Origin: an uncultured virus (IMG/VR IMGVR_UViG_3300020048_000030)
Lineage: Duplodnaviria > Heunggongvirae > Uroviricota > Caudoviricetes
Length of the DNA stretch: 64,000 nt
IMG/VR virus record: IMGVR_UViG_3300020048_000030
Strand: one strand, 5' to 3'
Shown: positions 1 to 64,000 of the stretch, in pieces
How positions within the stretch are numbered: the first letter of the stretch is position 1
How the letters are laid out: every line of letters starts with the position of its first letter
Notes under the pieces: model-generated
The model's database searches: none
What the model was told of the DNA's origin: nothing
What the model saw: only the letters and a program-made list of their open reading frames with translations
Made by a program: the position numbers and the translations under genes

Positions 1-1
1 A

Positions 2-328
2 TCATTTTACAAATAGTTTAATATATTTTTCAAAAATAACTTGACATTGTTCTTTAGCTTCTTTTTTAGAAGAATATTTTTTACCTAAAATATTAAAATC
101 TAATTCATTTAAATTATTATCAAATATAGTAATTGGAAAAATTGTTGGTCTAATATAGAAATATGATGGTTCTCTAAATAATTCCACATAAGGAATATCA
201 AATACTTTAATACCATCACAAATAGCACTTATACCTCTCCAATAATTTTCTGTTGGTTTTTCATCAATATATTGTTCGATGAAATCTAATTTTTTTATTT
301 TCATTTTATAATGTATTAAGTTTAACAT
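2..328 (-). CDS. hypothetical protein
   Basis: ORF track; part of a tightly packed minus-strand small-gene cluster. Confidence 0.6.
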   Translation of the reverse strand: MLNLIHYKMKIKKLDFIEQYIDEKPTENYWRGISAICDGIKVFDIPYVELFREPSYFYIRPTIFPITIFDNNLNELDFNILGKKYSSKKEAKEQCQVIFEKYIKLFVK

Positions 329-605
329 TCCAATTAAAATATTTATCTATTGCTTCTTTGGACTGTATAATAGATACTGTAAGAAAACCAGTTTTAATTC
401 CACCTTTATCAACATATTTTAAAGAAGGAACTTCCCACTTACCAAAAGCACCTTGTGGAACATAAGCATTTCTTTTAATTTCATACCCACGATACATAAT
501 AGTTCTATCAAAGACTTTAATTTCATGTCTTCTAGAACCTTCATAACGGTCAAAATCTTTAAGTTTTTCTATATTAAGAAGACTAAAGTTTTTTGATTTA
601 TTCAT
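306..605 (-). CDS. hypothetical protein
   Basis: ORF track; TATCTTTG motif just upstream (627-634). Confidence 0.65.
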   Translation of the reverse strand: MNKSKNFSLLNIEKLKDFDRYEGSRRHEIKVFDRTIMYRGYEIKRNAYVPQGAFGKWEVPSLKYVDKGGIKTGFLTVSIIQSKEAIDKYFNWNVKLNTL

Positions 606-1176
606 TTTCTTTTGGTATTAATGATACAAAGATAAATAAAATAATTAACATTACAAAAAAATATGGATTAAAAAAACAAACTGACTCTTTTTTTAAAGAA
701 TCAGTTTGTTTTTCATTAATTAATGATGTTTTTTCATTTGAGACAGAATCAATTTTAAATTTAGATGAATATTTTTTATAATAATTATCTCTATCTATTG
801 TTAGAATTTTAACAAATGATTCACCTTCTGTTTTATAAATTTTTTCACAAAAATCTGATTTTTCTAATGCATTTGTTATTATTATAGATGAAAATAAATA
901 TGAATAATATAATTTAAAAGTAAAATTATAATCATTATATCTATAAAAAAATCTATGAATATCTATCTTATTATTTTTACCATCTTGATATATTTTATCG
1001 GCTCTTTCAAATATTTCAATTAATGTTGGTATTTCATCAACAGTAAAATTAATACTACCAATGTTTATAGACATATCATCATTATAATAAACACCATTAT
1101 TATAATTTTCAGAAAAATTTTGTGAATACATAACAGTTGTTATGAACAATTCTACTATAATTAAAAATTTTTTCAT
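598..1176 (-). CDS. exported/membrane-anchored hypothetical protein
   Basis: N-terminal MKKFLIIVELFITTVMYS-Q resembles a Bacteroidota signal peptide with +1 Gln; C-terminal hydrophobic segment. Confidence 0.6.
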   Translation of the reverse strand: MKKFLIIVELFITTVMYSQNFSENYNNGVYYNDDMSINIGSINFTVDEIPTLIEIFERADKIYQDGKNNKIDIHRFFYRYNDYNFTFKLYYSYLFSSIIITNALEKSDFCEKIYKTEGESFVKILTIDRDNYYKKYSSKFKIDSVSNEKTSLINEKQTDSLKKESVCFFNPYFFVMLIILFIFVSLIPKENE

Positions 1177-1331
1177 TATTTTGGATTTATTCCGGTCCCA
1201 TTACACTTCCTACAATTAATTTTTCTATAATCTCCTAATTTATTAAATATTGATACATATACAACTTTCCCAGTACCATAACATCTATCACATTTAATGC
1301 TTGTCGTTTTTAAGTTTTTTTTGTAAATCAT
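1176..1331 (-). CDS. small DnaJ-type zinc-finger protein (51 aa; not in ORF track)
   Basis: Manual translation: ...KCDRCYGTGK...NCRKCNGTGINPK*, two CxxCxGxG motifs; start uncertain. Confidence 0.65.
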   Translation of the reverse strand: MIYKKNLKTTSIKCDRCYGTGKVVYVSIFNKLGDYRKINCRKCNGTGINPK

Positions 1332-1551
1332 GATGAATCTTATTTATTTTTAATGCCCTTGAGCATTTGTCACAATAAATCACTAATTCACTTCCATTTG
1401 ATATAACATAATTCTCTATAACTATTTGACTACTAATAACATTCCAACCATCTGGGATTTTTGGTGCAAATTCTTCATTAACTTTACAAATTGTATATTC
1501 ACTAAATATAACACACTTATCACAAACAAAACCACCTAATTTAAATCCCAT
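1294..1551 (-). CDS. small zinc-binding hypothetical protein
   Basis: Two CDKC motifs; C-terminal RALKINKI tail. Confidence 0.65.
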   Translation of the reverse strand: MGFKLGGFVCDKCVIFSEYTICKVNEEFAPKIPDGWNVISSQIVIENYVISNGSELVIYCDKCSRALKINKIHHDLQKKLKNDKH

Positions 1552-1852
1552 TTATTTTTCTTTTAATAGTACTTATCTTTTTACTTCTTATTTCTTCAAT
1601 TGGTTTCAAATATATTACAAATAATGATTTTTCTTTTATTGTATATATAAAGGATATGATCTCAGAATATTCCTCTTTTATTGATTTTCTTAAATTTTCA
1701 ACATGATAATTATCAACACCTTTTGATACTTGAACTTGAATACCTGTAAATTCTTCTTTTATATAATCAATACTACAATTTGAATATATTGTTATGGGAT
1801 ATACCATATAATTTTCAATAAAATCTATTAATTCTTTATGTTCTTTTAACAT
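1541..1852 (-). CDS. hypothetical protein with RxxKI tail
   Basis: ORF track; ends IRSKKISTIKRKI. Confidence 0.65.
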   Translation of the reverse strand: MLKEHKELIDFIENYMVYPITIYSNCSIDYIKEEFTGIQVQVSKGVDNYHVENLRKSIKEEYSEIISFIYTIKEKSLFVIYLKPIEEIRSKKISTIKRKINGI

Positions 1853-2481
1853 AGTTCTAAATATTTTTTTGGAACATATTCAGTTAACCATACTTGATTT
1901 TCAGATAGATAAAATTTAAATCCATCCTTAAACATTTTTTCAGCTTCCACTTTAAAAATAGTAGGATCAAGATGTTTTGAATGTCTTTTACCAACAATAT
2001 CTGCAGTTCTTTCATCTGCAGAAAGATGTACGTGTTGTCTTTTCATTTTACTAAGACCACCACTTTTCAAAATTTCCTTTACAAAAGAAGGTGATGTACC
2101 ATGATATAAATACTTAGGTGGTTGTACTTCCTTTAACTGAACATCTACATCAATACTATGACCTTGACTAGCTCTTATTTTAGTTAAATCATCACTGAAT
2201 ACAAATCTCTTCTTATCATTTTCTTTGACAACTTCTTTTAAATCATCAATAGACATATCTAATTTCTTCAATACATCTTTAACAAATACCCAACCATTTG
2301 CATCCATATACAAATCTTCTGGATTGTGTCTAAGTAAATAAGATAAAGTTTTACTCTTTCTCATCAAATTTAACTTACTCATTTTATCATACCTATCTTC
2401 CATTTTAAAATATTCCTCATATTTAGTTTCTAACATTGGCGGTATTCCATCTTTTAACATCTTTGGTGTAATCCTGTGCAC
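1846..2481 (-). CDS. kptA: RNA 2'-phosphotransferase (KptA/Tpt1 family)
   Basis: SKTLSYLLRH, KKRF, IRASQGHS, LYHGT, RQHVHLS, SENQVWLT motifs; true start may be the ATG at 2382. Confidence 0.93.
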   Translation of the reverse strand: MHRITPKMLKDGIPPMLETKYEEYFKMEDRYDKMSKLNLMRKSKTLSYLLRHNPEDLYMDANGWVFVKDVLKKLDMSIDDLKEVVKENDKKRFVFSDDLTKIRASQGHSIDVDVQLKEVQPPKYLYHGTSPSFVKEILKSGGLSKMKRQHVHLSADERTADIVGKRHSKHLDPTIFKVEAEKMFKDGFKFYLSENQVWLTEYVPKKYLELC

Positions 2482-2513
2482 TTTCCATAAGGATTCTTTT
2501 TTATACCACTACA

Positions 2514-2521
2514 CAAAGATA
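2514..2521 (-). promoter_or_regulatory. Bacteroidota-type sigma70 -7 element TAnnTTTG (also 627-634, 10131-10138, 11101-11108, 17670-17677, 17865-17872, 25883-25890)
   Basis: TATCTTTG/TATATTTG recurs on the minus strand shortly upstream of gene starts. Confidence 0.7.
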
Positions 2522-2549
2522 GTGATATTATTTTAATTTATCTATTATT

Positions 2550-2753
2550 TTATTTAATTTTATTTGGGTGAACAAAATAGCATAAGTTCTTTTTAGCTTT
2601 TTTTAATGAATCAAATGTATCTTGACAAGCAGCACCAGCCATACTATTTACCCATGCATCTACCCACCACCATCTGAATAAAAAATGTTTTTGTTGAATA
2701 ACATAAGATACCCTACCATCAACATATTTTCTTTTTACTATTCTTGTTTTCAT
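2550..2753 (-). CDS. hypothetical protein
   Basis: ORF track; overlaps upstream gene by 4 nt. Confidence 0.65.
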   Translation of the reverse strand: MKTRIVKRKYVDGRVSYVIQQKHFLFRWWWVDAWVNSMAGAACQDTFDSLKKAKKNLCYFVHPNKIK

Positions 2754-2953
2754 TTTAATTTACCTATTATTTTATTTAATTTATCTTTTCTGAAATATAT
2801 TTCATCTTCCTTTTTATGCATTACACACCAATCTTCATATGTTAATTCAGACATTTTTTTAATATCTTCTAAATTATCTATACGTTTTAGTGTTTCTTGA
2901 TAATAATATCTAGTTTCACGCATATATCTGTTATATTCAACCTTGTACTTCAT
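2750..2953 (-). CDS. hypothetical protein with RxxKL tail
   Basis: Ends FRKDKLNKIIGKLK. Confidence 0.65.
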   Translation of the reverse strand: MKYKVEYNRYMRETRYYYQETLKRIDNLEDIKKMSELTYEDWCVMHKKEDEIYFRKDKLNKIIGKLK

Positions 2954-3092
2954 CTGGTGTTTTTCTTAATTCTTCTGATTTTTCTTGTATTAAATTAATA
3001 ATAGCAATCTGAATATGTTTCATTTCATATTGAATTTCTGGTGTTTGTTCTAAAGTTCTTAGATAATCTAATCTTTCAAATAAATCTTTCAT
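2937..3092 (-). CDS. small hypothetical protein (51 aa; not in ORF track)
   Basis: Manual translation MKDLFERLDYLRTLEQTPEIQ...; fills the gap in the operon. Confidence 0.55.
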   Translation of the reverse strand: MKDLFERLDYLRTLEQTPEIQYEMKHIQIAIINLIQEKSEELRKTPDEVQG

Positions 3093-3093
3093 A

Positions 3094-3342
3094 TTAATCA
3101 TTTTTAGTTATTGTTATTGTGTTTGTAATATATATTATTGGTTTTGGTATTGATACATGAAAATTATATGTACTATTATCATAATTAATATCAATTGTTA
3201 TACCCTGATATTTTTTTTCTAACCAAAATTTTATTCCACTGGGTATAGTATTATATAATGATTCAGTAATATCTTTTTCAATTTGATGAATTAATCTATG
3301 ATACTTAATCCTTTGTAATTTATATGTTATATCTTCTTTCAT
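3094..3342 (-). CDS. hypothetical protein
   Basis: ORF track; N-terminal KLQRIKYHRL. Confidence 0.6.
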   Translation of the reverse strand: MKEDITYKLQRIKYHRLIHQIEKDITESLYNTIPSGIKFWLEKKYQGITIDINYDNSTYNFHVSIPKPIIYITNTITITKND

Positions 3343-3872
3343 GGTTTATAATGTACTATTGTTACTGTCATATCACTTGAACATTCATCTCTTATTATTG
3401 TATGAATTCTATCCCAATCTCCACCAGCTAAACCGGCTCCGATTAATGGTAATCCTAAATGTTTTCCTTTAAAAAGATAATTCATCTTTCTCATACATAA
3501 TGTAATTGCTTCATAATCTACTGGAGTAGAAACACCATCTTTATGATTTTTACCATAATGATATTGTGTATAGGCATTTACCACAATAAGTTCTTTACCT
3601 ATGGATTTTAAATAATCATCAGTAACATAATGTGACATAGCTATACCAATTGGTACTTGATGAATTGATTCATAATTTATAGTTCCAAGTTTATTAATAT
3701 CACCTTTATAATTTGGGCCTTCCATTAAAAATTCATCACATCCAAATGCTTTTGCCATCTGTGGAGCAATACCCGCACCCATTTCGCAAAAACAATTCAC
3801 GCCATGTGCAATAACATCAAAGTAACCTTCTTTTGCGAGTTTGATAAGATCTCCATCTATTTGTTTCATCAT
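3339..3872 (-). CDS. macro domain (Appr-1-p processing) protein
   Basis: GDL...IAHGVNCFCEMGAGIA, VNAYTQ, PLIGAGLAGGDW. Confidence 0.88.
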   Translation of the reverse strand: MMKQIDGDLIKLAKEGYFDVIAHGVNCFCEMGAGIAPQMAKAFGCDEFLMEGPNYKGDINKLGTINYESIHQVPIGIAMSHYVTDDYLKSIGKELIVVNAYTQYHYGKNHKDGVSTPVDYEAITLCMRKMNYLFKGKHLGLPLIGAGLAGGDWDRIHTIIRDECSSDMTVTIVHYKP

Positions 3873-4017
3873 ATTATTTGTTTTTATTATTTAAAATCAT
3901 AATAATTATATTTTAAAAATAATTAAAAGTTTTAATAATTATTTTCAAAAATGGAAAAATATGACCTTTTTTGTTTAATATATACTTATACAAATTAAAA
4001 ATAGATTAGTTGTATAA

Positions 4018-5221
4018 ATGAAAACATATCCAATAAGAATAAATCCTACATTAGAACAAATGAAAATGTTAATAGAATTATCTTCTATTAGAAAGGATAT
4101 ATGGAATAAATTACTTGATATACAACAACAATCTTATGAAACAAATAAATCTATATTTAATAAGTTTGATTTAAATAATATGTTACCTGAATTAAAAGAA
4201 CAATATCCAAGTTGGAAAAAATTAAATTCAAAAGCAGTTCAAACTATTGCTACTGAATTATATGGTTCTTATAGATCATTTTTTAATTTAATTAAAAAGG
4301 ATAAAACAGCAAGACCGCCGAATAAAATTGAAGATGATAATAATTTTCATACTATAACTTGGAACCAATCTGGATGGATATTACAACCAAATAATATAAT
4401 TATTATTAATAAGATACCATTTAATTATAAATCAAAAGTTAGTCTTGAAGATTTAAAGATTAAAGAAATGAGAATTAAATTTGTAAGAAATAAATGGTTA
4501 GTTGATTATGTTGTAGAAGAAAATGTAGAATATAAAGATAAAATAGAGATAGAGACAAAAATATTAGCAATAGATTTAGGTTTAGATAAGTTAGGTGTAG
4601 GAATAGATAATAAAGGAAAGGCTATATTTATGCCAAATAAATCTAAAAAGATAAATCATTATNNNNNNNNNNAAGAAAAATAATAGAAAATTTAAAAAAT
4701 TAAAAAAGACACTAAATAAAATCTACTACAAAAAAAATGAACAAATAAAACATACTCTTCATACACAGAGTAGGATGTTATCGTGTATGAACTATAATAC
4801 AATTATAGTTGGTGATCTTAAAGTAAAAAAATTGATGGCAACAGAAGGTGTAAATGAAAAGAAAAAAGGAATAAGAAAATCATTTCATCAGTCAAATATC
4901 AATCAATTTTTACAATACTTATCATATAAATGTCAATCAAAAAACACAAATCTTGTTAAAATTGGTGAACAATATACAACACAATTAAATTGTTTAACTG
5001 GAAAAATGTTTGATAAAAAAGTAGAATTAAAGGATAGACAAGTAGAATTAAGTAAAGACATCATTATTGATCGTGATTTAAACTCAGCCATAAACATATT
5101 AAATCGTTGGTTTGAACATCACCTTGCTGGTATGAACCAGCCTTTGGATATTTCCAGAGTTCTTCAAATTTATAATTTGAAGGAAACCACTACACCTTTA
5201 AGTGTAGTTGGTAGTTCATAG
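4018..5221 (+). mobile_element. tnpB: solo IS200/IS605-family TnpB RNA-guided endonuclease (one gene spanning a scaffold gap)
   Basis: KTYPIRINPT N-terminus, RuvC-I ILAIDLG, IIVGDL, YTTQ, RuvC-III DRDLNSAINI; frame is open from the N-gap (4673) into ORF 4775; 3' hairpin and GTAGTTCA right end. Confidence 0.85.
5183..5218 (+). ncRNA. 3' end of putative TnpB omegaRNA / element right end
   Basis: ACTACAC-ctttaa-GTGTAGT hairpin followed by TGGTAGTTCA, overlapping the tnpB 3' end. Confidence 0.6.
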
Positions 5222-5222
5222 T

Positions 5223-5837
5223 TTATTTTTTAGTAATAAGTTGTTCAAATTTTATTTTAATTGGTAAATATTTTTCTTTGTAATATTTCCAATCAGATAC
5301 TTCATTATCATAATCTTCTTTTAACATATCCCAAATATCATTTGCAGAAGAAAAATCTGTAATCTTTCCATTCTCAATTATTTGATGGAAAAATTGTAGT
5401 ATTCTAATGGAATGAAAAATTCCTTTTGTTCCCCTATATAAATCACCATCAATAATTTTATCTTTTGCTTTATTAAATGAATTATAAGATTGTGTCATAC
5501 CTTTATAAATCAACATGTCAGGTTTTAATTGAAAAGTTTTATCCGGTAAAACTAATTTTTCTTGTAATTTAGTATCTGGTGGTGCATAAATACATTCTAA
5601 ATATTGCATTTGATATTCTTTTAATCCATCAAGAAACACACTTGGAATGTGAACATGAATATTATATTCTTTATGTCTTATTTCTTGTTTCTCCATCATA
5701 GATGAAGCAAGAACAATAAAATCATAATCAGAAAATTCATTTGCAGTTCCATAAACATGTGAACCAAACATATAGATATTCTTTACTTTTAAAGGATGTA
5801 TCTTTATTATTTCAATAATTTCTTTAGGTGTTATCAT
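5223..5837 (-). CDS. Pol-beta-superfamily nucleotidyltransferase
   Basis: YMFGSHVYGTANEFSDYDF (GS...DxD). Confidence 0.82.
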   Translation of the reverse strand: MITPKEIIEIIKIHPLKVKNIYMFGSHVYGTANEFSDYDFIVLASSMMEKQEIRHKEYNIHVHIPSVFLDGLKEYQMQYLECIYAPPDTKLQEKLVLPDKTFQLKPDMLIYKGMTQSYNSFNKAKDKIIDGDLYRGTKGIFHSIRILQFFHQIIENGKITDFSSANDIWDMLKEDYDNEVSDWKYYKEKYLPIKIKFEQLITKK

Positions 5838-6011
5838 TTTATTTTATTTATAATCTTATTTAATTTCTGTTATCTTTTTCTTAATTTATAATAATCAGAT
5901 TGTAATATTAATTTTACTCCAATTTGTCTATCATTTGGATTATTCATATTATAAATAGTTTGTTCAGTAAAATTATTATCAATAAAATAATCTACTAAAT
6001 CTTTTTGATAA

Positions 6012-6215
6012 TTATATAATTTTTTTTCGTATTTTATTTATAATTTTATCTAATTTCCTTTTTCTCAATGAAGTTTTTAAATAATTAGATTCTAAAATAG
6101 ATGTTCTACCAGCAACTTCAAATCTTGATAAGTCATCTAAGATTTCTTTTTCACTGATATCTTTACTCATAAGTAAATTAATAAGTCCTATTTGATAATC
6201 TAATAATTCTTTCAT
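6012..6215 (-). CDS. hypothetical protein with RxxKL tail
   Basis: Ends LRKRKLDKIINKI. Confidence 0.65.
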   Translation of the reverse strand: MKELLDYQIGLINLLMSKDISEKEILDDLSRFEVAGRTSILESNYLKTSLRKRKLDKIINKIRKKII

Positions 6216-6216
6216 A

Positions 6217-6387
6217 TTATTTAATTTTTACAAAATGTTCCCATCTATATTCAGTTTCATTATGATTTTTAATATGGAAAACTAACCCCATTTCTCCATC
6301 AATACGATAAACCATTTTCCAACTACCATCACCTTTATATCCAACATATTTAGGTGGATATTCTGACGAATCTATTATATTTTTCAT
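6217..6387 (-). CDS. small hypothetical protein (56 aa; not in ORF track)
   Basis: Manual translation MKNIIDSSEYPPKYVGYKGDGSW...; ATGA overlap with the upstream gene. Confidence 0.6.
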   Translation of the reverse strand: MKNIIDSSEYPPKYVGYKGDGSWKMVYRIDGEMGLVFHIKNHNETEYRWEHFVKIK

Positions 6388-6785
6388 AAATTTTTATTTA
6401 TCTTTTCTATCTTTTTTCTTCTAAGATAATCATTTTTTAATTTAATATATTCTTCATCTTCAAATAAATTATCACCCCAAGCACCTTCACCCATATAAAT
6501 TTTGTCTCTCTGTTTAAGTTTAACTACTTTTTTAAGAAAACTTTCAAGGTCAAAATTATTCATTGAAGTATAACACCAAATAGCAAAATCATCTTCTTTA
6601 ATATTCCATTCTTCATAATATTCATAGAATGGTTCTTTACCTTCTTGTTTTAATTTTTTATCTATTTCCATACCTATATTGATATGGTCATAAATCATTT
6701 CTTTTTGTTTATCAGTAATTTTATCTAGCTGAATTATAAAACTACTTGAACTACTATTACTTACAAAACCATTTCTTATTTTCAT
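6384..6785 (-). CDS. MKIRNGFVSNSSSSSF-leader family protein
   Basis: Start corrected to 6785 by identity with the start of 9211..9819; RRKKIEKI tail. Confidence 0.75.
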   Translation of the reverse strand: MKIRNGFVSNSSSSSFIIQLDKITDKQKEMIYDHINIGMEIDKKLKQEGKEPFYEYYEEWNIKEDDFAIWCYTSMNNFDLESFLKKVVKLKQRDKIYMGEGAWGDNLFEDEEYIKLKNDYLRRKKIEKINKNL

Positions 6786-6790
6786 TTCTT

Positions 6791-7147
6791 TTAATTGTTT
6801 TTTATTAATTGAGATTCTATACCATCTATTACACCCCATTCATCAACATCTGGTGATATATCCTTTTTAATTATATGTTCTTCCACCATCAATTTTACAA
6901 ATGATTGAACTTGTTGGTAATTCATAGAAAATTCATTTTCTAAAATTGACCAAAATTTTCTATAATGACAACCAAAATATCCATTTTCTAAATTATAATC
7001 AAATAATAAAACATTATTATGTTTATAATATTTTTTATTAGGATAAGAAGGATGATAGTATTCTACTAAATTAGTAAAAATATCATAACAATACCTTTCT
7101 TCCGGGTGCATCCTATGATATTTTATTTTTTTAATTTTGTCTAACAT
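6791..7147 (-). CDS. hypothetical protein
   Basis: ORF track; N-terminal KIKKIKYHRM. Confidence 0.65.
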   Translation of the reverse strand: MLDKIKKIKYHRMHPEERYCYDIFTNLVEYYHPSYPNKKYYKHNNVLLFDYNLENGYFGCHYRKFWSILENEFSMNYQQVQSFVKLMVEEHIIKKDISPDVDEWGVIDGIESQLIKNN

Positions 7148-7635
7148 TTATCTTTTAATTTATTTATTTTTATTCTTCTTAAATAAACTTTAACAAATTT
7201 ATGATTATCAATTTTCTCTTTGTCAATATGTGTCATACAATTTAAAGTACAGACACATTCATTATTACCAAATGATACATTTTTTATTAATTTACATGAA
7301 TCATATTTATCTCTATCCCAAAAATCAAAATCTTTATGTGGACAATTTGATTTTATAAATTCTATTAATTTTTGTTTTTCTTTTTTTCTAATATAAATAT
7401 CTTTTGCTTCACTATAACTTATTTTATGTGTAAAATATCTTTTATCTATTCGTTTAATAATAATATTATTTTCTTCATCTTTTAATATATAATCATCATA
7501 ATCTTTATTATAATTCATAATTATTAATTCATGACCTTTTGTAATAGTTACATATTCACGTTCAATATCTTTAATTAGTACAACAATCTGACCAATTAAA
7601 TATTCATCATTATTACTATTTATTGGTATTATCAT
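7141..7635 (-). CDS. hypothetical Cys-containing protein with RxxKI tail
   Basis: SH3-like N-terminus (inferred), Cys cluster, ends LRRIKINKL. Confidence 0.65.
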   Translation of the reverse strand: MIIPINSNNDEYLIGQIVVLIKDIEREYVTITKGHELIIMNYNKDYDDYILKDEENNIIIKRIDKRYFTHKISYSEAKDIYIRKKEKQKLIEFIKSNCPHKDFDFWDRDKYDSCKLIKNVSFGNNECVCTLNCMTHIDKEKIDNHKFVKVYLRRIKINKLKDKC

Positions 7636-8426
7636 ATTTTACTTTTGATATTACTAATTTTCTTAAATCTTTCTTTTTCTAATTTGTGTTCACTATTGAA
7701 TTTCTCAACCCCCCTTGGTATTACACCATCTTTAGTTTCTAATATATAACTTTTTTTCTTCATTATAAATATACCAGGGTGATATTCAATTTTATATGGT
7801 AATTGTAATGGTAGTATATATTTATTTAGTATTACTTTATCTAAAAAGTCAAAATAAATTACATCAGTATCAATATATATTAAGTTATTTGGATAATTAT
7901 CAAATAAATCAATTAATACATCTTTATAATAAGGAATAACTAAATTTAATCCATCTACTTTTATTATAGAATTATTATTTGTACCAGCGCTATATGTATA
8001 ATTTATTATAAAATTCAATAATGATTTATTATTTCCCATTAATTTATCTTTAATTGATTCTTTATTTTCAACTAAAAATTTAAATAAAACACCAAATTCT
8101 TTAATATTAAATTTTAATAATTCTTGTTCCCATAATTTAATTATAATATTTGGATATAAATGTATAAATTGAACTTCAGTAATATCCTTCATCCATACAT
8201 TAGTCATTTTTTTATTTAATAAAATAACTCCTGAATCAAAATTATTTTTTTCTCTAATATGAAAATCTTTAACTTGTTGATAATCAAAGAAATTATCCAA
8301 TAGTGATTTAATAATAGTGTGATAAATTTTTAAATTATTTGGATTATACATCATAAAGTTATAATCTGAAAGATGTGAATTATTCAGAACCTTAACTACA
8401 TTATCAATATTTAAAACTTCTATCAT
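7632..8426 (-). CDS. compact, degenerate family-B polymerase palm-like protein
   Basis: EVQFIHLYPNII (motif A-like), FIINYTYS (motif B-like), IYIDTDVIY (motif C), KKKSYI, RGV. Confidence 0.72.
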   Translation of the reverse strand: MIEVLNIDNVVKVLNNSHLSDYNFMMYNPNNLKIYHTIIKSLLDNFFDYQQVKDFHIREKNNFDSGVILLNKKMTNVWMKDITEVQFIHLYPNIIIKLWEQELLKFNIKEFGVLFKFLVENKESIKDKLMGNNKSLLNFIINYTYSAGTNNNSIIKVDGLNLVIPYYKDVLIDLFDNYPNNLIYIDTDVIYFDFLDKVILNKYILPLQLPYKIEYHPGIFIMKKKSYILETKDGVIPRGVEKFNSEHKLEKERFKKISNIKSKI

Positions 8427-8432
8427 TTAAAT

Positions 8433-8624
8433 TTATTTTAATTTAGCATATGATCTAATAGTCATTAAACCAAATGGTGTTAATTCTTCCACTTCTTTTA
8501 TACACTGATTAATAGAATAGGATTTATGACCTGTTAAAATATATGGTTTATCTTTATCTATTTTTTTATTATTTAGGTCATCTAATACTAATTGTTTATA
8601 CTTAACTAATTTTTCTTTTCTCAT
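8433..8624 (-). CDS. hypothetical protein
   Basis: ORF track. Confidence 0.55.
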   Translation of the reverse strand: MRKEKLVKYKQLVLDDLNNKKIDKDKPYILTGHKSYSINQCIKEVEELTPFGLMTIRSYAKLK

Positions 8625-9199
8625 ACTGTTATTTTTATTGAATTCATTATCTTTTTAAGTTTGTGTTCTCTTTCTAAATCTTTGATTATATCCAATTTTG
8701 GGTGAATTATAATATCATCTTTAATATTTAAAGACTTATCTTCTACTTGATAATCATGAATTGTAAAAACACTTCTATCATAATTTGGAAAACCACTAGT
8801 TAATCTTATAAGTAAATTAAATATTTTATTATGTGCATTAATTTCATTATCATTTAATATGTTAAATATTTTTCTTCCAAATGTAAATAACATTATTTTA
8901 TCATTTAATTGTGGATTAATAAAATCATTAATAATTTTCACATAAGTATGATATCTTGTTGTTCTATGAAAATCTTTAATTTCTTTATACCTATTTAAAA
9001 ATTGTTCTTTTTTATTAAATAATTGTAAATCATCATCAATACTAAACATTGATTGTTTACCATTTTGAAAAGTAACCCAATATTCAGAACTTCTAAAAAA
9101 ATTCTTTTTAAAATCATCATTTATTTTCACAAATGCAATTTCTGATAAATAAATATCATTACTACTAGATAATGTAGTATACTTATTATATTTTTCCAT
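8621..9199 (-). CDS. truncated T4 gp32-like ssDNA-binding protein paralog
   Basis: RYHTYVKIINDFINPQLNDKIMLFTFGRKIF and SGFPNYDRSVF match the recalled gp32 core (YWANILVVKDP..PENEGKVFKYRFGKKI; SGFSNYDESKF). Confidence 0.72.
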   Translation of the reverse strand: MEKYNKYTTLSSSNDIYLSEIAFVKINDDFKKNFFRSSEYWVTFQNGKQSMFSIDDDLQLFNKKEQFLNRYKEIKDFHRTTRYHTYVKIINDFINPQLNDKIMLFTFGRKIFNILNDNEINAHNKIFNLLIRLTSGFPNYDRSVFTIHDYQVEDKSLNIKDDIIIHPKLDIIKDLEREHKLKKIMNSIKITV

Positions 9200-9210
9200 A
9201 ATATTTATTT

Positions 9211-9819
9211 TTAATGGTGACTAATTTTAGACATGGTAATTGGGTTAAGAATGTCACTATGTTCAATAAATGACATAAGTGAACCATTATTATCACTATA
9301 ACTTAATGTTAAAAATATATCAGTATTTAATGATTGTTCTTTAATAGATTTAATTATAAGTTCGCCCATCTTATTACCAATTTCTTCTTCTTCTTCATAT
9401 AAACTATTAATCAATCCTTTACTAGATTCATCATTTTTTTGTTCACCATATGCATTAGTTATATCTCTAGCAACCATTTTATATCGTCTTTTAAGCTTAT
9501 TATATTCTTCCTTATTAGAAGAAGTAATTTTACTATCATATTCATCAAGACTATATTCTGATATAGAAAATTCTTCACCACTAATACTTTCAATAGAATT
9601 ATTTCTATTTTGACCTAATTCATCAATTACATCATTATAAATAATTTCAATTATTCTTCTTGTTGGAAAAGCTTCATCATCATAATAAGTAAGTACCATA
9701 GGATCTTCATCACCTAAAAGCATTTTCTTCATATCTTGATATGAAGTAGGATAATGTGGAAGTTTAAGTATAAAACTACTTGAACTACTATTACTTACAA
9801 AACCATTTCTAATTTTCAT
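9211..9819 (-). CDS. MKIRNGFVSNSSSSSF-leader family protein
   Basis: Shares the leader with 6384..6785. Confidence 0.75.
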   Translation of the reverse strand: MKIRNGFVSNSSSSSFILKLPHYPTSYQDMKKMLLGDEDPMVLTYYDDEAFPTRRIIEIIYNDVIDELGQNRNNSIESISGEEFSISEYSLDEYDSKITSSNKEEYNKLKRRYKMVARDITNAYGEQKNDESSKGLINSLYEEEEEIGNKMGELIIKSIKEQSLNTDIFLTLSYSDNNGSLMSFIEHSDILNPITMSKISHH

Positions 9820-10114
9820 ATATTTTATTTTTTAATTTTATTAATTTTTCCTTTCTAATTTCATTATTAGACCAATCTTTACAAGGTATTTTCTTTTCCA
9901 TTACACTAAAGTAATAAGATGATGATCCAACTTTATTTGGCAAACCATTATAATGTATTTTACAATATTGTGAATCATTATAATCATAATAATTATCACA
10001 AGTGAAACAATGTCTATTAGATGGATTAAATACACATTTTATTTCATGTACTTCTATCTTATCCTTATTAATATCAACTGTAATACAATATTCACATTTC
10101 CAAACTAATTTCAT
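9809..10114 (-). CDS. Cys-rich zinc-binding protein with RxxKL tail
   Basis: CEYC, HEIKC, CFTC; ends IRKEKLIKL. Confidence 0.7.
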   Translation of the reverse strand: MKLVWKCEYCITVDINKDKIEVHEIKCVFNPSNRHCFTCDNYYDYNDSQYCKIHYNGLPNKVGSSSYYFSVMEKKIPCKDWSNNEIRKEKLIKLKNKIYEN

Positions 10115-10154
10115 TTTTTAATTTTAAATACAAAGATAATAAATTATTTTTGAA

Positions 10155-10562
10155 TTAAGAAATATTTTTAATCATTTCTTCAAATCGCCAGAAAATTCTT
10201 GAAAGAGCTTCATCTCTATCAACAAATCCAGCCCAATCTACTTCTTTTTTTTCTAATTTATTCTGATTAATTACAATTTCTATTTTAGGTTCTACAATAA
10301 AGTAATATAATATTTTATATACTTTTCCCTTTTCATTAGTATATTCTATAATATTAGGTTTCTTTTTGTTTTTAACATCTTTAACCTCTATTTTAATCCC
10401 TATTTCTTCTTTTGTTTCTCTTATTGCTGCATCTAATAAAGATTCACCTTCTTCTACTTTTCCTTTAGGTATTGTATAAGTACCATACCATGGTGCATTT
10501 GTTGGGTGTGCAAGTAATATTCTATTTTGTTGAACAATAAGTAGTCCGGCTGAAATTTCCAT
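10155..10562 (-). CDS. NUDIX hydrolase
   Basis: Nudix box PKGKVEEGESLLDAAIRETKEEIG. Confidence 0.92.
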   Translation of the reverse strand: MEISAGLLIVQQNRILLAHPTNAPWYGTYTIPKGKVEEGESLLDAAIRETKEEIGIKIEVKDVKNKKKPNIIEYTNEKGKVYKILYYFIVEPKIEIVINQNKLEKKEVDWAGFVDRDEALSRIFWRFEEMIKNIS

Positions 10563-10595
10563 TTAATTTAATTTTTCTTTTATATATAAAAATAA

Positions 10596-11096
10596 TTACT
10601 TCATCAGTTTCCTAATTTCAATTAATTTTGTACATCTTTTATATGGAATTAAATCAGATTCAAACTTAAGTTCTAATCCATATATTGCTTGTTTAACAAT
10701 GTAATGTAATCCACTAATTTGACTATTTTCATTAATAAATTTAGGGGAAGAATATAAGGTATTATATGTTTCTACTAATTTATTAGGATTTATAAATGAT
10801 TCAGTAATACAATATACAGCAAATAACATATTAATATCATCTGATGAAATATTACCTTTTTTAATATGCCACTTATTCAAATAATATTCTAAAGTACCTT
10901 TAAAATGTTTAATAGTATAATTATCCATTGATGTAATAAATAAACCATCTACAATATCTACTTTATCAGGTAAAGAATTAAATACTCTAAAGTATTTTTC
11001 ATTAATATAATCTAATGATTGTTCATGCCATTGTGTATGGTAGAAATAAGTAACAAAAAGATTTATTACTTTATTATATGTTAAATAATTATTCAT
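10596..11096 (-). CDS. hypothetical protein with RxxKL tail
   Basis: Ends KRCTKLIEIRKL; TATCTTTG lies 4 nt before the ATG. Confidence 0.65.
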   Translation of the reverse strand: MNNYLTYNKVINLFVTYFYHTQWHEQSLDYINEKYFRVFNSLPDKVDIVDGLFITSMDNYTIKHFKGTLEYYLNKWHIKKGNISSDDINMLFAVYCITESFINPNKLVETYNTLYSSPKFINENSQISGLHYIVKQAIYGLELKFESDLIPYKRCTKLIEIRKLMK

Positions 11097-11126
11097 TTTA
11101 CAAAGATAAGAAAAAAAATTAATATA

Positions 11127-12620
11127 TTATAATTTTTTTAAGATTAAATCACCTTCAGTATCTTTATATGTAGAATGTTTAACTGACCTTTTTGGAATCC
11201 AATCAGTATCTTTTTTAGTTGTATCAATATAAACTTTAATTGCATCATCTTTAAATAGATAACCATCTTTTTTTGATAAGACTGTATCTTTTTTATAATA
11301 GTAAGTATCATTATAATCACAAAATACCATATTATCATTTATATATGTTTGAGTAGCCCAACCATTATAATGTGTTAAATATACTGCATCATCTTTTGGT
11401 AATTCAACTTTATCACCTATTGTTGTAGTTACAATGAATTCATCATATCTATCTTTTGGTACCCATTCTTTATAATACTTAATAAATATTGCATCTTCTT
11501 TTTTTCTAATTTTATCAATATCATTTGTATATCTATCAAATCCAATTTCACACATTACATATTTACTACTAATTTCATATATATTTATATATTCATTATA
11601 CCTATCACTCCATTCACAATCTCTTGGTTCACCTGATGTTTCAACTAATCTAACATTAGATATTTCTACATTAGAAATTACTTTTTCTTCTTGGTCTAAA
11701 TATTGTAATGTGTCTAAATATGGATAATATCTATTTAAGGTAATATCACATACTTCTAATGTTCTAAATTTAGAACTACTATCTTTAGGATCAATTATTT
11801 TTTCTTCACCATAAGTTTGATATGATTTATATAACCATTCATTTTTCTTAGCATAATCAATAAAAAAATTAACTTGGTAATCATCAACAGTATATATTCT
11901 ATCCATAAATATTCTATTTTCTGGTAAATCTAAATGCCATACTAATGCCCTACCTATTATTTTTTCTTTTTTATCATCTTCAAATAAAATAAGCATCTGA
12001 ATTTTTTCATTTTTTGCATAAAATTCAATATAATCATCACAATATTCAGCCATACAAGAATTACCTAATGTTGTATCTCTACTATCTTCACTATAATTAT
12101 CATTTTTATACCAATAAACTATATCAGAACCAGAAACCAATTCAAATAAATTATTAATATTGTCTTTATCAAATGCTGCTTTATATTCATTAACAAATGA
12201 TTCTATATCTTCACCTGGTTTACCACTATCTGCAAATTCATTATCAAATATTTTTTTAACTAATTTTCCAACTTTAATTGTTGACCTATATTTATTCCAT
12301 AAATCATTATTAGAATGATTATATTTAATAAAATGTAATAATTTTACATCATTTTTTTCTATATTATTATAATTTGCTAAATATTCAATAATTTTAGGTG
12401 ATGTTGTAAAACTAACTTTATCATTATCCTCAGTTACATCTATATATGTTATAGGTTTATTTTCATTTTCACTATTCATAATTTTTTTAGCAATAGGATG
12501 GTCAATTTTCATCATTATCCTAAGAAATTCTTCACTAAAAAGAAATGGCATTGTTCCATCTGATACACTTTCTAATAAAAAATTAAATAAAAAATCATTA
12601 TAACCATTAACTCTAATCAT
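11127..12620 (-). CDS. SCM/GRALxW/FMDRIY family protein, paralog 1
   Basis: GNSCM, IIGRALVW, FMDRIY, YPYLDT; shared with three other ORFs. Confidence 0.8.
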   Translation of the reverse strand: MIRVNGYNDFLFNFLLESVSDGTMPFLFSEEFLRIMMKIDHPIAKKIMNSENENKPITYIDVTEDNDKVSFTTSPKIIEYLANYNNIEKNDVKLLHFIKYNHSNNDLWNKYRSTIKVGKLVKKIFDNEFADSGKPGEDIESFVNEYKAAFDKDNINNLFELVSGSDIVYWYKNDNYSEDSRDTTLGNSCMAEYCDDYIEFYAKNEKIQMLILFEDDKKEKIIGRALVWHLDLPENRIFMDRIYTVDDYQVNFFIDYAKKNEWLYKSYQTYGEEKIIDPKDSSSKFRTLEVCDITLNRYYPYLDTLQYLDQEEKVISNVEISNVRLVETSGEPRDCEWSDRYNEYINIYEISSKYVMCEIGFDRYTNDIDKIRKKEDAIFIKYYKEWVPKDRYDEFIVTTTIGDKVELPKDDAVYLTHYNGWATQTYINDNMVFCDYNDTYYYKKDTVLSKKDGYLFKDDAIKVYIDTTKKDTDWIPKRSVKHSTYKDTEGDLILKKL

Positions 12621-14283
12621 TGAAATCTATTCTTTTTTGTCCAAATAATTCATCTTTCATACTAGAATCATATTCATAATACCATTTACCTTTATATTTA
12701 AATAATTTATCTTTATCCCATATTATATGTTTATATGCAGTATTCCAACTATCATTACTTAAATTAATGTTAACAAAATAATCACCATAATCATTTTTAT
12801 CAAAATAATAAGTATCACCATCTTTTTCATATTCAATAACACTATGACCAATTTCATCATTATGTCTTACATCATATGATTCTTTTACATCATCTATACT
12901 ATCATTATCTGCACCTTCTGCCATAGGTATTGAATTATCATTGGTAATATAATCATTATGATATTCAGACCAAATTGAATCATCTTGTTCTAAATAAGTA
13001 TCTTCATAATCAGACCAATTCAAATGTCTTTCAACATATCTTTCTGTTGCATACCTACCTAAATTCGATATATAAATTGCATCATCATTTGTACGATAAT
13101 CATCACCTAACTCACAATATGTGACTTCATCTTCATCAAAATACTCACCATAATATTCAATATATATTCTATCATCATTTTCATCTTCTACGTCTGTATA
13201 ACCACCACCAGTATCTTCTAAAAAATATATTGTTTCATCATGACTACTTGGTTCTTTATTTGTTAGATAATTACTATTTACATAAAACCATTTTAATGTG
13301 TCCATATATGGATATTGATGTGTACTTGCTGGATGAAATGTTTTTAATGTTCTTAATGTTTTACTATCTGAAAAATCTTTATTCATTGGATCAACAATAT
13401 CAGCAATATTACTACTATTTTGATTCTTTTTATATAACCAACCTTCTTTTTCTGCATACTCTTTAAATAATGTCATATCTGTTTCATAACGATAATAAAT
13501 TCTGTCCATAAATGTTCTTCCACTTGGATATGATAATTCCCAAACTAACGCTCTACCAACAATTTTATCTTCAAATCCTTCTCTATCAGAAAATAATATT
13601 AATAATTTAACATCATTTTGTGCATAAAATTCAATATAATCTGAACAACTAGAATGTCTCATACAAGAAGTAGCTAATGTACCAATACTATCACCATTTT
13701 CATTCCTACTATCATACATATTATAATTATAATAATTAACAATATCATCATTACTAACTAATTTAAATCTATTATTTGATGAAGACCTTTTTGCGATTAT
13801 TGTTTGTACAAATGATTCAATATCTTCACCTGGATTTCCACCACTAACAAATTCTTTAGGAAATACTTTATTTATAAATGCACCAATTCTTATAGATGCT
13901 CTATTTTTAAACCAAAAATCTTGTAAATAAGTATCCGGTCCCGGTGTTGTTGTTACCATTGATTTAACAGTTTTTTCTTTATCTAAATCTTTAATTTGAT
14001 CCCCATATTGTTTCAATATATTATCATAAACTTTATTAGAATTAACTAAAGAAAAATAATTATCTTTTTCTTCATCAAGGTCAACAAAAGTTACTTTTTC
14101 TTCCTTTCTACTTTTATCAAGTTCTAATATTCTTGTAGAAATTGTATGATTGATTGATTGTAACATTTTTCTTAATTTATCACTTATTACAAATGGTAAT
14201 TCACTTACACCATTACCCCTTTGTGTAACATTTTCAAATATTAAACCAATTAAAAAATCATTGTAATCTTTTACTTTATTCAT
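12613..14283 (-). CDS. SCM/GRALxW/FMDRIY family protein, paralog 2
   Basis: TSCM, IVGRALVW, FMDRIY, YPYMDT; acidic aromatic C-terminal region. Confidence 0.8.
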   Translation of the reverse strand: MNKVKDYNDFLIGLIFENVTQRGNGVSELPFVISDKLRKMLQSINHTISTRILELDKSRKEEKVTFVDLDEEKDNYFSLVNSNKVYDNILKQYGDQIKDLDKEKTVKSMVTTTPGPDTYLQDFWFKNRASIRIGAFINKVFPKEFVSGGNPGEDIESFVQTIIAKRSSSNNRFKLVSNDDIVNYYNYNMYDSRNENGDSIGTLATSCMRHSSCSDYIEFYAQNDVKLLILFSDREGFEDKIVGRALVWELSYPSGRTFMDRIYYRYETDMTLFKEYAEKEGWLYKKNQNSSNIADIVDPMNKDFSDSKTLRTLKTFHPASTHQYPYMDTLKWFYVNSNYLTNKEPSSHDETIYFLEDTGGGYTDVEDENDDRIYIEYYGEYFDEDEVTYCELGDDYRTNDDAIYISNLGRYATERYVERHLNWSDYEDTYLEQDDSIWSEYHNDYITNDNSIPMAEGADNDSIDDVKESYDVRHNDEIGHSVIEYEKDGDTYYFDKNDYGDYFVNINLSNDSWNTAYKHIIWDKDKLFKYKGKWYYEYDSSMKDELFGQKRIDFND

Positions 14284-15873
14284 TTAAAAATCTATTCTTT
14301 TTTGTCCTATTAATTTATCTTTTTTCTCAGGATTATCATTTAAATATTTCTTACCCTTATATATAAATATTTTATCTTTATCCCATATCTTATGTACATA
14401 TATATTCTTATTTAATTTTAAACTAAATACATTTTCAAAATTATCATCATCTTCTTTACTAAAATAATAGTAATAACCATTTTTATCCATGTATCTAATA
14501 AAATAATTAGTATAATTACTATCTATATAATCTAGATTATCAAAATTTATTTTATTAATATCATCTACATTAGATGCACCAGGATTAAATACTTCAATTG
14601 AATTATCTGTTGATATATAATCACCATGATATTCTGAATAAGTTGATTCATCATTTTCAATATAAGAATCTTCTATATCTGAATATACCATATTATTATC
14701 AACATAATTTTGTGTTGCATATTCACCATATTGTTCAATCCATATAGCTTCATCAGAAGGTACACTATCATTACCTAATTCACAATATATATAATCAGCA
14801 TCGACGTCGTCATCTCCACCATTACTAGTATAACCACCACTAGTACTTTCTAAAAAATAATAATCATCATCAAGTACAGTATTAGATAAACAACCAATTT
14901 CATAATAAAAATATTTCATTGTATCCATATAAGGATAAAATCTATTTTTTTCAAAACTATCTACTGTTTCTAATGACATTCTTGATCGTTCATTTGTTGT
15001 TGAATCAACTATTTCTTCATCACTATACATATTTTGTTCATACTTATATAACCAATTATTTCTTTTTGCATATTCTTTAAATATTAATGTATCACTATTT
15101 TGTATAGAATAAATTCTATCCATAAATTTCCTATCAACTTCTTCACCATCTATTTTTACTATATCCCATAATAATGCTCTACCAATTATTTTATCTTCTT
15201 CATTTTCTGACATTAATATTACAAGTTTAACTCCTTTATTATTTGCATAAAAATCAATATAACTATGACATTTGTTATAACGCATACAAGAACTACCTAA
15301 TATTGATCCAGATGAATTAGATGAATATGATGATTCATTATAATATTTTTTAATATCTTCACCTTCAACAATTTTAAATCTTGAAAATGTATCTTCTTTT
15401 TTCTTTATTTCAAATTTAACTAAATTGGTAAATGATTCTATATCTTTACCTGGTTTACCAGAAGCATCATATTTATTTGGATATATTTTACTTATTAATT
15501 TACCTATTTTAATAGAACTTCTATATTTAGTCCATATTTCAGGTTTATCTAATCCAAACATTTTAAGATTAGAACTAGTATTTAAATATTCTTTATAATT
15601 AGGTAATTCTTTTTCAGTATAATCTATTAATTTAGATGGAATTGTATAGGTAAAATTACTAATCTCTTTATCATCCAAATCAATTAATGTTGCCTTATCA
15701 CTTTTCACATTATTATAACTATCATTAATCTCATATAATTCATATGCAATAGGGTGTTCTATATTTGACAATAATTCTTTTAATCTGTTACTGATAATAA
15801 TAGTAGTTTCTTTACCGTTACTTTCAAATATTTTATTAAAAATATAATCTTCAAATGTATTTAATTTTTTCAT
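14284..15873 (-). CDS. SCM/GRALxW/FMDRIY family protein, paralog 3
   Basis: GSSCM, IIGRALLW, FMDRIY, YPYMDT. Confidence 0.8.
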   Translation of the reverse strand: MKKLNTFEDYIFNKIFESNGKETTIIISNRLKELLSNIEHPIAYELYEINDSYNNVKSDKATLIDLDDKEISNFTYTIPSKLIDYTEKELPNYKEYLNTSSNLKMFGLDKPEIWTKYRSSIKIGKLISKIYPNKYDASGKPGKDIESFTNLVKFEIKKKEDTFSRFKIVEGEDIKKYYNESSYSSNSSGSILGSSCMRYNKCHSYIDFYANNKGVKLVILMSENEEDKIIGRALLWDIVKIDGEEVDRKFMDRIYSIQNSDTLIFKEYAKRNNWLYKYEQNMYSDEEIVDSTTNERSRMSLETVDSFEKNRFYPYMDTMKYFYYEIGCLSNTVLDDDYYFLESTSGGYTSNGGDDDVDADYIYCELGNDSVPSDEAIWIEQYGEYATQNYVDNNMVYSDIEDSYIENDESTYSEYHGDYISTDNSIEVFNPGASNVDDINKINFDNLDYIDSNYTNYFIRYMDKNGYYYYFSKEDDDNFENVFSLKLNKNIYVHKIWDKDKIFIYKGKKYLNDNPEKKDKLIGQKRIDF

Positions 15874-15911
15874 AATTTATATAAATTTTTATACCTAATA
15901 TATATAAAATA

Positions 15912-15944
15912 AAAAAACCTCACTTTATAATAAAGTGAGGTTTT
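15912..15944. terminator. intrinsic terminator
   Basis: AAAACCTCACTTTA-taa-TAAAGTGAGGTTTT hairpin with A/T tracts. Confidence 0.8.
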
Positions 15945-16434
15945 AAAAAATTAAATTTCTTTTTAGTTGATCTCTATGTGAATGTCTTACTTTTTTAGGT
16001 TGATAAATTATTCTTTTATTACAACCAATTGTCCATGTACTACCATTTAGTATAATATTAGATGCACTATCATATTGAAAACCATACCAATAATTTGACC
16101 AATCTTCTAATCCATCATATAATTTTCTTAAATAAACATATCTTTCTTGATCACTATTAAAATATTTTTTCAATTCATAACCCATTCTATCTAAGTTAGG
16201 TAATACTATTTCATCATCTTTTAAAATACCAAATGATTCATTCCAAGATGATTTTACATTTAACCCATTAGCACTATTATGAATAATTGTTTTATTTTTA
16301 AAAAAATTTGATTCAAATTCTTGGTCTTTATCAATAACTCTTATATGAACCCAAAAAAGTTGTAAAGCATTATAAATACCTATAAAATTAGATTGTTTTA
16401 ATCTTATATCTAATTGTAACTTAATATTTTTCAT
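15943..16434 (-). CDS. hypothetical protein
   Basis: ORF track. Confidence 0.65.
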   Translation of the reverse strand: MKNIKLQLDIRLKQSNFIGIYNALQLFWVHIRVIDKDQEFESNFFKNKTIIHNSANGLNVKSSWNESFGILKDDEIVLPNLDRMGYELKKYFNSDQERYVYLRKLYDGLEDWSNYWYGFQYDSASNIILNGSTWTIGCNKRIIYQPKKVRHSHRDQLKRNLIF

Positions 16435-17643
16435 TTAAGAATGGTTTTTTAGAAAATCAGTAACATATTTTACATATTCTGTATCATTTGGTGATTTTTC
16501 AATTACTCTTTTTACCGCAGGAATTATTTCCCCTTGCTTTGCTATCTCTACTTTACAACCGGGATATACTTCATTTTCAATAATCCAACCAAGATTATAT
16601 AAACTAGCATGTTTAACAATTGTACCATCTAATTCAACTGGTTTAAATAGTGCTACTGGTGTATATTCACCATCCTTACCTAATTTCCACAAAACATTTT
16701 CAAGGTAAGTAATTACTCTATTAGGTGGGAATTTAACTGCACACGCGTAATGTGGATGATGGTTATTAGCTCCCAGAGTATCCCAATATTCAGATGAAAA
16801 TGATAATACAATACCATCTAATGCATACTTTGAAGTTGTTCTATAATCTTTAAATTTAGGATATATATTAGCAAAAAAATCATCAACACTAACTGTATCC
16901 ATATTAAATATTTTTTGAAAACCTAAACTAGAAAGGATTTCTAATTGATTTTTTGGTTTAATAGTATCTGAACCATTGTTAATAGTAATGTGATATGCAA
17001 CAAAATCAATATCCTTCATAATATTAATATCTATTTCTTCTTTACCAATAACACCAGCTAACCAATTTCTTGGATTATCAACCTTATTAGGATCAGAATA
17101 TTTCTTTTCCCATAATTCAGTAGAAATAATAACTTCACCCCTAATGGTAATTCTATCATGAATTAGATTACCTAATTTATTAGGAACAATAAGTTTCATA
17201 TGTTCTGTTCTATCTAAACCACCTAATTCATTTCCCCTTGTAATACTTTGTGTTAAAACACCATTAAGATAAATCAATTCCATTGAATTACCATCAAATT
17301 TAGGTGTACAGTTTACAACAGTGTTTGGAACTTTATTGAAAAAATTAGAAATATCAATAGGAAATACTTCAATATCATTATCCATTGATGCTTGGTACTT
17401 TTTGAGTGAAAGCATAGGATATTGATGTTGAAAACGAATACCTCTTTCACCAACAGATAATTCATCAATTAAATCATATTTTTTAAGAATTTCCATATTA
17501 GGAGAACCTAATACAAATGGAAGTAATGAACCAAGTGATTTAAGTTCATCTTCTAATTTATCAAAAGTTACATCAGATACTTCTGTTTGTCCATTGTAGT
17601 ATAAATACTTCCATTTTAAATAAGTTCTTTCTTTCTGATACAT
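16435..17643 (-). CDS. ligA: NAD-dependent DNA ligase (adenylation + OB domains only)
   Basis: YYNGQTEVSDVTFD, PMLSL, PKFDG (KxDG), TRG, RGEV, NPRN, DGIV, AVKF, ASLYN; start set at MYQKER, downstream of a TATCTTTG motif. Confidence 0.9.
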   Translation of the reverse strand: MYQKERTYLKWKYLYYNGQTEVSDVTFDKLEDELKSLGSLLPFVLGSPNMEILKKYDLIDELSVGERGIRFQHQYPMLSLKKYQASMDNDIEVFPIDISNFFNKVPNTVVNCTPKFDGNSMELIYLNGVLTQSITRGNELGGLDRTEHMKLIVPNKLGNLIHDRITIRGEVIISTELWEKKYSDPNKVDNPRNWLAGVIGKEEIDINIMKDIDFVAYHITINNGSDTIKPKNQLEILSSLGFQKIFNMDTVSVDDFFANIYPKFKDYRTTSKYALDGIVLSFSSEYWDTLGANNHHPHYACAVKFPPNRVITYLENVLWKLGKDGEYTPVALFKPVELDGTIVKHASLYNLGWIIENEVYPGCKVEIAKQGEIIPAVKRVIEKSPNDTEYVKYVTDFLKNHS

Positions 17644-17701
17644 AATATTTTTATTAAGATTTTGTTCTACAAAGATAATACAATTATATAAAATAAACAA
17701 A

Positions 17702-17860
17702 TTATTTAAACAAATTATTTTTAATTTTTAAGATTTTTTTCTTTCTAATAATCATAGGTTCATTAATAATATAACATTGTATACAATAATTATCCATCAT
17801 CTTATATTTTTGATAACTTAATTTACAATAAGGACAAATAATATAATCAGTTTGTTTCAT
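17702..17860 (-). CDS. small zinc-ribbon protein with RxxKI tail
   Basis: MKQTDYIICPYC...CIQC...IRKKKILKI; start corrected, TATCTTTG-TAAA-ATG. Confidence 0.65.
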   Translation of the reverse strand: MKQTDYIICPYCKLSYQKYKMMDNYCIQCYIINEPMIIRKKKILKIKNNLFK

Positions 17861-17955
17861 TTTACAAAGATAAATATAAAATATGATAATATAAAATAAA
17901 TATATAATATAAAATAAANNNNNNNNNNNNNNNNNNNNNNNNNNNNNNNNNAAAA

Positions 17956-19416
17956 ATGTCACAAAAAATTAAAAATAAGCAATTTGAGGTAATTAGTGAT
18001 TTTGATTTTAATGTAAATAGATTAATTAATTTAGCAAATCCTATTGATATAACAGATGCAACAAATAAAGATTATGTCGATACTAATGCAATTAATTATT
18101 CTATTGGTACTGGTTTATTTAGTGGGTGTACTATTACCATAAGTGGTGATACCCATTTTTCTATTTCATCAGGTATTTGTTATTTTGTTGATTGTATAAC
18201 AAAAAAATCCACAAAATTAATATTCACAGGTGCTACTTATGTACCTTTAATGACACTTGGGTTAACTGATATTACTGTATCAATTGGTATTTTACCTAAT
18301 GGTAGTGTATTTCAACAAATACCATTCTTTTCTTCTTATCAAAGAAGAACTATGATATGTTTAGGTGAATTGATGGTAGATCCATTTACACAATTATTAA
18401 GTTATGTTAGATATCGACCTGTATTTAGTTGGGATACTTCTACTTATGTTGATAGTGCAATGAATGAAGGTATAAACAATATTGCAGGGAATACTATAAG
18501 TAGTAGTGGTTCATCATTAATGATGAATGTTTCAAGTGGTGTAATGTATGGTTATTCTATAAATGCAGGAAGGTCATGTTATGATCCAAATACATCTACA
18601 TTTTTAAGTGAAAATGCATTTAATTTTACTACTTGTTTTCATAATGGTACTGAATGGATATATCAGTCATCTGGTAATACAATAACACCGGGATTATATT
18701 CAAATGGTACATCAACATTACAAACAGTTGCAAGTAATAAATGGAGTGTTAGATTAATAATGAGGGGTGCATTAAATGGAACTATGTGGATTTCATACCC
18801 AACACAAGGTAGTTATTATAATCATTCAGATAGTGCAATTGCAGATTTAGAAAATTTATTTATAACAATACCAGATGAATTATTTGGTAATGTATTGGCA
18901 TGTGCTTTTCTAATTGTTAGGGGTGGTGCAACTGATTTATCAACTACTTCCGATGGGGTTTTTATACCAGTTAAATCTATGACTATTGCAGCTGGTGGTT
19001 CTATGACTATTTTAGCAACAGATGTTGTATTTGATAATAGTACAACTACTAACTTAACTTCTATTAATACACAAGATGCTTTAGTAGAAATTAATGATAA
19101 AATAGAAAATTTAAATTATTCTTCAAACAATAAAGATATGCCTGCAAATTCTGGTGTAAGTGGAAATTATTTAGCAACTAATACATCAATAACTGATATA
19201 CCAAGAACAATGGTAAGGGTTACAGTAAATTCAATAGAAATAATTGTTGGTAATGGTGTAAAAACAAATTGGTGTTATTTTTCGGGAGATGGTGGTACAA
19301 CTGCAAAAACTTATGCTAATATAACACAAGGTGATTCATTATATTGGTGTGGTGATGTTGCACCTTATCAATTAGAAACTAATGATACAATAACATTTAT
19401 TTATATGACATACTAA
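17956..19416 (+). CDS. putative virion structural / tail-fibre-associated protein
   Basis: NLANPIDITDATNKDYVD and TSINTQDALVEI fibre-type motifs; G/S/T-rich beta composition. Confidence 0.6.
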   Translation: MSQKIKNKQFEVISDFDFNVNRLINLANPIDITDATNKDYVDTNAINYSIGTGLFSGCTITISGDTHFSISSGICYFVDCITKKSTKLIFTGATYVPLMTLGLTDITVSIGILPNGSVFQQIPFFSSYQRRTMICLGELMVDPFTQLLSYVRYRPVFSWDTSTYVDSAMNEGINNIAGNTISSSGSSLMMNVSSGVMYGYSINAGRSCYDPNTSTFLSENAFNFTTCFHNGTEWIYQSSGNTITPGLYSNGTSTLQTVASNKWSVRLIMRGALNGTMWISYPTQGSYYNHSDSAIADLENLFITIPDELFGNVLACAFLIVRGGATDLSTTSDGVFIPVKSMTIAAGGSMTILATDVVFDNSTTTNLTSINTQDALVEINDKIENLNYSSNNKDMPANSGVSGNYLATNTSITDIPRTMVRVTVNSIEIIVGNGVKTNWCYFSGDGGTTAKTYANITQGDSLYWCGDVAPYQLETNDTITFIYMTY

Positions 19417-19421
19417 AATAT

Positions 19422-19453
19422 AAAAAATCCCCATCAAATTGAAAGGGATTTTT
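19422..19453. terminator. intrinsic terminator between convergent genes
   Basis: AAAAATCCC...GGGATTTTT inverted repeat. Confidence 0.65.
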
Positions 19454-19455
19454 CA

Positions 19456-19920
19456 TTATAAATTATGATATATTTTTTCTAATTCATTTAAATATCTACT
19501 TGGTAAATTTGTGATTTCTATGTCATTTTCTTCATTAATAAAATCTTTTAAAGAATCAATACATAATTTTATATCTTTTTTAAAAGAACGTTTATATTTA
19601 TCATTATATAATTGTTCTAATATTGCAATTAATATATTTTCATCTTCACCTACACCTAAATTATCTGCAAACATTTGTAATTCTTGTTTTGATAATTCTA
19701 AAAGTTCATGTATATCAATAAATGAATGATATACATTATCAGATATTTGTATCATTTCTTCATCCCAAATTTTAGCTAGTGCATCTTTTACTTTAAATAT
19801 TTTGAATATATTATTAATAATAGATTTTAAATCATTATTATTTTTATTACTAATATTTCTACTTTGAAAAGGATTAACCCTTTCTTGTATCAATTGTTTA
19901 AAATTTTTTAAATATTTCAT
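19456..19920 (-). CDS. hypothetical protein with capsid-targeting-like N-terminus
   Basis: MKYLKNFKQLIQE; TAATATATA upstream. Confidence 0.65.
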   Translation of the reverse strand: MKYLKNFKQLIQERVNPFQSRNISNKNNNDLKSIINNIFKIFKVKDALAKIWDEEMIQISDNVYHSFIDIHELLELSKQELQMFADNLGVGEDENILIAILEQLYNDKYKRSFKKDIKLCIDSLKDFINEENDIEITNLPSRYLNELEKIYHNL

Positions 19921-19952
19921 TATATAATAAGTTTTTTATTATATATTAAAAT

Positions 19953-19982
19953 AAAAAAGGGAATATTAAATATTCCCTTTTT
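19953..19982 (-). terminator. intrinsic terminator
   Basis: AAAAAAGGGAATATT/AATATTCCCTTTTTT hairpin. Confidence 0.75.
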
Positions 19983-19985
19983 TAT

Positions 19986-21119
19986 TTATTTTATTTCAAA
20001 ATAATTTCGTAATTTTTTAAGACCTTCTTCTTCACTCATATTGAGTATTCTTCTATTACCTTCTAATTTTACAATTTCTAAATAGTAAATAATTTTAATG
20101 AACTTATCTAATGTACTTTTATCTATTTTAGAACCACCAACATCTGACAATTCTATAATTGTATTTGTACTTGGTATTTGAGATCCAATTTCATTAGTTT
20201 TAGAATATATCAACTTTAAAAGGAAATTAAATTTATACCACTTTTTAAAACCAGGTGAATCTATGATTGTTTTTTCATATTCTTCAATAATTTTATAGTC
20301 ATAATATTTATCATAATAAATACCTAGTATAATAATAAGTTCTATTAAAGATGATATAATAATAAATGCAATTATATTAGATTTATTAGTTGATAATGTT
20401 TCTGATAATTTAGTTGATTGTGTATCAGAAATTAATTTTACTTCTTTATCCCTTCTTTCTTCATATTGAACAATTTGATTTTTATTAGATTCAATCTTTT
20501 TATTATTTGCATCTATTTGACTAAGGAATTTAGTTTTTAATGTTGTTTGTGATGCTTGTTTTGAATAATCAGTATTCTGATCAGTTAATATTTTATTATC
20601 ATCCATTAATGGTTTAATATAATTAACAAAATAAAAATTATTTAAAGAGTCTGTTTTTGAATTAATATTAACTTCTGTTTGTGTTTTAAATACTTGTTTA
20701 TTATCAACAAATCTTTTAGCACCATTTAAACTTAAATAAAATGATCCACCTATTAAAAATACTACACCTAGTATAAAGGAAATCATATTAGATTTAAATA
20801 TATTAAATTTATTTTTAATTGTCTCTACACTAAACATACCAAACACATATCTTTTTAACAATTCAAACATTGTCAAAAAGAATATAATACCAAATGAAAC
20901 AAATATACTATCTTTAACTTCCATAAATGAACTTAAAAATAATGCTTGCATAAAGAAAAATGCCAAGAAAATAGATACACCATTACCAAACCAAGAAAAC
21001 CAATATAAAAATTTATCAACCCACTTAAATCTTTCAGTGTAACTCTTACTTAATGTTTCATTTTTTAATTTAAGATATGTCTCAAATTGAATTTTTGATT
21101 TATTTATATTATCAAACAT
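19986..21119 (-). CDS. multi-pass membrane protein with coiled coil
   Basis: Three N-terminal and one later hydrophobic helices around a coiled-coil segment. Confidence 0.7.
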   Translation of the reverse strand: MFDNINKSKIQFETYLKLKNETLSKSYTERFKWVDKFLYWFSWFGNGVSIFLAFFFMQALFLSSFMEVKDSIFVSFGIIFFLTMFELLKRYVFGMFSVETIKNKFNIFKSNMISFILGVVFLIGGSFYLSLNGAKRFVDNKQVFKTQTEVNINSKTDSLNNFYFVNYIKPLMDDNKILTDQNTDYSKQASQTTLKTKFLSQIDANNKKIESNKNQIVQYEERRDKEVKLISDTQSTKLSETLSTNKSNIIAFIIISSLIELIIILGIYYDKYYDYKIIEEYEKTIIDSPGFKKWYKFNFLLKLIYSKTNEIGSQIPSTNTIIELSDVGGSKIDKSTLDKFIKIIYYLEIVKLEGNRRILNMSEEEGLKKLRNYFEIK

Positions 21120-21124
21120 ATTTT

Positions 21125-21544
21125 TTATTTTTTATTTTTAATGTATTCATCTATATATCCTAAAAATAATATAAGTTCTTTGTGATTTGTTAGTCCACTA
21201 TATACTATTATATCAATTAACATATATCCATCCGAATCTAAACAATCTTTATTTGTCACATTATATTCTAAATATAAAATATTATTAATTTTGAAATGAT
21301 ATTTTATATTATCTTTTATTACCAATACATTTTTATTAATACTACCATCAATTTCTTTTTTATATTCATAATGTGATTCTTTTTCAAAATTAATCATATC
21401 CATTTTATATTTAAAAATAATATGTGAAATAAATTCTTCTTCTTCTATATCCATATTATTCAAATCTAAATAACCAGAACATGGTATATTTGTTAAATTA
21501 TTAACATAATCATAAAATACATTATTCATACTAATCTTTGTCAT
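21125..21544 (-). CDS. hypothetical protein
   Basis: ORF track. Confidence 0.6.
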   Translation of the reverse strand: MTKISMNNVFYDYVNNLTNIPCSGYLDLNNMDIEEEEFISHIIFKYKMDMINFEKESHYEYKKEIDGSINKNVLVIKDNIKYHFKINNILYLEYNVTNKDCLDSDGYMLIDIIVYSGLTNHKELILFLGYIDEYIKNKK

Positions 21545-21725
21545 TTAAATTAAGACCCTGGACATAAACAGCCTTTTTCTTCATTTCTCTACTTACAATT
21601 GATGGTTTTAAAAATAATTGTCTTGCCCTTAATTCCTTCATTACTTTAGTTTTTTCAAACTTTTTCTTGTACCTTTTTAACATTCTTTCAATGTTTTCAC
21701 CTTTTTCTTGTCTAATAATTAACAT
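21531..21725 (-). CDS. rpsU: 30S ribosomal protein bS21 (Bacteroidota type)
   Basis: MLII...GENIERMLKRYKKK...ELRARQ.F.KPS...KAVY; Tyr at position 54. Confidence 0.93.
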   Translation of the reverse strand: MLIIRQEKGENIERMLKRYKKKFEKTKVMKELRARQLFLKPSIVSREMKKKAVYVQGLNLNDKD

Positions 21726-21732
21726 ATTTTTT

Positions 21733-21739
21733 CTCCTTA
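21733..21739 (-). promoter_or_regulatory. Shine-Dalgarno of the bS21 gene (TAAGGAG, 7 nt spacing)
   Basis: Minus strand reads ATAAGGAGAAAAAATATG. Confidence 0.75.
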
Positions 21740-21757
21740 TAATTTATTTTTATTTAT

Positions 21758-21766
21758 TATATATTA
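21758..21766 (-). promoter_or_regulatory. putative phage late promoter TAATATATA (also + 3976, 33442, 37998, 55742; - 19940, 33428, 44769, 55700; TTATATATA variants elsewhere)
   Basis: Recurs about 20-45 nt upstream of structural, CTS-tagged and endonuclease genes; analogous to the T4 late TATAAATA. Confidence 0.6.
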
Positions 21767-21851
21767 AATAAATATAAATGTTTAAAATAAATACCTTTTT
21801 AAAAATGATTTATTTATATATAAATAATAAAAAAGAATATAAAGTTTAGAT

Positions 21852-22463
21852 ATGACACAAATTAAAAAATTTTATCAATTCATCAATGAAAAGAAGAGTA
21901 TTAAGGATATTAAAATTTCAATAGAAGAATTGTTGGATGTTATTGATGACAATGAATTAAATTTATTAACAACATTTAACCTTGATGGTGAAACAGTTAC
22001 AGAAAAAGATAATATAAGTAAATTATATTCTGATACACAATTTAATAAAAATTTACATAAAAAGAAATTAAAAAAGGGAAAATTAGAAGATACTAAAGAC
22101 AGTGAAACTTTATTAGATGAAAATTATATATTAAGATTTTTCTTTGTTTATGAAAGAGATGCAGTTGAAATAGAAGAACCTAAATATATTGTAGTTCAAT
22201 ATTATAATAAATCAGAAAATATAGTAAGTGATATAACTTTATATGAAAATGAAGATTCTATTAATAAATTTTATGAAATATTGACTGATACTACAATAGA
22301 TATTAGAAAAGGGAAAAAAGATTTTATTTATCAAACTAGTAATTCTGGAAACAACTGGGAATTAAAAAATCCTAAACAAGTTAAAGGTAAATTTAAAGAT
22401 GAATTAGATTATGAAGAAATAGATGATTTATTAAAAAATAAAAAAGTTAAATTAAATAAATAA
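21852..22463 (+). CDS. hypothetical protein with capsid-targeting-like N-terminus
   Basis: MTQIKKFYQFINE. Confidence 0.7.
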   Translation: MTQIKKFYQFINEKKSIKDIKISIEELLDVIDDNELNLLTTFNLDGETVTEKDNISKLYSDTQFNKNLHKKKLKKGKLEDTKDSETLLDENYILRFFFVYERDAVEIEEPKYIVVQYYNKSENIVSDITLYENEDSINKFYEILTDTTIDIRKGKKDFIYQTSNSGNNWELKNPKQVKGKFKDELDYEEIDDLLKNKKVKLNK

Positions 22464-22465
22464 TT

Positions 22466-24451
22466 ATGACACCTATAAATGAACATAATATTATAGAAAT
22501 TGGAATATTATCTAATAAATTAATTAACCAATCTAAAAAATTAAATAAAACATTTAAATCTTTTTTATTAGAAAAAAATAATACCATAGATACTGCAAAT
22601 GAAATTTTTATAATTATTCATTCAAAAGATGAATTAGAAAAACTCAAAAAAATAGTAGAAGAATTAAATTATTATTGGGCAGAAGTATTAGATGAATCAT
22701 ATATTATTGATAGATTACCCCTTTATATTTTTTTTAGATTAGATAATAAACATATTACTTGGTTGTCACAAGACCAATTAAACAATAAAAATATATTAGA
22801 CATAATAGATAATGATTCATCATTTAATGGAGTATATAAAAAAATATATAAATTTGATGATATTAATAATTTTAAAATTATTTTAAAAACAGGAAAAATA
22901 ATACCTGAAATACCAACTTATAAACCTAAGAAATTTAATAGAACTTATGAACATATACAAAATTATCCATATAGATTTAAAACAGAAGAAGAATTTATAA
23001 AAGAATATGGTAGAGATTGGAGACATATGTTAATAGGTAATACTTTTACTTATGAAATGAATTATTTACTAGGAAAACCATTTCCATATGAATATAATAG
23101 TATTGATTATGGTAGTGGTACTAGATTTTATTTTGATGATCCAAGCAGACCAAATGATTATGATGATAAACATTGGTATATAGTTAAAGATATGTTAACT
23201 AAAAACGAACCAACTAAACCAAATTATAAACCTAAAAAATTTAATAGGTCTTATGAATCTATTGATAATAATTCTGTTCCTTACATATCACCAATTTTAA
23301 GTGTTGAAAAACAAAATGAAATATTTAAAATTGGAACAGAAGTAATAGTTAGACCTGATGCATTTGATTATTTTTCTGATGTTGATCATAATGATATGAG
23401 TGAGTATTTAGGTAAAAAGGCAAAAATAATAGAAATATCCACATTAGAAAAAATGTATTCTATAAATTATCATGAGGTAATTGATAACACTGATAATATA
23501 AACAAAGATGACTTATTAATAACCTTAGAAGATATAACAGGACATGGTACATATTTTTGGTATTATAGATGTTTACATGTTCCAATAATTATACCAAATT
23601 ATAAATCTAAAAAATTTAATAGAAGTTTAAATGAATCAAAAGTTGAAAATTTATATAATTCTAATTATTTTAAAACACATGATGTTTTAGTTATAACATT
23701 TATGAAAAATCAATTTATAGAAGTAAGAAATATTTTTAATGAAGTATTTAATATTAATATAAGATTGGATTTATTAGAAGAATTAAATGAAAGACAAGTA
23801 GAAGAATTTTTTATAATAATTGAAAAGAAGAAATATTCAAGTGCTTTTAATTGGGGGTGGGCTGTTATTGATTATTTAAAAACATTTATTGAAAATAATG
23901 ATGAAAAAATAATTAAAATTGTTAATTTTAATGATATTAGTAATAAATATAATTTAGAATATTTATTAAATAGTGGTGGTATTCCACCTAATTATAAACC
24001 AAAGAAATTTAACAAAAGTTTAAATGAATCAGTTGAAGAAATAAAAAATTATAACTTTTTTCAAAAATATCATTGGTTAGTAATAATTTTTGACCAAGAT
24101 ATTCCAAAAGATGAATTTGAAAGTATTAGAATACTATTAAATAATACATTTAGTAATGAGAATAATTATCTAAGAACATTATTAAATAGTGATTTGTATT
24201 ATGCCATTCATGATCAGTGTCATGAAGATAAATTTTTTATTGCTATTGAATATGTTCAACAAGAAAAAAGATTTGAAATGGGATTTTGTTATCTATCATA
24301 TTTAAATAAACATATATCACAAAAAAACTTACCATATAAAACTTTTAATAGTGATGATGTTAATAACAAAGAAAAGATAGAATCCATATTAAAATATGGT
24401 GATATTAAACCAAGTTATAAACCAAGAAAAATAAATAGATTTAACCTGTAA
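22466..24451 (+). CDS. modular polyprotein-like protein with five PxYKPKKFNR linkers
   Basis: Linkers at about 22913, 23219, 23594, 23987 and 24410. Confidence 0.75.
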   Translation: MTPINEHNIIEIGILSNKLINQSKKLNKTFKSFLLEKNNTIDTANEIFIIIHSKDELEKLKKIVEELNYYWAEVLDESYIIDRLPLYIFFRLDNKHITWLSQDQLNNKNILDIIDNDSSFNGVYKKIYKFDDINNFKIILKTGKIIPEIPTYKPKKFNRTYEHIQNYPYRFKTEEEFIKEYGRDWRHMLIGNTFTYEMNYLLGKPFPYEYNSIDYGSGTRFYFDDPSRPNDYDDKHWYIVKDMLTKNEPTKPNYKPKKFNRSYESIDNNSVPYISPILSVEKQNEIFKIGTEVIVRPDAFDYFSDVDHNDMSEYLGKKAKIIEISTLEKMYSINYHEVIDNTDNINKDDLLITLEDITGHGTYFWYYRCLHVPIIIPNYKSKKFNRSLNESKVENLYNSNYFKTHDVLVITFMKNQFIEVRNIFNEVFNINIRLDLLEELNERQVEEFFIIIEKKKYSSAFNWGWAVIDYLKTFIENNDEKIIKIVNFNDISNKYNLEYLLNSGGIPPNYKPKKFNKSLNESVEEIKNYNFFQKYHWLVIIFDQDIPKDEFESIRILLNNTFSNENNYLRTLLNSDLYYAIHDQCHEDKFFIAIEYVQQEKRFEMGFCYLSYLNKHISQKNLPYKTFNSDDVNNKEKIESILKYGDIKPSYKPRKINRFNL

Positions 24452-25379
24452 TATCTTTCATTTCTCTTTTAGTATCTCTCTCGCGTATGTAATTTATTAC
24501 TCTATATACTAAACCATGACTAAAATTTGTTTTTTTAATTATATCTTTTACTGATTCATTATTATTTAATAAATTTTCTATGATTAGATATCTATCTTCT
24601 TTATAGAGTGTATTAATATTTACCCTATCCCATTTTCTTTTCATTATTGGAAGATTTAATAATAAACATTTATTCTTAATAGATTTTATCATTTTAGGAC
24701 TAGTAATAAAAAACATAGAACAATTATCAGATGTTTTATTAAAAATTTTAATATTATTTGTTAAAATATAATAGAAATATTCTAATATTTCTTTCCAAGA
24801 TAAATCACATTTTACTGTCATCAACTTACCATTTTTTGATATACTACCATCACCATCAATAAATCCAATAATAAGACTAAATAATTGGTCATGTGATAAT
24901 TTTGGTATAGTGGGTGGGTTTTTAGTTTTATTTGTTTTCCAATCAAATAATAACGATAATTTAGTAATTGTTTCTTTATCACTTATTGTATATCTAATAA
25001 CATTAGGATTATCATTATAAAATGGTCTTAATTTAATATTAATATGATTTTGAATATTTTCAAAAAAGTATCTATCTTTTATATTAATATTTACTTGTAT
25101 ATTTTTAATTTCTGATATATGTCCATCTGCTAATAAAAACCCTATCCAATAACATGTTATATTATCATTTAAATCTAATAGTTTTATTAAAGTTTTATTG
25201 GTTTTACTATCATTAAAATCTCTTTTTAACCCAAATAGACAAGCCATTTTACTAATATAATTATATGACAAATTTAATTCATCCATCATATCTTTCTTTG
25301 GTTTTGATGGATAATTTTCAATCAAATAATTTTTTATAAAAATACTTCTTTCTGTGTTTAGGTTTTTATTTAATATCAT
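24441..25379 (-). CDS. LAGLIDADG homing endonuclease (two motifs)
   Basis: YWIGFLLADGHI and LIIGFIDGDGSI; C-terminal HTH-like segment. Confidence 0.88.
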   Translation of the reverse strand: MILNKNLNTERSIFIKNYLIENYPSKPKKDMMDELNLSYNYISKMACLFGLKRDFNDSKTNKTLIKLLDLNDNITCYWIGFLLADGHISEIKNIQVNINIKDRYFFENIQNHINIKLRPFYNDNPNVIRYTISDKETITKLSLLFDWKTNKTKNPPTIPKLSHDQLFSLIIGFIDGDGSISKNGKLMTVKCDLSWKEILEYFYYILTNNIKIFNKTSDNCSMFFITSPKMIKSIKNKCLLLNLPIMKRKWDRVNINTLYKEDRYLIIENLLNNNESVKDIIKKTNFSHGLVYRVINYIRERDTKREMKDITG

Positions 25380-25399
25380 AATACATAAGATTTTTTACC

Positions 25400-25864
25400 T
25401 TATATATTAATATTAAAATCTCGTTTTATTTTTAATTTTTCATCTCGTTCATATAGTAGATTTCTTTTATCGACATTTTTCCTTCCTTTAGCTAAACCAA
25501 TTTCTATCTTATAAATTCCATTTTCATTAGGGTATAATTTAATTGGAACTATGGTTAAACCCTTTTCATCAAGTTTTATTTTAAGTTTGTTTAATTGCTT
25601 CCTATGAAGTAATAACTTCCTATCTCTTTTAGGGTCATGATTAAGATAACTACCTTCATCATAAATAGCAATATCAATTCCTCTTATAAATAATTCATTA
25701 TCTTGAAATATACAAAAACTACCATTAATATTAACTTTACTATTTCTTATTGATTTTATTTCAGTTCCGGTTAATACAACACCTGCTTCTATTTTATCAA
25801 AAATTTCATAATCAAAAAACACTCTTTTATTTTTGAATGTCCCGCCTTCTAATTTCTTTTTCAT
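25400..25864 (-). CDS. smpB: SsrA-binding protein SmpB
   Basis: NKRVFFDY, EAGVVLTGTEIKSIR, NHDPKRDRKLLLH, GLTIVP, IGLAKG...DKR. Confidence 0.95.
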   Translation of the reverse strand: MKKKLEGGTFKNKRVFFDYEIFDKIEAGVVLTGTEIKSIRNSKVNINGSFCIFQDNELFIRGIDIAIYDEGSYLNHDPKRDRKLLLHRKQLNKLKIKLDEKGLTIVPIKLYPNENGIYKIEIGLAKGRKNVDKRNLLYERDEKLKIKRDFNINI

Positions 25865-25945
25865 AATTTTTATTTTAATTTACAAATATAACTATTTATT
25901 TATTATTTTCCAATTTTTATATATAATAAAAAATATAGTTATTAT

Positions 25946-26683
25946 ATGATGAAAAAGTTAAATAGTTATAAAAATTTTGTAAATGAAAATCAAAACCCAC
26001 CTTTACAATTAAGTAAATTTGCTAATATGATTGATTTTACTTATATTAGAGAAGATGGTAAAAAAGAAAATCTTAATGAAATAATTGAACTTGCCAAAAC
26101 TAATAATTTTTATGGAATTGTAGTAAATCCTGAATTTACTGATTATGTTGCATATAACTTAGATGAAGAAGATACAAATATTAAAGCAATAACAACATTA
26201 GATTATCCTAATGGTGATTCAAAGGATGTAGAAAAAACAAGTATGGCAATTGAAGCAATTTCTGATGGTACTGATGAAATAAATATGGTTATGTATTATA
26301 AAGGTGTTAAAGATGCATATGTAGAAGAAGACGAAGAAACAAGAAAAAGTATGTTAGACAGTGTTGAAAATGATATTAGAAATATTGCAAATGAATGTCA
26401 TAAAAATGGAATAATCTTAAAAGTGATAGTAGAAAGTGGTGAATTAACATTAGAAGAATTAGTAATTGCATGTCAAATTGCAGTTAAAGGTGGTGCAGAT
26501 TATATTCAAACATCTACTGGAACTAAACAAATGGGAGCCGAATTAAATAAAGTGAAAGAAATTAGAAGAGTGATTCCTGATTATGTAAAAATTTGTGTAG
26601 CAGGTGGAATAAGAACATTAGACCAAATGAATCAATATTATCCTTATGTAGATAGATTTGCTACAAGTATAATACCAAAATAA
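25946..26683 (+). CDS. deoC: deoxyribose-phosphate aldolase with capsid-targeting-like N-terminus
   Basis: IDFT, DYPNG, GTDEINMV, LKVIVESGEL, GADYIQTSTG, AGGIRT; the usual KTSTG Schiff-base Lys appears as Q. Confidence 0.82.
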   Translation: MMKKLNSYKNFVNENQNPPLQLSKFANMIDFTYIREDGKKENLNEIIELAKTNNFYGIVVNPEFTDYVAYNLDEEDTNIKAITTLDYPNGDSKDVEKTSMAIEAISDGTDEINMVMYYKGVKDAYVEEDEETRKSMLDSVENDIRNIANECHKNGIILKVIVESGELTLEELVIACQIAVKGGADYIQTSTGTKQMGAELNKVKEIRRVIPDYVKICVAGGIRTLDQMNQYYPYVDRFATSIIPK

Positions 26684-26694
26684 TAAATGATGAA

Positions 26695-27162
26695 ATGAAA
26701 ATTAAAAAATTAAATGATGAAATGAAAGATGAAATTGATCTTCTTAAAAAAGAAGATTTAGATATTTATTCTAATGATGAAAAAATTAAAAAAGAAAGTT
26801 TTATATTCCTTATGAAGTTAATGGGATATAGAGATCAACTTAGGATGAATCATTGGCAAACATTTACCTACTCGGAACATAAAATGACTGATGAATTAAT
26901 GGAAGAAATTGAAGAAAAAGTTGATGAAATAGGTGAAACATTAATGGGTACATTTGGAAGACCATTAATAGAAGATTTTACAAATAAAATTTCTAACATT
27001 GATTCATATTGTACTAAAGATATTATTGATGAAATTGACCAAGAACTATGTGAATTAATAGATAATTATAAAAAGACTTCATATGAAGGAATTGTTTCAT
27101 TATTGGGTGATTTTAGTTCAGATATTAAAAAATTTAAATATTTATCCACATTTTTAAAATAA
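26695..27162 (+). CDS. ferritin/Dps-like protein (phage type)
   Basis: HWQTFTYSEHKMTD...VDEIGE...GR...KFKYL. Confidence 0.75.
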   Translation: MKIKKLNDEMKDEIDLLKKEDLDIYSNDEKIKKESFIFLMKLMGYRDQLRMNHWQTFTYSEHKMTDELMEEIEEKVDEIGETLMGTFGRPLIEDFTNKISNIDSYCTKDIIDEIDQELCELIDNYKKTSYEGIVSLLGDFSSDIKKFKYLSTFLK

Positions 27163-27172
27163 TTAATAAATT

Positions 27173-27424
27173 ATGAAAATAAAAAGATATAATGAAATCT
27201 TAAATGAATCAAAAAATAATTTTGATTTTATTAATGTAGCTGATTGGTTAGAATATATTACTGATTGGAGTTATGTTGAATATGAAGATCAAAGTAGAAT
27301 TAGATATGATTGGCCCGGTGATATGTATTCAATGTGGTTAAATGATGATGGTACAGTAGAAGGAAGAATACCAAAAGATATTAAAGAAGAACTCCTTAGT
27401 AAAGGTGTAACAATTATTAAATAA
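27173..27424 (+). CDS. hypothetical protein with capsid-targeting-like N-terminus
   Basis: MKIKRYNEILNES. Confidence 0.65.
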   Translation: MKIKRYNEILNESKNNFDFINVADWLEYITDWSYVEYEDQSRIRYDWPGDMYSMWLNDDGTVEGRIPKDIKEELLSKGVTIIK

Positions 27425-27427
27425 ACT

Positions 27428-28300
27428 ATGAAAGTATTGGTGATAGTAGACGTACAAAAAGAATTTGACAAATTTATACAAGGAGATTTAGTAGATTCTT
27501 TATATGAATATTGTGAAAATTTTAAAGAAGTTTATCAAATATGGGATACACATAAAACAAAAATTTCACCAACTTATAAATTTCCTAATCAAGTTGATTC
27601 AATAAAAAAATTATATGGTAAAAATCATTTTTCAAATAAAATTAAACAATTTATTAAAGAAGTAGAGGATGAAACACTAGAAGGAAATACATTTAAATTA
27701 TCTAATGATAATGGATATATTGTAAGAATTGATAATAACCACGATTGGTTTTTTGTAAATCCAGAAATTGTAGAACTAATTGGAAAATTAAAAGATAGAG
27801 AAGTTATATTAGTTGGAGGTGCATCAAATGAATGTCTTGAAGATGTATATCAAGCATTTAAAGCATTTGGATTAAATGTTAGAATTAATGAGAAATATGT
27901 TTATAGTGCACAAACAGACCAAAATGATTCTATTGAAGATATAAATGAAAATTATAATTCAAAAAAAATAAAAACATTTAACCAATTTTTACTAGAAGGT
28001 TATAAGTCTTGGCCTTATAGATTTAAGACTGAAGAAGAATTTATAAAAGAATTTGGTCAAAATTGGAGAGAATGTCATAAGATAAAATATCCGGGTGATA
28101 CTTATTTTACATTCACTGACCGTATGTATTTTTTATTAGGCAAAGAATTTAAATCAGAATTTCCAATTGGTGAAAATGAAACTATATTAAACACCAGTAT
28201 ATATGGTTATAATTCAGAGTTTTTTATATCACGTGCATTTTTAACAAAAAATAATAGTATACCAAATTATAAACCTAAAAAATTCAATAAAAATATATGA
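27428..28300 (+). CDS. isochorismatase/cysteine-hydrolase-like domain fused to a YRFKTEEEF module
   Basis: LVIVDVQ, VGGASNECL; C-terminal module shared with 22466..24451. Confidence 0.7.
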   Translation: MKVLVIVDVQKEFDKFIQGDLVDSLYEYCENFKEVYQIWDTHKTKISPTYKFPNQVDSIKKLYGKNHFSNKIKQFIKEVEDETLEGNTFKLSNDNGYIVRIDNNHDWFFVNPEIVELIGKLKDREVILVGGASNECLEDVYQAFKAFGLNVRINEKYVYSAQTDQNDSIEDINENYNSKKIKTFNQFLLEGYKSWPYRFKTEEEFIKEFGQNWRECHKIKYPGDTYFTFTDRMYFLLGKEFKSEFPIGENETILNTSIYGYNSEFFISRAFLTKNNSIPNYKPKKFNKNI

Positions 28301-28920
28301 AAAAAATATTAAAATCACTAAATATAACAAATAGAGATAATATTTCTAAAAGTGAAAGATTAATATATGTAATAATCTTTCTATGGGCATTATATGGTGT
28401 ATATGGTATTTATTATAATATTAATCTTAATCAATTGGCTGGTTATTATGCTGCATTAACATTATTTGTATCTACTTATCTATGGGGACAACATAAAAGA
28501 ACAGGTAATACTACTAAACTATTTAAAAGGGGACCCAATTCATCAAGAGAATTAATAATTTATATAACAATATTCCTTTGGTGTTTAACTGGTGCAGCTG
28601 GTATTTATTTGAATTATGATCTAAATTCATTGACAGTATATTTTAGTGCACTATCACCTTTTGTTATTTCTTATATTATTTATAAAACAACTAAAGGTAA
28701 TGATTTACCTATATTTGATGGAAAATCACAAGAATTAGTTGATAAAGCTAAAGGTGAAACTAATATGAAACCAAAATCAGTTGCAGCAACTGAAATAGGT
28801 AAAGCTGTTAAAGAATTAGATAATATTAAAAAAGATAAAGAATTAAATACAGAAGAACCATTAGATAATAAACCTATTATTACTGGTGTTATTGATGACA
28901 ATCAAGATGCAGAAGTTTAA
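28297..28920 (+). CDS. 4-TM membrane protein with internal duplication
   Basis: ERLIYVIIFLW / RELIIYITIFLW repeat; charged C-terminus. Confidence 0.65.
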   Translation: MKKILKSLNITNRDNISKSERLIYVIIFLWALYGVYGIYYNINLNQLAGYYAALTLFVSTYLWGQHKRTGNTTKLFKRGPNSSRELIIYITIFLWCLTGAAGIYLNYDLNSLTVYFSALSPFVISYIIYKTTKGNDLPIFDGKSQELVDKAKGETNMKPKSVAATEIGKAVKELDNIKKDKELNTEEPLDNKPIITGVIDDNQDAEV

Positions 28921-29312
28921 TCTTCTTCATACCCTTCTTCAAATAATTTTTTAATTTCTAAAGTACTAACTCCTTTTATTAACATATTTTGATCACTATT
29001 CATAAAGAAATTGAAAAAAGTTAATATGGATTGTTCTTCTTTTGTTAAATCCTTTTTTGTGTATTTTCTTATTTTTAATTCTCTTAAATGAACATTTAAT
29101 TGTTTAAAATCTTTTAATAATTCAACATTAATATCATGAAATGTATAAATAAATACAGGTGCACCATCAAGATTAGAATTACCAATATATTCTAAATCTG
29201 CTTTACAATCATCAGCAATCCATTTCATTGTATCAAAATCCCCATAATATTTAAATCTAAGATAATCTGTATCTTTTTGATAATTATGACCTAACATTCT
29301 TTTTATATTCAT
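28917..29312 (-). CDS. hypothetical protein
   Basis: ORF track. Confidence 0.65.
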   Translation of the reverse strand: MNIKRMLGHNYQKDTDYLRFKYYGDFDTMKWIADDCKADLEYIGNSNLDGAPVFIYTFHDINVELLKDFKQLNVHLRELKIRKYTKKDLTKEEQSILTFFNFFMNSDQNMLIKGVSTLEIKKLFEEGYEED

Positions 29313-29316
29313 ACAA

Positions 29317-31023
29317 TTAAGTTATTTTTAAATCTGAAAATAAATTCTTTTCAACTGATATTATTCTATCAAATATTTTAGAATCTACTTCTTCTAATCC
29401 ATGATGAACTAACATCAAATGTATTTTATTTTCTAATGCAAACTCTTTTAATAATGTCAATAATAAATTTATATTATCTTTTTGTACAGATTGGAAAACT
29501 TCATCCATAAAAAGTATATTTATATTTTTTATTTTTCTTACCATCTGAATATAAGATATTGCAATACATATATTTAACATTCTTATCTCACCATTAGATG
29601 ACATTTCCGGATGTGTTAATTCAGTCCTATCAAATATATCAGCATTAAAATTTTCATTCAATGAAACTTCATATGGGAAATTAATATGTTTTAATAATTT
29701 TTTTAAATTATCATTAATAGGTGGTATTAATGATGCTATTATATTTTTTCTTGCACCATTATCACCTAATATAGTAGTTAATCTTATAAGACTTTCATTA
29801 TCATTATTTATTACATTAATTCTTTCTGTTTTTTCTTTCTTACTTTTTATTAAATTTACACCTTTTTCTTTTATATCATTTATTAATTTAGATTTATCAT
29901 CATCAAAATTATCATATTTATCTTTTAACATTTTAGCTTCTGCCTTTATATCAATGAATTCTTCTTCTAAATTATCTTGACTACTTTCTAAAACCCTTGA
30001 TTGTGAACTTAAATTAGATATTAAATCTCTATAATAACCAATCTTACCATTATTTTCTAATATTTTATCTGTTAATAAAATATCTTCTTCTTTTAATTTT
30101 TCTAATATTTTAGTATGGTCATGTGATGATAACTCAGTATCACAATATGGACATTGACCATTTTCATATATTTTTATTTTATTCTTAATTTCATTTAATT
30201 CAGTCCTTCTTTGTATATTTTCTGTTTCTAATCCAGATATTTCATTCCTATTCTTTTGAATATCAACTTGAAAATCTGAAATCTTATCCTTAACATTTTT
30301 AATTTCAGTTTGTTTTAATGTAAATTTTTCTTTTACTTTTAATAAATCATTTTTAATATCTTCTTTTGATGTATATGAATTATCTTCTACTTTATTATCT
30401 CTAATAATTTTCATATAATCTTTTAGTTCACTATCAATTACAAGTATCTCCTGTGAAATTCTTGATAGTTCTTTTTTATTCTGATTTATAAACTCCTTAG
30501 TAATAGATAAATAATCATCAATATCTTCAAGATTAAATAATCTATTTAGTAAATTTCTCTTATCTTCTGGTTTCAAATGTATAAAATTAAGAAAGTCATT
30601 CATACTCATTGATATAAAAGATTTAAATGTCTGATAATTAAAACCAATTATATCTTCCTTTTCAGTATCACTTAATATCTTAAACCTTTCAGTATATGGT
30701 TCTTGATTTAATGTCATTTCAAAATCATTTGGTGAAATCATTCGTTTCATTTTAATTAAATCATTATTATAATTAAAAAATTCAACTTCAACTTCTAAAT
30801 TATTATTAAGCCGATTTGGAAAATATTTTAATGGAATTTTTGCAGAATCTTTTCCCCTTACTTGATTGAAAATTACAAGATCAATTGCATTTTGTATAAC
30901 ACTTTTTCCACTTCCGTTTGTTCCTGTAATCAAAATTAATCCACCCTTTTTATCAAATGTTATCTCCTGAATCTTATTCCCATAAGATTGCATATTCCTA
31001 AATTTTAACTTTTTAATTATCAT
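29317..31023 (-). CDS. SbcC/Rad50/T4 gp46-like recombination endonuclease ATPase subunit
   Basis: Walker A GTNGSGKS, zinc hook CPYC, signature SSNGE, Walker B LFMDEVF, coiled coil. Confidence 0.92.
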   Translation of the reverse strand: MIIKKLKFRNMQSYGNKIQEITFDKKGGLILITGTNGSGKSVIQNAIDLVIFNQVRGKDSAKIPLKYFPNRLNNNLEVEVEFFNYNNDLIKMKRMISPNDFEMTLNQEPYTERFKILSDTEKEDIIGFNYQTFKSFISMSMNDFLNFIHLKPEDKRNLLNRLFNLEDIDDYLSITKEFINQNKKELSRISQEILVIDSELKDYMKIIRDNKVEDNSYTSKEDIKNDLLKVKEKFTLKQTEIKNVKDKISDFQVDIQKNRNEISGLETENIQRRTELNEIKNKIKIYENGQCPYCDTELSSHDHTKILEKLKEEDILLTDKILENNGKIGYYRDLISNLSSQSRVLESSQDNLEEEFIDIKAEAKMLKDKYDNFDDDKSKLINDIKEKGVNLIKSKKEKTERINVINNDNESLIRLTTILGDNGARKNIIASLIPPINDNLKKLLKHINFPYEVSLNENFNADIFDRTELTHPEMSSNGEIRMLNICIAISYIQMVRKIKNINILFMDEVFQSVQKDNINLLLTLLKEFALENKIHLMLVHHGLEEVDSKIFDRIISVEKNLFSDLKIT

Positions 31024-31108
31024 AACTTATTATATAAATAAAATATATTTTTGTTTATTTAAAACTATTTTTAATATTTTATATATAAGAATAAACAAAC
31101 TTAAACAA

Positions 31109-31246
31109 ATGATAAAAATTGTAAACTATTCCATTGATGAAGAAATATTAAAAGAATTTAATATGTTAGCAAAAGAAAATTGCTTAAATAAATCAAAGTA
31201 TATAGAAAAATCTATGTCTGATTATATTTTAAAAAATAAAAAGTAA
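31109..31246 (+). CDS. ribbon-helix-helix protein (45 aa; not in ORF track)
   Basis: MIKIVNYSIDEEILKEFNMLAKENCLNKSKYIEKSM; stop 3 nt before the endonuclease ATG. Confidence 0.75.
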   Translation: MIKIVNYSIDEEILKEFNMLAKENCLNKSKYIEKSMSDYILKNKK

Positions 31247-31249
31247 TTT

Positions 31250-32539
31250 ATGTCAACTAAAAGAAAAACAACTGAACAATTTATTGTAGATGCTAAAAAA
31301 GTTCATGGGGATAGATATGATTATTCTTTAGTGGATTATAAAAATAGTTCATCTAAAATTAAAATTATATGTAAAGAACATGGTGTGTTTAAACAGACAC
31401 CAAATTCACATTTACGTGGAAGAAAATGTCCTATCTGTTATGGTACACATAAAAACACAACAGAAGAATTTGTAATTAATGCAAATTTGATTCATAAAAA
31501 TAAATATGATTATTCATTAGTTAATTACATTACTAATAAAATTAAAGTTGAAATTATATGTAAAGAACATGGTGTGTTTAAACAGACACCAAATTCACAT
31601 TTACGTGGAAGAAAATGTCCTACTTGTAGTTTATTAGAAAGTGGAACAAAAAGAACTAAAACAACTGTAGAATTTATTGAAGATGCTAAAAAAATTTATG
31701 GAAATAAATATGATTATTCTTTGGTTGATTATATTCATAATAGAAAAAATGTTATAATTATTTGTAAAGAACATGGTAAGTTTGAACAAACACCAAGTCA
31801 ACATTTAAGAAATATAAACTGTCCTTGTTGTTCTAATAGTAAAAAATCAAATACTAAAGAATTTATTGAAAAATCAAATAAAATACATAACAATGCTTAT
31901 GATTATTCTTTAGTAGACTATAAACATAGTGAAAAAGAAGTTATAATTATTTGTAAAGAACATGGTGAATTTAAACAAATACCTTATTTACATCTAAAAG
32001 GACATAAATGTAAAAAATGTAATGGTTATGATATATTAAATACTGATGATTTTATAAAAAAAGCAAAAAAAATACATAATGATAAATATGATTATTCTTT
32101 AGTTGATTATAAAAATTCTGAAATAAAGATAAAAATAATATGTGAAAAACACGGTGAATTTCCACAGTCACCAAAAAATCATATTTATAATAAACAAGGA
32201 TGTCCTATTTGTAATATTAATAAAAATGAATTATTAATAAAAAATAATTTAGATAAAAATAATATTAAATACGAACATCAAAAATCATTTGATGGATGTG
32301 AATATGTAAAACCTTTACGATTTGATTTTTATCTACCTAAATATAATACTTGTATTGAATTTGATGGAATTCAACATTACATTCCAATTGAATTTTTTGG
32401 TGGTGATAATGCCTTAAAATTACAAAAAATTAAAGATAAAATCAAAACAGATTATTGTATAAATAATAATATTAAATTAATCAGAATAAAATATGATGAA
32501 AATATAGAAGAAAAATTAAATTTTATCTTTTCATTATAA
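31250..32539 (+). CDS. zinc-repeat (DUF723-like, 5 repeats) + PD-(D/E)xK/Vsr-like putative homing endonuclease
   Basis: YDYSLVxY..IICxxHG.F.Q.P..H...CPxC repeats; C-terminal FDFYLP..CIEFDGIQH. Confidence 0.85.
   Translation: MSTKRKTTEQFIVDAKKVHGDRYDYSLVDYKNSSSKIKIICKEHGVFKQTPNSHLRGRKCPICYGTHKNTTEEFVINANLIHKNKYDYSLVNYITNKIKVEIICKEHGVFKQTPNSHLRGRKCPTCSLLESGTKRTKTTVEFIEDAKKIYGNKYDYSLVDYIHNRKNVIIICKEHGKFEQTPSQHLRNINCPCCSNSKKSNTKEFIEKSNKIHNNAYDYSLVDYKHSEKEVIIICKEHGEFKQIPYLHLKGHKCKKCNGYDILNTDDFIKKAKKIHNDKYDYSLVDYKNSEIKIKIICEKHGEFPQSPKNHIYNKQGCPICNINKNELLIKNNLDKNNIKYEHQKSFDGCEYVKPLRFDFYLPKYNTCIEFDGIQHYIPIEFFGGDNALKLQKIKDKIKTDYCINNNIKLIRIKYDENIEEKLNFIFSL
31362..31622 (+). repeat. 72-bp perfect direct repeat (31362-31433 / 31551-31622) within the endonuclease
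   Basis: AAATTATATGTAAAGAACATGG...AAAATGTCCTA identical in both copies, 189 bp apart. Confidence 0.9.
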
Positions 32540-33407
32540 AGAATGAACTATTTGGACTAGTTGCTTTAACTGCTTCTTCTGTTTTAGTTAGTAATTCTTG
32601 TCCTTGTGAAATTACATCACTGGCATTATAGTTGAACCCACCAGGCAAATTAAAAGTCAATCTACCTAAAGCCTCTCCTAAACGTATTCTACCTAAAGCT
32701 GTTACGTAATCCTTAAAAAGTTGGTTATTGAACACCTCTTCCTGTTCAATTCTAACATAAACTTCTAACATAAAATCACACCTAACTTCATCTAATATAT
32801 GTAGTCTATGATTAACTGGATTATAACTATACTTAGTATAATTTCTACTCATTTTATTTATCTCATCACTAAAAGCTGAAAGTATCTGTCTGTAAACCCC
32901 TAATTCCCCTACATTAGTTACAAAAGATGTAAGATATGGTTGATTTGTGACACCAAAGTTAATTGATAAATTAGGAGCTTGAACACCAATTCTAAATAAA
33001 CTTGGATCATTAATTTCAGTAATTCTTACTACATTTTCTACTTCTTCTGGTAGTATTATATAACCAAGTCTTGTAAATTGTTCATGTTTAAGAAAATTTT
33101 TATCTAATTTAAAATAAGATTTCATTACTGCAAATTGATAATTTTTATAGAACCATTCTAATGCCTTTTCTTTTATAAGTCTTAAAATTTCACCATCTGG
33201 TAACACTTTAGGCATAAGTCCACTAAAAGTAAGGTCTGCTTGAACATAATCAACTATCATTTCAATAGTCATTCTATCATTATTTAATTGATAATTTTCT
33301 TGATACCCTTTATAATATTGTTGTGTTTTATCGTTAGCATTTATATATTGATTATCATTACTGTCATTGGCTACACCAAAATTATAATTATTTACATTTC
33401 TTGCCAT
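32523..33407 (-). CDS. T4 gp13-like neck protein
   Basis: ALEWFY...; LFKDYVTALGRIRLGEALGRLTFNLPGGFNYNASDVISQG resembles the gp13 C-terminus. Confidence 0.75.
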   Translation of the reverse strand: MARNVNNYNFGVANDSNDNQYINANDKTQQYYKGYQENYQLNNDRMTIEMIVDYVQADLTFSGLMPKVLPDGEILRLIKEKALEWFYKNYQFAVMKSYFKLDKNFLKHEQFTRLGYIILPEEVENVVRITEINDPSLFRIGVQAPNLSINFGVTNQPYLTSFVTNVGELGVYRQILSAFSDEINKMSRNYTKYSYNPVNHRLHILDEVRCDFMLEVYVRIEQEEVFNNQLFKDYVTALGRIRLGEALGRLTFNLPGGFNYNASDVISQGQELLTKTEEAVKATSPNSSFFIMKR

Positions 33408-33475
33408 TAGTGTTATTATTTTTTATTTATATATTAAAATTTAATATATAGAAATATAAATAAATTTTTTAACTT

Positions 33476-35077
33476 ATGCAAAAATTATTAAAACATAATC
33501 AATTCCTATCTAATTTAATATTAGAACAAATAGAAAGTGGTGAATTACCATTTAAATTATCTTATAGATTAAATGTATTGTTACAAAAAATTAATCATAA
33601 AATAAGTGATAAATTAATAAGTAGTAATAATAATGACTTATCTTCTAAATTTACCTTAATTGATTATGATGACAATGATATTGACATGTTTACTTATGCA
33701 ACATCGTCTAAAATAATAGAATTTATAACACAAAAAACATTATCAGATGAAATTAGTATGAATATAAATTATTTCCATAGAAGTTCTGATATTGGTTTAG
33801 ATAATTTAATATGGAAACAAAACAGGACACCAATTAGAATTGGTAGATTTATCAATAAATTATATCCTAATACTTTTGTAAATGCAGGTAAACCAGGTGA
33901 AGATATTGAATCATTTACAGATGCATTAAAAACAGAAAGAACAAAAGATATGGGTATTTTTAGAATTGTAGAAGGAGAAGATATTGTTAAATATTATAAT
34001 GTTAATATGTATGAAAGTAACGGAAATGGGTCTTCATTATATGGTTCTTGTATGTCTTATAGTAAATGTTCACCATATATTGGTTTTTATGCAAAGAATA
34101 AAGGAGTTAAACTTGTAATATTAATGTCAGAAAATGAAGAAGATAAAATAATTGGTAGAGCATTATTATGGGATATTATTGAAATTGATGGTGAAGAAGT
34201 TGATAGAAAATTTATGGATAGAATTTATGTTATTAAATCACAGGAAATGGGTAAATTTAAAGAATTAGCTAGAAAAAATAATTGGTTATATAAAAAAACA
34301 CAGGATATGTGGTCAGACACAGAAATAGTTGATCCTAAAGATAGTTCAACTAAACACAGAACTATTGTTATTAATAACATAGAATCACACAATTCATATC
34401 CTTATATGGATACCTTGAAATATTATAGTATAGATGATGGTTTTTTATCTAACAGTAAAAATATAGAACATAACTGTATTTTAGAATCAACTGATGGTGG
34501 ATTTTATGATATTAATGATGAAACTTATTATGTTTATAGTATTTATCATAATGGGGTAATAAATACAAATGATATGATTTGGAGTGATACAGAAAATAGA
34601 TATATAGCAACTGATGAGTCAGTATATTCAAATGATTTATCTGAATGGGTTTCAATGGAATATGCAGAAGAAAATTGGACATACTCAGAAAAAGAAGATG
34701 ATTGGTTTGATAATAATAATATAGTTTATATCACTAGTGAAGATTGTCATGTATCACAAAATTATGCAGACCAACATTATATAGAATCTTCTTATGATTA
34801 TGAATGGTATAGTCATGAAGATGGTCTACCTTCTGAAAAATGGGGAATAGTGCCTATTGAAAATAGTATCCGTGTTATAACATCAGATGATATTAATCTT
34901 GATGAACTTAATGATGAAGATGATGATTTTGATAATAGTTCTATTATAGATAATAGATGGAAAAAAGATGGAACATATTTCACTATATATGATCCTATAA
35001 GAAAAAGAGAATGGAATTTCGATATTTTACTTATAAATAGTCCAATTATAGAAAAAATTAAAAAAGGGGTTGTTTAA
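33476..35077 (+). CDS. SCM/GRALxW/FMDRIY family protein, paralog 4
   Basis: GKPGEDIESF, GSCM, IIGRALLW, FMDRIY, YPYMDT. Confidence 0.8.
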   Translation: MQKLLKHNQFLSNLILEQIESGELPFKLSYRLNVLLQKINHKISDKLISSNNNDLSSKFTLIDYDDNDIDMFTYATSSKIIEFITQKTLSDEISMNINYFHRSSDIGLDNLIWKQNRTPIRIGRFINKLYPNTFVNAGKPGEDIESFTDALKTERTKDMGIFRIVEGEDIVKYYNVNMYESNGNGSSLYGSCMSYSKCSPYIGFYAKNKGVKLVILMSENEEDKIIGRALLWDIIEIDGEEVDRKFMDRIYVIKSQEMGKFKELARKNNWLYKKTQDMWSDTEIVDPKDSSTKHRTIVINNIESHNSYPYMDTLKYYSIDDGFLSNSKNIEHNCILESTDGGFYDINDETYYVYSIYHNGVINTNDMIWSDTENRYIATDESVYSNDLSEWVSMEYAEENWTYSEKEDDWFDNNNIVYITSEDCHVSQNYADQHYIESSYDYEWYSHEDGLPSEKWGIVPIENSIRVITSDDINLDELNDEDDDFDNSSIIDNRWKKDGTYFTIYDPIRKREWNFDILLINSPIIEKIKKGVV

Positions 35078-35088
35078 AAACCCCTTTT
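35061..35088. terminator. bidirectional intrinsic terminator
   Basis: AAAAGGGGTT...AACCCCTTTT between convergent genes. Confidence 0.75.
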
Positions 35089-35096
35089 ATTTTTAT

Positions 35097-35738
35097 TTAT
35101 TTTCTTATTTTTATTTTTTCATATTCACCCATTAGATTTTCCATTTTAACTGATTTAGACATACGATAATTAGTTGCAGAATAAGAAACTGCGGAATATG
35201 CATCTTCTAAACCTACTGAACTATTAGTAAATGCATATGAATTTCCTTTTGAAATACCAATTGTTTCTGCAGTTAATGATGCATTCTCATCTGCTCCTAA
35301 AAATACAAATTCCCAATTAAAATCTTCCTTCATTTCACCAATTAATTTTTTGATTTGTTCTTTATTAAAAGATTTACTTGAATTTTCAAAACCATCTGTT
35401 AATATAACACATAATGTTTTTTCTGGTCTTTCTTCAACTGGTAAATTACCCAATTTATCAATTTCATTTGTAATTGTTTTTCCAATTGCATCATATAATG
35501 CAGTCATTGAAGAAGGTACATAATTATTCTTATCTAAGAAATTACAATTTTGAATATCCATATCTTCATATAACATATTATAATTACTATTAAATAAAAC
35601 AGTTGAAACTAATGCTTCACCTTCAACTTTCTTTTGTTCCATTAAAAATTCATTAAAACCATTTATTGCAGTATCTATCATTGAACCCATTGAACTGGAT
35701 TTATCTATAATATTTATTATTTTTATATAATTTTTCAT
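35097..35738 (-). CDS. von Willebrand factor A domain protein
   Basis: MIDAS DKSSSM, TALYDAI, ILTDGFENSS, WEFVFLGA. Confidence 0.88.
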   Translation of the reverse strand: MKNYIKIINIIDKSSSMGSMIDTAINGFNEFLMEQKKVEGEALVSTVLFNSNYNMLYEDMDIQNCNFLDKNNYVPSSMTALYDAIGKTITNEIDKLGNLPVEERPEKTLCVILTDGFENSSKSFNKEQIKKLIGEMKEDFNWEFVFLGADENASLTAETIGISKGNSYAFTNSSVGLEDAYSAVSYSATNYRMSKSVKMENLMGEYEKIKIRK

Positions 35739-35773
35739 TTTATTTATTATTATTTTTTATAATTATTTGATAA

Positions 35774-36628
35774 TTAAATCTTTACACCACATTTCGGACA
35801 ATACAACCAATTATTATTTCTTATTCTATAAGAACATTGTGTACAATAATCTCTTACTTCTTTAGTATAAGAATTTTTTTCTGACATTGGTTTAAGATTG
35901 TACATAATAGTATGAAATGCATATGATTGAAATTGAATATCAACTGCTTTAAAACCTTGATTTGATTGTCCACCTTTTTCAACTCTACCAGTTTCTTTTA
36001 AAGATTTTTTAAATCTTTTTGTTGATTTTATTTCTGGTTGTGGATCAGATACAAAACTTAAATCTGATTCAGATGCATAAATACCAGGTGATTTAAACAT
36101 ACCACTAGTATTAGTACTACTAAGAAATACATTATTAGTGGTTATAGTTGAACCTTGACCACCTGCAAAACCAGGTGTATTAGATATATTAATATTTCCA
36201 TAAGGATAAGTAGCACCCATGCCTTGTAAATTGTACAATGTAGCATAATCATGTGTAATTTGTTCTTTGAAAAATCTAAGTTCAATTTTTCCATTGTTAG
36301 CAACTGCATTTTTAGCAGCTTGGTTTCCATCATCATACTTATATGTTTCAAATAGCATCTTACGTTGTTCATCAAGAAATCTATCAACAACAACGTCTTC
36401 TCCTGGATTTAAAACTAATAAGTTTTGTGAAGTTTTACCATTAATTGATACTTGTGCACCAATTTTTTCTTGTAAAGGATTAAATAAACGGATTTGAAAT
36501 TCATCTCCATTGTTAAGGAAAATGTCATTTCCTTGATAAGTTTTTAGTTCATCTAATGAACTTGTGCGAGGATTCCTAGCAAGGATAATAGCCGACGGCA
36601 TATTATCCGTTAAACGGTAATGTGTCAT
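35774..36628 (-). CDS. hypothetical protein with C-terminal zinc ribbon
   Basis: YCTQC...YCPKCG; low-complexity middle region. Confidence 0.7.
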   Translation of the reverse strand: MTHYRLTDNMPSAIILARNPRTSSLDELKTYQGNDIFLNNGDEFQIRLFNPLQEKIGAQVSINGKTSQNLLVLNPGEDVVVDRFLDEQRKMLFETYKYDDGNQAAKNAVANNGKIELRFFKEQITHDYATLYNLQGMGATYPYGNINISNTPGFAGGQGSTITTNNVFLSSTNTSGMFKSPGIYASESDLSFVSDPQPEIKSTKRFKKSLKETGRVEKGGQSNQGFKAVDIQFQSYAFHTIMYNLKPMSEKNSYTKEVRDYCTQCSYRIRNNNWLYCPKCGVKI

Positions 36629-36765
36629 AATTTTTTATTATTTTTTATTTTTGAGTTGCAAATTTCTTCTTTGCCTTTTGACAAATAAAAGCCTTAAAAA
36701 AGACTCGAAACCAACAAAACCAAAATTATACTACTATATATTTAAAATATAAAACCAAATTTATG

Positions 36766-36945
36766 TTATTTTTTCCATAATATAGATTTTATTTTTAATT
36801 CACAACCATCTCTATATTTTTTAGAAACTTCTTCTATTAATTCATCAACAGCATCTGCATATTTATTAGATGTTGATTGAAAAAAACCATCATATCTAGT
36901 ATCTATACTTTCTATATGATAACTAAATCCTATTAATTTTGTCAT
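36766..36945 (-). CDS. small hypothetical protein (59 aa; not in ORF track)
   Basis: Manual translation MTKLIGFSYHIESIDTRYDGFF... Confidence 0.55.
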   Translation of the reverse strand: MTKLIGFSYHIESIDTRYDGFFQSTSNKYADAVDELIEEVSKKYRDGCELKIKSILWKK

Positions 36946-36952
36946 TTATTCC

Positions 36953-37435
36953 TTATTTATTTTTTATAATATTCCTAACTTCCATTAGAGTTTTTCCTAA
37001 TAAATTTAAACCTTTCCAATTTTTTTCATTAAGTATATTATCATCTTCCCAATGTAATCCAACACCCCAAATTTTATCATAAGGTGATGCTTCAACCAAT
37101 ATTTTTGGTTCTGTTTTAAGTAAAATATTTTTTAATTTATCAGTAGATGTCCATTTACAAATATTAATATCAATCATAATTTTATATGATACTTCTTTCC
37201 ATTTAATTACATCAAAATTTTTAACTTCTCTACCTAATTGTTTATTCCTTCTTGGATTTGGTTCATTTAATATTTCTTCCGCAGTTAATATATCACCAAA
37301 ATACATTGCCTTTTCCCACATAAAAGCTTGTTCACTATTACTAAATAAATGTCCTTTATATTTAAAATTACAATAATACCAATTTGATAATTCACCATTC
37401 CAAAAATAAATATGTGTATTTGTTATTCTTTCCAT
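36953..37435 (-). CDS. NADAR (YbiA-like) family protein
   Basis: LSNWY, SEQAFMWEKA, LGREVKNF, LVEASPYDKIWGVG, GLNLLGKTLMEVR. Confidence 0.92.
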   Translation of the reverse strand: MERITNTHIYFWNGELSNWYYCNFKYKGHLFSNSEQAFMWEKAMYFGDILTAEEILNEPNPRRNKQLGREVKNFDVIKWKEVSYKIMIDINICKWTSTDKLKNILLKTEPKILVEASPYDKIWGVGLHWEDDNILNEKNWKGLNLLGKTLMEVRNIIKNK

Positions 37436-37437
37436 TT

Positions 37438-37938
37438 TTATGCTAATTTTTTATTTTTTATTAAATTTCTTATAAATGCATTTTTTTTACCACCTATACT
37501 TTTTTCCCAATCTTCATATTTTCTATATTGAACATCATATGGTGTACCTTCTGGTGATATATAAATTATTTCATTTTCTATAAAATCTGGATATGTTTCA
37601 TAATCCCATACTCTTTCATCTGCTAAAAAACATATAGCAGTTAATGCAGAATTAATATCAGGTTCATAAAATACTGAATGATGAATTCCATTGTTTTTAA
37701 TTTCCCTATAAATTTCATTCATTGTTCCAAGTGGATTTCCTAAATGTCCATCATTAGATGTACCACCATTCAATACTATCCAAGTTTTATCATAAGTAAA
37801 AAAACTTTTATAATCTTCTTCATTATGATATTTCCAATCATATTCTTCAGAAGCATGACCTGCTTGTATCATCTTTTGTTTATCTGATAAATTATAAGGA
37901 ACAAAACAGTACTTTTTATATTTTAATCTTTTTTCCAT
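37438..37938 (-). CDS. peptidyl-tRNA hydrolase 2-like protein
   Basis: LSDKQKMIQAGHA, TWIVL, FYEPDINSALTAICF. Confidence 0.65.
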   Translation of the reverse strand: MEKRLKYKKYCFVPYNLSDKQKMIQAGHASEEYDWKYHNEEDYKSFFTYDKTWIVLNGGTSNDGHLGNPLGTMNEIYREIKNNGIHHSVFYEPDINSALTAICFLADERVWDYETYPDFIENEIIYISPEGTPYDVQYRKYEDWEKSIGGKKNAFIRNLIKNKKLA

Positions 37939-38024
37939 AATTTTAATTTATTTCTAATTTATTAAATATATTTATATCATATTAAAATGAAAGTTTTTAA
38001 TATATAAAATAAAAATAATTTTTA

Positions 38025-38912
38025 ATGCCAAAAAGAAAAACAACAGAACAATTTATTAATGATGCCAAAAAAATACACAATAATGAATATGATTATTCAT
38101 TAGTAAATTATAAAAATAATAAAATTCAAATAGAAATAATATGTTCTATACATGGTATATTTCTACAAAGACCAAGTGATCACTTATCAGGATGTAAATG
38201 TCCTTATTGTTATGGAACACCAAAGAAAACAAACGACCAAATTAAAAAAGATTTTTTAAAAATACATAATAATCAATATGATTATTCATTAGTAGATTAT
38301 AATGGTGTTTTCACTAAAATAAAAATAAAATGTACCAAATGTAATAATATATTTGAACAAACACCACACGATCATCTTAAAGGTCAAGGTTGTCCAAAAT
38401 GTATAGGTAAAAATAGAAGTATTGATGAATTAAAAAATATATTAAATAATATACATAATAATAAATATAACTATGAATTATTAGATAATACAAATACTAA
38501 AATAAAATATAAAATAGTATGTCCTATTCATGGTGAATTTTTACAATACCTATATCACCATATAAATGGTGAAGGTTGTCCAAAATGTAATGAATCAAAA
38601 GGTGAAAAAGAAATAAGAAATATATTAGAAAAAAATAATATAAAATATGAGTCACAAAAAACATTTCCTAACTGTAAACATAAACAATTGTTGAAATTTG
38701 ATTTTTATTTACCTAACCATAACATAATAATTGAATATGATGGTGAACAACATTTTAAACCAAATAATTTTTTTGGTGGTGATGAATCATTTAAAAATAC
38801 CCAAATAAGGGATAATATTAAAAATGAATACTGTAAACAAAAAAATATAAATTTGTTAAGAATAAAATATGATGAAAAAATAATTGATAAACTATCCCAA
38901 TTCTTTTTCTAA
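38025..38912 (+). CDS. zinc-repeat (3) + PD-(D/E)xK putative homing endonuclease
   Basis: Same architecture as 31250; ESKGEKEI, FDFYLP, IEYDGEQH. Confidence 0.85.
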   Translation: MPKRKTTEQFINDAKKIHNNEYDYSLVNYKNNKIQIEIICSIHGIFLQRPSDHLSGCKCPYCYGTPKKTNDQIKKDFLKIHNNQYDYSLVDYNGVFTKIKIKCTKCNNIFEQTPHDHLKGQGCPKCIGKNRSIDELKNILNNIHNNKYNYELLDNTNTKIKYKIVCPIHGEFLQYLYHHINGEGCPKCNESKGEKEIRNILEKNNIKYESQKTFPNCKHKQLLKFDFYLPNHNIIIEYDGEQHFKPNNFFGGDESFKNTQIRDNIKNEYCKQKNINLLRIKYDEKIIDKLSQFFF

Positions 38913-40409
38913 TTTTTCTAATTCATTCTGTAATTCTTTTAATTCTTCATTGGCCTTCATCATAACCTTTTTATACTTCTTACGTTCTTCATATATTTCT
39001 GCCATAACATTCTTTACAACACCGTCTTCATTTTTAAAAACAGCACCATTTAAAGTTATTATATCGTCCTTTTCTAACTTAATCTTATGACTATTAAAAG
39101 AAGAGTATGTATCTTCACCAGACCTCACTTTTTTTATCATATCATAAACATCCTTACCCTTTTCTTTAATTAATAAACCTTTATAACTATCAGAACTTAT
39201 ATTAAATTGACGCATAGTAGTAGGATATAGTGATGCAAAATCAAAACAACAAGTCCAAGTATTCATACCAACAACTGGATCTTTTACCCAACCACCTTTT
39301 ACGTTCATTTCAGTAGACACACTATCACTTGATTCCTTCTTAGTATCATCCTTGACAAAAACTACGTTTTTTTCATCCCTCATTTTACTTCTTAAAATAC
39401 CTTCTGTTACTGGTAGTGTATTAAATGCATCTAATACTTTTATTTTTGATAATACTGATATACCATATAATATATCCACGTATCTCATTTTTTCATGTAT
39501 TTGTTGAACCAATGCAGAGTCAATAGCATTATACATAATAAATTTTTGATAATCATTAGTATACAAATATTTTAAATTACCTTCATAATTTACTTTTTTA
39601 ACACCTATAACTCTCTCAGATACAAAATCTAAACTTGAAGATTCTTTTACTTTTACAGAGGTATCCCATTTTTCATAGAGTCCCATATAATCCACAATTA
39701 CCCTATGTGCAGGCATTTCTGATTGGTCATTTTGTAACCAAGATTCTCTAAGTACACCAGTGAAAGAAGCAACAGTTGGATCACCCCCAATATTTCTAAA
39801 TCTATTAACTAAAAATACCCAGTCATAAGCCACAAAATTCCATCCAGTTATTACTGACATTTTAGGAATCATCAACTTAAAAAAGTTTAATAACATATCA
39901 TATTCACTTTCATAATATTTGTACATAAACTGATAATCAGTATGTAATTTTTCAAAGTGATTATTTATTCCATCTTGAATTGATTCTGTTTGTGATTTAG
40001 TAAGTTTTTTTGTACCCATTACAAGTACTTTATTTTTATTAACAACAGATATACTTTGAATTGCAGATTCAGCAGACTTCGGATCCACTTTTTTATCAAT
40101 AATTTCATTTTCAATGTCACAAAAAAAGATATTAGGTTCTTTATAGTCAAAGATTTCTTTTTTATCTTCTTCTGGTAATTTGTCTAAAAAATCATAAATA
40201 GAATATCTATTAGGGTGTGAACTGAATATTTCCTTTACACATCTTCCATCCCATGTAACAAAACGTCCATGTCTATCTGGATCACTATCTTCACACATAA
40301 TAAATTTTGTAGGATTATTCCAAGGGTAATATTTTAACTTTATGTTTCCATAATCATCTATATAACTGATTATCAATTTTTTATTTCTATATTCTGTATC
40401 TATCAACAT
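38892..40409 (-). CDS. family-B DNA polymerase, N-terminal part (3'-5' exonuclease + motif A); split gene
   Basis: ExoI FCDIE, ExoII TGWNFVAYD, ExoIII YNAID, motif A DFASLYP; stops after ERKKYK, before motifs B/C. Confidence 0.9.
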   Translation of the reverse strand: MLIDTEYRNKKLIISYIDDYGNIKLKYYPWNNPTKFIMCEDSDPDRHGRFVTWDGRCVKEIFSSHPNRYSIYDFLDKLPEEDKKEIFDYKEPNIFFCDIENEIIDKKVDPKSAESAIQSISVVNKNKVLVMGTKKLTKSQTESIQDGINNHFEKLHTDYQFMYKYYESEYDMLLNFFKLMIPKMSVITGWNFVAYDWVFLVNRFRNIGGDPTVASFTGVLRESWLQNDQSEMPAHRVIVDYMGLYEKWDTSVKVKESSSLDFVSERVIGVKKVNYEGNLKYLYTNDYQKFIMYNAIDSALVQQIHEKMRYVDILYGISVLSKIKVLDAFNTLPVTEGILRSKMRDEKNVVFVKDDTKKESSDSVSTEMNVKGGWVKDPVVGMNTWTCCFDFASLYPTTMRQFNISSDSYKGLLIKEKGKDVYDMIKKVRSGEDTYSSFNSHKIKLEKDDIITLNGAVFKNEDGVVKNVMAEIYEERKKYKKVMMKANEELKELQNELEKLEKELG

Positions 40410-40421
40410 ATTTTATTATAT

Positions 40422-40622
40422 TTATTTTTCAAATTTATCTTTTAATGTGTATCCTCTTTTTTCAATATCAATTTTTATTAAATTTTCAATATACTTTGAT
40501 CTATTTATATTCTTATCAGATAAATAAGTTTCAAGTAATGATAAAAGTTCTGAATTAATAGTTATACCTACTTTTGGTTTTTTTTCATCAATTGACATCT
40601 TTTTTCTTGCCATAATTAACAC
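40422..40622 (-). CDS. ribbon-helix-helix protein
   Basis: KVGITINSELL...INRSKYIENLI. Confidence 0.75.
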   Translation of the reverse strand: MLIMARKKMSIDEKKPKVGITINSELLSLLETYLSDKNINRSKYIENLIKIDIEKRGYTLKDKFEK

Positions 40623-40757
40623 TTTTTTATTATTTTATACATAAAAAATATATTTGTTTCATTTTAACAAAAATTATTTTAATAATAATCTAAAAAAAAG
40701 TCTAAAATAACACTTTTTGGGTTTTAATATTTTATATATAAAATAAAAAGATTTACT

Positions 40758-40922
40758 ATGAAAAGAAAAACAACAAAAACAAATATCACAGTATCCATTA
40801 ATATTGAATTAAATAATATCTTAACTGATTTATTTAATAATAAATCTGAATATATTGAATGGTTGGTATATCAAGATATATTAGAAAAAAAAGTTGATGG
40901 TTATGAAAAAATAATTATATAA
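40758..40922 (+). CDS. ribbon-helix-helix protein (54 aa; not in ORF track)
   Basis: TNITVSINIEL...NKSEYIEWLV; stop 1 nt before the endonuclease ATG. Confidence 0.72.
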   Translation: MKRKTTKTNITVSINIELNNILTDLFNNKSEYIEWLVYQDILEKKVDGYEKIII

Positions 40923-40923
40923 T

Positions 40924-41811
40924 ATGAAAACAACAAAACAATTTATTAAAGAGGCGATTAAATTAAATAGAGATAGATATGATTATTCATTAGTAAATTA
41001 TATAAATAGTAAGACTAAAATTAAAATAATTTGTAAAGAACATGGTGAGTTTGAACAAAGACCAGACCATCATTTAAATAATCATGGTTGTTCAAAATGT
41101 AGTAAAAATAAAAAATTAACATTAATAGAATTTATAACACACTCTAATACAATACATAATAATAAATATGATTATTCTATGGTGAATTATATAAATGCTC
41201 ATACAATTATTGATATAAGGTGTCCTATTCATGGAATATTTAAACAATATCCTTATAATCATACATTAAATTCTAATGGGTGTCCAGATTGTGCAATAGA
41301 AAAAAGTAGATTAACTAAATCTATATTTATAGAAAAATCAAATTACATACATAATAATAAATATGATTATTCATTAGTAGAATATTTGGATAATAAATCA
41401 AAAATTAAAATATTATGTCCTATTCATGGAGAATTTATTCAATCCCCATTAAAACACTTAGATAATCATGGTTGTTCAAAATGTAATGATAGTAAAGGTG
41501 AAAAAGAAATAATAAAAATAATGGATAATAAAAAAATATTATTTGAAACTCAAAAAAAATTTAAAGGGTGTGAATATAAATCACTATTAAAATTTGATTT
41601 TTATTTACCTGATTATAATATATGTATTGAATTTGATGGTAAACAACATTATCAAATAACTAATTATTGGGGTGGTGAAAAGGAATTCAATGATATAAAA
41701 TTAAGAGACAAAATTAAAACTGATTATTGTATAAACAATGGGATTAAATTAATAAGGATTAAATTTAATGAAAATATAGAAGAAAAATTAAACTTTATAT
41801 TAAATATATAA
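40924..41811 (+). CDS. zinc-repeat (3) + PD-(D/E)xK putative homing endonuclease
   Basis: Same architecture as 31250. Confidence 0.85.
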   Translation: MKTTKQFIKEAIKLNRDRYDYSLVNYINSKTKIKIICKEHGEFEQRPDHHLNNHGCSKCSKNKKLTLIEFITHSNTIHNNKYDYSMVNYINAHTIIDIRCPIHGIFKQYPYNHTLNSNGCPDCAIEKSRLTKSIFIEKSNYIHNNKYDYSLVEYLDNKSKIKILCPIHGEFIQSPLKHLDNHGCSKCNDSKGEKEIIKIMDNKKILFETQKKFKGCEYKSLLKFDFYLPDYNICIEFDGKQHYQITNYWGGEKEFNDIKLRDKIKTDYCINNGIKLIRIKFNENIEEKLNFILNI

Positions 41812-41823
41812 TATATTAATTAT

Positions 41824-41897
41824 GCAAGAAAGGTGTAATGGTGCACAGTTTACTTCCAGTAAGATGGGGACAGTTCGAATCTGTTATCTTTGCTCAA
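41824..41897 (+). tRNA. non-canonical tRNA-Gly(TCC)-like element
   Basis: GCAAGAA-AG-GTGT AATGGT GCAC-A-GTTTA CTTCCAG TAAGA-TGGG-GACAG TTCGAAT CTGTT-ATCTTTGC-T-CAA; imperfect acceptor and anticodon stems. Confidence 0.65.
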
Positions 41898-41908
41898 ATA
41901 TTACTTAT

Positions 41909-41982
41909 GCAAGTATGGTGTAACGGCGCACAGATCACAAACCAGTGATAAGGATATAGTTCGAGTCTATAGCTTTGCTCAA
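41909..41982 (+). tRNA. second tRNA-Gly-like element with aberrant anticodon loop
   Basis: GCAAGTA-TG-GTGT AACGGC GCAC-AG-ATCAC AAACCA GTGAT-AAGGA-TATAG TTCGAGT CTATA-GCTTTGC-T-CAA. Confidence 0.55.
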
Positions 41983-42858
41983 ATGAAAAATTATAGTGAA
42001 TCTTTTTTTAATAAGTCTAAAATTCTATATAATAACAAATACGATTATTCTTTATTTAAATATATAAATAACAAAACAAAAGGCATTATAATATGTCCTA
42101 TTCATGGTGAATTCTTACAAACACCAAATGATCATTTAGGAAATCACAGTTGTATAAAATGTAATAAAAATATCCCTAGTACAGAAGAATTTATACAAAA
42201 ATGTAATAAAATACATAATAATTTTTTTGATTATACTTTAACTGATTATATAAATAACCACACAAATATTAAAATAATATGTCCTATTCATGGTGAATTC
42301 TTACAAACACCAATGTCACATTTAAGAGGTGGTGGTTGTAAATTATGTAATGATGATAAATTAAGAAAAACAAAAGAAGAATTTATAAAAGATGCAAATA
42401 TAATTCATAATTATGAATATGGTTATTTATTTGTTGATTATAAAAATTCCAACACAAAAGTAATAATAGAATGTTATAAACATGGTATTTTTAAACAAAC
42501 ACCACTTAGTCATTTATCAGGTAGTGGTTGTCCAAAATGTAGTGAAAGTAAAGGTGAAAAAGAAATAAGAAGAATTTTAGACGAAAATAATATTAAGTAT
42601 GAAAATCAAAAAACATTTAATAATTGTAGGTATAAAGGATTATTAAAATTTGATTTTTATATAAAAGATTTAAATTTATGTATTGAATATGATGGTGAAC
42701 AACATTTTGAAATAAAAGAGCACTGGGGTGGTATAAAAGAATTTGAAAAAACACAGTTAAGGGATAAAATAAAAACTGATTATTGTATTACAAATAATAT
42801 ACAATTAATTAGAATTAGATATAATGATAATATTTTAGAAAAATTAGATTTTGTTTAA
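41983..42858 (+). CDS. zinc-repeat (3) + PD-(D/E)xK putative homing endonuclease
   Basis: Same architecture; start corrected to the ATG at 41983. Confidence 0.85.
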   Translation: MKNYSESFFNKSKILYNNKYDYSLFKYINNKTKGIIICPIHGEFLQTPNDHLGNHSCIKCNKNIPSTEEFIQKCNKIHNNFFDYTLTDYINNHTNIKIICPIHGEFLQTPMSHLRGGGCKLCNDDKLRKTKEEFIKDANIIHNYEYGYLFVDYKNSNTKVIIECYKHGIFKQTPLSHLSGSGCPKCSESKGEKEIRRILDENNIKYENQKTFNNCRYKGLLKFDFYIKDLNLCIEYDGEQHFEIKEHWGGIKEFEKTQLRDKIKTDYCITNNIQLIRIRYNDNILEKLDFV

Positions 42859-42859
42859 T

Positions 42860-42928
42860 AAAAAAACCACTTAAAGTAGCGAATTTTAAGTGGTTAGTAG
42901 CCGAAACTACAACGGTCCTAAACCGTAT
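42860..42928 (-). ncRNA. three-hairpin structured element ending in a terminator
   Basis: Minus strand: ACGG-tttagga-CCGT, GTAG-tttcgg-CTAC, AACCACTTAAA-attcgctac-TTTAAGTGGTT followed by a T tract. Confidence 0.55.
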
Positions 42929-42941
42929 GTTTTTAGATTAT

Positions 42942-43184
42942 TTATCCAGGTTGATTACTTGACCAATAACTACCATCTACTTCTCTTTTTCTTTTTTCTG
43001 CCCATTGACAAATACCCACATATAAATTATATTCATCATCTTTATTAAGATTCATAGATGTAATTCTATCTTCCAATTCAGTAGTTATTTCTTTTGCTAT
43101 TTTAGTAGCATTAGGGTAATAATCTTTATTTGGGTTATAATCTTCCATTTTTTCATTTAATTCATTAAATCTTTTTAGTTTCAT
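42942..43184 (-). CDS. hypothetical protein with capsid-targeting-like N-terminus
   Basis: MKLKRFNELNE. Confidence 0.65.
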   Translation of the reverse strand: MKLKRFNELNEKMEDYNPNKDYYPNATKIAKEITTELEDRITSMNLNKDDEYNLYVGICQWAEKRKREVDGSYWSSNQPG

Positions 43185-43187
43185 AAT

Positions 43188-44507
43188 TTAATCTTTATTT
43201 TTTAGAAATTTTGAAATTTCTTTAACTCTTGTCCAATTTTCTTCATCCATTGCTTTATTTAATTGGTAATTAAGTTCAGCTTGTCCTAATTTAGATAAGT
43301 CTTCACCTTTTTGTTCTGGTTCTTTTTCATTAGCTTTTCTTACTAATTTATCAATATCAGATTCTTCACCTTCATGACCCGTATGTAATGTATCTTCATC
43401 TGCTTCATCATTATATATATCATTTGAAATATCATCTATAACTTCATCAGTTGCATTTAATATAGCTTTACTAACTAATCCATCTTTACCACCTAATACT
43501 TTATCTGCATCATCTGTATTTTTCATTAAAATATTTTTAATCAATTGAACAAATATATTTGCGGGTAAGTCCATCATTTTACTGAAAATAAATTCCCTTA
43601 AATTAGGAATATTTTGAGCATCTCTTGTTTCTTTTCTTTGTAAATATCCATTAATATAATCTCTTAAATCAGCAGCAATAAATGGACCATATTTAATATC
43701 TTCTTCTTCATCTTCTAAAGTATCTGTTAATTTTAAAAGTGCTTCAGCCATTGTTTTATCTTCTGGTATTACTTTATGTGCCATAAGTTCATAAATACCT
43801 TTAACTGTTTCATGAATTAACATAGGTAAATCTAATGCTCTAACTTTAATTATTGGTTTAGCATCTTCCCCATCTTCCCCATCTTCATAGTCTGTTTCCA
43901 TTGCATTTGCCATTTCTGGGTGTTGTTTCATCATTTGTGACATATCTGGTCTATTTTTATCCCAATCAAATTTTCTATTTATTTCTAAATGTCTAACATA
44001 CATATCTAATAATAAATCATCAATATCATCAATATCATCTTTTGCAGTATACATCATAGAATGTACATTTTGTGCTTCACCTTGCATAATATTATTAACA
44101 ATTTTTCTTCTATCTACTTCATCTTGTGGAACATCAATTGGAATTTCATAAGAAGGATATTTTGGTTCATCTTCTTCTTCATCATCTTCATCATCTTGCA
44201 TTTTTTTAGTCATTGCTAATTTTTCTTCATCATCTGGTTTAACAATTTTAATATCAAGGGTAATATCTTCTATCATTCTACCATAATGTTGAAGTATTAT
44301 TTCTTCACCTATTTCAGTTAATTTTTCTTCATTTCCATTTTGGATTCTAAATATTTGTTGCATAAGACGCATAGATTCCATAATATCTTGTCTAGATGGA
44401 CCACCTTTATATTGTTCAGCTCTATCTTCTACATCTTTAATATAATCTTCTGGTAGTGTTTTTTTAATATCTGCTTCAAAAAGCTGACTATATTTTTTTA
44501 ATTTCAT
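43188..44507 (-). CDS. acidic hypothetical protein, possible C-terminal UVR-like helix pair
   Basis: MKLKKYSQLFE N-terminus; LNKAMDEENWTRVKEI C-terminus. Confidence 0.7.
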   Translation of the reverse strand: MKLKKYSQLFEADIKKTLPEDYIKDVEDRAEQYKGGPSRQDIMESMRLMQQIFRIQNGNEEKLTEIGEEIILQHYGRMIEDITLDIKIVKPDDEEKLAMTKKMQDDEDDEEEDEPKYPSYEIPIDVPQDEVDRRKIVNNIMQGEAQNVHSMMYTAKDDIDDIDDLLLDMYVRHLEINRKFDWDKNRPDMSQMMKQHPEMANAMETDYEDGEDGEDAKPIIKVRALDLPMLIHETVKGIYELMAHKVIPEDKTMAEALLKLTDTLEDEEEDIKYGPFIAADLRDYINGYLQRKETRDAQNIPNLREFIFSKMMDLPANIFVQLIKNILMKNTDDADKVLGGKDGLVSKAILNATDEVIDDISNDIYNDEADEDTLHTGHEGEESDIDKLVRKANEKEPEQKGEDLSKLGQAELNYQLNKAMDEENWTRVKEISKFLKNKD

Positions 44508-44510
44508 ATA

Positions 44511-44750
44511 TTATTTATATTTTTTCTTTAATAAAGATTGAATTTCTTTATTATTTTTTGTTAAACTTAAAAATTTTTCAGCAACTTTTTCTGCATTAGC
44601 TTTAGGTTTAGGTGTAACTGATGGTTTATCTTTTCTATAAGGAGAAGGTCTACCAGGTTTAGTAGAAGGTGTTGTAGTAGGTCTAGTTCTTGGTTGAACC
44701 ATTGGTTGAGCACTTCCTTCTGTTATAAAATCTTTAAATGACTTAATCAT
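44511..44750 (-). CDS. Pro/Thr-rich small protein with capsid-targeting-like N-terminus
   Basis: MIKSFKDFITEG. Confidence 0.7.
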   Translation of the reverse strand: MIKSFKDFITEGSAQPMVQPRTRPTTTPSTKPGRPSPYRKDKPSVTPKPKANAEKVAEKFLSLTKNNKEIQSLLKKKYK

Positions 44751-44829
44751 AATTTTCTTTTTTTATTTTATATATTAAATATTAATAATTGTATTTTTTA
44801 TATATAAAAGAAAATTAAATTTTATTAAA

Positions 44830-46341
44830 ATGAAAAATAATAAAATAAATGAATCATTATTAAGGGATAGTACCAAAAAACAAATGGAACAATTAAATAG
44901 AACAATTAAGAATGCAGGTGGTGATATTCAAGATATAGTTAAAAAAGGTGAAAAAAATAGAGAAGATAAGATGCCAAACACTTATTATATGGATAATCCA
45001 TTTGACAGTAAACGTTCATCTATTGAAACACAAGAACATTTTGTAAAAAATGATGCACATCATAAATCAACTGCAATGAAATCTAGAGATCCTAAAAGAT
45101 TTAAAAAAATTAAAAAATCAAAAATGAAAACATTTGATACTTTTTCAGTGAGTGAAAATATGAATGATTCATTAAGAACAATGAATGCACATTATCAAAC
45201 ATATGTATTACCTTACTTAACAGAACAAGAACAAAAAATAATTAAAAAATTAGATATAATTATATTCAAATATAATTATGATAATGAAACAGGTATTAGA
45301 TTATCATTCAAATCACCTTTAAATCAAAATGATACATATCAGTTAGTATTAATTAATATTGATCCACAGATATATAAAGATATGGTAAAAATAATAAATA
45401 AATTTAATTTAACATCTGAATATGATAGTAAAAATAAATTATTTCTAGATATTTACTACAAAAATGAAAAAAGAAATAAAATGAATAAAAATAATAGAAG
45501 TGTTAATGAAGAATTAGAATTTTCTGATGGTATGAAATTTGATTTATCTGGACCACTTAGAAAAGAAGAAAGATCAGATGGATGGTATGTTGTTGGTCGA
45601 GGAAGACTTATACCTGTTAGAGATGAAGATGAAGCAGATGAATATCTTGATGGTGAAGGTGAAGGTAATTATATTGAAGATGATGATTATTATGAAGAAG
45701 ATGTAAATGAATCAATAACTGCAAAAAAATGGAATAATACAATTGATATATTAGTAAATAAATATAAAATGGATTCAGAAGAAGCATATTTTGCATTACA
45801 AAATTTTATGGGAGTTGACCATGTTATAGGTGATAGAAGTGAATATCTTTCACCTTCACAACTTGCTAAATATGTTAAACAAGAATATGATGAAGATATG
45901 ATTGATAGTAATGATGATGTAAATGAATCTAAAAAATCAACTAAAAAAGAAAATTTTATCCCAACTAAAAAACTTAATAATTTAAAAAGTTTTTATGAAG
46001 TTTGTGATAAAGAAGGAGATTGTACTAAAAAATCAGATGTTAATGATGATTCTTGGGTTAAAGGAACTAAAGAAGATATGTTAAGACCTATGTTTAAAAA
46101 CCTCCCAGATACTACTATAAGACCATCCTATGATGTTTTAAGAACGGGTAAGATGATTACATTATTTGGAAAAGAATGTCGTGTAATAGGTCTTAAAAAT
46201 GGTCAATTACAAGTTAGTGTTATGAATGATAAAACTAATGAATTTGAAACTATTAAATATGATATGGAAGAAGTAAAAAAAAAATTAAAAAAGAACTATA
46301 AACCTGAAAAAGATNNNNNNNNNNAACTTTTTTATAAATAA
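44830..46341 (+). CDS. multi-segment hypothetical protein with several [IV]NE-[SE] sites
   Basis: INES, KTFDTFSVSE, VNEE, VNES, VNES; 3' end crosses an N-gap. Confidence 0.65.
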   Translation: MKNNKINESLLRDSTKKQMEQLNRTIKNAGGDIQDIVKKGEKNREDKMPNTYYMDNPFDSKRSSIETQEHFVKNDAHHKSTAMKSRDPKRFKKIKKSKMKTFDTFSVSENMNDSLRTMNAHYQTYVLPYLTEQEQKIIKKLDIIIFKYNYDNETGIRLSFKSPLNQNDTYQLVLINIDPQIYKDMVKIINKFNLTSEYDSKNKLFLDIYYKNEKRNKMNKNNRSVNEELEFSDGMKFDLSGPLRKEERSDGWYVVGRGRLIPVRDEDEADEYLDGEGEGNYIEDDDYYEEDVNESITAKKWNNTIDILVNKYKMDSEEAYFALQNFMGVDHVIGDRSEYLSPSQLAKYVKQEYDEDMIDSNDDVNESKKSTKKENFIPTKKLNNLKSFYEVCDKEGDCTKKSDVNDDSWVKGTKEDMLRPMFKNLPDTTIRPSYDVLRTGKMITLFGKECRVIGLKNGQLQVSVMNDKTNEFETIKYDMEEVKKKLKKNYKPEKDXXXXLFYK

Positions 46342-46353
46342 TAAAAAATAATA

Positions 46354-46548
46354 ATGCATAATATGTTAAAAAAATTATGGGAAAAATTAAAAAATCTGTT
46401 TTCTAAAAAAGATGATTGTTGTAAAGAAGGTAAAACTTGTTGTAAAGAGGTAGTTGTTAAACCAAAAGAAGTAACACCTAAAACTACTGGTACAACTGGT
46501 ACATCAAAACCAAAAGGTACAACCGGAACAACAGGTCCAAAAAAATAA
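46354..46548 (+). CDS. small basic low-complexity protein
   Basis: Two CCKE motifs, GTTGT repeats. Confidence 0.6.
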   Translation: MHNMLKKLWEKLKNLFSKKDDCCKEGKTCCKEVVVKPKEVTPKTTGTTGTSKPKGTTGTTGPKK

Positions 46549-46560
46549 ATTTTTATTAAT

Positions 46561-46593
46561 AAAAAAAGGAGAACATTTTGTTCTCCTTTTTTT
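46561..46593. terminator. bidirectional intrinsic terminator
   Basis: AAAAAAAGGAGAACA-tt-TGTTCTCCTTTTTTT. Confidence 0.85.
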
Positions 46594-46595
46594 AT

Positions 46596-47420
46596 TTATA
46601 CTAAGTCTTCATTAGTAACTGGTGTAACTACTACATCATCTGGTTTTTCTAATCCTTCTGCAATTTCTTTTGGTCCAACTACTGCATCTAAAGCAGATCC
46701 CCAATGTTTAGCGTCATCTTTAAGTCTTTCTACAATAATATTATAAGCATTAAAAATTCTATTTGTTTGTGCTATTTTATAAAGAATATTACGGAATAAT
46801 TTAAATTCAGATGTAATACCCTTCACTTTATGGTCTTTAATCAAGTGGTGTAACAATAATATATTTTTAATATTTATTTTAAAAGTATATGTTTCTTTTG
46901 ACTTATCTTTTTCAAATTCTGTTTTAGCATCTTCCCAAAATTTTTCAATAAATTCAGTATAATTAAATACTTCTTCGCCATTATATTCAATTGTTCTTGT
47001 AAGAACTTTATCCAAAAACTTAAATTCTTGATTATCTATTTCAAAATTAAATAACATATCATTTAAATATTTAATATAAGAATTTAAAAGATAATTAAAA
47101 ATTGAATAGATTTTATCAATATCATGTACTTTCATATTCTTAACTATATCACCATTAGGATCATATTTTCTAATAAAATCTTTAATTGCTTCTTTTTTAT
47201 TATTTAATTCAGTAACAAATTCTTCATCAACAACACTAATTGCATATTCACCTACTACAGTTTCTGCTTCATCTTGTTTTAATGTACTATTTTTATTTGA
47301 AATTTTAGCAATTGCATCATAATAAGTATTATGATCAAATGATTCTACATTTTTAAAGTCTATTGTTTCCAATTCTTTTGCCTTATCTAATACTACTTGA
47401 AATTCTGTATTTTCTGTCAT
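46596..47420 (-). CDS. hypothetical protein
   Basis: ORF track. Confidence 0.7.
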   Translation of the reverse strand: MTENTEFQVVLDKAKELETIDFKNVESFDHNTYYDAIAKISNKNSTLKQDEAETVVGEYAISVVDEEFVTELNNKKEAIKDFIRKYDPNGDIVKNMKVHDIDKIYSIFNYLLNSYIKYLNDMLFNFEIDNQEFKFLDKVLTRTIEYNGEEVFNYTEFIEKFWEDAKTEFEKDKSKETYTFKINIKNILLLHHLIKDHKVKGITSEFKLFRNILYKIAQTNRIFNAYNIIVERLKDDAKHWGSALDAVVGPKEIAEGLEKPDDVVVTPVTNEDLV

Positions 47421-47475
47421 TTTAATATTTTAATTATTTTTTATTATATATTGTCTTAGTTTGGTTCAAAATAAA

Positions 47476-47901
47476 TTATTCTTCATTTTGTTCATTTTTA
47501 CTTTCAGAAAGAAGTCTTTCGGTTTCATTAGCTCTTTCAACACTTTCATATGTATGTCTTTTAATGATACCAATAGATGTTTTTAAATTAGGTTGAATTA
47601 ATTTAAAAGTACCTTTATCAAGATTAACTTGAATCTTATCTATTTCTTGTTCAAGAAGAATTGTTCTTATTTCTTCATCAAATTTATCAAAGTATGTATC
47701 ATTAAATGTTACTAATATATCAGCATTTAATAATATTGAATAATTATCTGCTAATTTTTGTACTTTTACTAATGATTTTTGTTTTGAATTAGCCTGAAAT
47801 ATATATTTAATAGTCATAGCGAAGGCAAATTCTCTTTCTACCTCATTGAAGAAATCTACTATTTCCTTATCCAATTCATAATACTGATCTGTTTTTTGCA
47901 T
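47476..47901 (-). CDS. phage metallopeptidase-fold protein, probably inactive
   Basis: ADILVTFN..YFDKFDEEIRTILLEQEIDKI; the HExxH position reads QEIDK. Confidence 0.5.
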   Translation of the reverse strand: MQKTDQYYELDKEIVDFFNEVEREFAFAMTIKYIFQANSKQKSLVKVQKLADNYSILLNADILVTFNDTYFDKFDEEIRTILLEQEIDKIQVNLDKGTFKLIQPNLKTSIGIIKRHTYESVERANETERLLSESKNEQNEE

Positions 47902-47929
47902 TTTTATTTTAAATTATTTTTTATATTTT

Positions 47930-48391
47930 TTACACAAATATTCTTGTAAATAAGTATAGTAAAAAAACTGAAATTAGTCCAATACCAATACCTAAAAAAG
48001 AACCAATTAAAAAGCCTATCCCTACACCCAATAGGGTTATTAATGACCAAATAATTTTATTAAACATTTTAGAAGTGTCTAAATATTTAAATCTAAATGC
48101 TAATCCAATTTCTCTTTCAGTTAAATCAACTGCTTCCATTAGACCAACATATTCACTTAATCCAATTTTAATAAATGTTTTATCTATTTTTACCATTTCT
48201 TTTTGAACTAGTGTATTGACATATTTAAATCCATATTCTTTAACATTGTCTAACTCATCAATAGGAATTACATATGTTTTATACATCCTCCATACCCAAT
48301 CAATAGATATATTGTGTTGTTGTTTTAATAAATCTTTATTTTTTTTAAGAATACGAATATAAATTAATAAGAATTTTAATTTTTTAAACAT
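47930..48391 (-). CDS. membrane protein
   Basis: Two C-terminal hydrophobic Gly-rich helices. Confidence 0.65.
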   Translation of the reverse strand: MFKKLKFLLIYIRILKKNKDLLKQQHNISIDWVWRMYKTYVIPIDELDNVKEYGFKYVNTLVQKEMVKIDKTFIKIGLSEYVGLMEAVDLTEREIGLAFRFKYLDTSKMFNKIIWSLITLLGVGIGFLIGSFLGIGIGLISVFLLYLFTRIFV

Positions 48392-48447
48392 AACAAAAAG
48401 CTTTTTGTTTATTTATATACAAAATATGAAAAAATGTTTAAAAATAA

Positions 48448-50997
48448 TTATCTTTTTGTACTATCATTTCTACCAGTATTTTCTGGTCCACCCTCAGAAA
48501 TAACATATTCTAATAAAGTATCAAATTTTTTAATAACAGTATCAAATTTTTCAATCATAATATCTTGTTTATCTTTTAATTTTTCCCCACCACCAAATGC
48601 CGATTTTACAACTTCGGTAGCTTTTTGTTTAAAAGATTCACTTTTTGATAATTCTTTACCTTCAATAACATTTGATATTTTATCTTTATTATCATCTAAA
48701 GTATTTATTACATTTTTTAATTTCTGGTCATCTATAACAGACATAATTGTCACACTAGCTGTTAATGCAGATAATTTATCAATACCTGCTTTTTTTAATT
48801 TATTAGCAGCATTACCAAAATCTTTGAGCACATCTATAAAATCTTGTAGGTTTTTTAATTTGTCTTTTTGTGGTATTTTATTAACAAATATATCAATCAT
48901 TGTAATAAGTTGATTTGTCCAATCACCATTTAAACTACTTGTAAAATTACCTTTTGATAAAATATCTGCAACTTCTACCATAGATTCTGCAATATTTAAT
49001 ATACCTTTTCTGTCTTTTCTTGAAGTTTTTATATCATCATTTTGTGCTATTTTAGCAAAAAATAATAATGAATCACTAGTATTACTTAACCATTCTTTTG
49101 TTGGCCCACCTGTATATATTCCTTTATTAAGAATATGTGATAGTGCAACTATTGATGTTGCAATTAATAATGTTACTACTGCACCTATCATTAATGGAAG
49201 TGTAGCTATTGCTAATGTAATCATTAACCCAGAAAATTTTAATATAGTTAAACCAACCCCATTTGTCCATTCTGTTGCAGGAAATGTATCATACTTACCC
49301 ATATTAAGTATGTGTGATAATGTCACTATTGATGATGCAATAGTTAACATAACTGCATTACCTATTAATATAAACAACCCTAATAATCCTAATCCTACCA
49401 TTAACCCAGAAAATTTTAATATAGTTAAACCAACCCCATTTGCCCATTCAGAAGGTGGAAATGCATCATATTTACCCATATTTAATATATGAGATACACC
49501 TACAATCGAAGCAGCAATAACTAAAGTCATACCAGCACCAGCAAGAATTGCAAGTGCACCAATACCTGTCATTGCAATTAAACCTAGTACAATAATTGCT
49601 GGTGTAAACATTATTAATGATAAACCAACACCTAATGCCCATTTCCAATCAGGATAATTACCATCATATTTACCAAGTGTAATTATCCAAGATGTTGCCA
49701 TTATAGCAACCGATACAATAATAGCACCTAATCCACCCATTAATAATTGTTGTGGTTTAAGATGACCTAATAACCAAACAGCAGGTGAAAATAATATTAA
49801 TGATAAACCAACACCTAATGCCCATTTCCAACTTGGATAATTACCAGTATAAATACCTTCATTAATTATATGACTAGATATTGCAATTGCAGTAGATAAT
49901 AAAATAGCACCAATAACACCTGTCAACATATCTTCTACTGTCATTTTTTTACCTAATACATAAACAGCCGGTAAAAATGCTATCATAGCAATTCCCATCG
50001 CTAATGAACTTAATATTACTTGGAATGGATTTTGTCTTAAAGTTAAAAATCCTTGAAAGAACCAAGATGCAATAACTATACCACCTGCTATACCTGGTAT
50101 TAGTGCTAATGCTAATCCTACTCCTTTAATATCTATATTACCTTCTTTACCTTTAAGTGCCTTTAAAACCATATATACTGCAATAGAACCAACTACAAGA
50201 ACAGCACCAACAAATATTGCAGAAACTGCTTGCATAAATCCAACAGGTGCAGTTAATTTAAGTATCCAAGATGATGCCACTATACCTAATGCAATTGCAG
50301 GTAATATAACTGGTAATAATAAATATTTCCAAGTATCTTGTGGTTTCATTTTTAAAGAATCAACCGCTTTAAATATAAAATATGCACCAACACCTAATGC
50401 AGCACTTACTACTACAAATGATAACATTTGAGATGTATTTAATGGTTGAAATGCTTTTAAGAAAAAACTAGAAATTGTAAGTGCTGCAGCTATAGAAATT
50501 AAAGCTAATCCTACTTGTGTTGTTTTTTGTATAGTTAATTCTTTAATTTTAGCAATTTCAGCAAATGCATGAGCCACCATCATCATTCCCATACTTAAAG
50601 CAATAACAGATAAAAAATCTACTTTTCCTATAATTTTAAAAGCAATTCCAATACTTAAAACACCACCAGCAATTAATATAACAGTTTTTATTCCATCTAC
50701 TATTTTATTTTTATTTTCTTTATTTTCTACTTTATCAAATAACCCACTTTCTTTTTGTTTTCTTGATGCTTTTATTTCATCTAATATTTGTTTTGCTTTA
50801 TTATCTATATTATCATTTATAGATTTTATTTGTTCAGTTATTTGATTTATTTTATCTGCATCAATACCAGAAGCTAATGTATTAACAGCATCACCACCTT
50901 TATCTTGTTGTTTTTGCATTAATTCAGTAATACCTTCAAGTGCGTCAGTAAACTTTTGAAGATTATCTATAAAAGATTGATCAAATTTAGATGCCAT
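48448..50997 (-). CDS. tape-measure-like / membrane-repeat virion protein
   Basis: Long Ala/Gly/Ile-rich hydrophobic repeats (GxYxxxPxxxWxxGVGL) flanked by helical hydrophilic ends. Confidence 0.55.
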   Translation of the reverse strand: MASKFDQSFIDNLQKFTDALEGITELMQKQQDKGGDAVNTLASGIDADKINQITEQIKSINDNIDNKAKQILDEIKASRKQKESGLFDKVENKENKNKIVDGIKTVILIAGGVLSIGIAFKIIGKVDFLSVIALSMGMMMVAHAFAEIAKIKELTIQKTTQVGLALISIAAALTISSFFLKAFQPLNTSQMLSFVVVSAALGVGAYFIFKAVDSLKMKPQDTWKYLLLPVILPAIALGIVASSWILKLTAPVGFMQAVSAIFVGAVLVVGSIAVYMVLKALKGKEGNIDIKGVGLALALIPGIAGGIVIASWFFQGFLTLRQNPFQVILSSLAMGIAMIAFLPAVYVLGKKMTVEDMLTGVIGAILLSTAIAISSHIINEGIYTGNYPSWKWALGVGLSLILFSPAVWLLGHLKPQQLLMGGLGAIIVSVAIMATSWIITLGKYDGNYPDWKWALGVGLSLIMFTPAIIVLGLIAMTGIGALAILAGAGMTLVIAASIVGVSHILNMGKYDAFPPSEWANGVGLTILKFSGLMVGLGLLGLFILIGNAVMLTIASSIVTLSHILNMGKYDTFPATEWTNGVGLTILKFSGLMITLAIATLPLMIGAVVTLLIATSIVALSHILNKGIYTGGPTKEWLSNTSDSLLFFAKIAQNDDIKTSRKDRKGILNIAESMVEVADILSKGNFTSSLNGDWTNQLITMIDIFVNKIPQKDKLKNLQDFIDVLKDFGNAANKLKKAGIDKLSALTASVTIMSVIDDQKLKNVINTLDDNKDKISNVIEGKELSKSESFKQKATEVVKSAFGGGEKLKDKQDIMIEKFDTVIKKFDTLLEYVISEGGPENTGRNDSTKR

Positions 50998-51015
50998 ATG
51001 TTATAAAAATGTGTT

Positions 51016-51369
51016 TTATTTCTTTAATTTATCGATATTTTCTTTAAATGTATTAATGGTATTTTCATAACCTTCTATTTCTTTTTTAAGGTCTTCAATT
51101 GCTTTACCAATTAATTCTTTTTTCTTTTCTAAAACTTCTTTATTTGCTTCAGTAAATGTTTCTACTTCTAAATCTTCAAGATTTTGTAGTTTTGTTTCTA
51201 ATTCTTCTTTTTTTAATGATATTTTTTCTTTTATATCTTCAATATTCTTTTCAACATCTTCTACTTTATTTATTTGAATTTCATCATTATCAGCCATATC
51301 CTTCATAATATTTTCATATGGTTCTGATACTGCTTCAACAAATAATTTATACGATTTTAAATTTTTCAT
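51016..51369 (-). CDS. coiled-coil protein with capsid-targeting-like N-terminus
   Basis: MKNLKSYKLFVE. Confidence 0.65.
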   Translation of the reverse strand: MKNLKSYKLFVEAVSEPYENIMKDMADNDEIQINKVEDVEKNIEDIKEKISLKKEELETKLQNLEDLEVETFTEANKEVLEKKKELIGKAIEDLKKEIEGYENTINTFKENIDKLKK

Positions 51370-52253
51370 TTTAATATTTTTTTACCAGTAGTTGTATCTG
51401 ATGCTATTTTTTTATTACGATTTTTAAGTTCTTGTTGTGCATTTGTTTCATCTGTACCTTGTGTTGGATTAGTTGTTTTTTTGGTTTCTTCTTCTTTTTC
51501 TTTTTTATCTGCTATTTCTGCTTTTGTTGGGATTCCTAATTTCTTTTTTTTCTCTTCAATTATTTTATCAATTTTATTATACCCACCTTTATTATTAGAA
51601 AATTCTTTTTCATAATTTTCTTGTCCATTTTCATATGTGGTAAATGTTGTTATTATTTTCTTTAAATTTTTAATATCATCTAAAACAGTTCCACTAACTA
51701 TTTTACTAAAAACAGGTATAAATGGACCAATTTCTTTTGTAAATTTATTTTTTGGATAAGATAATGTCTGTTGTGTATAAATATTATGACCTTGAATATT
51801 TACATCACTATCTTTAATATTTTTGAGTAATAATATACTTTGGTCTTTATCCTTTTCATTACTATATGTATAAACACGACCTAATATTAATTCAGTTTTA
51901 GGTTCTTCTTTTGTTTCAATCTTAGTAAATTGAGATTTATGTGATTTATTAATATGTGCTGGACTACCATCTTTTTCTTTTATACAAATATATTCTTTAT
52001 CAGTTATACCAGAAAGTGTAATATTATATGCATCTGCATCTTCAGGTTTATAAGTATATTTTTTACCAACTACTAATTCATTACCAGTTGATTCAGTTTT
52101 TTTAGTATTTTTTTCTTTCAGTTTTTTTAAAAGTTCATTAATATCAGTAACAACTACATCTTCTGATACTTTTGGTTTTTCTTCAGTAGTAGATGGTTGA
52201 CCTTGTGTATCATCCTGTTCATTTAAAAAACTTGTATATTTAGTAATTATCAT
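51366..52253 (-). CDS. hypothetical protein with capsid-targeting-like N-terminus
   Basis: MIITKYTSFLNE; internal duplication ELVVGKKYTY / ELILGRVYTY. Confidence 0.65.
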   Translation of the reverse strand: MIITKYTSFLNEQDDTQGQPSTTEEKPKVSEDVVVTDINELLKKLKEKNTKKTESTGNELVVGKKYTYKPEDADAYNITLSGITDKEYICIKEKDGSPAHINKSHKSQFTKIETKEEPKTELILGRVYTYSNEKDKDQSILLLKNIKDSDVNIQGHNIYTQQTLSYPKNKFTKEIGPFIPVFSKIVSGTVLDDIKNLKKIITTFTTYENGQENYEKEFSNNKGGYNKIDKIIEEKKKKLGIPTKAEIADKKEKEEETKKTTNPTQGTDETNAQQELKNRNKKIASDTTTGKKILK

Positions 52254-52263
52254 TTTATTTATT

Positions 52264-54435
52264 TTATTTTTTTCTTAAAGATTCCATAATTTTTATTAAA
52301 CCAGTAGGGTTAGATGTATTCATTAATGTACTAAATTGTGGAACTGATGCAGTACTTACATTAATTCCATATTCTGTTGCTTTAGTAGCATCTTTTAAAT
52401 GTAATGCACCAGTTATTTTAATTTTTTTAGTATAATGACTACCTTGATCACCACCTCCACTACCATCATTTAATTCTGCACTTTTTAATAGCGGTTTAAA
52501 TTCATTTTTAGCATTATTGTAATAATATATTACAAAATTACTACCAAATTGTTTAAATCCACCAGTACCATCTGAATATATATTAAATAAATTTATGGTA
52601 TTTGTTTCTTCTGTAGTTGATTTTGGTATAGTAAGTTTACCATCCCCAAATTTAATAATATAAGTACCAGAATATGAAAATCCACCTTCTTGTTTTAATT
52701 TATTTCCAAATCTTTTAATCACATCATCTGGTTTATATGTAATATAGTTTTTAATATTAGCAGGATCTGTTTCATTAGCTAATTTTTCAGTATCACTTAT
52801 AATACCAATAATTTTTAAAACTGAATATTTTTTAGTATGAATTTTTATTTCATCATTGATATATACAAAATCACCATTAGTAGTTTTTAAAATACCTACA
52901 CTACCTAATGTTGATTTTGGAAAATCATTTCCTAATCCCAAAATAGGATTAGCTATTAATTTTTCTTTACCAAATTGGTCTTTAGCACCTTTTTCAATTT
53001 CTTTTGATCCTTGGTCTAATACTTTTAAATCAGGTGCATTACCTCTTAATTTATCTGGACTAACTTGATCTACAAACATATATCTACTAAAAAGTGTTAA
53101 AACATCATTTGTCATTCTTGCCCAAGTATTTTTTAATTTTAAAGTGGCATTAGTTTCACCAGCAGTATCAGCCCACATTCTTTCTGCTGCTAATTGTATT
53201 TTAACTATTGGTGCATAATTTTCTTTTACTATTGCAGTAACACCATCTTTAACTTCTTTTGATTCAAATTTTTTAGCAAATTCTTTATTATCTAATATAG
53301 ACATATCTAAATTACCTACTTCATCTGCTAATTTTTTATCCACACCAAATAATTTAACACCCCTAAAACCTAATCCTTTAGAAATCTTAAATTCTTCATT
53401 TAGTTTTTGACTATCTATGAAGTTATAAGATTCAGAATTAACAAGTTCTTGTTTAGTTGCATCTTTTTTATTTTCAACTGGTTTAGTTGCATCCTGTTTA
53501 TTTTCAACTGGTTTAGGTGTAACTGCTTTATCTATTTCAGTAACTAATGCATTTAATATTTTCTTTTCTCTTTCTGTATTTTTTAAATCAGATTTTATAA
53601 CTAATAATTTACTATCATCTAAAGAATTGCCATCTTCATCACTTTTACTTGATATTGATTTATTCATTTCAACTATATTTGCTTCCATTTCTGTAATAAA
53701 TGTTTTAATAACATCTTTTTCCTTTTTTAATTCATCTATTTTGGCAGTATCTAGATTTTTTAATTCACCATCAATTTTTTTAATCAATTCGAAAATATCT
53801 GGATCAAATCCTTCAAATTCAGAAATAGGAAGACCTAATATTGTTTTATCTTCTTCTTCAAATGCAGTATTAATTTCTTCATCACTTGGTAATTCTATAT
53901 TAGCATCAAATATTTCTGTAATAATACCATCCTTTAAATTAAAAGAAGTTTCATCATCTATTTTAAAATATTTACCATCAACAGTTAATGGTTTTTCATT
54001 ATGAATAACTTTAGAACCTATTAAATATAAAGATAATAATTTTTTTTCATTAGTAAATTTAACTTCTATTTCTTGACCTTCTACTTCAGTACCTTCTAAA
54101 TTTTCAATTTGTCTAACTTTATATAAAGCATTAGGATCTTCACCAGTAATATTATTTTTTGCAGCATATCTAAGTACACTAGCTAAATATTCACGAAATA
54201 ATGCCTTTTTATAAAGAAATAAAATCCCTTCATTTACTTTTCTTCTAAAAAATCCAAATAATTTAGCAACACCTGCACCGATTAAAGTATTTTCCCAACC
54301 AGCCATATTTCCCTTAACATTGGCAAAATAAGTATCACCACCACCACCATAAGAACCTGCTCTTGGATCAGCATATGTTTCTTCATTTAATTTTCTATGT
54401 CCTCTAAATTTATTGAATTCTGTTATGTTTTTCAT
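52264..54435 (-). CDS. large hypothetical (probable virion/internal) protein
   Basis: KLNEE sites near the N-terminus and internally; KPVENKxDAT tandem repeat. Confidence 0.65.
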   Translation of the reverse strand: MKNITEFNKFRGHRKLNEETYADPRAGSYGGGGDTYFANVKGNMAGWENTLIGAGVAKLFGFFRRKVNEGILFLYKKALFREYLASVLRYAAKNNITGEDPNALYKVRQIENLEGTEVEGQEIEVKFTNEKKLLSLYLIGSKVIHNEKPLTVDGKYFKIDDETSFNLKDGIITEIFDANIELPSDEEINTAFEEEDKTILGLPISEFEGFDPDIFELIKKIDGELKNLDTAKIDELKKEKDVIKTFITEMEANIVEMNKSISSKSDEDGNSLDDSKLLVIKSDLKNTEREKKILNALVTEIDKAVTPKPVENKQDATKPVENKKDATKQELVNSESYNFIDSQKLNEEFKISKGLGFRGVKLFGVDKKLADEVGNLDMSILDNKEFAKKFESKEVKDGVTAIVKENYAPIVKIQLAAERMWADTAGETNATLKLKNTWARMTNDVLTLFSRYMFVDQVSPDKLRGNAPDLKVLDQGSKEIEKGAKDQFGKEKLIANPILGLGNDFPKSTLGSVGILKTTNGDFVYINDEIKIHTKKYSVLKIIGIISDTEKLANETDPANIKNYITYKPDDVIKRFGNKLKQEGGFSYSGTYIIKFGDGKLTIPKSTTEETNTINLFNIYSDGTGGFKQFGSNFVIYYYNNAKNEFKPLLKSAELNDGSGGGDQGSHYTKKIKITGALHLKDATKATEYGINVSTASVPQFSTLMNTSNPTGLIKIMESLRKK

Positions 54436-55322
54436 ACTATTATTTTATTTATTTCGTTTTCGATATTTTTATTATATTTAATTTTAATCAATTTTATATT
54501 GTTATTTTTACAATATTTATTTTTTATATTATCTCTTTTTCTAGTTTCTTTAAACCCTTCTTCTCCACCAAAAAAACTATTAGCTTCATAGTGTTGTTTT
54601 CCATTATATTCTATACATAAATTTTTATTTGGTAAATAAAAATCAAATTTTAATTCTTGTTTATAAACACAACCACTAAATGTTTTTTGGTATTCATATT
54701 TAATATCATTCTTTTCTAATATGTTTCTTATTTCTTTTTCACCTTTACTTTCACTACATATAGGACATCCATACTTTCTATTTATATGACAACTAATACT
54801 TTGCTCAAAAACTCCATGAATAGGACATATTATTTTTACCTTCTTATTAGCATTCTGATAATCAACTAAAGAATAATCATATTTATTATTATGAATTATA
54901 TTAGCTCTTTTTATAACATTATCTTTTGTGTTTTTAATACCACCATTACATTTTGGACATCCTTGTTTTTTTGAAATATGATTAGTTGGTATTTGCTCAA
55001 ATATACCATGTTCTTTACATATAATTTTAACTTTGGTATTATTATTAATATAATTAACTAAAGAATAATCATACTTATTATTATGTATTAAATTAGCATT
55101 TTTAATAAATATATCATTAGTCAATAATGTATTATTTGCACAAATTGGACAACCTTGACCAATTAAATGTTTTTCAGGTTTTTGTTCAAATATATTATTA
55201 CATTTTTTGCACATCATTTTTACTTTTGTTGTCCCATTTATATAGTCAACTAAAGAATAATCATATTTATTATTATGAATAATGTTAGATTTTTCTATAA
55301 AGTCTATATTTGTCCTTTTCAT
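54432..55322 (-). CDS. zinc-repeat (3) + PD-(D/E)xK putative homing endonuclease
   Basis: Same architecture; ESKGEKEI, FDFYLP, IEYNGKQH. Confidence 0.85.
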   Translation of the reverse strand: MKRTNIDFIEKSNIIHNNKYDYSLVDYINGTTKVKMMCKKCNNIFEQKPEKHLIGQGCPICANNTLLTNDIFIKNANLIHNNKYDYSLVNYINNNTKVKIICKEHGIFEQIPTNHISKKQGCPKCNGGIKNTKDNVIKRANIIHNNKYDYSLVDYQNANKKVKIICPIHGVFEQSISCHINRKYGCPICSESKGEKEIRNILEKNDIKYEYQKTFSGCVYKQELKFDFYLPNKNLCIEYNGKQHYEANSFFGGEEGFKETRKRDNIKNKYCKNNNIKLIKIKYNKNIENEINKIIV

Positions 55323-55331
55323 ATTTTATAA

Positions 55332-55667
55332 TTAATATTTTTCTAATCTTATACCTTTGTATATATATTTTTTTCCAAATAGAATAAAGTAATCTTCTTC
55401 AAATAACGGTTTATCTTTATGATTTACACTATCAAAAATTATTTGCCCTCTAAGGTATATTTTATAAGGTAAACCATCTTTAATATAATCTTCATATATT
55501 TCTTTTATACTTTTTATTATTGGTGTATATTTAATATTTTCTTTTACTTCTTCTACTTCTATTTTAGTATCTTTGATAATTTCTTTTACTTTAGGTGTCA
55601 CCTTCTTAGATACTTTTTTAGGTTTACTATCTTTAATATCTTCCCAAAATTTTTCTTTTTTTTCCAT
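55332..55667 (-). CDS. hypothetical protein
   Basis: ORF track. Confidence 0.6.
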   Translation of the reverse strand: MEKKEKFWEDIKDSKPKKVSKKVTPKVKEIIKDTKIEVEEVKENIKYTPIIKSIKEIYEDYIKDGLPYKIYLRGQIIFDSVNHKDKPLFEEDYFILFGKKYIYKGIRLEKY

Positions 55668-55772
55668 AAAATTTTAATTTATTTATTTTATATTTAATAT
55701 ATATATTAAAATAAATAATGCAAAAAATATATTATTTTATTTAATATATAAAGAAAACACAAAAAGAAAAAT

Positions 55773-56480
55773 ATGAAAATATTATCATATAATAAAGAAC
55801 AAATTATTAGAATTTTCAATGATGTACATAATAATAAATATGATTATAGTTTAGTAGAATATTTAAATGTAAATACAAAAGTTAAAATTATTTGTCCTAT
55901 TCATGGTATTTTTGAACAATTACCTAGTCATCATAAAAGAGGTATTGGTTGTAAAAAGTGTTTTGATAAAAAAGTTACATTATCTAATGATGATTTCATT
56001 AATAAATCAAATTTAATACATAATAATAAGTATGATTATCATTTAATTAATTATATAAATGCTCATACTAAAATTAAAATTATTTGTCCTATTCATGGCA
56101 TTTTTGAACAAACACCAAATAAACACACAAGTGGAAGAGGTTGTCCATTTTGTCATGAATCTAAAGGTGAAAATAAAATTAAAAACTTTTTAGATAATAA
56201 TAAGATTAAATATATTAATCAAAAAAAATTTGAAGGTTGTAAATATAAGAGAGATTTAAAATTTGATTTTTATTTAATAGAAAAAAATATCTGTATAGAA
56301 TTTGATGGTGATCAACATTTTGAAAAGTATAGATTTGAAAAAAATGATGATAGATTAAAAATTAGACAATTAAGGGATAAAATTAAATCTGAATATTGCT
56401 TAAATAATAATATAGAATTAGTAAGAATAGGTTCAAAAGATATTAAAAATATTGATACTATATTAAGTAATTATATTTAA
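55773..56480 (+). CDS. zinc-repeat (2) + PD-(D/E)xK putative homing endonuclease
   Basis: Same architecture; first 8 codons duplicate those of the downstream gene. Confidence 0.85.
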   Translation: MKILSYNKEQIIRIFNDVHNNKYDYSLVEYLNVNTKVKIICPIHGIFEQLPSHHKRGIGCKKCFDKKVTLSNDDFINKSNLIHNNKYDYHLINYINAHTKIKIICPIHGIFEQTPNKHTSGRGCPFCHESKGENKIKNFLDNNKIKYINQKKFEGCKYKRDLKFDFYLIEKNICIEFDGDQHFEKYRFEKNDDRLKIRQLRDKIKSEYCLNNNIELVRIGSKDIKNIDTILSNYI

Positions 56481-56522
56481 TAAAAAACANNNNNNNNNNA
56501 AACAAAAATGAAAAAAATGAAA

Positions 56523-57290
56523 ATGAAAATATTATCATATAATAAATTTAATTTTTTATTAGAAAATTTTCGATATGATAAAATAAATGAGAGTTCAGAA
56601 TTTGCTCAACAACAAATGAATAATGTTAGTAGTCCACTTGGACCAGGTTATGGATGGGCACAAGACCCACAACTTTCTATATATTCTGATGGAAATAACC
56701 CATACATTGATAATTATGCAAGACTTTCACAAATTGTAGCTGATTTAGGTAGAGTAATGAAAGGTTTACAAGGTGTAACTTCTAATACATTAAGTGGTAA
56801 AATTGATTATTTTTTAGAAGATTTAGAAGAATATCAAAATCTTAAAATTTTAAGAATATTTATTAATACTAATCTTAAATTAGATGTATTTATATCATTT
56901 GATTTTATGGAAGAAGAATTTTTTGGTGTTTATAGAAACTTTAATGGAATCAATGAACCAAAATTAGATACTGATTTATTATCAGACCCAAGATTTAATT
57001 ATATTGATAGAGAATATTATATTAAATTAAAGAATTATTTATTTAAAATATTATCTAATTGGTTTGTACCTATACCAGGTGATTATAAAGTCTTATCAGA
57101 TGAATTAAAAATGAGAAATTCAATGGGTCAAATTGTTAATGTTAAAAAAGGTGCAACAATTTATGTAAAAGGTTACAATAACGATGCAGATAATAACCCA
57201 TTTATTATAATTAAATATAAAAATGATATTTATGAAATAACTAAAAATGATTATTATTACTTTAAATATAGAACTGATAAAATTAATTAA
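56523..57290 (+). CDS. hypothetical protein with capsid-targeting-like N-terminus
   Basis: MKILSYNKFNFLLE...INES; start 56523 preferred over 56508. Confidence 0.7.
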   Translation: MKILSYNKFNFLLENFRYDKINESSEFAQQQMNNVSSPLGPGYGWAQDPQLSIYSDGNNPYIDNYARLSQIVADLGRVMKGLQGVTSNTLSGKIDYFLEDLEEYQNLKILRIFINTNLKLDVFISFDFMEEEFFGVYRNFNGINEPKLDTDLLSDPRFNYIDREYYIKLKNYLFKILSNWFVPIPGDYKVLSDELKMRNSMGQIVNVKKGATIYVKGYNNDADNNPFIIIKYKNDIYEITKNDYYYFKYRTDKIN

Positions 57291-57310
57291 ATTTTATAAA
57301 ATATATTAAT

Positions 57311-57652
57311 CTAAGTTAAAATAAAATTTTCATCAATTATATTTAATTCTACCATAATATTGTTATTATCATCTTTTAATAGAATTGTATTATTATCCCA
57401 AGATAAACTAGGATTAACTATTATATCTAAATTTTCCAATTTAAATAAATTAATAGTTTGTATTATGTTATTGTGTTTTTCTAATTTTATTTCTGGATAT
57501 TTATTATATATTAAATAATATATTTCTGATATTATATTTGTATTACCCCACACTGATTTTATATTATTGTTAGAATTATTTTTTATTTCTTCTATTATAT
57601 AATTAATAGCATCATTAGAATTTTTTTGGTTTATTATAATATCTTTTTTCAT
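57311..57652 (-). CDS. hypothetical protein
   Basis: ORF track. Confidence 0.55.
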   Translation of the reverse strand: MKKDIIINQKNSNDAINYIIEEIKNNSNNNIKSVWGNTNIISEIYYLIYNKYPEIKLEKHNNIIQTINLFKLENLDIIVNPSLSWDNNTILLKDDNNNIMVELNIIDENFILT

Positions 57653-57740
57653 ATTTTTAAATTATTTTTTATTATATATAATAAAAAATAATAAAAGTTT
57701 ATAATTATTATTACTTTAAATATAGAACTGAAAAAAATTA

Positions 57741-59228
57741 TTAATTATATTTCATTTTTAATTTTCCACTATCATATATTTTATATATTTTTCTATCTAA
57801 TAGCAACTGTTCATTTGGTTTATTATCAAAATTATTTTTTATAAAATTAATATTGTTTTTTCGTTTGTGATTTAAAATGTAATAATAATCTGGTTCTATT
57901 AAAGAATCTATTTTAAATCCCAAATCTTCATATGATTTTCCTTTTGAATAACTTCTATCTATATAAGTAATCACTTCATTTGGACTATATTTTCTTATAA
58001 AAAAATTAAATATTTTTGATATACCACCAATAATATTAGTATTTAATTTATTACAAAATCTCAATATTTCATATCTATTTTTAAAATGTTTAAATACCAT
58101 TAAACTAATTAATTCTCCATTGTGAAATAACCCTATATTTATTTTTGAACCAATATATCCTTTTAAATGATTTTTATTAAGAAATTCCTTCACTAATTCT
58201 TTATCAATTATTTCCTTTAATTCAGTTTCTTTTATATTTATTTCATTATTAATTTTTAATTTATTTAAAATCATAGATTTAATTATATTTTGTTTATATA
58301 ACCAATCATCTTCATAAATATGTATCATTTGAATCCCTATTTCATTACATAAATCAGTTTTTAATTTATGATAATTCTTATCTTTTTTTAATTCATTATG
58401 CCAATGTAATCCATTAAAATCAATACCAATTTTAAATTCTGGTAAATAAATATCTAATTCATAAGGTGATATAATTTTACGTGAATTTAAAATTATATCA
58501 CCTTTATAATATATTTTAATAAAATCATATATTTGTGTTTCATATGATGATTTATTTGAATGTAGTGAATTACACACTGTACATATAACATTTTTAAATT
58601 CTAATCTATTATGTAATAAATTTAAATCAATTGAAAAATTATGATCTTTATTTAAATCACATTTTATATTTAAAATTTTTTTATCATAATCTCCATCTAT
58701 AATATTTAAAAAACTATAGTTTTTAGATATCCTTTTAATCCAAGTGGTTTTTAGAGTTTTTACTTTTTTATCTTTTACATTTTGTATTTTAGAAACATTA
58801 TCAGTATTATATTTATCTACTAATTTTGTTTTCATTTTATCTTTTATATCTTTTGATTGTAATGCATGACTAACCCCATATCTATCATTTAATGTTTTTC
58901 TTATTTTTAATTTTATATCTTCTCTTAAAAAAGATGTAGACACACCATAGTTCATATTATTTGTTATTTTAGTTTTAATGTGTTTACATTCATCACAATA
59001 ATATTTATCTTTTAATCCATTAGTTATTTTATAATAATTTTTATAAACAACATCTTTTTCATTACCACACTCATCACACTTCACATCAATATGATAATGT
59101 GAACTGGGTGTTAAATCATCAACACTTATTAAATATTTATTTTCATCATTTGTTTTATACCCTTTTAATTCATATATTTTTTTATTTCTATTAGTTTTAT
59201 TAACTAATATAGTTTTTTGAATAATCAT
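57741..59228 (-). CDS. putative homing endonuclease (zinc ribbons, Vsr-like domain, GNAT-like C-terminal domain)
   Basis: CDECG, YELDIYLP..IGIDFNGLHWH, IHIYEDDW, FLNKNHLKG, YEILRFC, IYDSG. Confidence 0.7.
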   Translation of the reverse strand: MIIQKTILVNKTNRNKKIYELKGYKTNDENKYLISVDDLTPSSHYHIDVKCDECGNEKDVVYKNYYKITNGLKDKYYCDECKHIKTKITNNMNYGVSTSFLREDIKLKIRKTLNDRYGVSHALQSKDIKDKMKTKLVDKYNTDNVSKIQNVKDKKVKTLKTTWIKRISKNYSFLNIIDGDYDKKILNIKCDLNKDHNFSIDLNLLHNRLEFKNVICTVCNSLHSNKSSYETQIYDFIKIYYKGDIILNSRKIISPYELDIYLPEFKIGIDFNGLHWHNELKKDKNYHKLKTDLCNEIGIQMIHIYEDDWLYKQNIIKSMILNKLKINNEINIKETELKEIIDKELVKEFLNKNHLKGYIGSKINIGLFHNGELISLMVFKHFKNRYEILRFCNKLNTNIIGGISKIFNFFIRKYSPNEVITYIDRSYSKGKSYEDLGFKIDSLIEPDYYYILNHKRKNNINFIKNNFDNKPNEQLLLDRKIYKIYDSGKLKMKYN

Positions 59229-59237
59229 TAAATTTAT

Positions 59238-60134
59238 TTATTTTTTCTTTACAAAAGTATAAAGTTTCCATTCAGAAGTATTATCAATCTTTTTGTATTT
59301 TTTCATTTGATTTTCAAAGTTTTGTGTTTTTGATGTATCAGGTAAAGAAATTATTACCTTATAAGAACCCATTAACTTTCTACCATCATAAAATTTAACC
59401 AAACTACCAACTGGTCCTTGTGCACCTAATACTGCAATTCTATCATTACCTACTACTGATTTTAAAAATGATACTTTAATATAACCTTGATTCTTTTTAT
59501 CAAAAAAACTATTACTCCATATATCATTTAAATCTAAAATAGTATCTGTATTCTTTATTTCTATTGAAGTTATACCACCTTTTGCCACTTGTGTTTCTTC
59601 TTCATCTTCAATCAATCCTTGTTGAACTAATTTAAATTGATTTCTTCTGATTACATTAAAATCAGCTGCAGCATAAGTAACTTCCGTCATAACCCTATCA
59701 TTTCTCTTATAACCTTTGGGTGGAAGTCTAAAAAAATCACCAGTAAATGTCATAGATAACATATTAACTGCTTTAAATAATCTCCAAACTTTTTTAGCAT
59801 TTCTTTTTAAATTAACAGACCAACCATCAAGATGCCAACCTCTAATAAGGACATTACCAGTATTTTTATTTTGACCAATAACCATTGGACATATAACTCT
59901 TTCTCTACCACCTTTCCATTCATCTTTATCACCTCTATAATTAATAAGGATAACCATACCAAATTGAATTGCTCTAATCATTTTAGCTTTATCAAATTTA
60001 ACTGCTTGATTAACTGGAAAATCTTTTATTAATTCAGGATTAATTTTATTTTCATTTAATTTACTCCAATTAACTTTAGGTGACATATATATGTCTTGGT
60101 TATTATAATATAATTTACGACTTGTTATATCCAT
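59238..60134 (-). CDS. WYL-like domain protein
   Basis: INYRG...RERVICPMVIG...LIRGWH...WRLFK. Confidence 0.6.
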   Translation of the reverse strand: MDITSRKLYYNNQDIYMSPKVNWSKLNENKINPELIKDFPVNQAVKFDKAKMIRAIQFGMVILINYRGDKDEWKGGRERVICPMVIGQNKNTGNVLIRGWHLDGWSVNLKRNAKKVWRLFKAVNMLSMTFTGDFFRLPPKGYKRNDRVMTEVTYAAADFNVIRRNQFKLVQQGLIEDEEETQVAKGGITSIEIKNTDTILDLNDIWSNSFFDKKNQGYIKVSFLKSVVGNDRIAVLGAQGPVGSLVKFYDGRKLMGSYKVIISLPDTSKTQNFENQMKKYKKIDNTSEWKLYTFVKKK

Positions 60135-60191
60135 TTTACATTTTTTTAATTTATATTCTTTTATATATATAAAAAATATAACTTCAAAAGA

Positions 60192-61778
60192 ATGATAACT
60201 AATTATAATAAATTTATTTTAAATGAAAAAAATATAAACATAGAATTATTAAGTAGGTCATATGAAAATTGGTGGAATGTATTTCTAAAAAAATTAAATA
60301 ATAATGAATCATTTGAACTAGTAAATGGTGATATTGTTTATATTAAAAATTATAGTGAAATTATATCTAAAATATTAAATGATAAATTAAATGGTGTAGA
60401 TATTCAAAGAGCTTATGATTTTTTTACTAAAAAAGATGGTAAAAAAGGTAATAGATATAATAAACAAGCTATTGAATTAACAAACGGTAGATTTATTGGT
60501 TTAAATGATATTAAAAGAACTACTGAATTTGGTTCATCACCCGGTTCATCCACTGGTTTAGTACAAACTAGAATAAATGAAACAATACAAACAATATTTT
60601 TTTCATTAAGATATAATAAAAAAAATACATTAACAGAAGATGATGTTAATAATTTTATAGAAAAAATGCCAGATAAAAATTTAGATGATATATGTGAAGA
60701 TTTATTGAATGTTTATATAAATATAGATACAAAAGCAATTATTAAAAAAAGTGACTTATCACCAGAAAAAGGATGGATGACAACACATTTAGATTTAGCT
60801 AATGCATTATTTGATATTCTTGATTTTGAAGAAAAAAGTAATTTAAAATATGTTTTTTATCAAGCATTTGCAGAAAAAGAGTTATTAAATGTTATACATA
60901 ATAAATTTTATGAATTAATTCATAACATACCAGATTTAAATATAAATATAAATTTTGCAAAATGGAATCCTGCAGATGTATTTGTTGTAAATTCAAAAGA
61001 AGAAAATAAAATGATTGAAAATATACGTAAATGTACTGATTTTGTAACATTCAATTCACAAATGGATATTTATTTTAATGAAAGATGGTTAATTGGTATT
61101 TCACTTAAAAAAATTACAAGAGAAAATAATTTAAAATTTATAATTAATAAAGATGAAGAATCTTATTTTTATTATGATTATTCAAATGCATCAATAAATC
61201 CACTTGCATCTATGTCAGTAAACATACACGTAAATACTACATCAACAATTCATACAAATACAAAACAAATAATGACTGCAAGAATTTATACAGATAAAGA
61301 AGAATCTGATATATTATTAGAAATACAAGGGGTTAAATCTAAAGGTGGTAAGGCAAGTTTGAATTATTTAAATAAAGTTTTAACTGATATAGATGTAACA
61401 CCTATACCTACATATAAAGAAATATTTTTGACAAATGATGAATTAATAAACGAAATTGAAAAATATTATTCTATATTAGATAAAAATAAATTAACCAAAA
61501 CAAGAGGTAGTAATCATGATATATCAAAAACAAGAAGTAAATTAATAAGTAAATATCAATCATTAATGATAGTTGATATATTAGAAACAAATAAAAATAA
61601 ACCTATAAGAAATACAGTTTTAGATAAATTCTTTTATTCATTTACTAAAATGAGTAAAAGTGATTATATAGTTAAGTCATTATTCTATTATGCATATGCA
61701 ATGGGAAATGAAATATTCCAAAATTGTAAATATTATAGAATAAGTAATAGTGAAGAATATAAAAAACCCATAATTTAA
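60192..61778 (+). CDS. restriction-endonuclease-fold (PD-(D/E)xK-like) protein with capsid-targeting-like N-terminus
   Basis: MITNYNKFILNE; TRINE, KWNPADV, LIGISLKK. Confidence 0.55.
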   Translation: MITNYNKFILNEKNINIELLSRSYENWWNVFLKKLNNNESFELVNGDIVYIKNYSEIISKILNDKLNGVDIQRAYDFFTKKDGKKGNRYNKQAIELTNGRFIGLNDIKRTTEFGSSPGSSTGLVQTRINETIQTIFFSLRYNKKNTLTEDDVNNFIEKMPDKNLDDICEDLLNVYINIDTKAIIKKSDLSPEKGWMTTHLDLANALFDILDFEEKSNLKYVFYQAFAEKELLNVIHNKFYELIHNIPDLNININFAKWNPADVFVVNSKEENKMIENIRKCTDFVTFNSQMDIYFNERWLIGISLKKITRENNLKFIINKDEESYFYYDYSNASINPLASMSVNIHVNTTSTIHTNTKQIMTARIYTDKEESDILLEIQGVKSKGGKASLNYLNKVLTDIDVTPIPTYKEIFLTNDELINEIEKYYSILDKNKLTKTRGSNHDISKTRSKLISKYQSLMIVDILETNKNKPIRNTVLDKFFYSFTKMSKSDYIVKSLFYYAYAMGNEIFQNCKYYRISNSEEYKKPII

Positions 61779-62002
61779 TTATGGGTTTTTTTAGTCAATA
61801 TATTTAATTTTTTACTCCTTACAAATTCTTGATATTCATCTATTGTAATATCAACACTTTTATTCCCAGAATAATCATCTAATTCTTTACTTACACCTGA
61901 TATTATTATTTCGTCATATATTTTATAATGTGTAAGAACATCAAAGTTATAATCACATAAATAATTTATACATTCAAGTAATATATCTTTATTTATTTCC
62001 AT
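61775..62002 (-). CDS. hypothetical protein with RxxKL tail
   Basis: Ends VRSKKLNIL. Confidence 0.6.
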   Translation of the reverse strand: MEINKDILLECINYLCDYNFDVLTHYKIYDEIIISGVSKELDDYSGNKSVDITIDEYQEFVRSKKLNILTKKTHN

Positions 62003-64000
62003 TTTCTATAAATAAATTTGTAAATATGGCTTCAAGTACATTAACTACAATTGAATTACCAGCTTGTTTCACTAATGTACTTTCATCAAATACTTTTAAA
62101 ACATTATCAACATCTTGATCAGTAAAACCCATTAATTTATAACATTCTCTACCATTTAAAAATCTTATTTTACCATCATCCATATAAATCTTACCGGCAA
62201 TTCCGGTTGTTAATGTTGGACTTACCCCATCTATACTATAAATTCTACCAAGTGTTTCAAATTTATATTTTCCTATTAAATCAAATTTCTTTATATTATT
62301 TCTTGATGTACGAAATACTACTGGTTCGGGTAAAAATCCAATAAAATCTAACCATCTTTCATCATTTAAATCAAGGATATCTCTTAATGTTTTAGTTGTG
62401 AAATTTACTTCTTTAGGTACATTATAATGACCCAATAAGGTTGAAACCATATAAACCCTATCTCTTGATTGAGGTACATCAAAATAGGTTGATTTTAATT
62501 TAAAATCATAATTAGTATAACCTAAATCAGTTAACATTTTTTTCCAATCATCAAATCCATCTTTATTTTGTTCAGAATAAATACCTGGAACATTCTCCAT
62601 AAGTAAATAATTTGGTAATTTATCCAATCCTTTAAGTTCAGTTAAAATTCTTCCTACTTGCCAAAGTAAAGAACTTCTTTCACCTGCATATAAACCCTTC
62701 TTTTTTCCTTGTATCGAGAGATCTTGACAATTATGTGCAATACAACCATTTGCAGTAAATGTATGATCAGTTTCAACTTCTATATCATAAACAGTTTCAT
62801 TTCTATGTGTATTTAATACTTTAGTTACTGGAAACCAAACATAACCATTTTCATAAAATGACTTTCTATTTGATGCAGTTGAAAAATTATAAACTAATGT
62901 ATAATTTGTTTTTTGATTAATACTTCTACCTTCAATAATATGTTTTTTTCTTTTTGGTTCATCTTTATATATTGAATATGGTAATTTATATACTTTAGAT
63001 ACACATTGAGCAACACCATAAATTAATTCCCTACTAACACTAGAAATTCTATGTTTAGTTAATTTTGTTGAACCATCTGCTGAATGATATCCAATTATAA
63101 ATTGTTCTAATAAATCTATTGGTAAATCTATTATTGTATTTGTTAATTTTTTACCATATGCATATTTACCAAACTGTGTTACAAATAATTCTATTTCTTT
63201 TTTTGGAATATGTATTTTATAAATTGTTTTTTCTTTAACTATATTATATGAAAAATTAATATTTTTTAATTTTTCAGTTATTTCATTCAATTCATTTTCA
63301 TCATTACCTTCACAACAAATAATAATTCCACCATTTGATCTAACCCAACCATCACCAATATATCTACCTATAACCCACCAAAAATCTTTATTATCCATTA
63401 ATATAGATAATTCATTTTTATGTCGATCTTTTCTTCCATCAGACCATTCAAAATCAATACCATCCCATTTAGGTATTATACTATTATTATTTATTGCAAC
63501 ACCTAAATAATCATTTTTAGTCAATTCATTACATTCTTTCCATTGTGGTTCAGTAAATGACCTTCTTTTGTGACTTTTAATAATTTTAGTTCTTGTTAAA
63601 AATTTATGATTTTCTGTTGTTTCTATTTTATCAATACCACTACCTACAATTTCCCATATTTCTTTTATTCCTTGATTATATGTATTTAAAACTTTTTTAT
63701 AAGTATTAGTATGTGTTAATACAACATCATCAACTTTTATATCATTTATTTTCTTATAACCAACATCAGTTAATACTAATGTATTTTCAGTAAAACAAGG
63801 AAAAGAATATGTTAATAGGTTATGTGATGGTATATTTTCACCTTTTAAATCAATTACACTACCAAGATTTTTAGTATTAATATGAGCATCATATAATAAT
63901 CTTAATTTTTTTAAAGATAATTTATTTAATTCACATTTTGTTTTAGTATTATTACTAAATGTAAAATCTTTTAATTTTTCAATAATTTCTTCTTTTGTTA
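61989..64000 (-). CDS. dcm: DNA (cytosine-5)-methyltransferase containing an intein; 5'-truncated by the window edge
   Basis: Frame is open to the window end; YSFP|intein|CQDLS (motif IV), MENV (VI), PQSRDRVY (VIII), RECYKLMGF (IX), QAGNSI (X). Confidence 0.92.
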   Translation of the reverse strand, partial: TKEEIIEKLKDFTFSNNTKTKCELNKLSLKKLRLLYDAHINTKNLGSVIDLKGENIPSHNLLTYSFPCFTENTLVLTDVGYKKINDIKVDDVVLTHTNTYKKVLNTYNQGIKEIWEIVGSGIDKIETTENHKFLTRTKIIKSHKRRSFTEPQWKECNELTKNDYLGVAINNNSIIPKWDGIDFEWSDGRKDRHKNELSILMDNKDFWWVIGRYIGDGWVRSNGGIIICCEGNDENELNEITEKLKNINFSYNIVKEKTIYKIHIPKKEIELFVTQFGKYAYGKKLTNTIIDLPIDLLEQFIIGYHSADGSTKLTKHRISSVSRELIYGVAQCVSKVYKLPYSIYKDEPKRKKHIIEGRSINQKTNYTLVYNFSTASNRKSFYENGYVWFPVTKVLNTHRNETVYDIEVETDHTFTANGCIAHNCQDLSIQGKKKGLYAGERSSLLWQVGRILTELKGLDKLPNYLLMENVPGIYSEQNKDGFDDWKKMLTDLGYTNYDFKLKSTYFDVPQSRDRVYMVSTLLGHYNVPKEVNFTTKTLRDILDLNDERWLDFIGFLPEPVVFRTSRNNIKKFDLIGKYKFETLGRIYSIDGVSPTLTTGIAGKIYMDDGKIRFLNGRECYKLMGFTDQDVDNVLKVFDESTLVKQAGNSIVVNVLEAIFTNLFIENGNK
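62730..63797 (-). mobile_element. intein (356 aa) with LAGLIDADG endonuclease
   Basis: Begins CFTENTLVLT, ends VYDIEVETDHTFTANGCIAHN before +1 Cys; GRYIGDG and GYHSADG motifs. Confidence 0.93.

Follow-up and report, generated by a model that had tools for sequence, protein, structure and literature searches.

We propose, with moderate confidence, that two small open reading frames (ORFs) of an AT-rich huge phage code for shortened yet functional paralogues of replication proteins of the T4 type, which occur beyond the canonical replisome and act as non-catalytic, DNA-binding accessories. The ORFs, referred to here as mini-PolB and mini-gp32, come from an uncultured virus (IMG/VR IMGVR_UViG_3300020048_000030), of which a stretch of 64,000 nucleotides was analysed as a whole and is called the window; its source is a relative of the 735-kb LR756501. 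Both lie in a region where the surrounding accessory ORFs are short and evolve fast. In accordance with the original prediction, which had placed them outside a replication module, their neighbours are small ORFs and replication genes are found elsewhere; the predicted layout of a 264-aa ORF, one small gene and a 192-aa ORF is also exact in its coordinates, with all three on the minus strand. The features discussed below are:

7632..8426, minus strand: mini-PolB, 264 aa, a stand-alone palm and fingers module of a family-B polymerase (PolB), with a motif-A strand carrying Q86 and no Asp, motif B (N138-x3-N142-Y-T-Y145-S146), motif C (D186-T-D188), KKKSY at 223-227 and a C-terminal helix at 248-263
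8433..8624, minus strand: 63-aa ORF between mini-PolB and mini-gp32, no family match
8621..9199, minus strand: mini-gp32, 192 aa, a paralogue of the gp32-core OB-fold, ending in a C-terminal ERExKLKKI helix (RKxKL tag)
9809..10114, minus strand: 101-aa Cys-rich ORF with a C-terminal RKEKL tag
7141..7635, minus strand: 164-aa ORF, tag YLRRIKINKL
6384..6839, minus strand: 151-aa ORF, tag YLRRKKIEKI; a paralogue of the ORF at 9211-9819, N-terminus KIRNGFVSNSSSSSF
6012..6215, minus strand: 67-aa ORF, tag LRKRKLDKII, followed by a 174-nt intergenic gap
2750..2953, minus strand: 67-aa ORF, tag FRKDKLNKII
1541..1852, minus strand: 103-aa ORF, tag IRSKKISTIK
38892..40409, minus strand: N-terminal half of the canonical PolB, 505 aa, exonuclease domain and motif A (DFASLYP)

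Fold, active site and family of mini-PolB

As a single sequence, mini-PolB had no match in Pfam or PHROG, and scans with NCBIfam and PADLOC gave nothing usable. When a profile of nine homologues was compared with solved structures, 36 of the 37 matches listed were PolBs (best E 1.1e-7). A profile of 85 sequences matched family-B polymerases with an E value of 1.1e-13, which was reached with an archaeal PolB, versus only 0.12 with T4 gp43. Both profiles aligned the motif-A strand, motif B, motif C and the KKKY motif. The AF2 model (pLDDT 95.3, pTM 0.89) gave only PolBs among the Foldseek matches listed from the PDB (top E 4.3e-8), and VIA-align placed its residues 16-242 on residues 335-610 of the archaeal Tgo PolB (Z 12.4, rmsd 4.0, 205 residues). 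The PolB palm-like fold proposed originally is therefore confirmed by profile searches, AF2, Foldseek and VIA-align. The profile alignment spans only PolB residues ~335-610/620. Since the alignment with Tgo PolB is confined to residues 335-610, mini-PolB has no exonuclease domain and just the first thumb helix, and a search for the exonuclease family PF03104 gave no match.

Motif A of mini-PolB reads EVQFIHLYP and lies on a motif-A strand of its own (E78-87 in the AF2 model). Compared with the canonical DxxSLYPS, Gln86 occupies the position of the metal-binding Asp, a site with Arg or Lys in the three nearest relatives. Motif B, canonically KxxxNSxYG, retains Asn142 and Tyr145, but its Lys is replaced by Asn138 and its Gly by Ser146, whereas motif C is intact (YIDTD at 184-188). 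The retention of YIDTD, the replaced motif-A Asp and the missing exonuclease domain had all been predicted correctly; the erosion of motif B, which had also been predicted, is real for Lys and Gly but only partial. Compared with a competent family-B polymerase, mini-PolB has the palm and fingers and motif C, but not proper motifs A and B, an exonuclease domain or a thumb. With the motif-A Asp changed to Gln and the motif-B Lys changed to Asn, the protein is most likely unable to polymerise, and the non-catalytic role suggested for it before is therefore the better reading.

Mini-PolB belongs to a large, old and unnamed phage family, in which 385 representative clusters were counted at a cut-off of E<=1e-3 and 178 remained at the stricter E<=1e-10; the best 150 members listed are all between 121 and 461 aa long. 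In an alignment of 155 members, the motif-B residues N142, K/R138 and G146 are present in 147, 124 and 128 sequences and the motif-C residues D188 and D186 in 148 and 122, respectively; Y91 (142), P92 (131) and K225 (122) are also widely kept. The position of the motif-A Asp is variable, with Glu in 42 members, Ser in 41, Thr in 25, Asp in 13, Gln in 8 and Asn in 5. It is acidic in 55/155 and non-acidic in 100/155, and 38 of the 55 members with Glu or Asp keep the full set of remaining motifs. Since motif B keeps its Asn, Tyr and Gly across the family, motif C its second Asp and the hairpin its KKKY, we infer that these proteins still grip a primer end and/or a nucleotide. Mini-PolB would then be an accessory protein or an end-binding factor without catalytic activity, comparable to UL8 of herpesviruses or to the inactive Pol epsilon half.

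Family members are encoded by three cultured phages, namely Flavobacterium phage MaF61 (E 1.6e-23) and the Chryseobacterium phages MA9V-2 (E 9.7e-13) and MA9V-1 (homologue 82.6% identical), which makes their function directly testable. The members from MaF61 and MA9V-2 are ORF12 and gp255, respectively, and the host of MaF61 is Flavobacterium sp. B330. In MaF61 and MA9V-2, the motif-A position is Glu (KLEF and FIEL, respectively) and a canonical PolB accompanies the small protein. Judged by its profile matches, the family stands nearer to PolBs of the archaeal type, and the phage's own polymerase, which is of the T4 type, is more distant. In hhalign comparisons with PolB halves of the phage's own type, mini-PolB reached probabilities of 3.5% and 2.4%, that is, likeness at the level of motifs only; the match to the LR756501 C-terminal half (probability 3.5%) covered 22 columns. 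Two homologues (P0004 and P0012) are 77% and 62% identical, and the longest contig recorded for both is 173,637 nt. Scans for related loci with alignment A1 retrieved only two viral loci and one MAG contig.

Mini-gp32 and the RKxKL tail

Mini-gp32 matches the PHROG single-stranded DNA-binding protein (SSB) family phrog_224 (E 1.5e-7), and its profile matches four gp32 chains (E 1.7e-7 to 1e-6). T4 or RB69 gp32 was found in all six Foldseek matches with E<=0.001 for the AF2 model (pLDDT 85.6), and one member of the mini-gp32 family carries PF08804. The protein contains no Cys residue, and the gp32 stretch CPVCQY is aligned to DDDLQLF; the family alignment has no conserved Cys, and the His/Cys3 zinc-binding subdomain is absent. 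Absent is also the acidic partner-binding domain: the last 30 residues include 7 K/R versus 4 D/E and end in EREHKLKKIMNSIKITV, while canonical gp32 paralogues have acidic tails of the DDLFDF or DDDDD type. PHROG, profile, Foldseek and composition thus agree with the originally described gp32-core-like fold without zinc-binding cysteines or an acidic tail. T4 gp32 has a basic N-terminal cooperativity segment; the N-terminus of mini-gp32 is short, with 15 residues, which are not basic, ahead of the first core strand in the AF2 model. By T4 numbering, residues of mini-gp32 are aligned with what we take to be the aromatic and basic ssDNA contacts of gp32. We propose that mini-gp32 could bind ssDNA while being uncoupled from the usual gp32 partners, and that its new C-terminal basic helix, the RKxKL tag, would redirect the protein. 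It would thereby illustrate how a replisome hub protein can lose all its partner-binding parts and gain a new tail.

The basic tail, which had been noted on both mini proteins, is real but not specific to them. In the window, the C-terminal RKxKL tag is present on eight small ORFs, and loci of 20 kb in related phages contain 11-23 ORFs with it; a Pfam scan of 12 tail-bearing small ORFs gave no family. As dozens of otherwise unrelated small proteins carry the tail, its presence on mini-PolB and mini-gp32 is no evidence that the two form a pair. Beyond close relatives, no co-occurrence of the two genes was found, and they are independent accessories and not a co-evolving or conserved pair. A complex prediction for mini-PolB and mini-gp32 scored 0.00 against a mark of 0.32, which speaks neither for nor against binding.

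One might also speculate that the tail is no protein tag and that the underlying RNA or DNA is the signal, for instance an A-rich element that initiates translation of the following gene or serves as its promoter, in which case the tail would carry no information on the proteins. The DNA word AGAAAAGAAAAATTA, with up to two mismatches, occurs 19 times versus an expected 5.0 +/- 2.4. One copy lies in an intergenic spacer directly upstream of the start of a NUDIX gene and another where the 63-aa ORF begins, immediately behind its start codon; the N-terminus of this ORF reads MRKEKL, and its DNA matches the tail-motif word exactly. In 48/58 cases the next start follows the tag at 20-49 nt. However, the tag is retained in the 10/58 cases in which the next start is 70-270 nt away, and its distance to its own stop is tight, at 11-13 residues in 43/59 cases, a distance bounded by the search pattern, which was confined to the last 25 residues. 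In the mini-gp32 family, ERxxKL is kept (R177 and K180 at 90% or more) even with ~30 more residues downstream, and the surroundings of the tag are conserved as protein, with the flanking residues F-I/L-S..E-Y and a hydrophobic spacing. We therefore regard a nucleic acid signal as rather unlikely. As a protein element, the RKxKL tag may help to show how the many unassigned accessory genes of huge phages are organised.

The canonical replisome and competing explanations

The original prediction called for a search for a full-length gp32 and a canonical C-terminal half of PolB, and both were found in the genome of the relative LR756501. Its PolB consists of a 504-aa N-terminal half and a 566-aa C-terminal half (motif B KTVLNATYGAF, motif C YGDTDS), and its gp32 has 351 aa, the Cys ligands and an acidic tail. 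A gp32 frame of 328-334 aa is also present in four of five viral contigs with mini-gp32, and one of these, when translated, has the Cys ligands and an acidic tail; the metagenome loci L008, L009, L010 and L013 were examined as IMG/VR copies. As relatives possess a canonical split PolB and gp32, the mini genes are extra paralogues. Judging from the sequences of these relatives, the source phage presumably encodes its own canonical gp32 and PolB C-terminal half.

The PolB N-terminal half in the window stops in the first fingers helix, ahead of motif B, and the best tblastn hit of the LR756501 C-terminal half in the window had an E value of 0.26, which is no match. It had been suggested that mini-PolB supplies motif C to this split polymerase; as the missing catalytic partner, it would provide motifs B and C to the N-terminal half. 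We reject this idea and consider it extremely improbable. PolB is split at the fingers tip in the window, in LR756501 and in the phages MA9V-2, PAU and Lak-C1, and LR756501 and these three phages encode a canonical C-terminal half elsewhere. A gp43B-like C-terminal half starts at the second fingers helix, has a thumb and has no motif-A strand, but mini-PolB carries a motif-A strand of its own and no thumb. In addition, mini-PolB is present in MaF61, whose PolB is a single frame of 1001 aa, but was not found in PAU and Lak-C1, both of which have a split PolB. A different possibility is that mini-PolB is catalytically active, as a nucleotidyltransferase whose active site departs from the standard one, perhaps helped by mini-gp32; the variants considered were a minimal polymerase, a terminal transferase and a primer-extension enzyme. 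As far as sequences can tell, the strong conservation of motifs B and C, with N142, K/R138, D188 and KKKY widely kept, is the pattern expected of an enzyme. Catalysis may occur in a part of the family, given the members with Glu or Asp at motif A, MaF61 and MA9V-2 among them, many of which have all other motifs, and a substitute carboxylate near D188 may be available in mini-PolB. Calls of inactivity based on motifs have also been wrong before: primer-independent PolBs (piPolBs) are described, in the available part of the source, as polymerising efficiently without the first motif-C Asp (PMC7544198). An active enzyme is nevertheless unlikely, as the window protein has Gln and its three nearest relatives Arg or Lys at the position of the motif-A Asp, which is non-acidic in most of the family, and as mini-PolB has lost Lys and Gly of motif B and has no thumb for gripping duplex DNA. 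We thus favour a non-catalytic accessory that binds DNA.

The non-catalytic accessory reading must also be weighed against a role in immune evasion. Defence systems that sense phage SSBs and polymerases are known. According to the original prediction, mini-PolB and mini-gp32 could be replisome decoys, which mimic the polymerase and the SSB and occupy host sensors without activating them. The part of this prediction describing extra, cut-down and probably non-catalytic copies holds, whereas the link to immune sensing is unsupported. Non-canonical copies alongside the real proteins, their location among fast-evolving accessory ORFs and the loss of the partner-binding parts (acidic tail, thumb and exonuclease domain) would suit a decoy. 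On the other hand, there was no PADLOC or other defence-related match, no conserved defence-related neighbours were found near the mini genes, and the two genes do not travel together. The mini-PolB family is old, and it conserves nucleotide- and primer-binding motifs, which goes beyond a mere surface. As mini-PolB is closer to archaeal PolB than to the phage's own polymerase, it would be a poor mimic of the latter, and a close imitation of a trigger ought to set off the sensor itself. A decoy role is neither supported nor contradicted, and we consider it quite improbable.

Comparison with known systems

Eukaryotes, archaea and viruses of eukaryotes are known to reuse inactivated polymerases as scaffolds. 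In literature searches and in the available parts of PMC7544198, PMC7824862 and PMC11348598, we found no report of a minimal PolB without thumb and exonuclease domain as a widespread phage family, and a literature search for the sequence word DPYGEE returned no phage paper containing it.

Mini-gp32 has the same OB-fold as the T4 and RB69 gp32 core (PDB 1GPC, 2A1K; Foldseek E 1.9e-10 to 1e-7, TM ~0.5-0.6). The aligned block corresponds to gp32 residues ~67-184 and includes YxxxxxD..P...G....FG.KI and GF.NYD.S.F. In contrast to T4 and RB69 gp32, mini-gp32 lacks the His/Cys3 zinc site, has a short N-terminus and has the RKxKL helix in place of the acidic domain.

Split polymerases of the gp43 type, found in jumbo phages and relatives of T4, also occur in the phage lineage that carries mini-PolB, and a Pfu polymerase engineered with a split at the fingers tip is functional, according to the available part of PMC3061061. 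Unlike the halves of split gp43, mini-PolB has A-like, B and C motifs on one chain and no thumb, and resembles them at the level of motifs only. The C-terminal half of Pol epsilon, archaeal PolB2 and poxvirus F12 are likewise PolB folds with degraded motifs and scaffold or other roles, as far as covered by the available parts of PMC2669801, PMC4304020 and PMC7544198. These proteins are full-size, with an inactive exonuclease domain and a thumb, and none of them is a stand-alone protein of ~260 aa or comes from a phage.

The herpesvirus helicase-primase accessory subunit UL8 is described, in the available part of PMC8187027, as an inactivated family-B polymerase that works with the viral SSB. 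Similar to UL8, mini-PolB is polymerase-derived, has lost the catalytic Asp and belongs to a large dsDNA virus that has an active PolB as well, with the canonical PolB seen in relatives, and UL8-type helicase-primase subunits are among its fold matches in BFVD. UL8 differs in its size of ~750 aa and in its complete PolB architecture, from which KKRY and almost every motif have disappeared, whereas the 264-aa mini-PolB consists of palm and fingers only and keeps Asn and Tyr of motif B, DTD and KKKSY; an association of mini-PolB with a helicase-primase is putative. Taken together, one might tentatively speculate, although we regard the combination as doubtful, that the mini-PolB family plays in phages the part that UL8 or the inactive Pol epsilon half plays elsewhere and that the RKxKL helix is an address tag not described before. 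The former would be a polymerase-derived, non-polymerising module holding primer ends or nucleotides, which might organise the replisome of huge phages or serve as a counter-defence sink for primer ends or toxic nucleotides; the latter might bring as many as one third of these phages' small accessory proteins, mini-gp32 included, to a common partner or place.

Gene content of the window and the split polymerase

The window is very AT-rich (GC content 0.18-0.28) and no tRNA genes were found in its 64 kb. Its genes are of phage type and include those for the N-terminal half of a family-B DNA polymerase (PolB), an NAD-dependent ligase, an SbcC-like ATPase and a head-tail adaptor-like protein, alongside many homing-endonuclease-like genes and an intein-bearing cytosine methylase. 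Four short N runs are present (4663-4672, 17919-17951, 46315-46324 and 56490-56499).

Features of the window
7632-8426 (-): mini-PolB, 264 aa, third of three head-to-tail ORFs
8433-8624 (-): 63-aa ORF between the two mini genes, head to tail
8621-9199 (-): mini-gp32, 192 aa, first of three head-to-tail ORFs
38892-40409: PolB N-half, family-B polymerase
31250-32539, 38025-38912, 40924-41811, 41890-42858 and 54432-55322: five DUF4379/DUF723 repeat proteins (homing-endonuclease-like) around the PolB N-half
61989-63998: C5 cytosine methylase containing an intein with a LAGLIDADG domain

Around the mini-gene block, nucleic-acid repair and house-cleaning genes are found at 1846-2481, 3339-3872, 5223-5837, 10155-10562 and 16435-17700, namely a Tpt1/KptA RNA 2'-phosphotransferase, a phosphatase, a Pol-beta-type nucleotidyltransferase, a NUDIX protein and the NAD-dependent ligase. 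An IS605 OrfB/TnpB-like gene lies in two pieces at 4018-5221 (HTH_OrfB_IS605; Cas12f1-like TNB). The ORFs 9211-9819 and 6384-6839 (-) are paralogues with a common N-terminal stretch, KIRNGFVSNSSSSSF, and match phrog_7397 of unknown function (E-values 1.2e-13 and 5.6e-5). Two pairs of large paralogues are without any family match: 11127-12620 (-) and 33476-35077 (+) resemble each other at the N-terminus and in a GKPGEDIESF block at the centre, and 12613-14283 and 14284-15873 (-) both terminate near GQKRIDF.

The PolB N-half shares 55% identity, across 96% of its length, with a protein of the 735-kb uncultured phage LR756501/LR756503, with more distant matches in other uncultured phages of 460-640 kb, Chryseobacterium phages MA9V-1/2, Sphingomonas phage PAU and the Lak megaphages. 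It contains DFASLYP and ends within the first fingers helix, and no C-half follows it. Both canonical counterparts of the mini proteins, a PolB C-half and a full-length gp32, were found in LR756501. The C-half (566 aa, with KTVLNATYGAF and YGDTDS) lies about 116 kb from the equivalent 504-aa N-half if the genome is circular, and the gp32 protein (351 aa) has the Cys ligands and terminates in the acidic sequence DDLFDFEADDK. As the LR756501 C-half has no counterpart in the 64-kb window (best tblastn E-value 0.26), the C-half of the window's phage is presumably encoded outside this region. PolB is likewise split in MA9V-2 (507- and 425-aa frames), PAU (505 and 404 aa) and the Lak megaphage Lak-C1. 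In Lak-C1 (MK250029.1, 390995-393786), the C-terminal part itself is matched in two frames, 280 and 329 aa long and separated by about 2 kb, the former with one in-frame TAG, which suggests an interruption or stop-codon recoding.

Fold and distribution of the mini-PolB family

Single-sequence Pfam and PHROG scans gave no match for mini-PolB. When a profile of mini-PolB and eight homologues was compared with solved structures, 36 of the 37 listed sequences were PolBs (best E-value 1.1e-7); with an 85-sequence profile, 55 of the 56 listed were polymerases (best E-value 1.1e-13). In the profile alignments, FIHLYPNII falls on motif A (DFRSLYPSII), NFIINYTYS on motif B (KILANSVYG), YIDTD on motif C (YSDTD) and KKKSY on KKKYA. 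AlphaFold2 produced an excellent model (pLDDT 95.3, pTM 0.89); PolBs occupied every row shown in a Foldseek search of the PDB (top E-value 4.3e-8), and VIA-align superposed residues 16-242 on residues 335-610 of Tgo PolB (Z 12.4, rmsd 4.0, 205 residues). The original prediction of a PolB palm-like protein that keeps YIDTD and has no exonuclease domain is thereby borne out: from the profile and structure matches, mini-PolB consists of the palm, the fingers and the first thumb helix, and is devoid of the N-terminal/exonuclease domain and the thumb proper. The motif-A Asp is replaced, as also predicted, by Q. Within the family, degradation is greatest in the window protein and the three relatives nearest to it, which have Q, R, K and R at this position and Asn instead of the motif-B Lys.

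The family is old, large and independent. An exhaustive profile search retrieved 385 representative clusters with an E-value of at most 1e-3, of which 178 also pass 1e-10, and the lengths within the best 150 all fall between 121 and 461 aa. Among 155 members, conservation is highest at D188 (148), N142 (147), Y91 (142) and P92 (131), followed by G146 (128), K/R138 (124), D186 (122) and K225 (122). The motif-A Asp position is occupied by E in 42, S in 41, T in 25, D in 13, Q in 8 and N in 5; it is acidic in 55 of the 155, and 38 of these 55 have all other motifs intact. The family has not derived recently from the polymerase of the phage itself: hhalign against either PolB half aligned only 15-22 motif columns (probability 2-4%), and profile E-values were 1e-13 for archaeal PolB, 8.5e-8 for phi29, 7e-7 for Pol alpha, 4.5e-3 for E. 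coli Pol II and only 0.12 for T4 gp43.

Homologues are present in LR756501 (456 aa, E-value 1.3e-53), Flavobacterium phage MaF61 (ORF12, 253 aa, 1.6e-23), MA9V-2 (9.7e-13) and MA9V-1 (82.6% identity with the MA9V-2 gene), and none was found in the Lak-C1 and PAU genomes. PolB of MaF61 is a single 1001-aa frame. The family is therefore found with an unsplit polymerase and missing from two phages with a split one, and does not track the split. The alternative proposal, that mini-PolB supplies motif C to the polymerase encoded at 38892-40409, is contradicted. In MA9V-2, MazG-like and SLOG genes lie near the homologue. The sole match in the species-genome collection (37% identical) is on a 41.5-kb contig, JBBAEW010000012.1, binned to a Saccharofermentanales MAG and possibly a mis-binned phage contig.

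Viral clusters of comparable length are listed in the ESM Atlas; an automatic name marks one of them as a PolB-domain protein, and 31% of that cluster's members carry PF00136. In BFVD, PolB-like proteins of 241-291 aa (A0A1G4GQI8, A0A219YCA8 and A0A2I7SB81, from Klebsiella phage PMBT1, Aeromonas phage 65.2 and one unnamed entry) matched the model with a Foldseek probability of 1.0 and a TM-score of about 0.5, and herpesvirus UL8-type subunits were also among the matches. Going by these models, stand-alone PolB-like modules may be more widespread in T4-like phages.

The mini-gp32 protein and the C-terminal tag

Mini-gp32 matches phrog_224 (SSB; E-value 1.5e-7). With its family profile, four of the five structures listed were T4 and RB69 gp32 (1.7e-7 to 1e-6), the fifth being an unrelated protein (0.22), and with its model (pLDDT 85.6) all six Foldseek matches at E≤0.001 were gp32 chains. 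As originally described, it is a gp32 core with no cysteine and a basic C-terminus in place of the acidic tail. Across the alignment of the 15 family members (123-224 aa), an MTPIYNQY-type start, the block YVKIIxDxxNPQLEGQIMIFxFGRKI and the helix ERExKLK are conserved, and no Cys is. Four of the five IMG/VR contigs with mini-gp32 also have, at another position, a gp32 frame of 328-334 aa. Two of these contigs score near-identically and are probably one phage; the fifth, without such a frame, is just 65 kb long. The canonical copy that was read out has 324 aa, Cys ligands and an acidic end. LR756501, MaF61, MA9V-2, Lak-C1 and PAU have the long gp32 only. Mini-gp32 is thus a true paralogue, and its family is smaller than that of mini-PolB.

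Pairing of the two mini genes is not conserved. Four long metagenome loci had no mini-PolB within 10 kb of mini-gp32, and no mini-gp32 was found in two viral mini-PolB loci or the LR756501 locus; the complete LR756501 genome has mini-PolB and no mini-gp32. None of the five viral contigs with mini-gp32 carries mini-PolB, which is weak evidence as they span 65-501 kb and are an estimated 9-70% complete. The homologues P0004 and P0012 from the nearest relative have their longest contig (173,637 nt) in common, and this relative alone may have both.

The basic RxxK[LI] tail noted for both proteins is real, but it is general in this phage group and the match in mini-PolB is looser, coinciding with the helix aligned to the first thumb helix of PolB. 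The pattern, approximately [EY]-[YIL]-R-K-x-K-[LI]-x-K-[LI], was written post hoc and sought in the final 25 residues. It occurs in 8 of the 84 window ORFs (1541-10114), that is in 8 of 26 below 11.1 kb and 0 of 58 elsewhere, compared with 1 of 687 internal 25-residue windows. In the metagenome mini-gp32 loci L008, L010 and L013, 17/59, 23/67 and 11/55 ORFs carry it (internal controls 0/156, 1/164 and 0/154), and seven mini-PolB or cultured-phage loci have no carrier. Apart from the tag, the carriers are unrelated small proteins (OB fold, PolB palm, membrane proteins, Cys-rich proteins and tandem 60-100-aa paralogues), and no Pfam family was found for them. In 43 of 59 cases, 11-13 residues separate the tag Arg from the C-terminus, and in 10 of 58 the tag is kept with the next start 70-270 nt away; this fixed distance and persistence favour a tag that would act at the protein level. 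The sequence may instead have a role at the nucleic-acid level, as its underlying DNA word is enriched (19 copies versus about 5 expected) and has one copy in an intergenic spacer and another directly after a start codon.

In the equivalent block of LR756501 the C-terminal motif is another one, the acidic DPYGEE[DE]W, and at least seven neighbouring ORFs (110-3920) terminate in DPYGEE[DE]W[DE]. In its 456-aa mini-PolB homologue (4995-6365) a DPYGEE-type motif is internal (DIDPYGEENWEEK) and the end is an acidic DLFQGLFEE. No paper was found on 'DPYGEE' in the phage literature.

Possible roles of the mini proteins

We propose that the window mini-PolB does not polymerise, since it has no motif-A carboxylate, motif-B Lys or thumb. 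It would still bind a primer end or nucleotide, given that motifs B and C, along with KKKY, are retained throughout the family. Caution is warranted for the family, a third of which has Glu/Asp at the motif-A position, and motif-based calls of inactivity have previously been wrong (PMC7544198). Mini-gp32 would bind ssDNA uncoupled from the usual gp32 partners, as the zinc site, the long N-terminus and the acidic tail are missing. The original prediction was that both proteins may be non-catalytic mimics that titrate immune sensors or regulate the true replisome. We found no evidence for the immune-decoy reading, and one argument speaks against it: mini-PolB is closer to archaeal-type PolBs than to the polymerase it would supposedly mimic.

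Keyword searches of the literature and passages from papers on PolB diversity (PMC7544198), jumbo-phage comparison (PMC7824862) and Caudoviricetes polymerases (PMC11348598) yielded no description of a mini-PolB-type family. The cultured phages with mini-PolB make experimental study possible, and the C-terminal tag adds interest. Inactivated or minimal polymerase paralogues are already known. For a non-polymerising mini-PolB, the nearest functional precedent is herpesvirus UL8, an inactivated PolB that supports the helicase-primase and acts together with the viral SSB (PMC8187027).

Follow-up and report, generated by a model that had tools for sequence, protein, structure and literature searches.

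The window, as the whole stretch of 64,000 nt analysed here is called, comes from a very large phage and carries on its + strand two 74-nt cloverleaves, E1 (41824-41897) and E2 (41909-41982), between two paralogous homing-endonuclease genes (HEGs). The + strand gene block opens with a small ORF of 54 amino acids (40758..40922), taken from the ORF list, which has no match in Pfam or PHROG and from its sequence may be ribbon-helix-helix-like; phmmer found relatives of it at the same position in L064 (4e-09) and L083 (3e-06). Its stop codon overlaps the start of HEG1 (TAATATG). HEG1 (40924..41811, + strand) encodes a free-standing homing endonuclease of 295 amino acids, with treble-clef zinc-ribbon repeats followed by a C-terminal nuclease-like domain, and matches DUF723 and DUF4379 in Pfam as well as PHROG 559 (8e-75) and PHROG 9084, the latter named “homing endonuclease”; a comparison of HEG1 with the PDB gave no match. 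HEG2 (41983..42858, + strand), an ORF of 291 amino acids, is a homing endonuclease of the HEG1 type according to Pfam and PHROG, and the two proteins are 54% identical, with an alignment that begins near the HEG2 start codon at 41983. Two hairpins (42866..42935), with a terminator-like site at 42912-42926 on both strands, close the block, and they also follow the single HEG in the relatives L064 and LR756501. A sigma-70 promoter scan was uninformative in this window of 23% G+C, with 34 sites compared with 32.6 in shuffled sequences.

The HEG1 stop and E1 are separated by a 12-nt leader (41812..41823, + strand) ending in TTAT, and its last 11 nt recur with one change as the spacer between E1 and E2 (41898..41908, + strand; ATATTACTTAT). 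The repeat unit exceeds that of the preliminary description, as it also takes in this 11-nt leader, ATATTA(A/C)TTAT, and an AT after the CAA, with a period of 85 nt. Both elements begin with GCAAG, end in CTTTGC-T-CAA, and have the D stem GTGT/GCAC, while the T stem is GACAG/CTGTT in E1 and TATAG/CTATA in E2. The anticodon loop of E1 is CTTCCAG; that of E2 is AAACCA on a 5-bp stem, which is equivalent to an 8-nt loop, CAAACCAG. The ATG of HEG2 at 41983 follows the CAA of E2 without a spacer. The preliminary description had claimed two 74-nt cloverleaves 11 nt apart and each preceded by TTAT, the shared ends and D stem, the differing T stems that both pair, the TCC and AAACCA loops, and the start codon flush with the second CAA, and all of these are confirmed from the sequence. 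It had also described an upstream frame reading through the element: the HEG2 frame is open back to a TTG at 41890, but this is incidental.

Contigs from three public runs, which belong to two studies, carry the junction of E1 and E2 unchanged, and one of these runs may be the source sample. Contigs of four DNA runs were compared; apart from the three that bridge E1 and E2, the many joints were set aside, since they stem from HEG paralogues in other organisms. There was no RNA run among the public runs listed as carrying the stretch. A blastn search of a 179-nt stretch against 50,697 phage records returned short matches only, with E >= 0.6.

Standard detectors respond poorly to the two elements. 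ARAGORN with default settings called no tRNAs over the 64 kb, and when relaxed to an 80% threshold it called tRNA-Gly(tcc) and “tRNA-???(ac)”. The Rfam tRNA model (RF00005), searched over 176 nt, gave E1 19.5 bits, short of the gathering score of 29, and did not report E2; nothing was reported at either element in a search of 601 nt or at gathering level. The check by ARAGORN that had been proposed thus does not score them as ordinary tRNAs, and their earlier characterization as tRNA-Gly-like yet non-canonical is upheld by the default ARAGORN count and the Rfam score of E1. Folding energies of the single sequences were no better than those of shuffled sequences (z = +0.30 and +0.09), and the folded stretches were one base off. 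With model R3, built from relatives only, E1 reached 62.5 bits (E 1.7e-15), E2 reached 52.9 bits (E 1e-12), and the next site of the window 16 bits. The cloverleaves of E1 and E2 are more than chance.

A total of 19 distinct relatives of E1 and E2 were found in phage and metagenome contigs. The hallmarks of this family are G1-C72, C2-G71, and A3-U70, then a single bulged base in the 3' strand (5'-GCA..../....(U)UGC-U-CAA), covariation of acceptor pairs 4-7, CUUCCAG as the usual anticodon loop, and U73 followed by CAA. The GCA 5' end, the extra base after pair 3, and the 3' end (U)UGC-U-C are found in E1, E2, and 19/19 relatives. The extra base, U73, CAA, and U8 occur in all 19 distinct family rows, the loop sequence UCCA in 18 of them, and the full CUUCCAG in 14. 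The constancy of CAA is partly a matter of ascertainment because most relatives were found by patterns requiring TTGCTCAA; a relative found via its neighbouring protein has the tail CTA. Covariation of pairs 4-7 can be seen, for example, in GCAAGAC/GUC(U)UUGC, GCAAGCG/CGC(U)UUGC, and GCAGUGG/CCAC(U)UGC. In alignment A6, which contains 22 distinct rows and was fitted to the model so that its pair counts lean towards the model structure, 97.3% of cells are paired and both-sided changes are seen in 18 of the 21 pairs. For covariation A6 scores 0.812, compared with 0.243 in shuffles (0/500 reach the observed value) and 0.10-0.15 with the partners slid.

Other traits vary more among the relatives. 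The first T-stem pair is standard in only 9/19, the D loop is without GG in 12/19, C32 and G38 (which could potentially pair) are both present in 17/19, and loops of 8-9 nt are found in 4/19 as well as in E2. The Rfam tRNA scores of the relatives are 33.7-39 bits, barely above gathering. E1 and E2 are 75% identical to each other and E1 is 80% identical to the element of L065, so the E1/E2 pair is about as old as the split of these phages. The positions that are invariant in the family are all intact in both elements, and the stem differences between the two are compensated. E1 and E2 are members of this bulged-acceptor tRNA-Gly-like family, and the cloverleaf is under strong selection. Structural selection had been proposed from the paired stems; it is borne out by four compensated pairs between E1 and E2 and by the both-sided changes in the family, and the covariance model and gene context of the 19 relatives that had been called for gave covariation and no random decay. 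Literature searches on bulged acceptor stems in phage or glycine tRNAs listed no description of the family, with most subscription journals lying outside their coverage.

The two elements depart from a canonical tRNA in several respects. E1 (+ strand) is a tRNA-Gly(UCC)-like gene that matches model R3, scores below gathering with the Rfam tRNA model, and is called by ARAGORN only at the relaxed threshold. Its acceptor stem, GCAAGAA / A-UC-(U)-UUGC, is not an uninterrupted 7 bp; it has six pairs, a mismatch A7.A66, and one extra base in the 3' strand, the single bulged U. E1 also has A8, the D loop AAUGGU, the anticodon loop CUUCCAG, the T loop UUCGAAU, U73, and CAA. E2 (+ strand), the 75% identical paralogue of E1, is placed by model R3 and by per-column comparison. 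Its ends and D arm are unchanged relative to E1 and its anticodon and T stems are compensated, while its acceptor 3' strand is one base shorter, giving five pairs plus U6.G, A7 without a partner, and again one extra 3'-strand base. The acceptor stems had been called imperfect in the preliminary description; they are irregular, but a single conserved 3'-strand bulge with covarying pairs 4-7 describes them better. The 7-nt loop, U33, and purine 37 are present in E1, whereas the loop of E2 is 8 nt and without U33. U8, A14, G18, G19, T54-C56, and A58 are all found in E2, and E1 differs in having A8 for U8. Both elements have the mismatch G27.A43, and GG is kept in the D loops of both (AACGGC in E2).

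Bacterial tRNA-Gly determinants were taken from Table 1 of PMC9976931. As listed there, the bacterial glycine identity set is kept (G1-C72, C2-G71, U73, C35, and C36), except that pair 3:70 is A-U. U73, G1-C72, and C2-G71 are present in E1, E2, and 19/19 relatives, with pair 3 being G3.U in one variant. E1 and E2 have A3-U70 where the bacterial set has G3-C70, and the pair is likewise A-U in the canonical tRNA-Gly(GCC) of LR756501. C35 and C36 lie within U-C-C in E1; in E2, CC is followed by A-G in the same 3' register, with loop numbering that is uncertain. Canonical phage tRNA-Gly(UCC) genes, such as those of the GCC/UCC/CCC trio of LR756501 and those of G007, resemble the elements in G1-C72, C2-G71, U73, UCC, and a short D loop. 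The presence of CAA instead of CCA had been singled out earlier; CAA is there but is not special, since the canonical tRNA-Gly tails of LR756501 are TCAA (twice) and TCAT, and canonical genes and elements thus share a tail that starts with C and does not encode CCA. The canonical genes, however, have an uninterrupted 7-bp acceptor stem, A38, and a 5-bp T stem, belong to tRNA clusters, and pass ARAGORN with its default settings, whereas the family has the bulge, G38, often a 4-bp T stem and no GG18/19, Rfam scores of 19.5-39 bits, and a position adjacent to HEGs. The G007 contig, which carries a relative of the family, also has canonical tRNA-Gly genes in a tRNA cluster (UCC twice, ACC, and GCC twice), so the family is not the only source of tRNA-Gly in that phage.

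The association with HEGs extends through most of the family. An HEG of the PHROG 559/3339 type lies within 400 nt of the element in 14 of the 19 distinct relatives; three have none and two are not assessable. In most HEG-linked relatives, the stop codon of an HEG on the same strand is 12-36 nt before the element, most often at a distance of 12-25 nt. At the present locus the end of HEG1 and E1 are likewise 12 nt apart, and no nucleotide (0 nt) separates E2 from the start of HEG2. An HEG of the HEG1 type is followed by the element in L065, L066, and L069, and the order in L066 is HEG-element-HEG. An element is near only 3/21 polB-proximal HEGs and 7/79 HEG loci with a Mom domain. Because few HEG loci carry one, the element attracts HEGs while HEGs do not need the element. 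The tRNA-like genes in the 79 Mom-domain loci all belong to the bulged family (seven loci by the model, four of these also by ARAGORN), and no other kind of tRNA-like gene was found in these loci by either method. Membership in an HEG-tied family had been missed in the preliminary description.

A search of IMG/VR for polB relatives found nothing with a single sequence, but an alignment-based search found them. In L064, whose polB is 88% identical, the small ORF, a single HEG, and the terminator hairpins of the block all occur, and there is no element. The block is an accessory insertion; the closest relative lacks the element at this locus, where it carries a single HEG. In L037 the element occurs without an HEG, while L025 has an HEG at the same site; in L092, two identical copies of the element surround a two-ORF insert.

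The best reading is that E1 and E2 represent a phage-borne, glycine-type tRNA-like family in two copies that are old paralogues. It is moderately probable that they are glycine-accepting, non-canonical tRNA-like genes that serve as a landing site for the HEGs and are carried along by them. Transcription would take in the small ORF, HEG1, the elements, and HEG2 as a single unit and stop at the hairpins near 42866-42935. The elements would be released by RNase P and 3' processing, the CCA end would be completed (C74 alone is encoded), and glycyl-tRNA synthetase (GlyRS) would charge both RNAs with glycine. The conserved element would be the place where the HEGs land or cut, and gene conversion would carry it along with them, which would explain both the varied genome positions of the family and the two copies between two HEGs at this locus.

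The closest known arrangement is that of the tRNA genes beside a free-standing homing endonuclease, SegB, in T-even phages, reportedly also the subject of a 2008 paper. According to the text of PMC13096335, SegB drives the amplification of tRNA genes, next to which it lies and within which it cuts. The locus resembles that module in that a free-standing HEG adjoins tRNA-type genes and the two are inherited or duplicated together, and the motif RAWTSGAAC given for SegB in the same text is the complement of T-loop sequence also found in E1 and E2 (GTTCGAATC and GTTCGAGTC). It differs in the nuclease: SegB is a GIY-YIG enzyme, while the HEGs here combine zinc-ribbon repeats (DUF723/DUF4379) or DUF7487 with a PD-(D/E)XK-like domain, and no GIY-YIG domain was found in a Pfam scan of HEG1 and HEG2. 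SegB has no isotype preference as far as that text reports, whereas the partner here is always a single non-canonical Gly-type family. SegB cuts and amplifies tRNA genes; the element is a putative HEG target. The two copies are also old (75% identical), unlike a fresh amplification of the SegB type.

If the elements take part in decoding, E1 would read GGA and GGG, and E2, whose enlarged loop contains ACC, would read GGU. The glycine codons of the window are GGT (67%), GGA (26%), GGG (6%), and GGC (1%), GGU thus being the commonest. The preliminary description had suggested nuclease decoys, non-ribosomal glycine donors, or signals for processing a leaderless mRNA as possible roles, and several family features carry some weight against ordinary decoding. 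Noted on that side are the sub-threshold ARAGORN and Rfam scores, the conserved bulge, and the weak first T-stem pair, and also the missing D-loop GG, C32/G38, the 8-9-nt loops, A8 in E1, and G27.A43. A role for E2 as a quadruplet-decoding or frameshift-suppressor tRNA was rejected, as its loop is without U33 and nothing in the window requires frameshifting. A tmRNA-like partner for the SmpB of the window was also rejected: pair 3:70 is A-U and not the G3.U70 alanine determinant given in Table 1 of PMC9976931, and no tag-coding part was seen.

An unlikely alternative is that the RNAs are non-ribosomal glycine carriers, which GlyRS would charge and which the bulge, the short T stem, and the altered D loop may prevent from binding EF-Tu and entering the ribosome. 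Non-proteinogenic tRNA-Gly of Staphylococcus aureus is charged by the normal GlyRS and donates glycine to Fem transferases, according to the portion of PMC4574755 available; these tRNAs also are without GG18/19 and bind EF-Tu weakly. The family resembles them in UCC, in coexistence with canonical isoacceptors, and in the loss of G18/G19 in 12/19 relatives, and it tolerates 8-9-nt loops while keeping CC-A. However, E1 and E2 keep the D-loop GG, no acceptor bulge is noted for the staphylococcal tRNAs in that portion, and the 67 window ORFs scanned included no Fem-like gene.

The glycine may be handed to a Mom-family GNAT domain, the candidate recipient, which is part of the type-B HEG-like fusion proteins found beside many members. 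In the part of PMC13219725 available, Mom moves glycine from Gly-tRNA-Gly to DNA adenine, and the comparison with phage Mu is that a Mom-family GNAT needs glycyl-tRNA-Gly and that Mom domains are fused to HEG-like proteins beside several members of the family; Mu itself uses host tRNA-Gly and is not known to have a tRNA gene of its own. At least 5/19 distinct relatives adjoin a type-B Mom-domain protein, the window encodes one such protein (57741-59228), and the sole tRNA-like genes near the 79 Mom-domain genes are those of the bulged family. The C-terminal domains of type-B proteins match Pfam Mom in 4/6 cases at E up to 1 (best 4.8e-9), and that of L035, the only one whose bit score was inspected, exceeds the Pfam cut-off (30.0 against 27.1 bits). 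In the nearest ESM Atlas clusters Mom is found in 16-33% of members, and a predicted structure match to a 197-aa cluster (Mom 26%) had a TM of 0.90 for the query and 0.87 for the row. The domain of 57741-59228 matches the A7 profile in hhalign at 100% (E 1.4e-51); it reaches only 15.8 bits for Mom, below the Pfam threshold, and lies 16 kb from E1 and E2. The domain profile did not match Mu Mom significantly in hhalign (probability 0.28%, E 0.21), a PDB profile search gave weak GNAT matches only (E 0.07), and an AlphaFold model of the Mom-like domain from a 6-sequence alignment had a pLDDT of 48.8. HEG1 and HEG2 are short type-A proteins with no Mom domain, 72/79 Mom-domain loci have no tRNA-like gene nearby, and no tRNA is annotated beside the Hef-like HEGs in three cultured phages. 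Homing accounts equally well for the adjacency. The specific version, in which private glycine carriers charged by the host GlyRS and kept out of translation feed the Mom domains of HEG-like nucleases, is distinctly improbable. If it were true, E1 and E2 would serve the protein of 57741-59228, and nuclease, DNA-modifying domain, and tRNA would form one mobile cassette that marks the adenines of its own genome for self-protection and cuts unmarked rivals.

It is rather improbable that the elements are cis-acting parts of the cassette RNA, acting as RNase P/Z cut points, 3'-end stabilizers, or terminators of the upstream HEG message, with E2 acting as a gate on HEG2, whose translation would have to await cleavage and would start from a message having 3 nt of leader. 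Such a role fits the position of the element 12-36 nt past a same-strand HEG stop in most HEG-linked relatives, the HEG2 start codon abutting the CAA of E2, and the placement of the element in L065 and L069, where a convergent gene is the next feature and a 3' end would be expected. A processing signal would have no need of the conserved UCC loop, U73, and the glycine determinants, however, and the element is found without an HEG in L037, L183, L220, and L217 and opposite in orientation to the HEG in L035, L078, and L179. The element is missing beside most HEGs of the same types, and in L066 the next HEG starts ~40 nt past the element and is not flush with it. A cis-acting role is also compatible with a tRNA function alongside.

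An anti-defence function is similarly rather improbable: the elements may be an isoacceptor reshaped in acceptor stem and anticodon loop to escape host toxins that target tRNA, or a decoy that absorbs these toxins, and the neighbouring HEGs would amplify and spread it. A bulge after pair 3 shifts pairs 4/5 and leaves the GlyRS determinants 1:72, 2:71, and U73. In the available text of PMC10264068, altered anticodon loops let phage tRNAs evade host nucleases, and in that of PMC13096335, SegB amplifies an anti-defence tRNA gene. The window also encodes a Tpt1/KptA protein and a nucleotidyltransferase, possibly for RNA repair. On the other hand, no defence targeting tRNA-Gly is known for the host, an 8-nt loop would upset reading-frame maintenance, and a decoy should resemble the host tRNA rather than diverge from it.

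That E1 and E2 are decaying tRNA-Gly pseudogenes left by endonuclease-driven recombination, with no present function, is very unlikely: scores below the ARAGORN and Rfam thresholds, A8 in E1, G27.A43 in both, the loss of U33 and one acceptor 3' base in E2, and a closest relative without either element are in keeping with decay, but the anticodon- and T-stem differences are compensated (four pairs), the family-invariant positions are intact in both despite 25% divergence, the bulge, G38, and enlarged loops are covarying family traits and not private damage, and the sequence is identical in contigs from two studies.

A single conserved bulge in an acceptor stem that persists despite many compensatory changes is typically the mark of a specific protein partner, and the corresponding region of tRNA-Gly is read by GlyRS, EF-Tu, RNase P, and toxins that read the acceptor stem. 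The natural variants of the family, with the bulge, a short T stem, and loops of 7-9 nt, offer a means of testing what a glycine tRNA requires to be charged yet stay out of translation, or to serve in it while evading host defences. Such genes are probably under-counted in phages, because annotation misses E1 and E2 and barely calls their relatives. For the family described here, the recently described partnership of HEGs with tRNA genes is extended to other nuclease families and to huge phages, and is confined to one tRNA type.

The two 74-nt tRNA-Gly-like elements, E1 (41824-41897, plus strand) and E2 (41909-41982, plus strand), are missed by standard annotation. ARAGORN at default settings found no tRNA in the whole 64 kb, and only at a relaxed 80% threshold did it report a tRNA-Gly(tcc) and an undetermined tRNA at E1 and E2; with Rfam's tRNA model, whose gathering score is 29, E1 reaches 19.5 bits and E2 goes unreported. 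These scores agree with the preliminary description, which took the pair for something other than ordinary tRNAs and whose listed details are all found in the sequence. The repeat that it described is present but slightly longer than stated, with an 11-nt leader and an AT after the CAA, for a period of 85 nt. Folding of E1 and E2, on stretches one base out of register, was no better than that of shuffled sequence. The tandem arrangement is not an assembly artefact, because the E1-E2 junction reads without differences in contigs of three public runs, which come from two studies; one run may be the source sample.

The elements lie in DNA of 23% G+C, within a plus-strand gene block divergent from a family-B DNA polymerase fragment (38892-40409, minus strand). 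Its identity is 55% with the polymerase of the uncultured phage LR756501 (735 kb) and 75-88% with polymerases on IMG/VR contigs. The block consists of a 54-aa ORF (40758-40922), the homing endonuclease gene (HEG) HEG1 (40924-41811), E1, E2, HEG2 (41983-42858), and two terminator-like hairpins at the 3' end after HEG2. HEG1 and HEG2 share 54% identity. The two contain zinc-ribbon repeats of the treble-clef kind (DUF723, DUF4379) and are matched by PHROG 559 as well as by PHROG 9084 "homing endonuclease"; six ORFs of the HEG1 type are present in the window, and a seventh HEG-like ORF (57741-59228) is of another type, DUF7487. With about 505 aa before its stop, the polymerase ORF takes in the exonuclease domain plus the initial third of the polymerase profile, and the rest of the window polymerase beyond it was not located. 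A third HEG paralogue (38025-38912, plus strand) converges on its end, and a polymerase ORF of about 500 aa with HEGs on both sides is also seen in relatives.

Pattern scans of IMG/VR and a metagenome collection, with a covariance-model search of 70 relatives' polymerase loci, yielded 19 distinct related sequences, which establish a family of Gly-type tRNA-like genes, both conserved and structured. A covariance model built from these relatives alone gives E1 62.5 bits and E2 52.9 bits, the next best site in the window reaching 16 bits. The acceptor stem runs G1-C72, C2-G71, A3-U70, one extra 3'-strand base and then freely covarying pairs 4-7, with variants such as GCAAGAC/GUC(U)UUGC, GCAAGCG/CGC(U)UUGC, GCAGUGG/CCAC(U)UGC, and GCAAUGG/CCAU(U)UGC. 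In an alignment fitted to the model, so that pair and covariation counts lean toward that structure, 97.3% of cells are paired, both sides change in 18 of 21 pairs, and the covariation score is 0.812, compared with 0.243 when shuffled (0 of 500 reach 0.812) and 0.10-0.15 with slid partners; the structural selection that had been read from covariation between the two copies is borne out. The extra base, U8, U73, and CAA occur in all 19 relatives, the search patterns for most of which required TTGCTCAA; one relative, found through a neighbouring protein, has a CTA end. The anticodon loop contains UCCA in 18 of 19 and is CUUCCAG in 14, and C32 and G38 occur together in 17. The first T-stem pair is standard in only nine, and the D loop has no GG in 12. 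In four the loop is enlarged to 8-9 nt by bases added on the 5' side of UCCA, so the 8-nt loop of E2 is a family habit rather than a private defect. The relatives score 33.7-39 bits with the Rfam tRNA model, barely over threshold, and a single canonical cousin without the bulge is known (L222, GCAAGAU/AUCUUGC).

All family-invariant columns are intact in both E1 and E2. The two are 75% identical and differ at two anticodon-stem and two T-stem pairs, all four compensated, as well as in the 5' part of the anticodon loop (UU in E1, AAA in E2). E1 shares 77-80% identity with the elements at loci L066 and L065, and E2 shares 73% with the L069 element, which puts the age of the pair near that of the divergence of these phages. 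Private oddities are A8 (E1 only), G27.A43 (E1 and E2), and, in E2, an acceptor stem whose 3' strand is one base shorter. The CAA noted in place of CCA is nothing special and no replaced CCA: the tandem canonical tRNA-Gly genes of LR756501 (GCC, UCC, CCC) are followed by TCAA in two cases and TCAT in one, and those of the related huge-phage contig G007 by TCAA or TCG. The full CCA is just not part of the gene in these phages.

The element family is tightly linked to homing endonucleases. A PHROG 559/3339-type HEG lies within 400 nt of the element in 14 of 19 relatives and is absent in three, the other two being too close to a contig end for judgement. The commonest layout, a HEG stop followed after 12-25 nt by the element on the same strand, is seen with both HEG architectures, type A (zinc-ribbon) and type B (DUF7487), and the 12-nt gap between HEG1 and E1 matches it. 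Only three of 21 polymerase-proximal HEGs have an element, as do only seven of 79 loci with the type-B C-terminal domain (seven by the model, four also by ARAGORN); the tRNA-like genes in these 79 loci are all of the E1/E2 family, neither method revealing any other kind. Because few HEGs have an element while the 79 loci show only genes of this family, the element appears to attract HEGs rather than HEGs to need the element.

Comparison of loci shows the E1/E2 block to be an accessory insertion. In the closest relative, L064, whose polymerase is 88% identical, the small ORF stands with a single HEG and near-identical terminator hairpins, and no element is present; LR756501 is arranged likewise. 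L066 has the order HEG-element-HEG, and L037 keeps the element at a site where L025 also has a HEG. L092 has two identical copies (4850-4921 and 6763-6834) around a 1.9-kb insert of two ORFs (350 and 285 aa) that gave no family match, and at the syntenic site the relative L078 carries just one. The pattern agrees with what is described for SegB and the tRNA genes of T-even phages, where SegB cuts inside tRNA genes at a motif complementary to the T loop and drives the adjacent tRNA gene to duplicate (PMC13096335).

Selfish elements are unusually abundant in the window, which has seven HEG-like ORFs plus intein/LAGLIDADG ORFs: a C5 cytosine methyltransferase ORF with intein-splicing and LAGLIDADG matches (61989-63524, minus strand) and a separate LAGLIDADG ORF (24441-25379, minus strand). 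Two adjacent plus-strand ORFs (4018-4683 and 4775-5221), with the N-terminal HTH and C-terminal TNB domain of IS605 OrfB/TnpB-like proteins, look like a broken or split TnpB. Minus-strand genes for the RNA 2'-phosphotransferase Tpt1/KptA (1846-2481), a nucleotidyltransferase-fold protein (5223-5837), and SmpB (25400-25864) could be an RNA-repair and trans-translation toolkit; neither a tmRNA nor a canonical tRNA was detected by ARAGORN or Rfam across the 64 kb. A composite element of about 150 nt, called by neither program, is conserved in tRNA arrays on other phage contigs (about position 1500 of IMG/VR loci L001-L007, L009, L011-L014, L016, and L019-L021). Its parts are, in order, a hairpin of 7 bp whose loop is AGTAATTAA, a second hairpin that resembles a T arm, the 5' strand of an acceptor stem with a D arm identical to E1's (GGTGTAATGGTGCACAG), a conserved 25-70-nt insert in place of the anticodon arm, and then a T arm, acceptor 3' strand, and CAA. 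On related huge-phage contigs, ARAGORN calls a CUA-anticodon tRNA, labelled "Pyl" and possibly an amber suppressor, together with a canonical tRNA-Gly whose anticodon, ACC, is rare (G005:C1:248960-249031, G006:C1:4949-5020, G007:C1:22215-22288); TAG is the stop in six of 66 window ORFs.

If the elements decode, E1 would read GGA/GGG (32% of window glycine codons) and E2, with ACC, would read GGU (67%); a canonical tRNA-Gly(ACC) is present on G007. Ordinary decoding is opposed by the bulge, the short T stems, the missing GG18/19, the possible C32-G38 pair, the variable loop size, and the coexistence of a family member with canonical tRNA-Gly(UCC) genes on G007. Because of these several points, we lean only modestly toward a glycine-accepting, non-canonical tRNA-like gene that serves as a HEG landing site and is carried along by HEGs. 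The elements would be co-transcribed with the HEG block, excised by RNase P and 3' processing, and completed to a CCA end, while the HEGs would use the element gene as a landing and homology site. Glycylation is predicted because G1-C72, C2-G71, U73, C35, and C36, bacterial tRNA-Gly determinants according to Table 1 of PMC9976931, are kept; pair 3:70 is A-U, unlike these.

It is improbable that the family RNAs are dedicated glycine carriers feeding Mom-family domains of type-B HEG-like proteins. Mom is reported to move glycine from Gly-tRNA-Gly onto DNA adenine (PMC13219725), and the non-proteinogenic tRNA-Gly of S. aureus, described as lacking G18/G19, as 12 of the relatives do, and binding EF-Tu weakly, is a precedent for such carriers (PMC4574755). 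The type-B C-terminal domain is assigned to the Pfam Mom family in four of six members scanned (best E 4.8e-9) and is similar to ESM Atlas clusters, some Mom-bearing and some GNAT. However, HEG1 and HEG2, which flank E1/E2, have no Mom-like domain, hhalign of the domain against Mu Mom is not significant, most of the 79 Mom-domain loci examined have no tRNA-like gene nearby, and cultured phages with Hef-like HEGs have no annotated tRNA adjoining. In the window, 57741-59228 (minus strand) encodes an endonuclease-like protein of 495 aa with DUF7487 (Hef-like). The last 215 or so residues match the domain assigned to Mom in relatives, the protein's own Mom score is only 15.8 bits, and the relatives-only model found no E1/E2-like element beside its gene.

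The known kinds involved are phage tRNA genes and HEG-tRNA modules, of which the E1/E2 family is a variant. No description of a bulged-acceptor tRNA-Gly-like family was found in the literature searched, most subscription journals lying outside the search. The finding is real and non-trivial: E1 and E2 belong to a family of tRNA-Gly-like genes that is structurally deviant, had not been remarked on before, and moves along with homing endonucleases.
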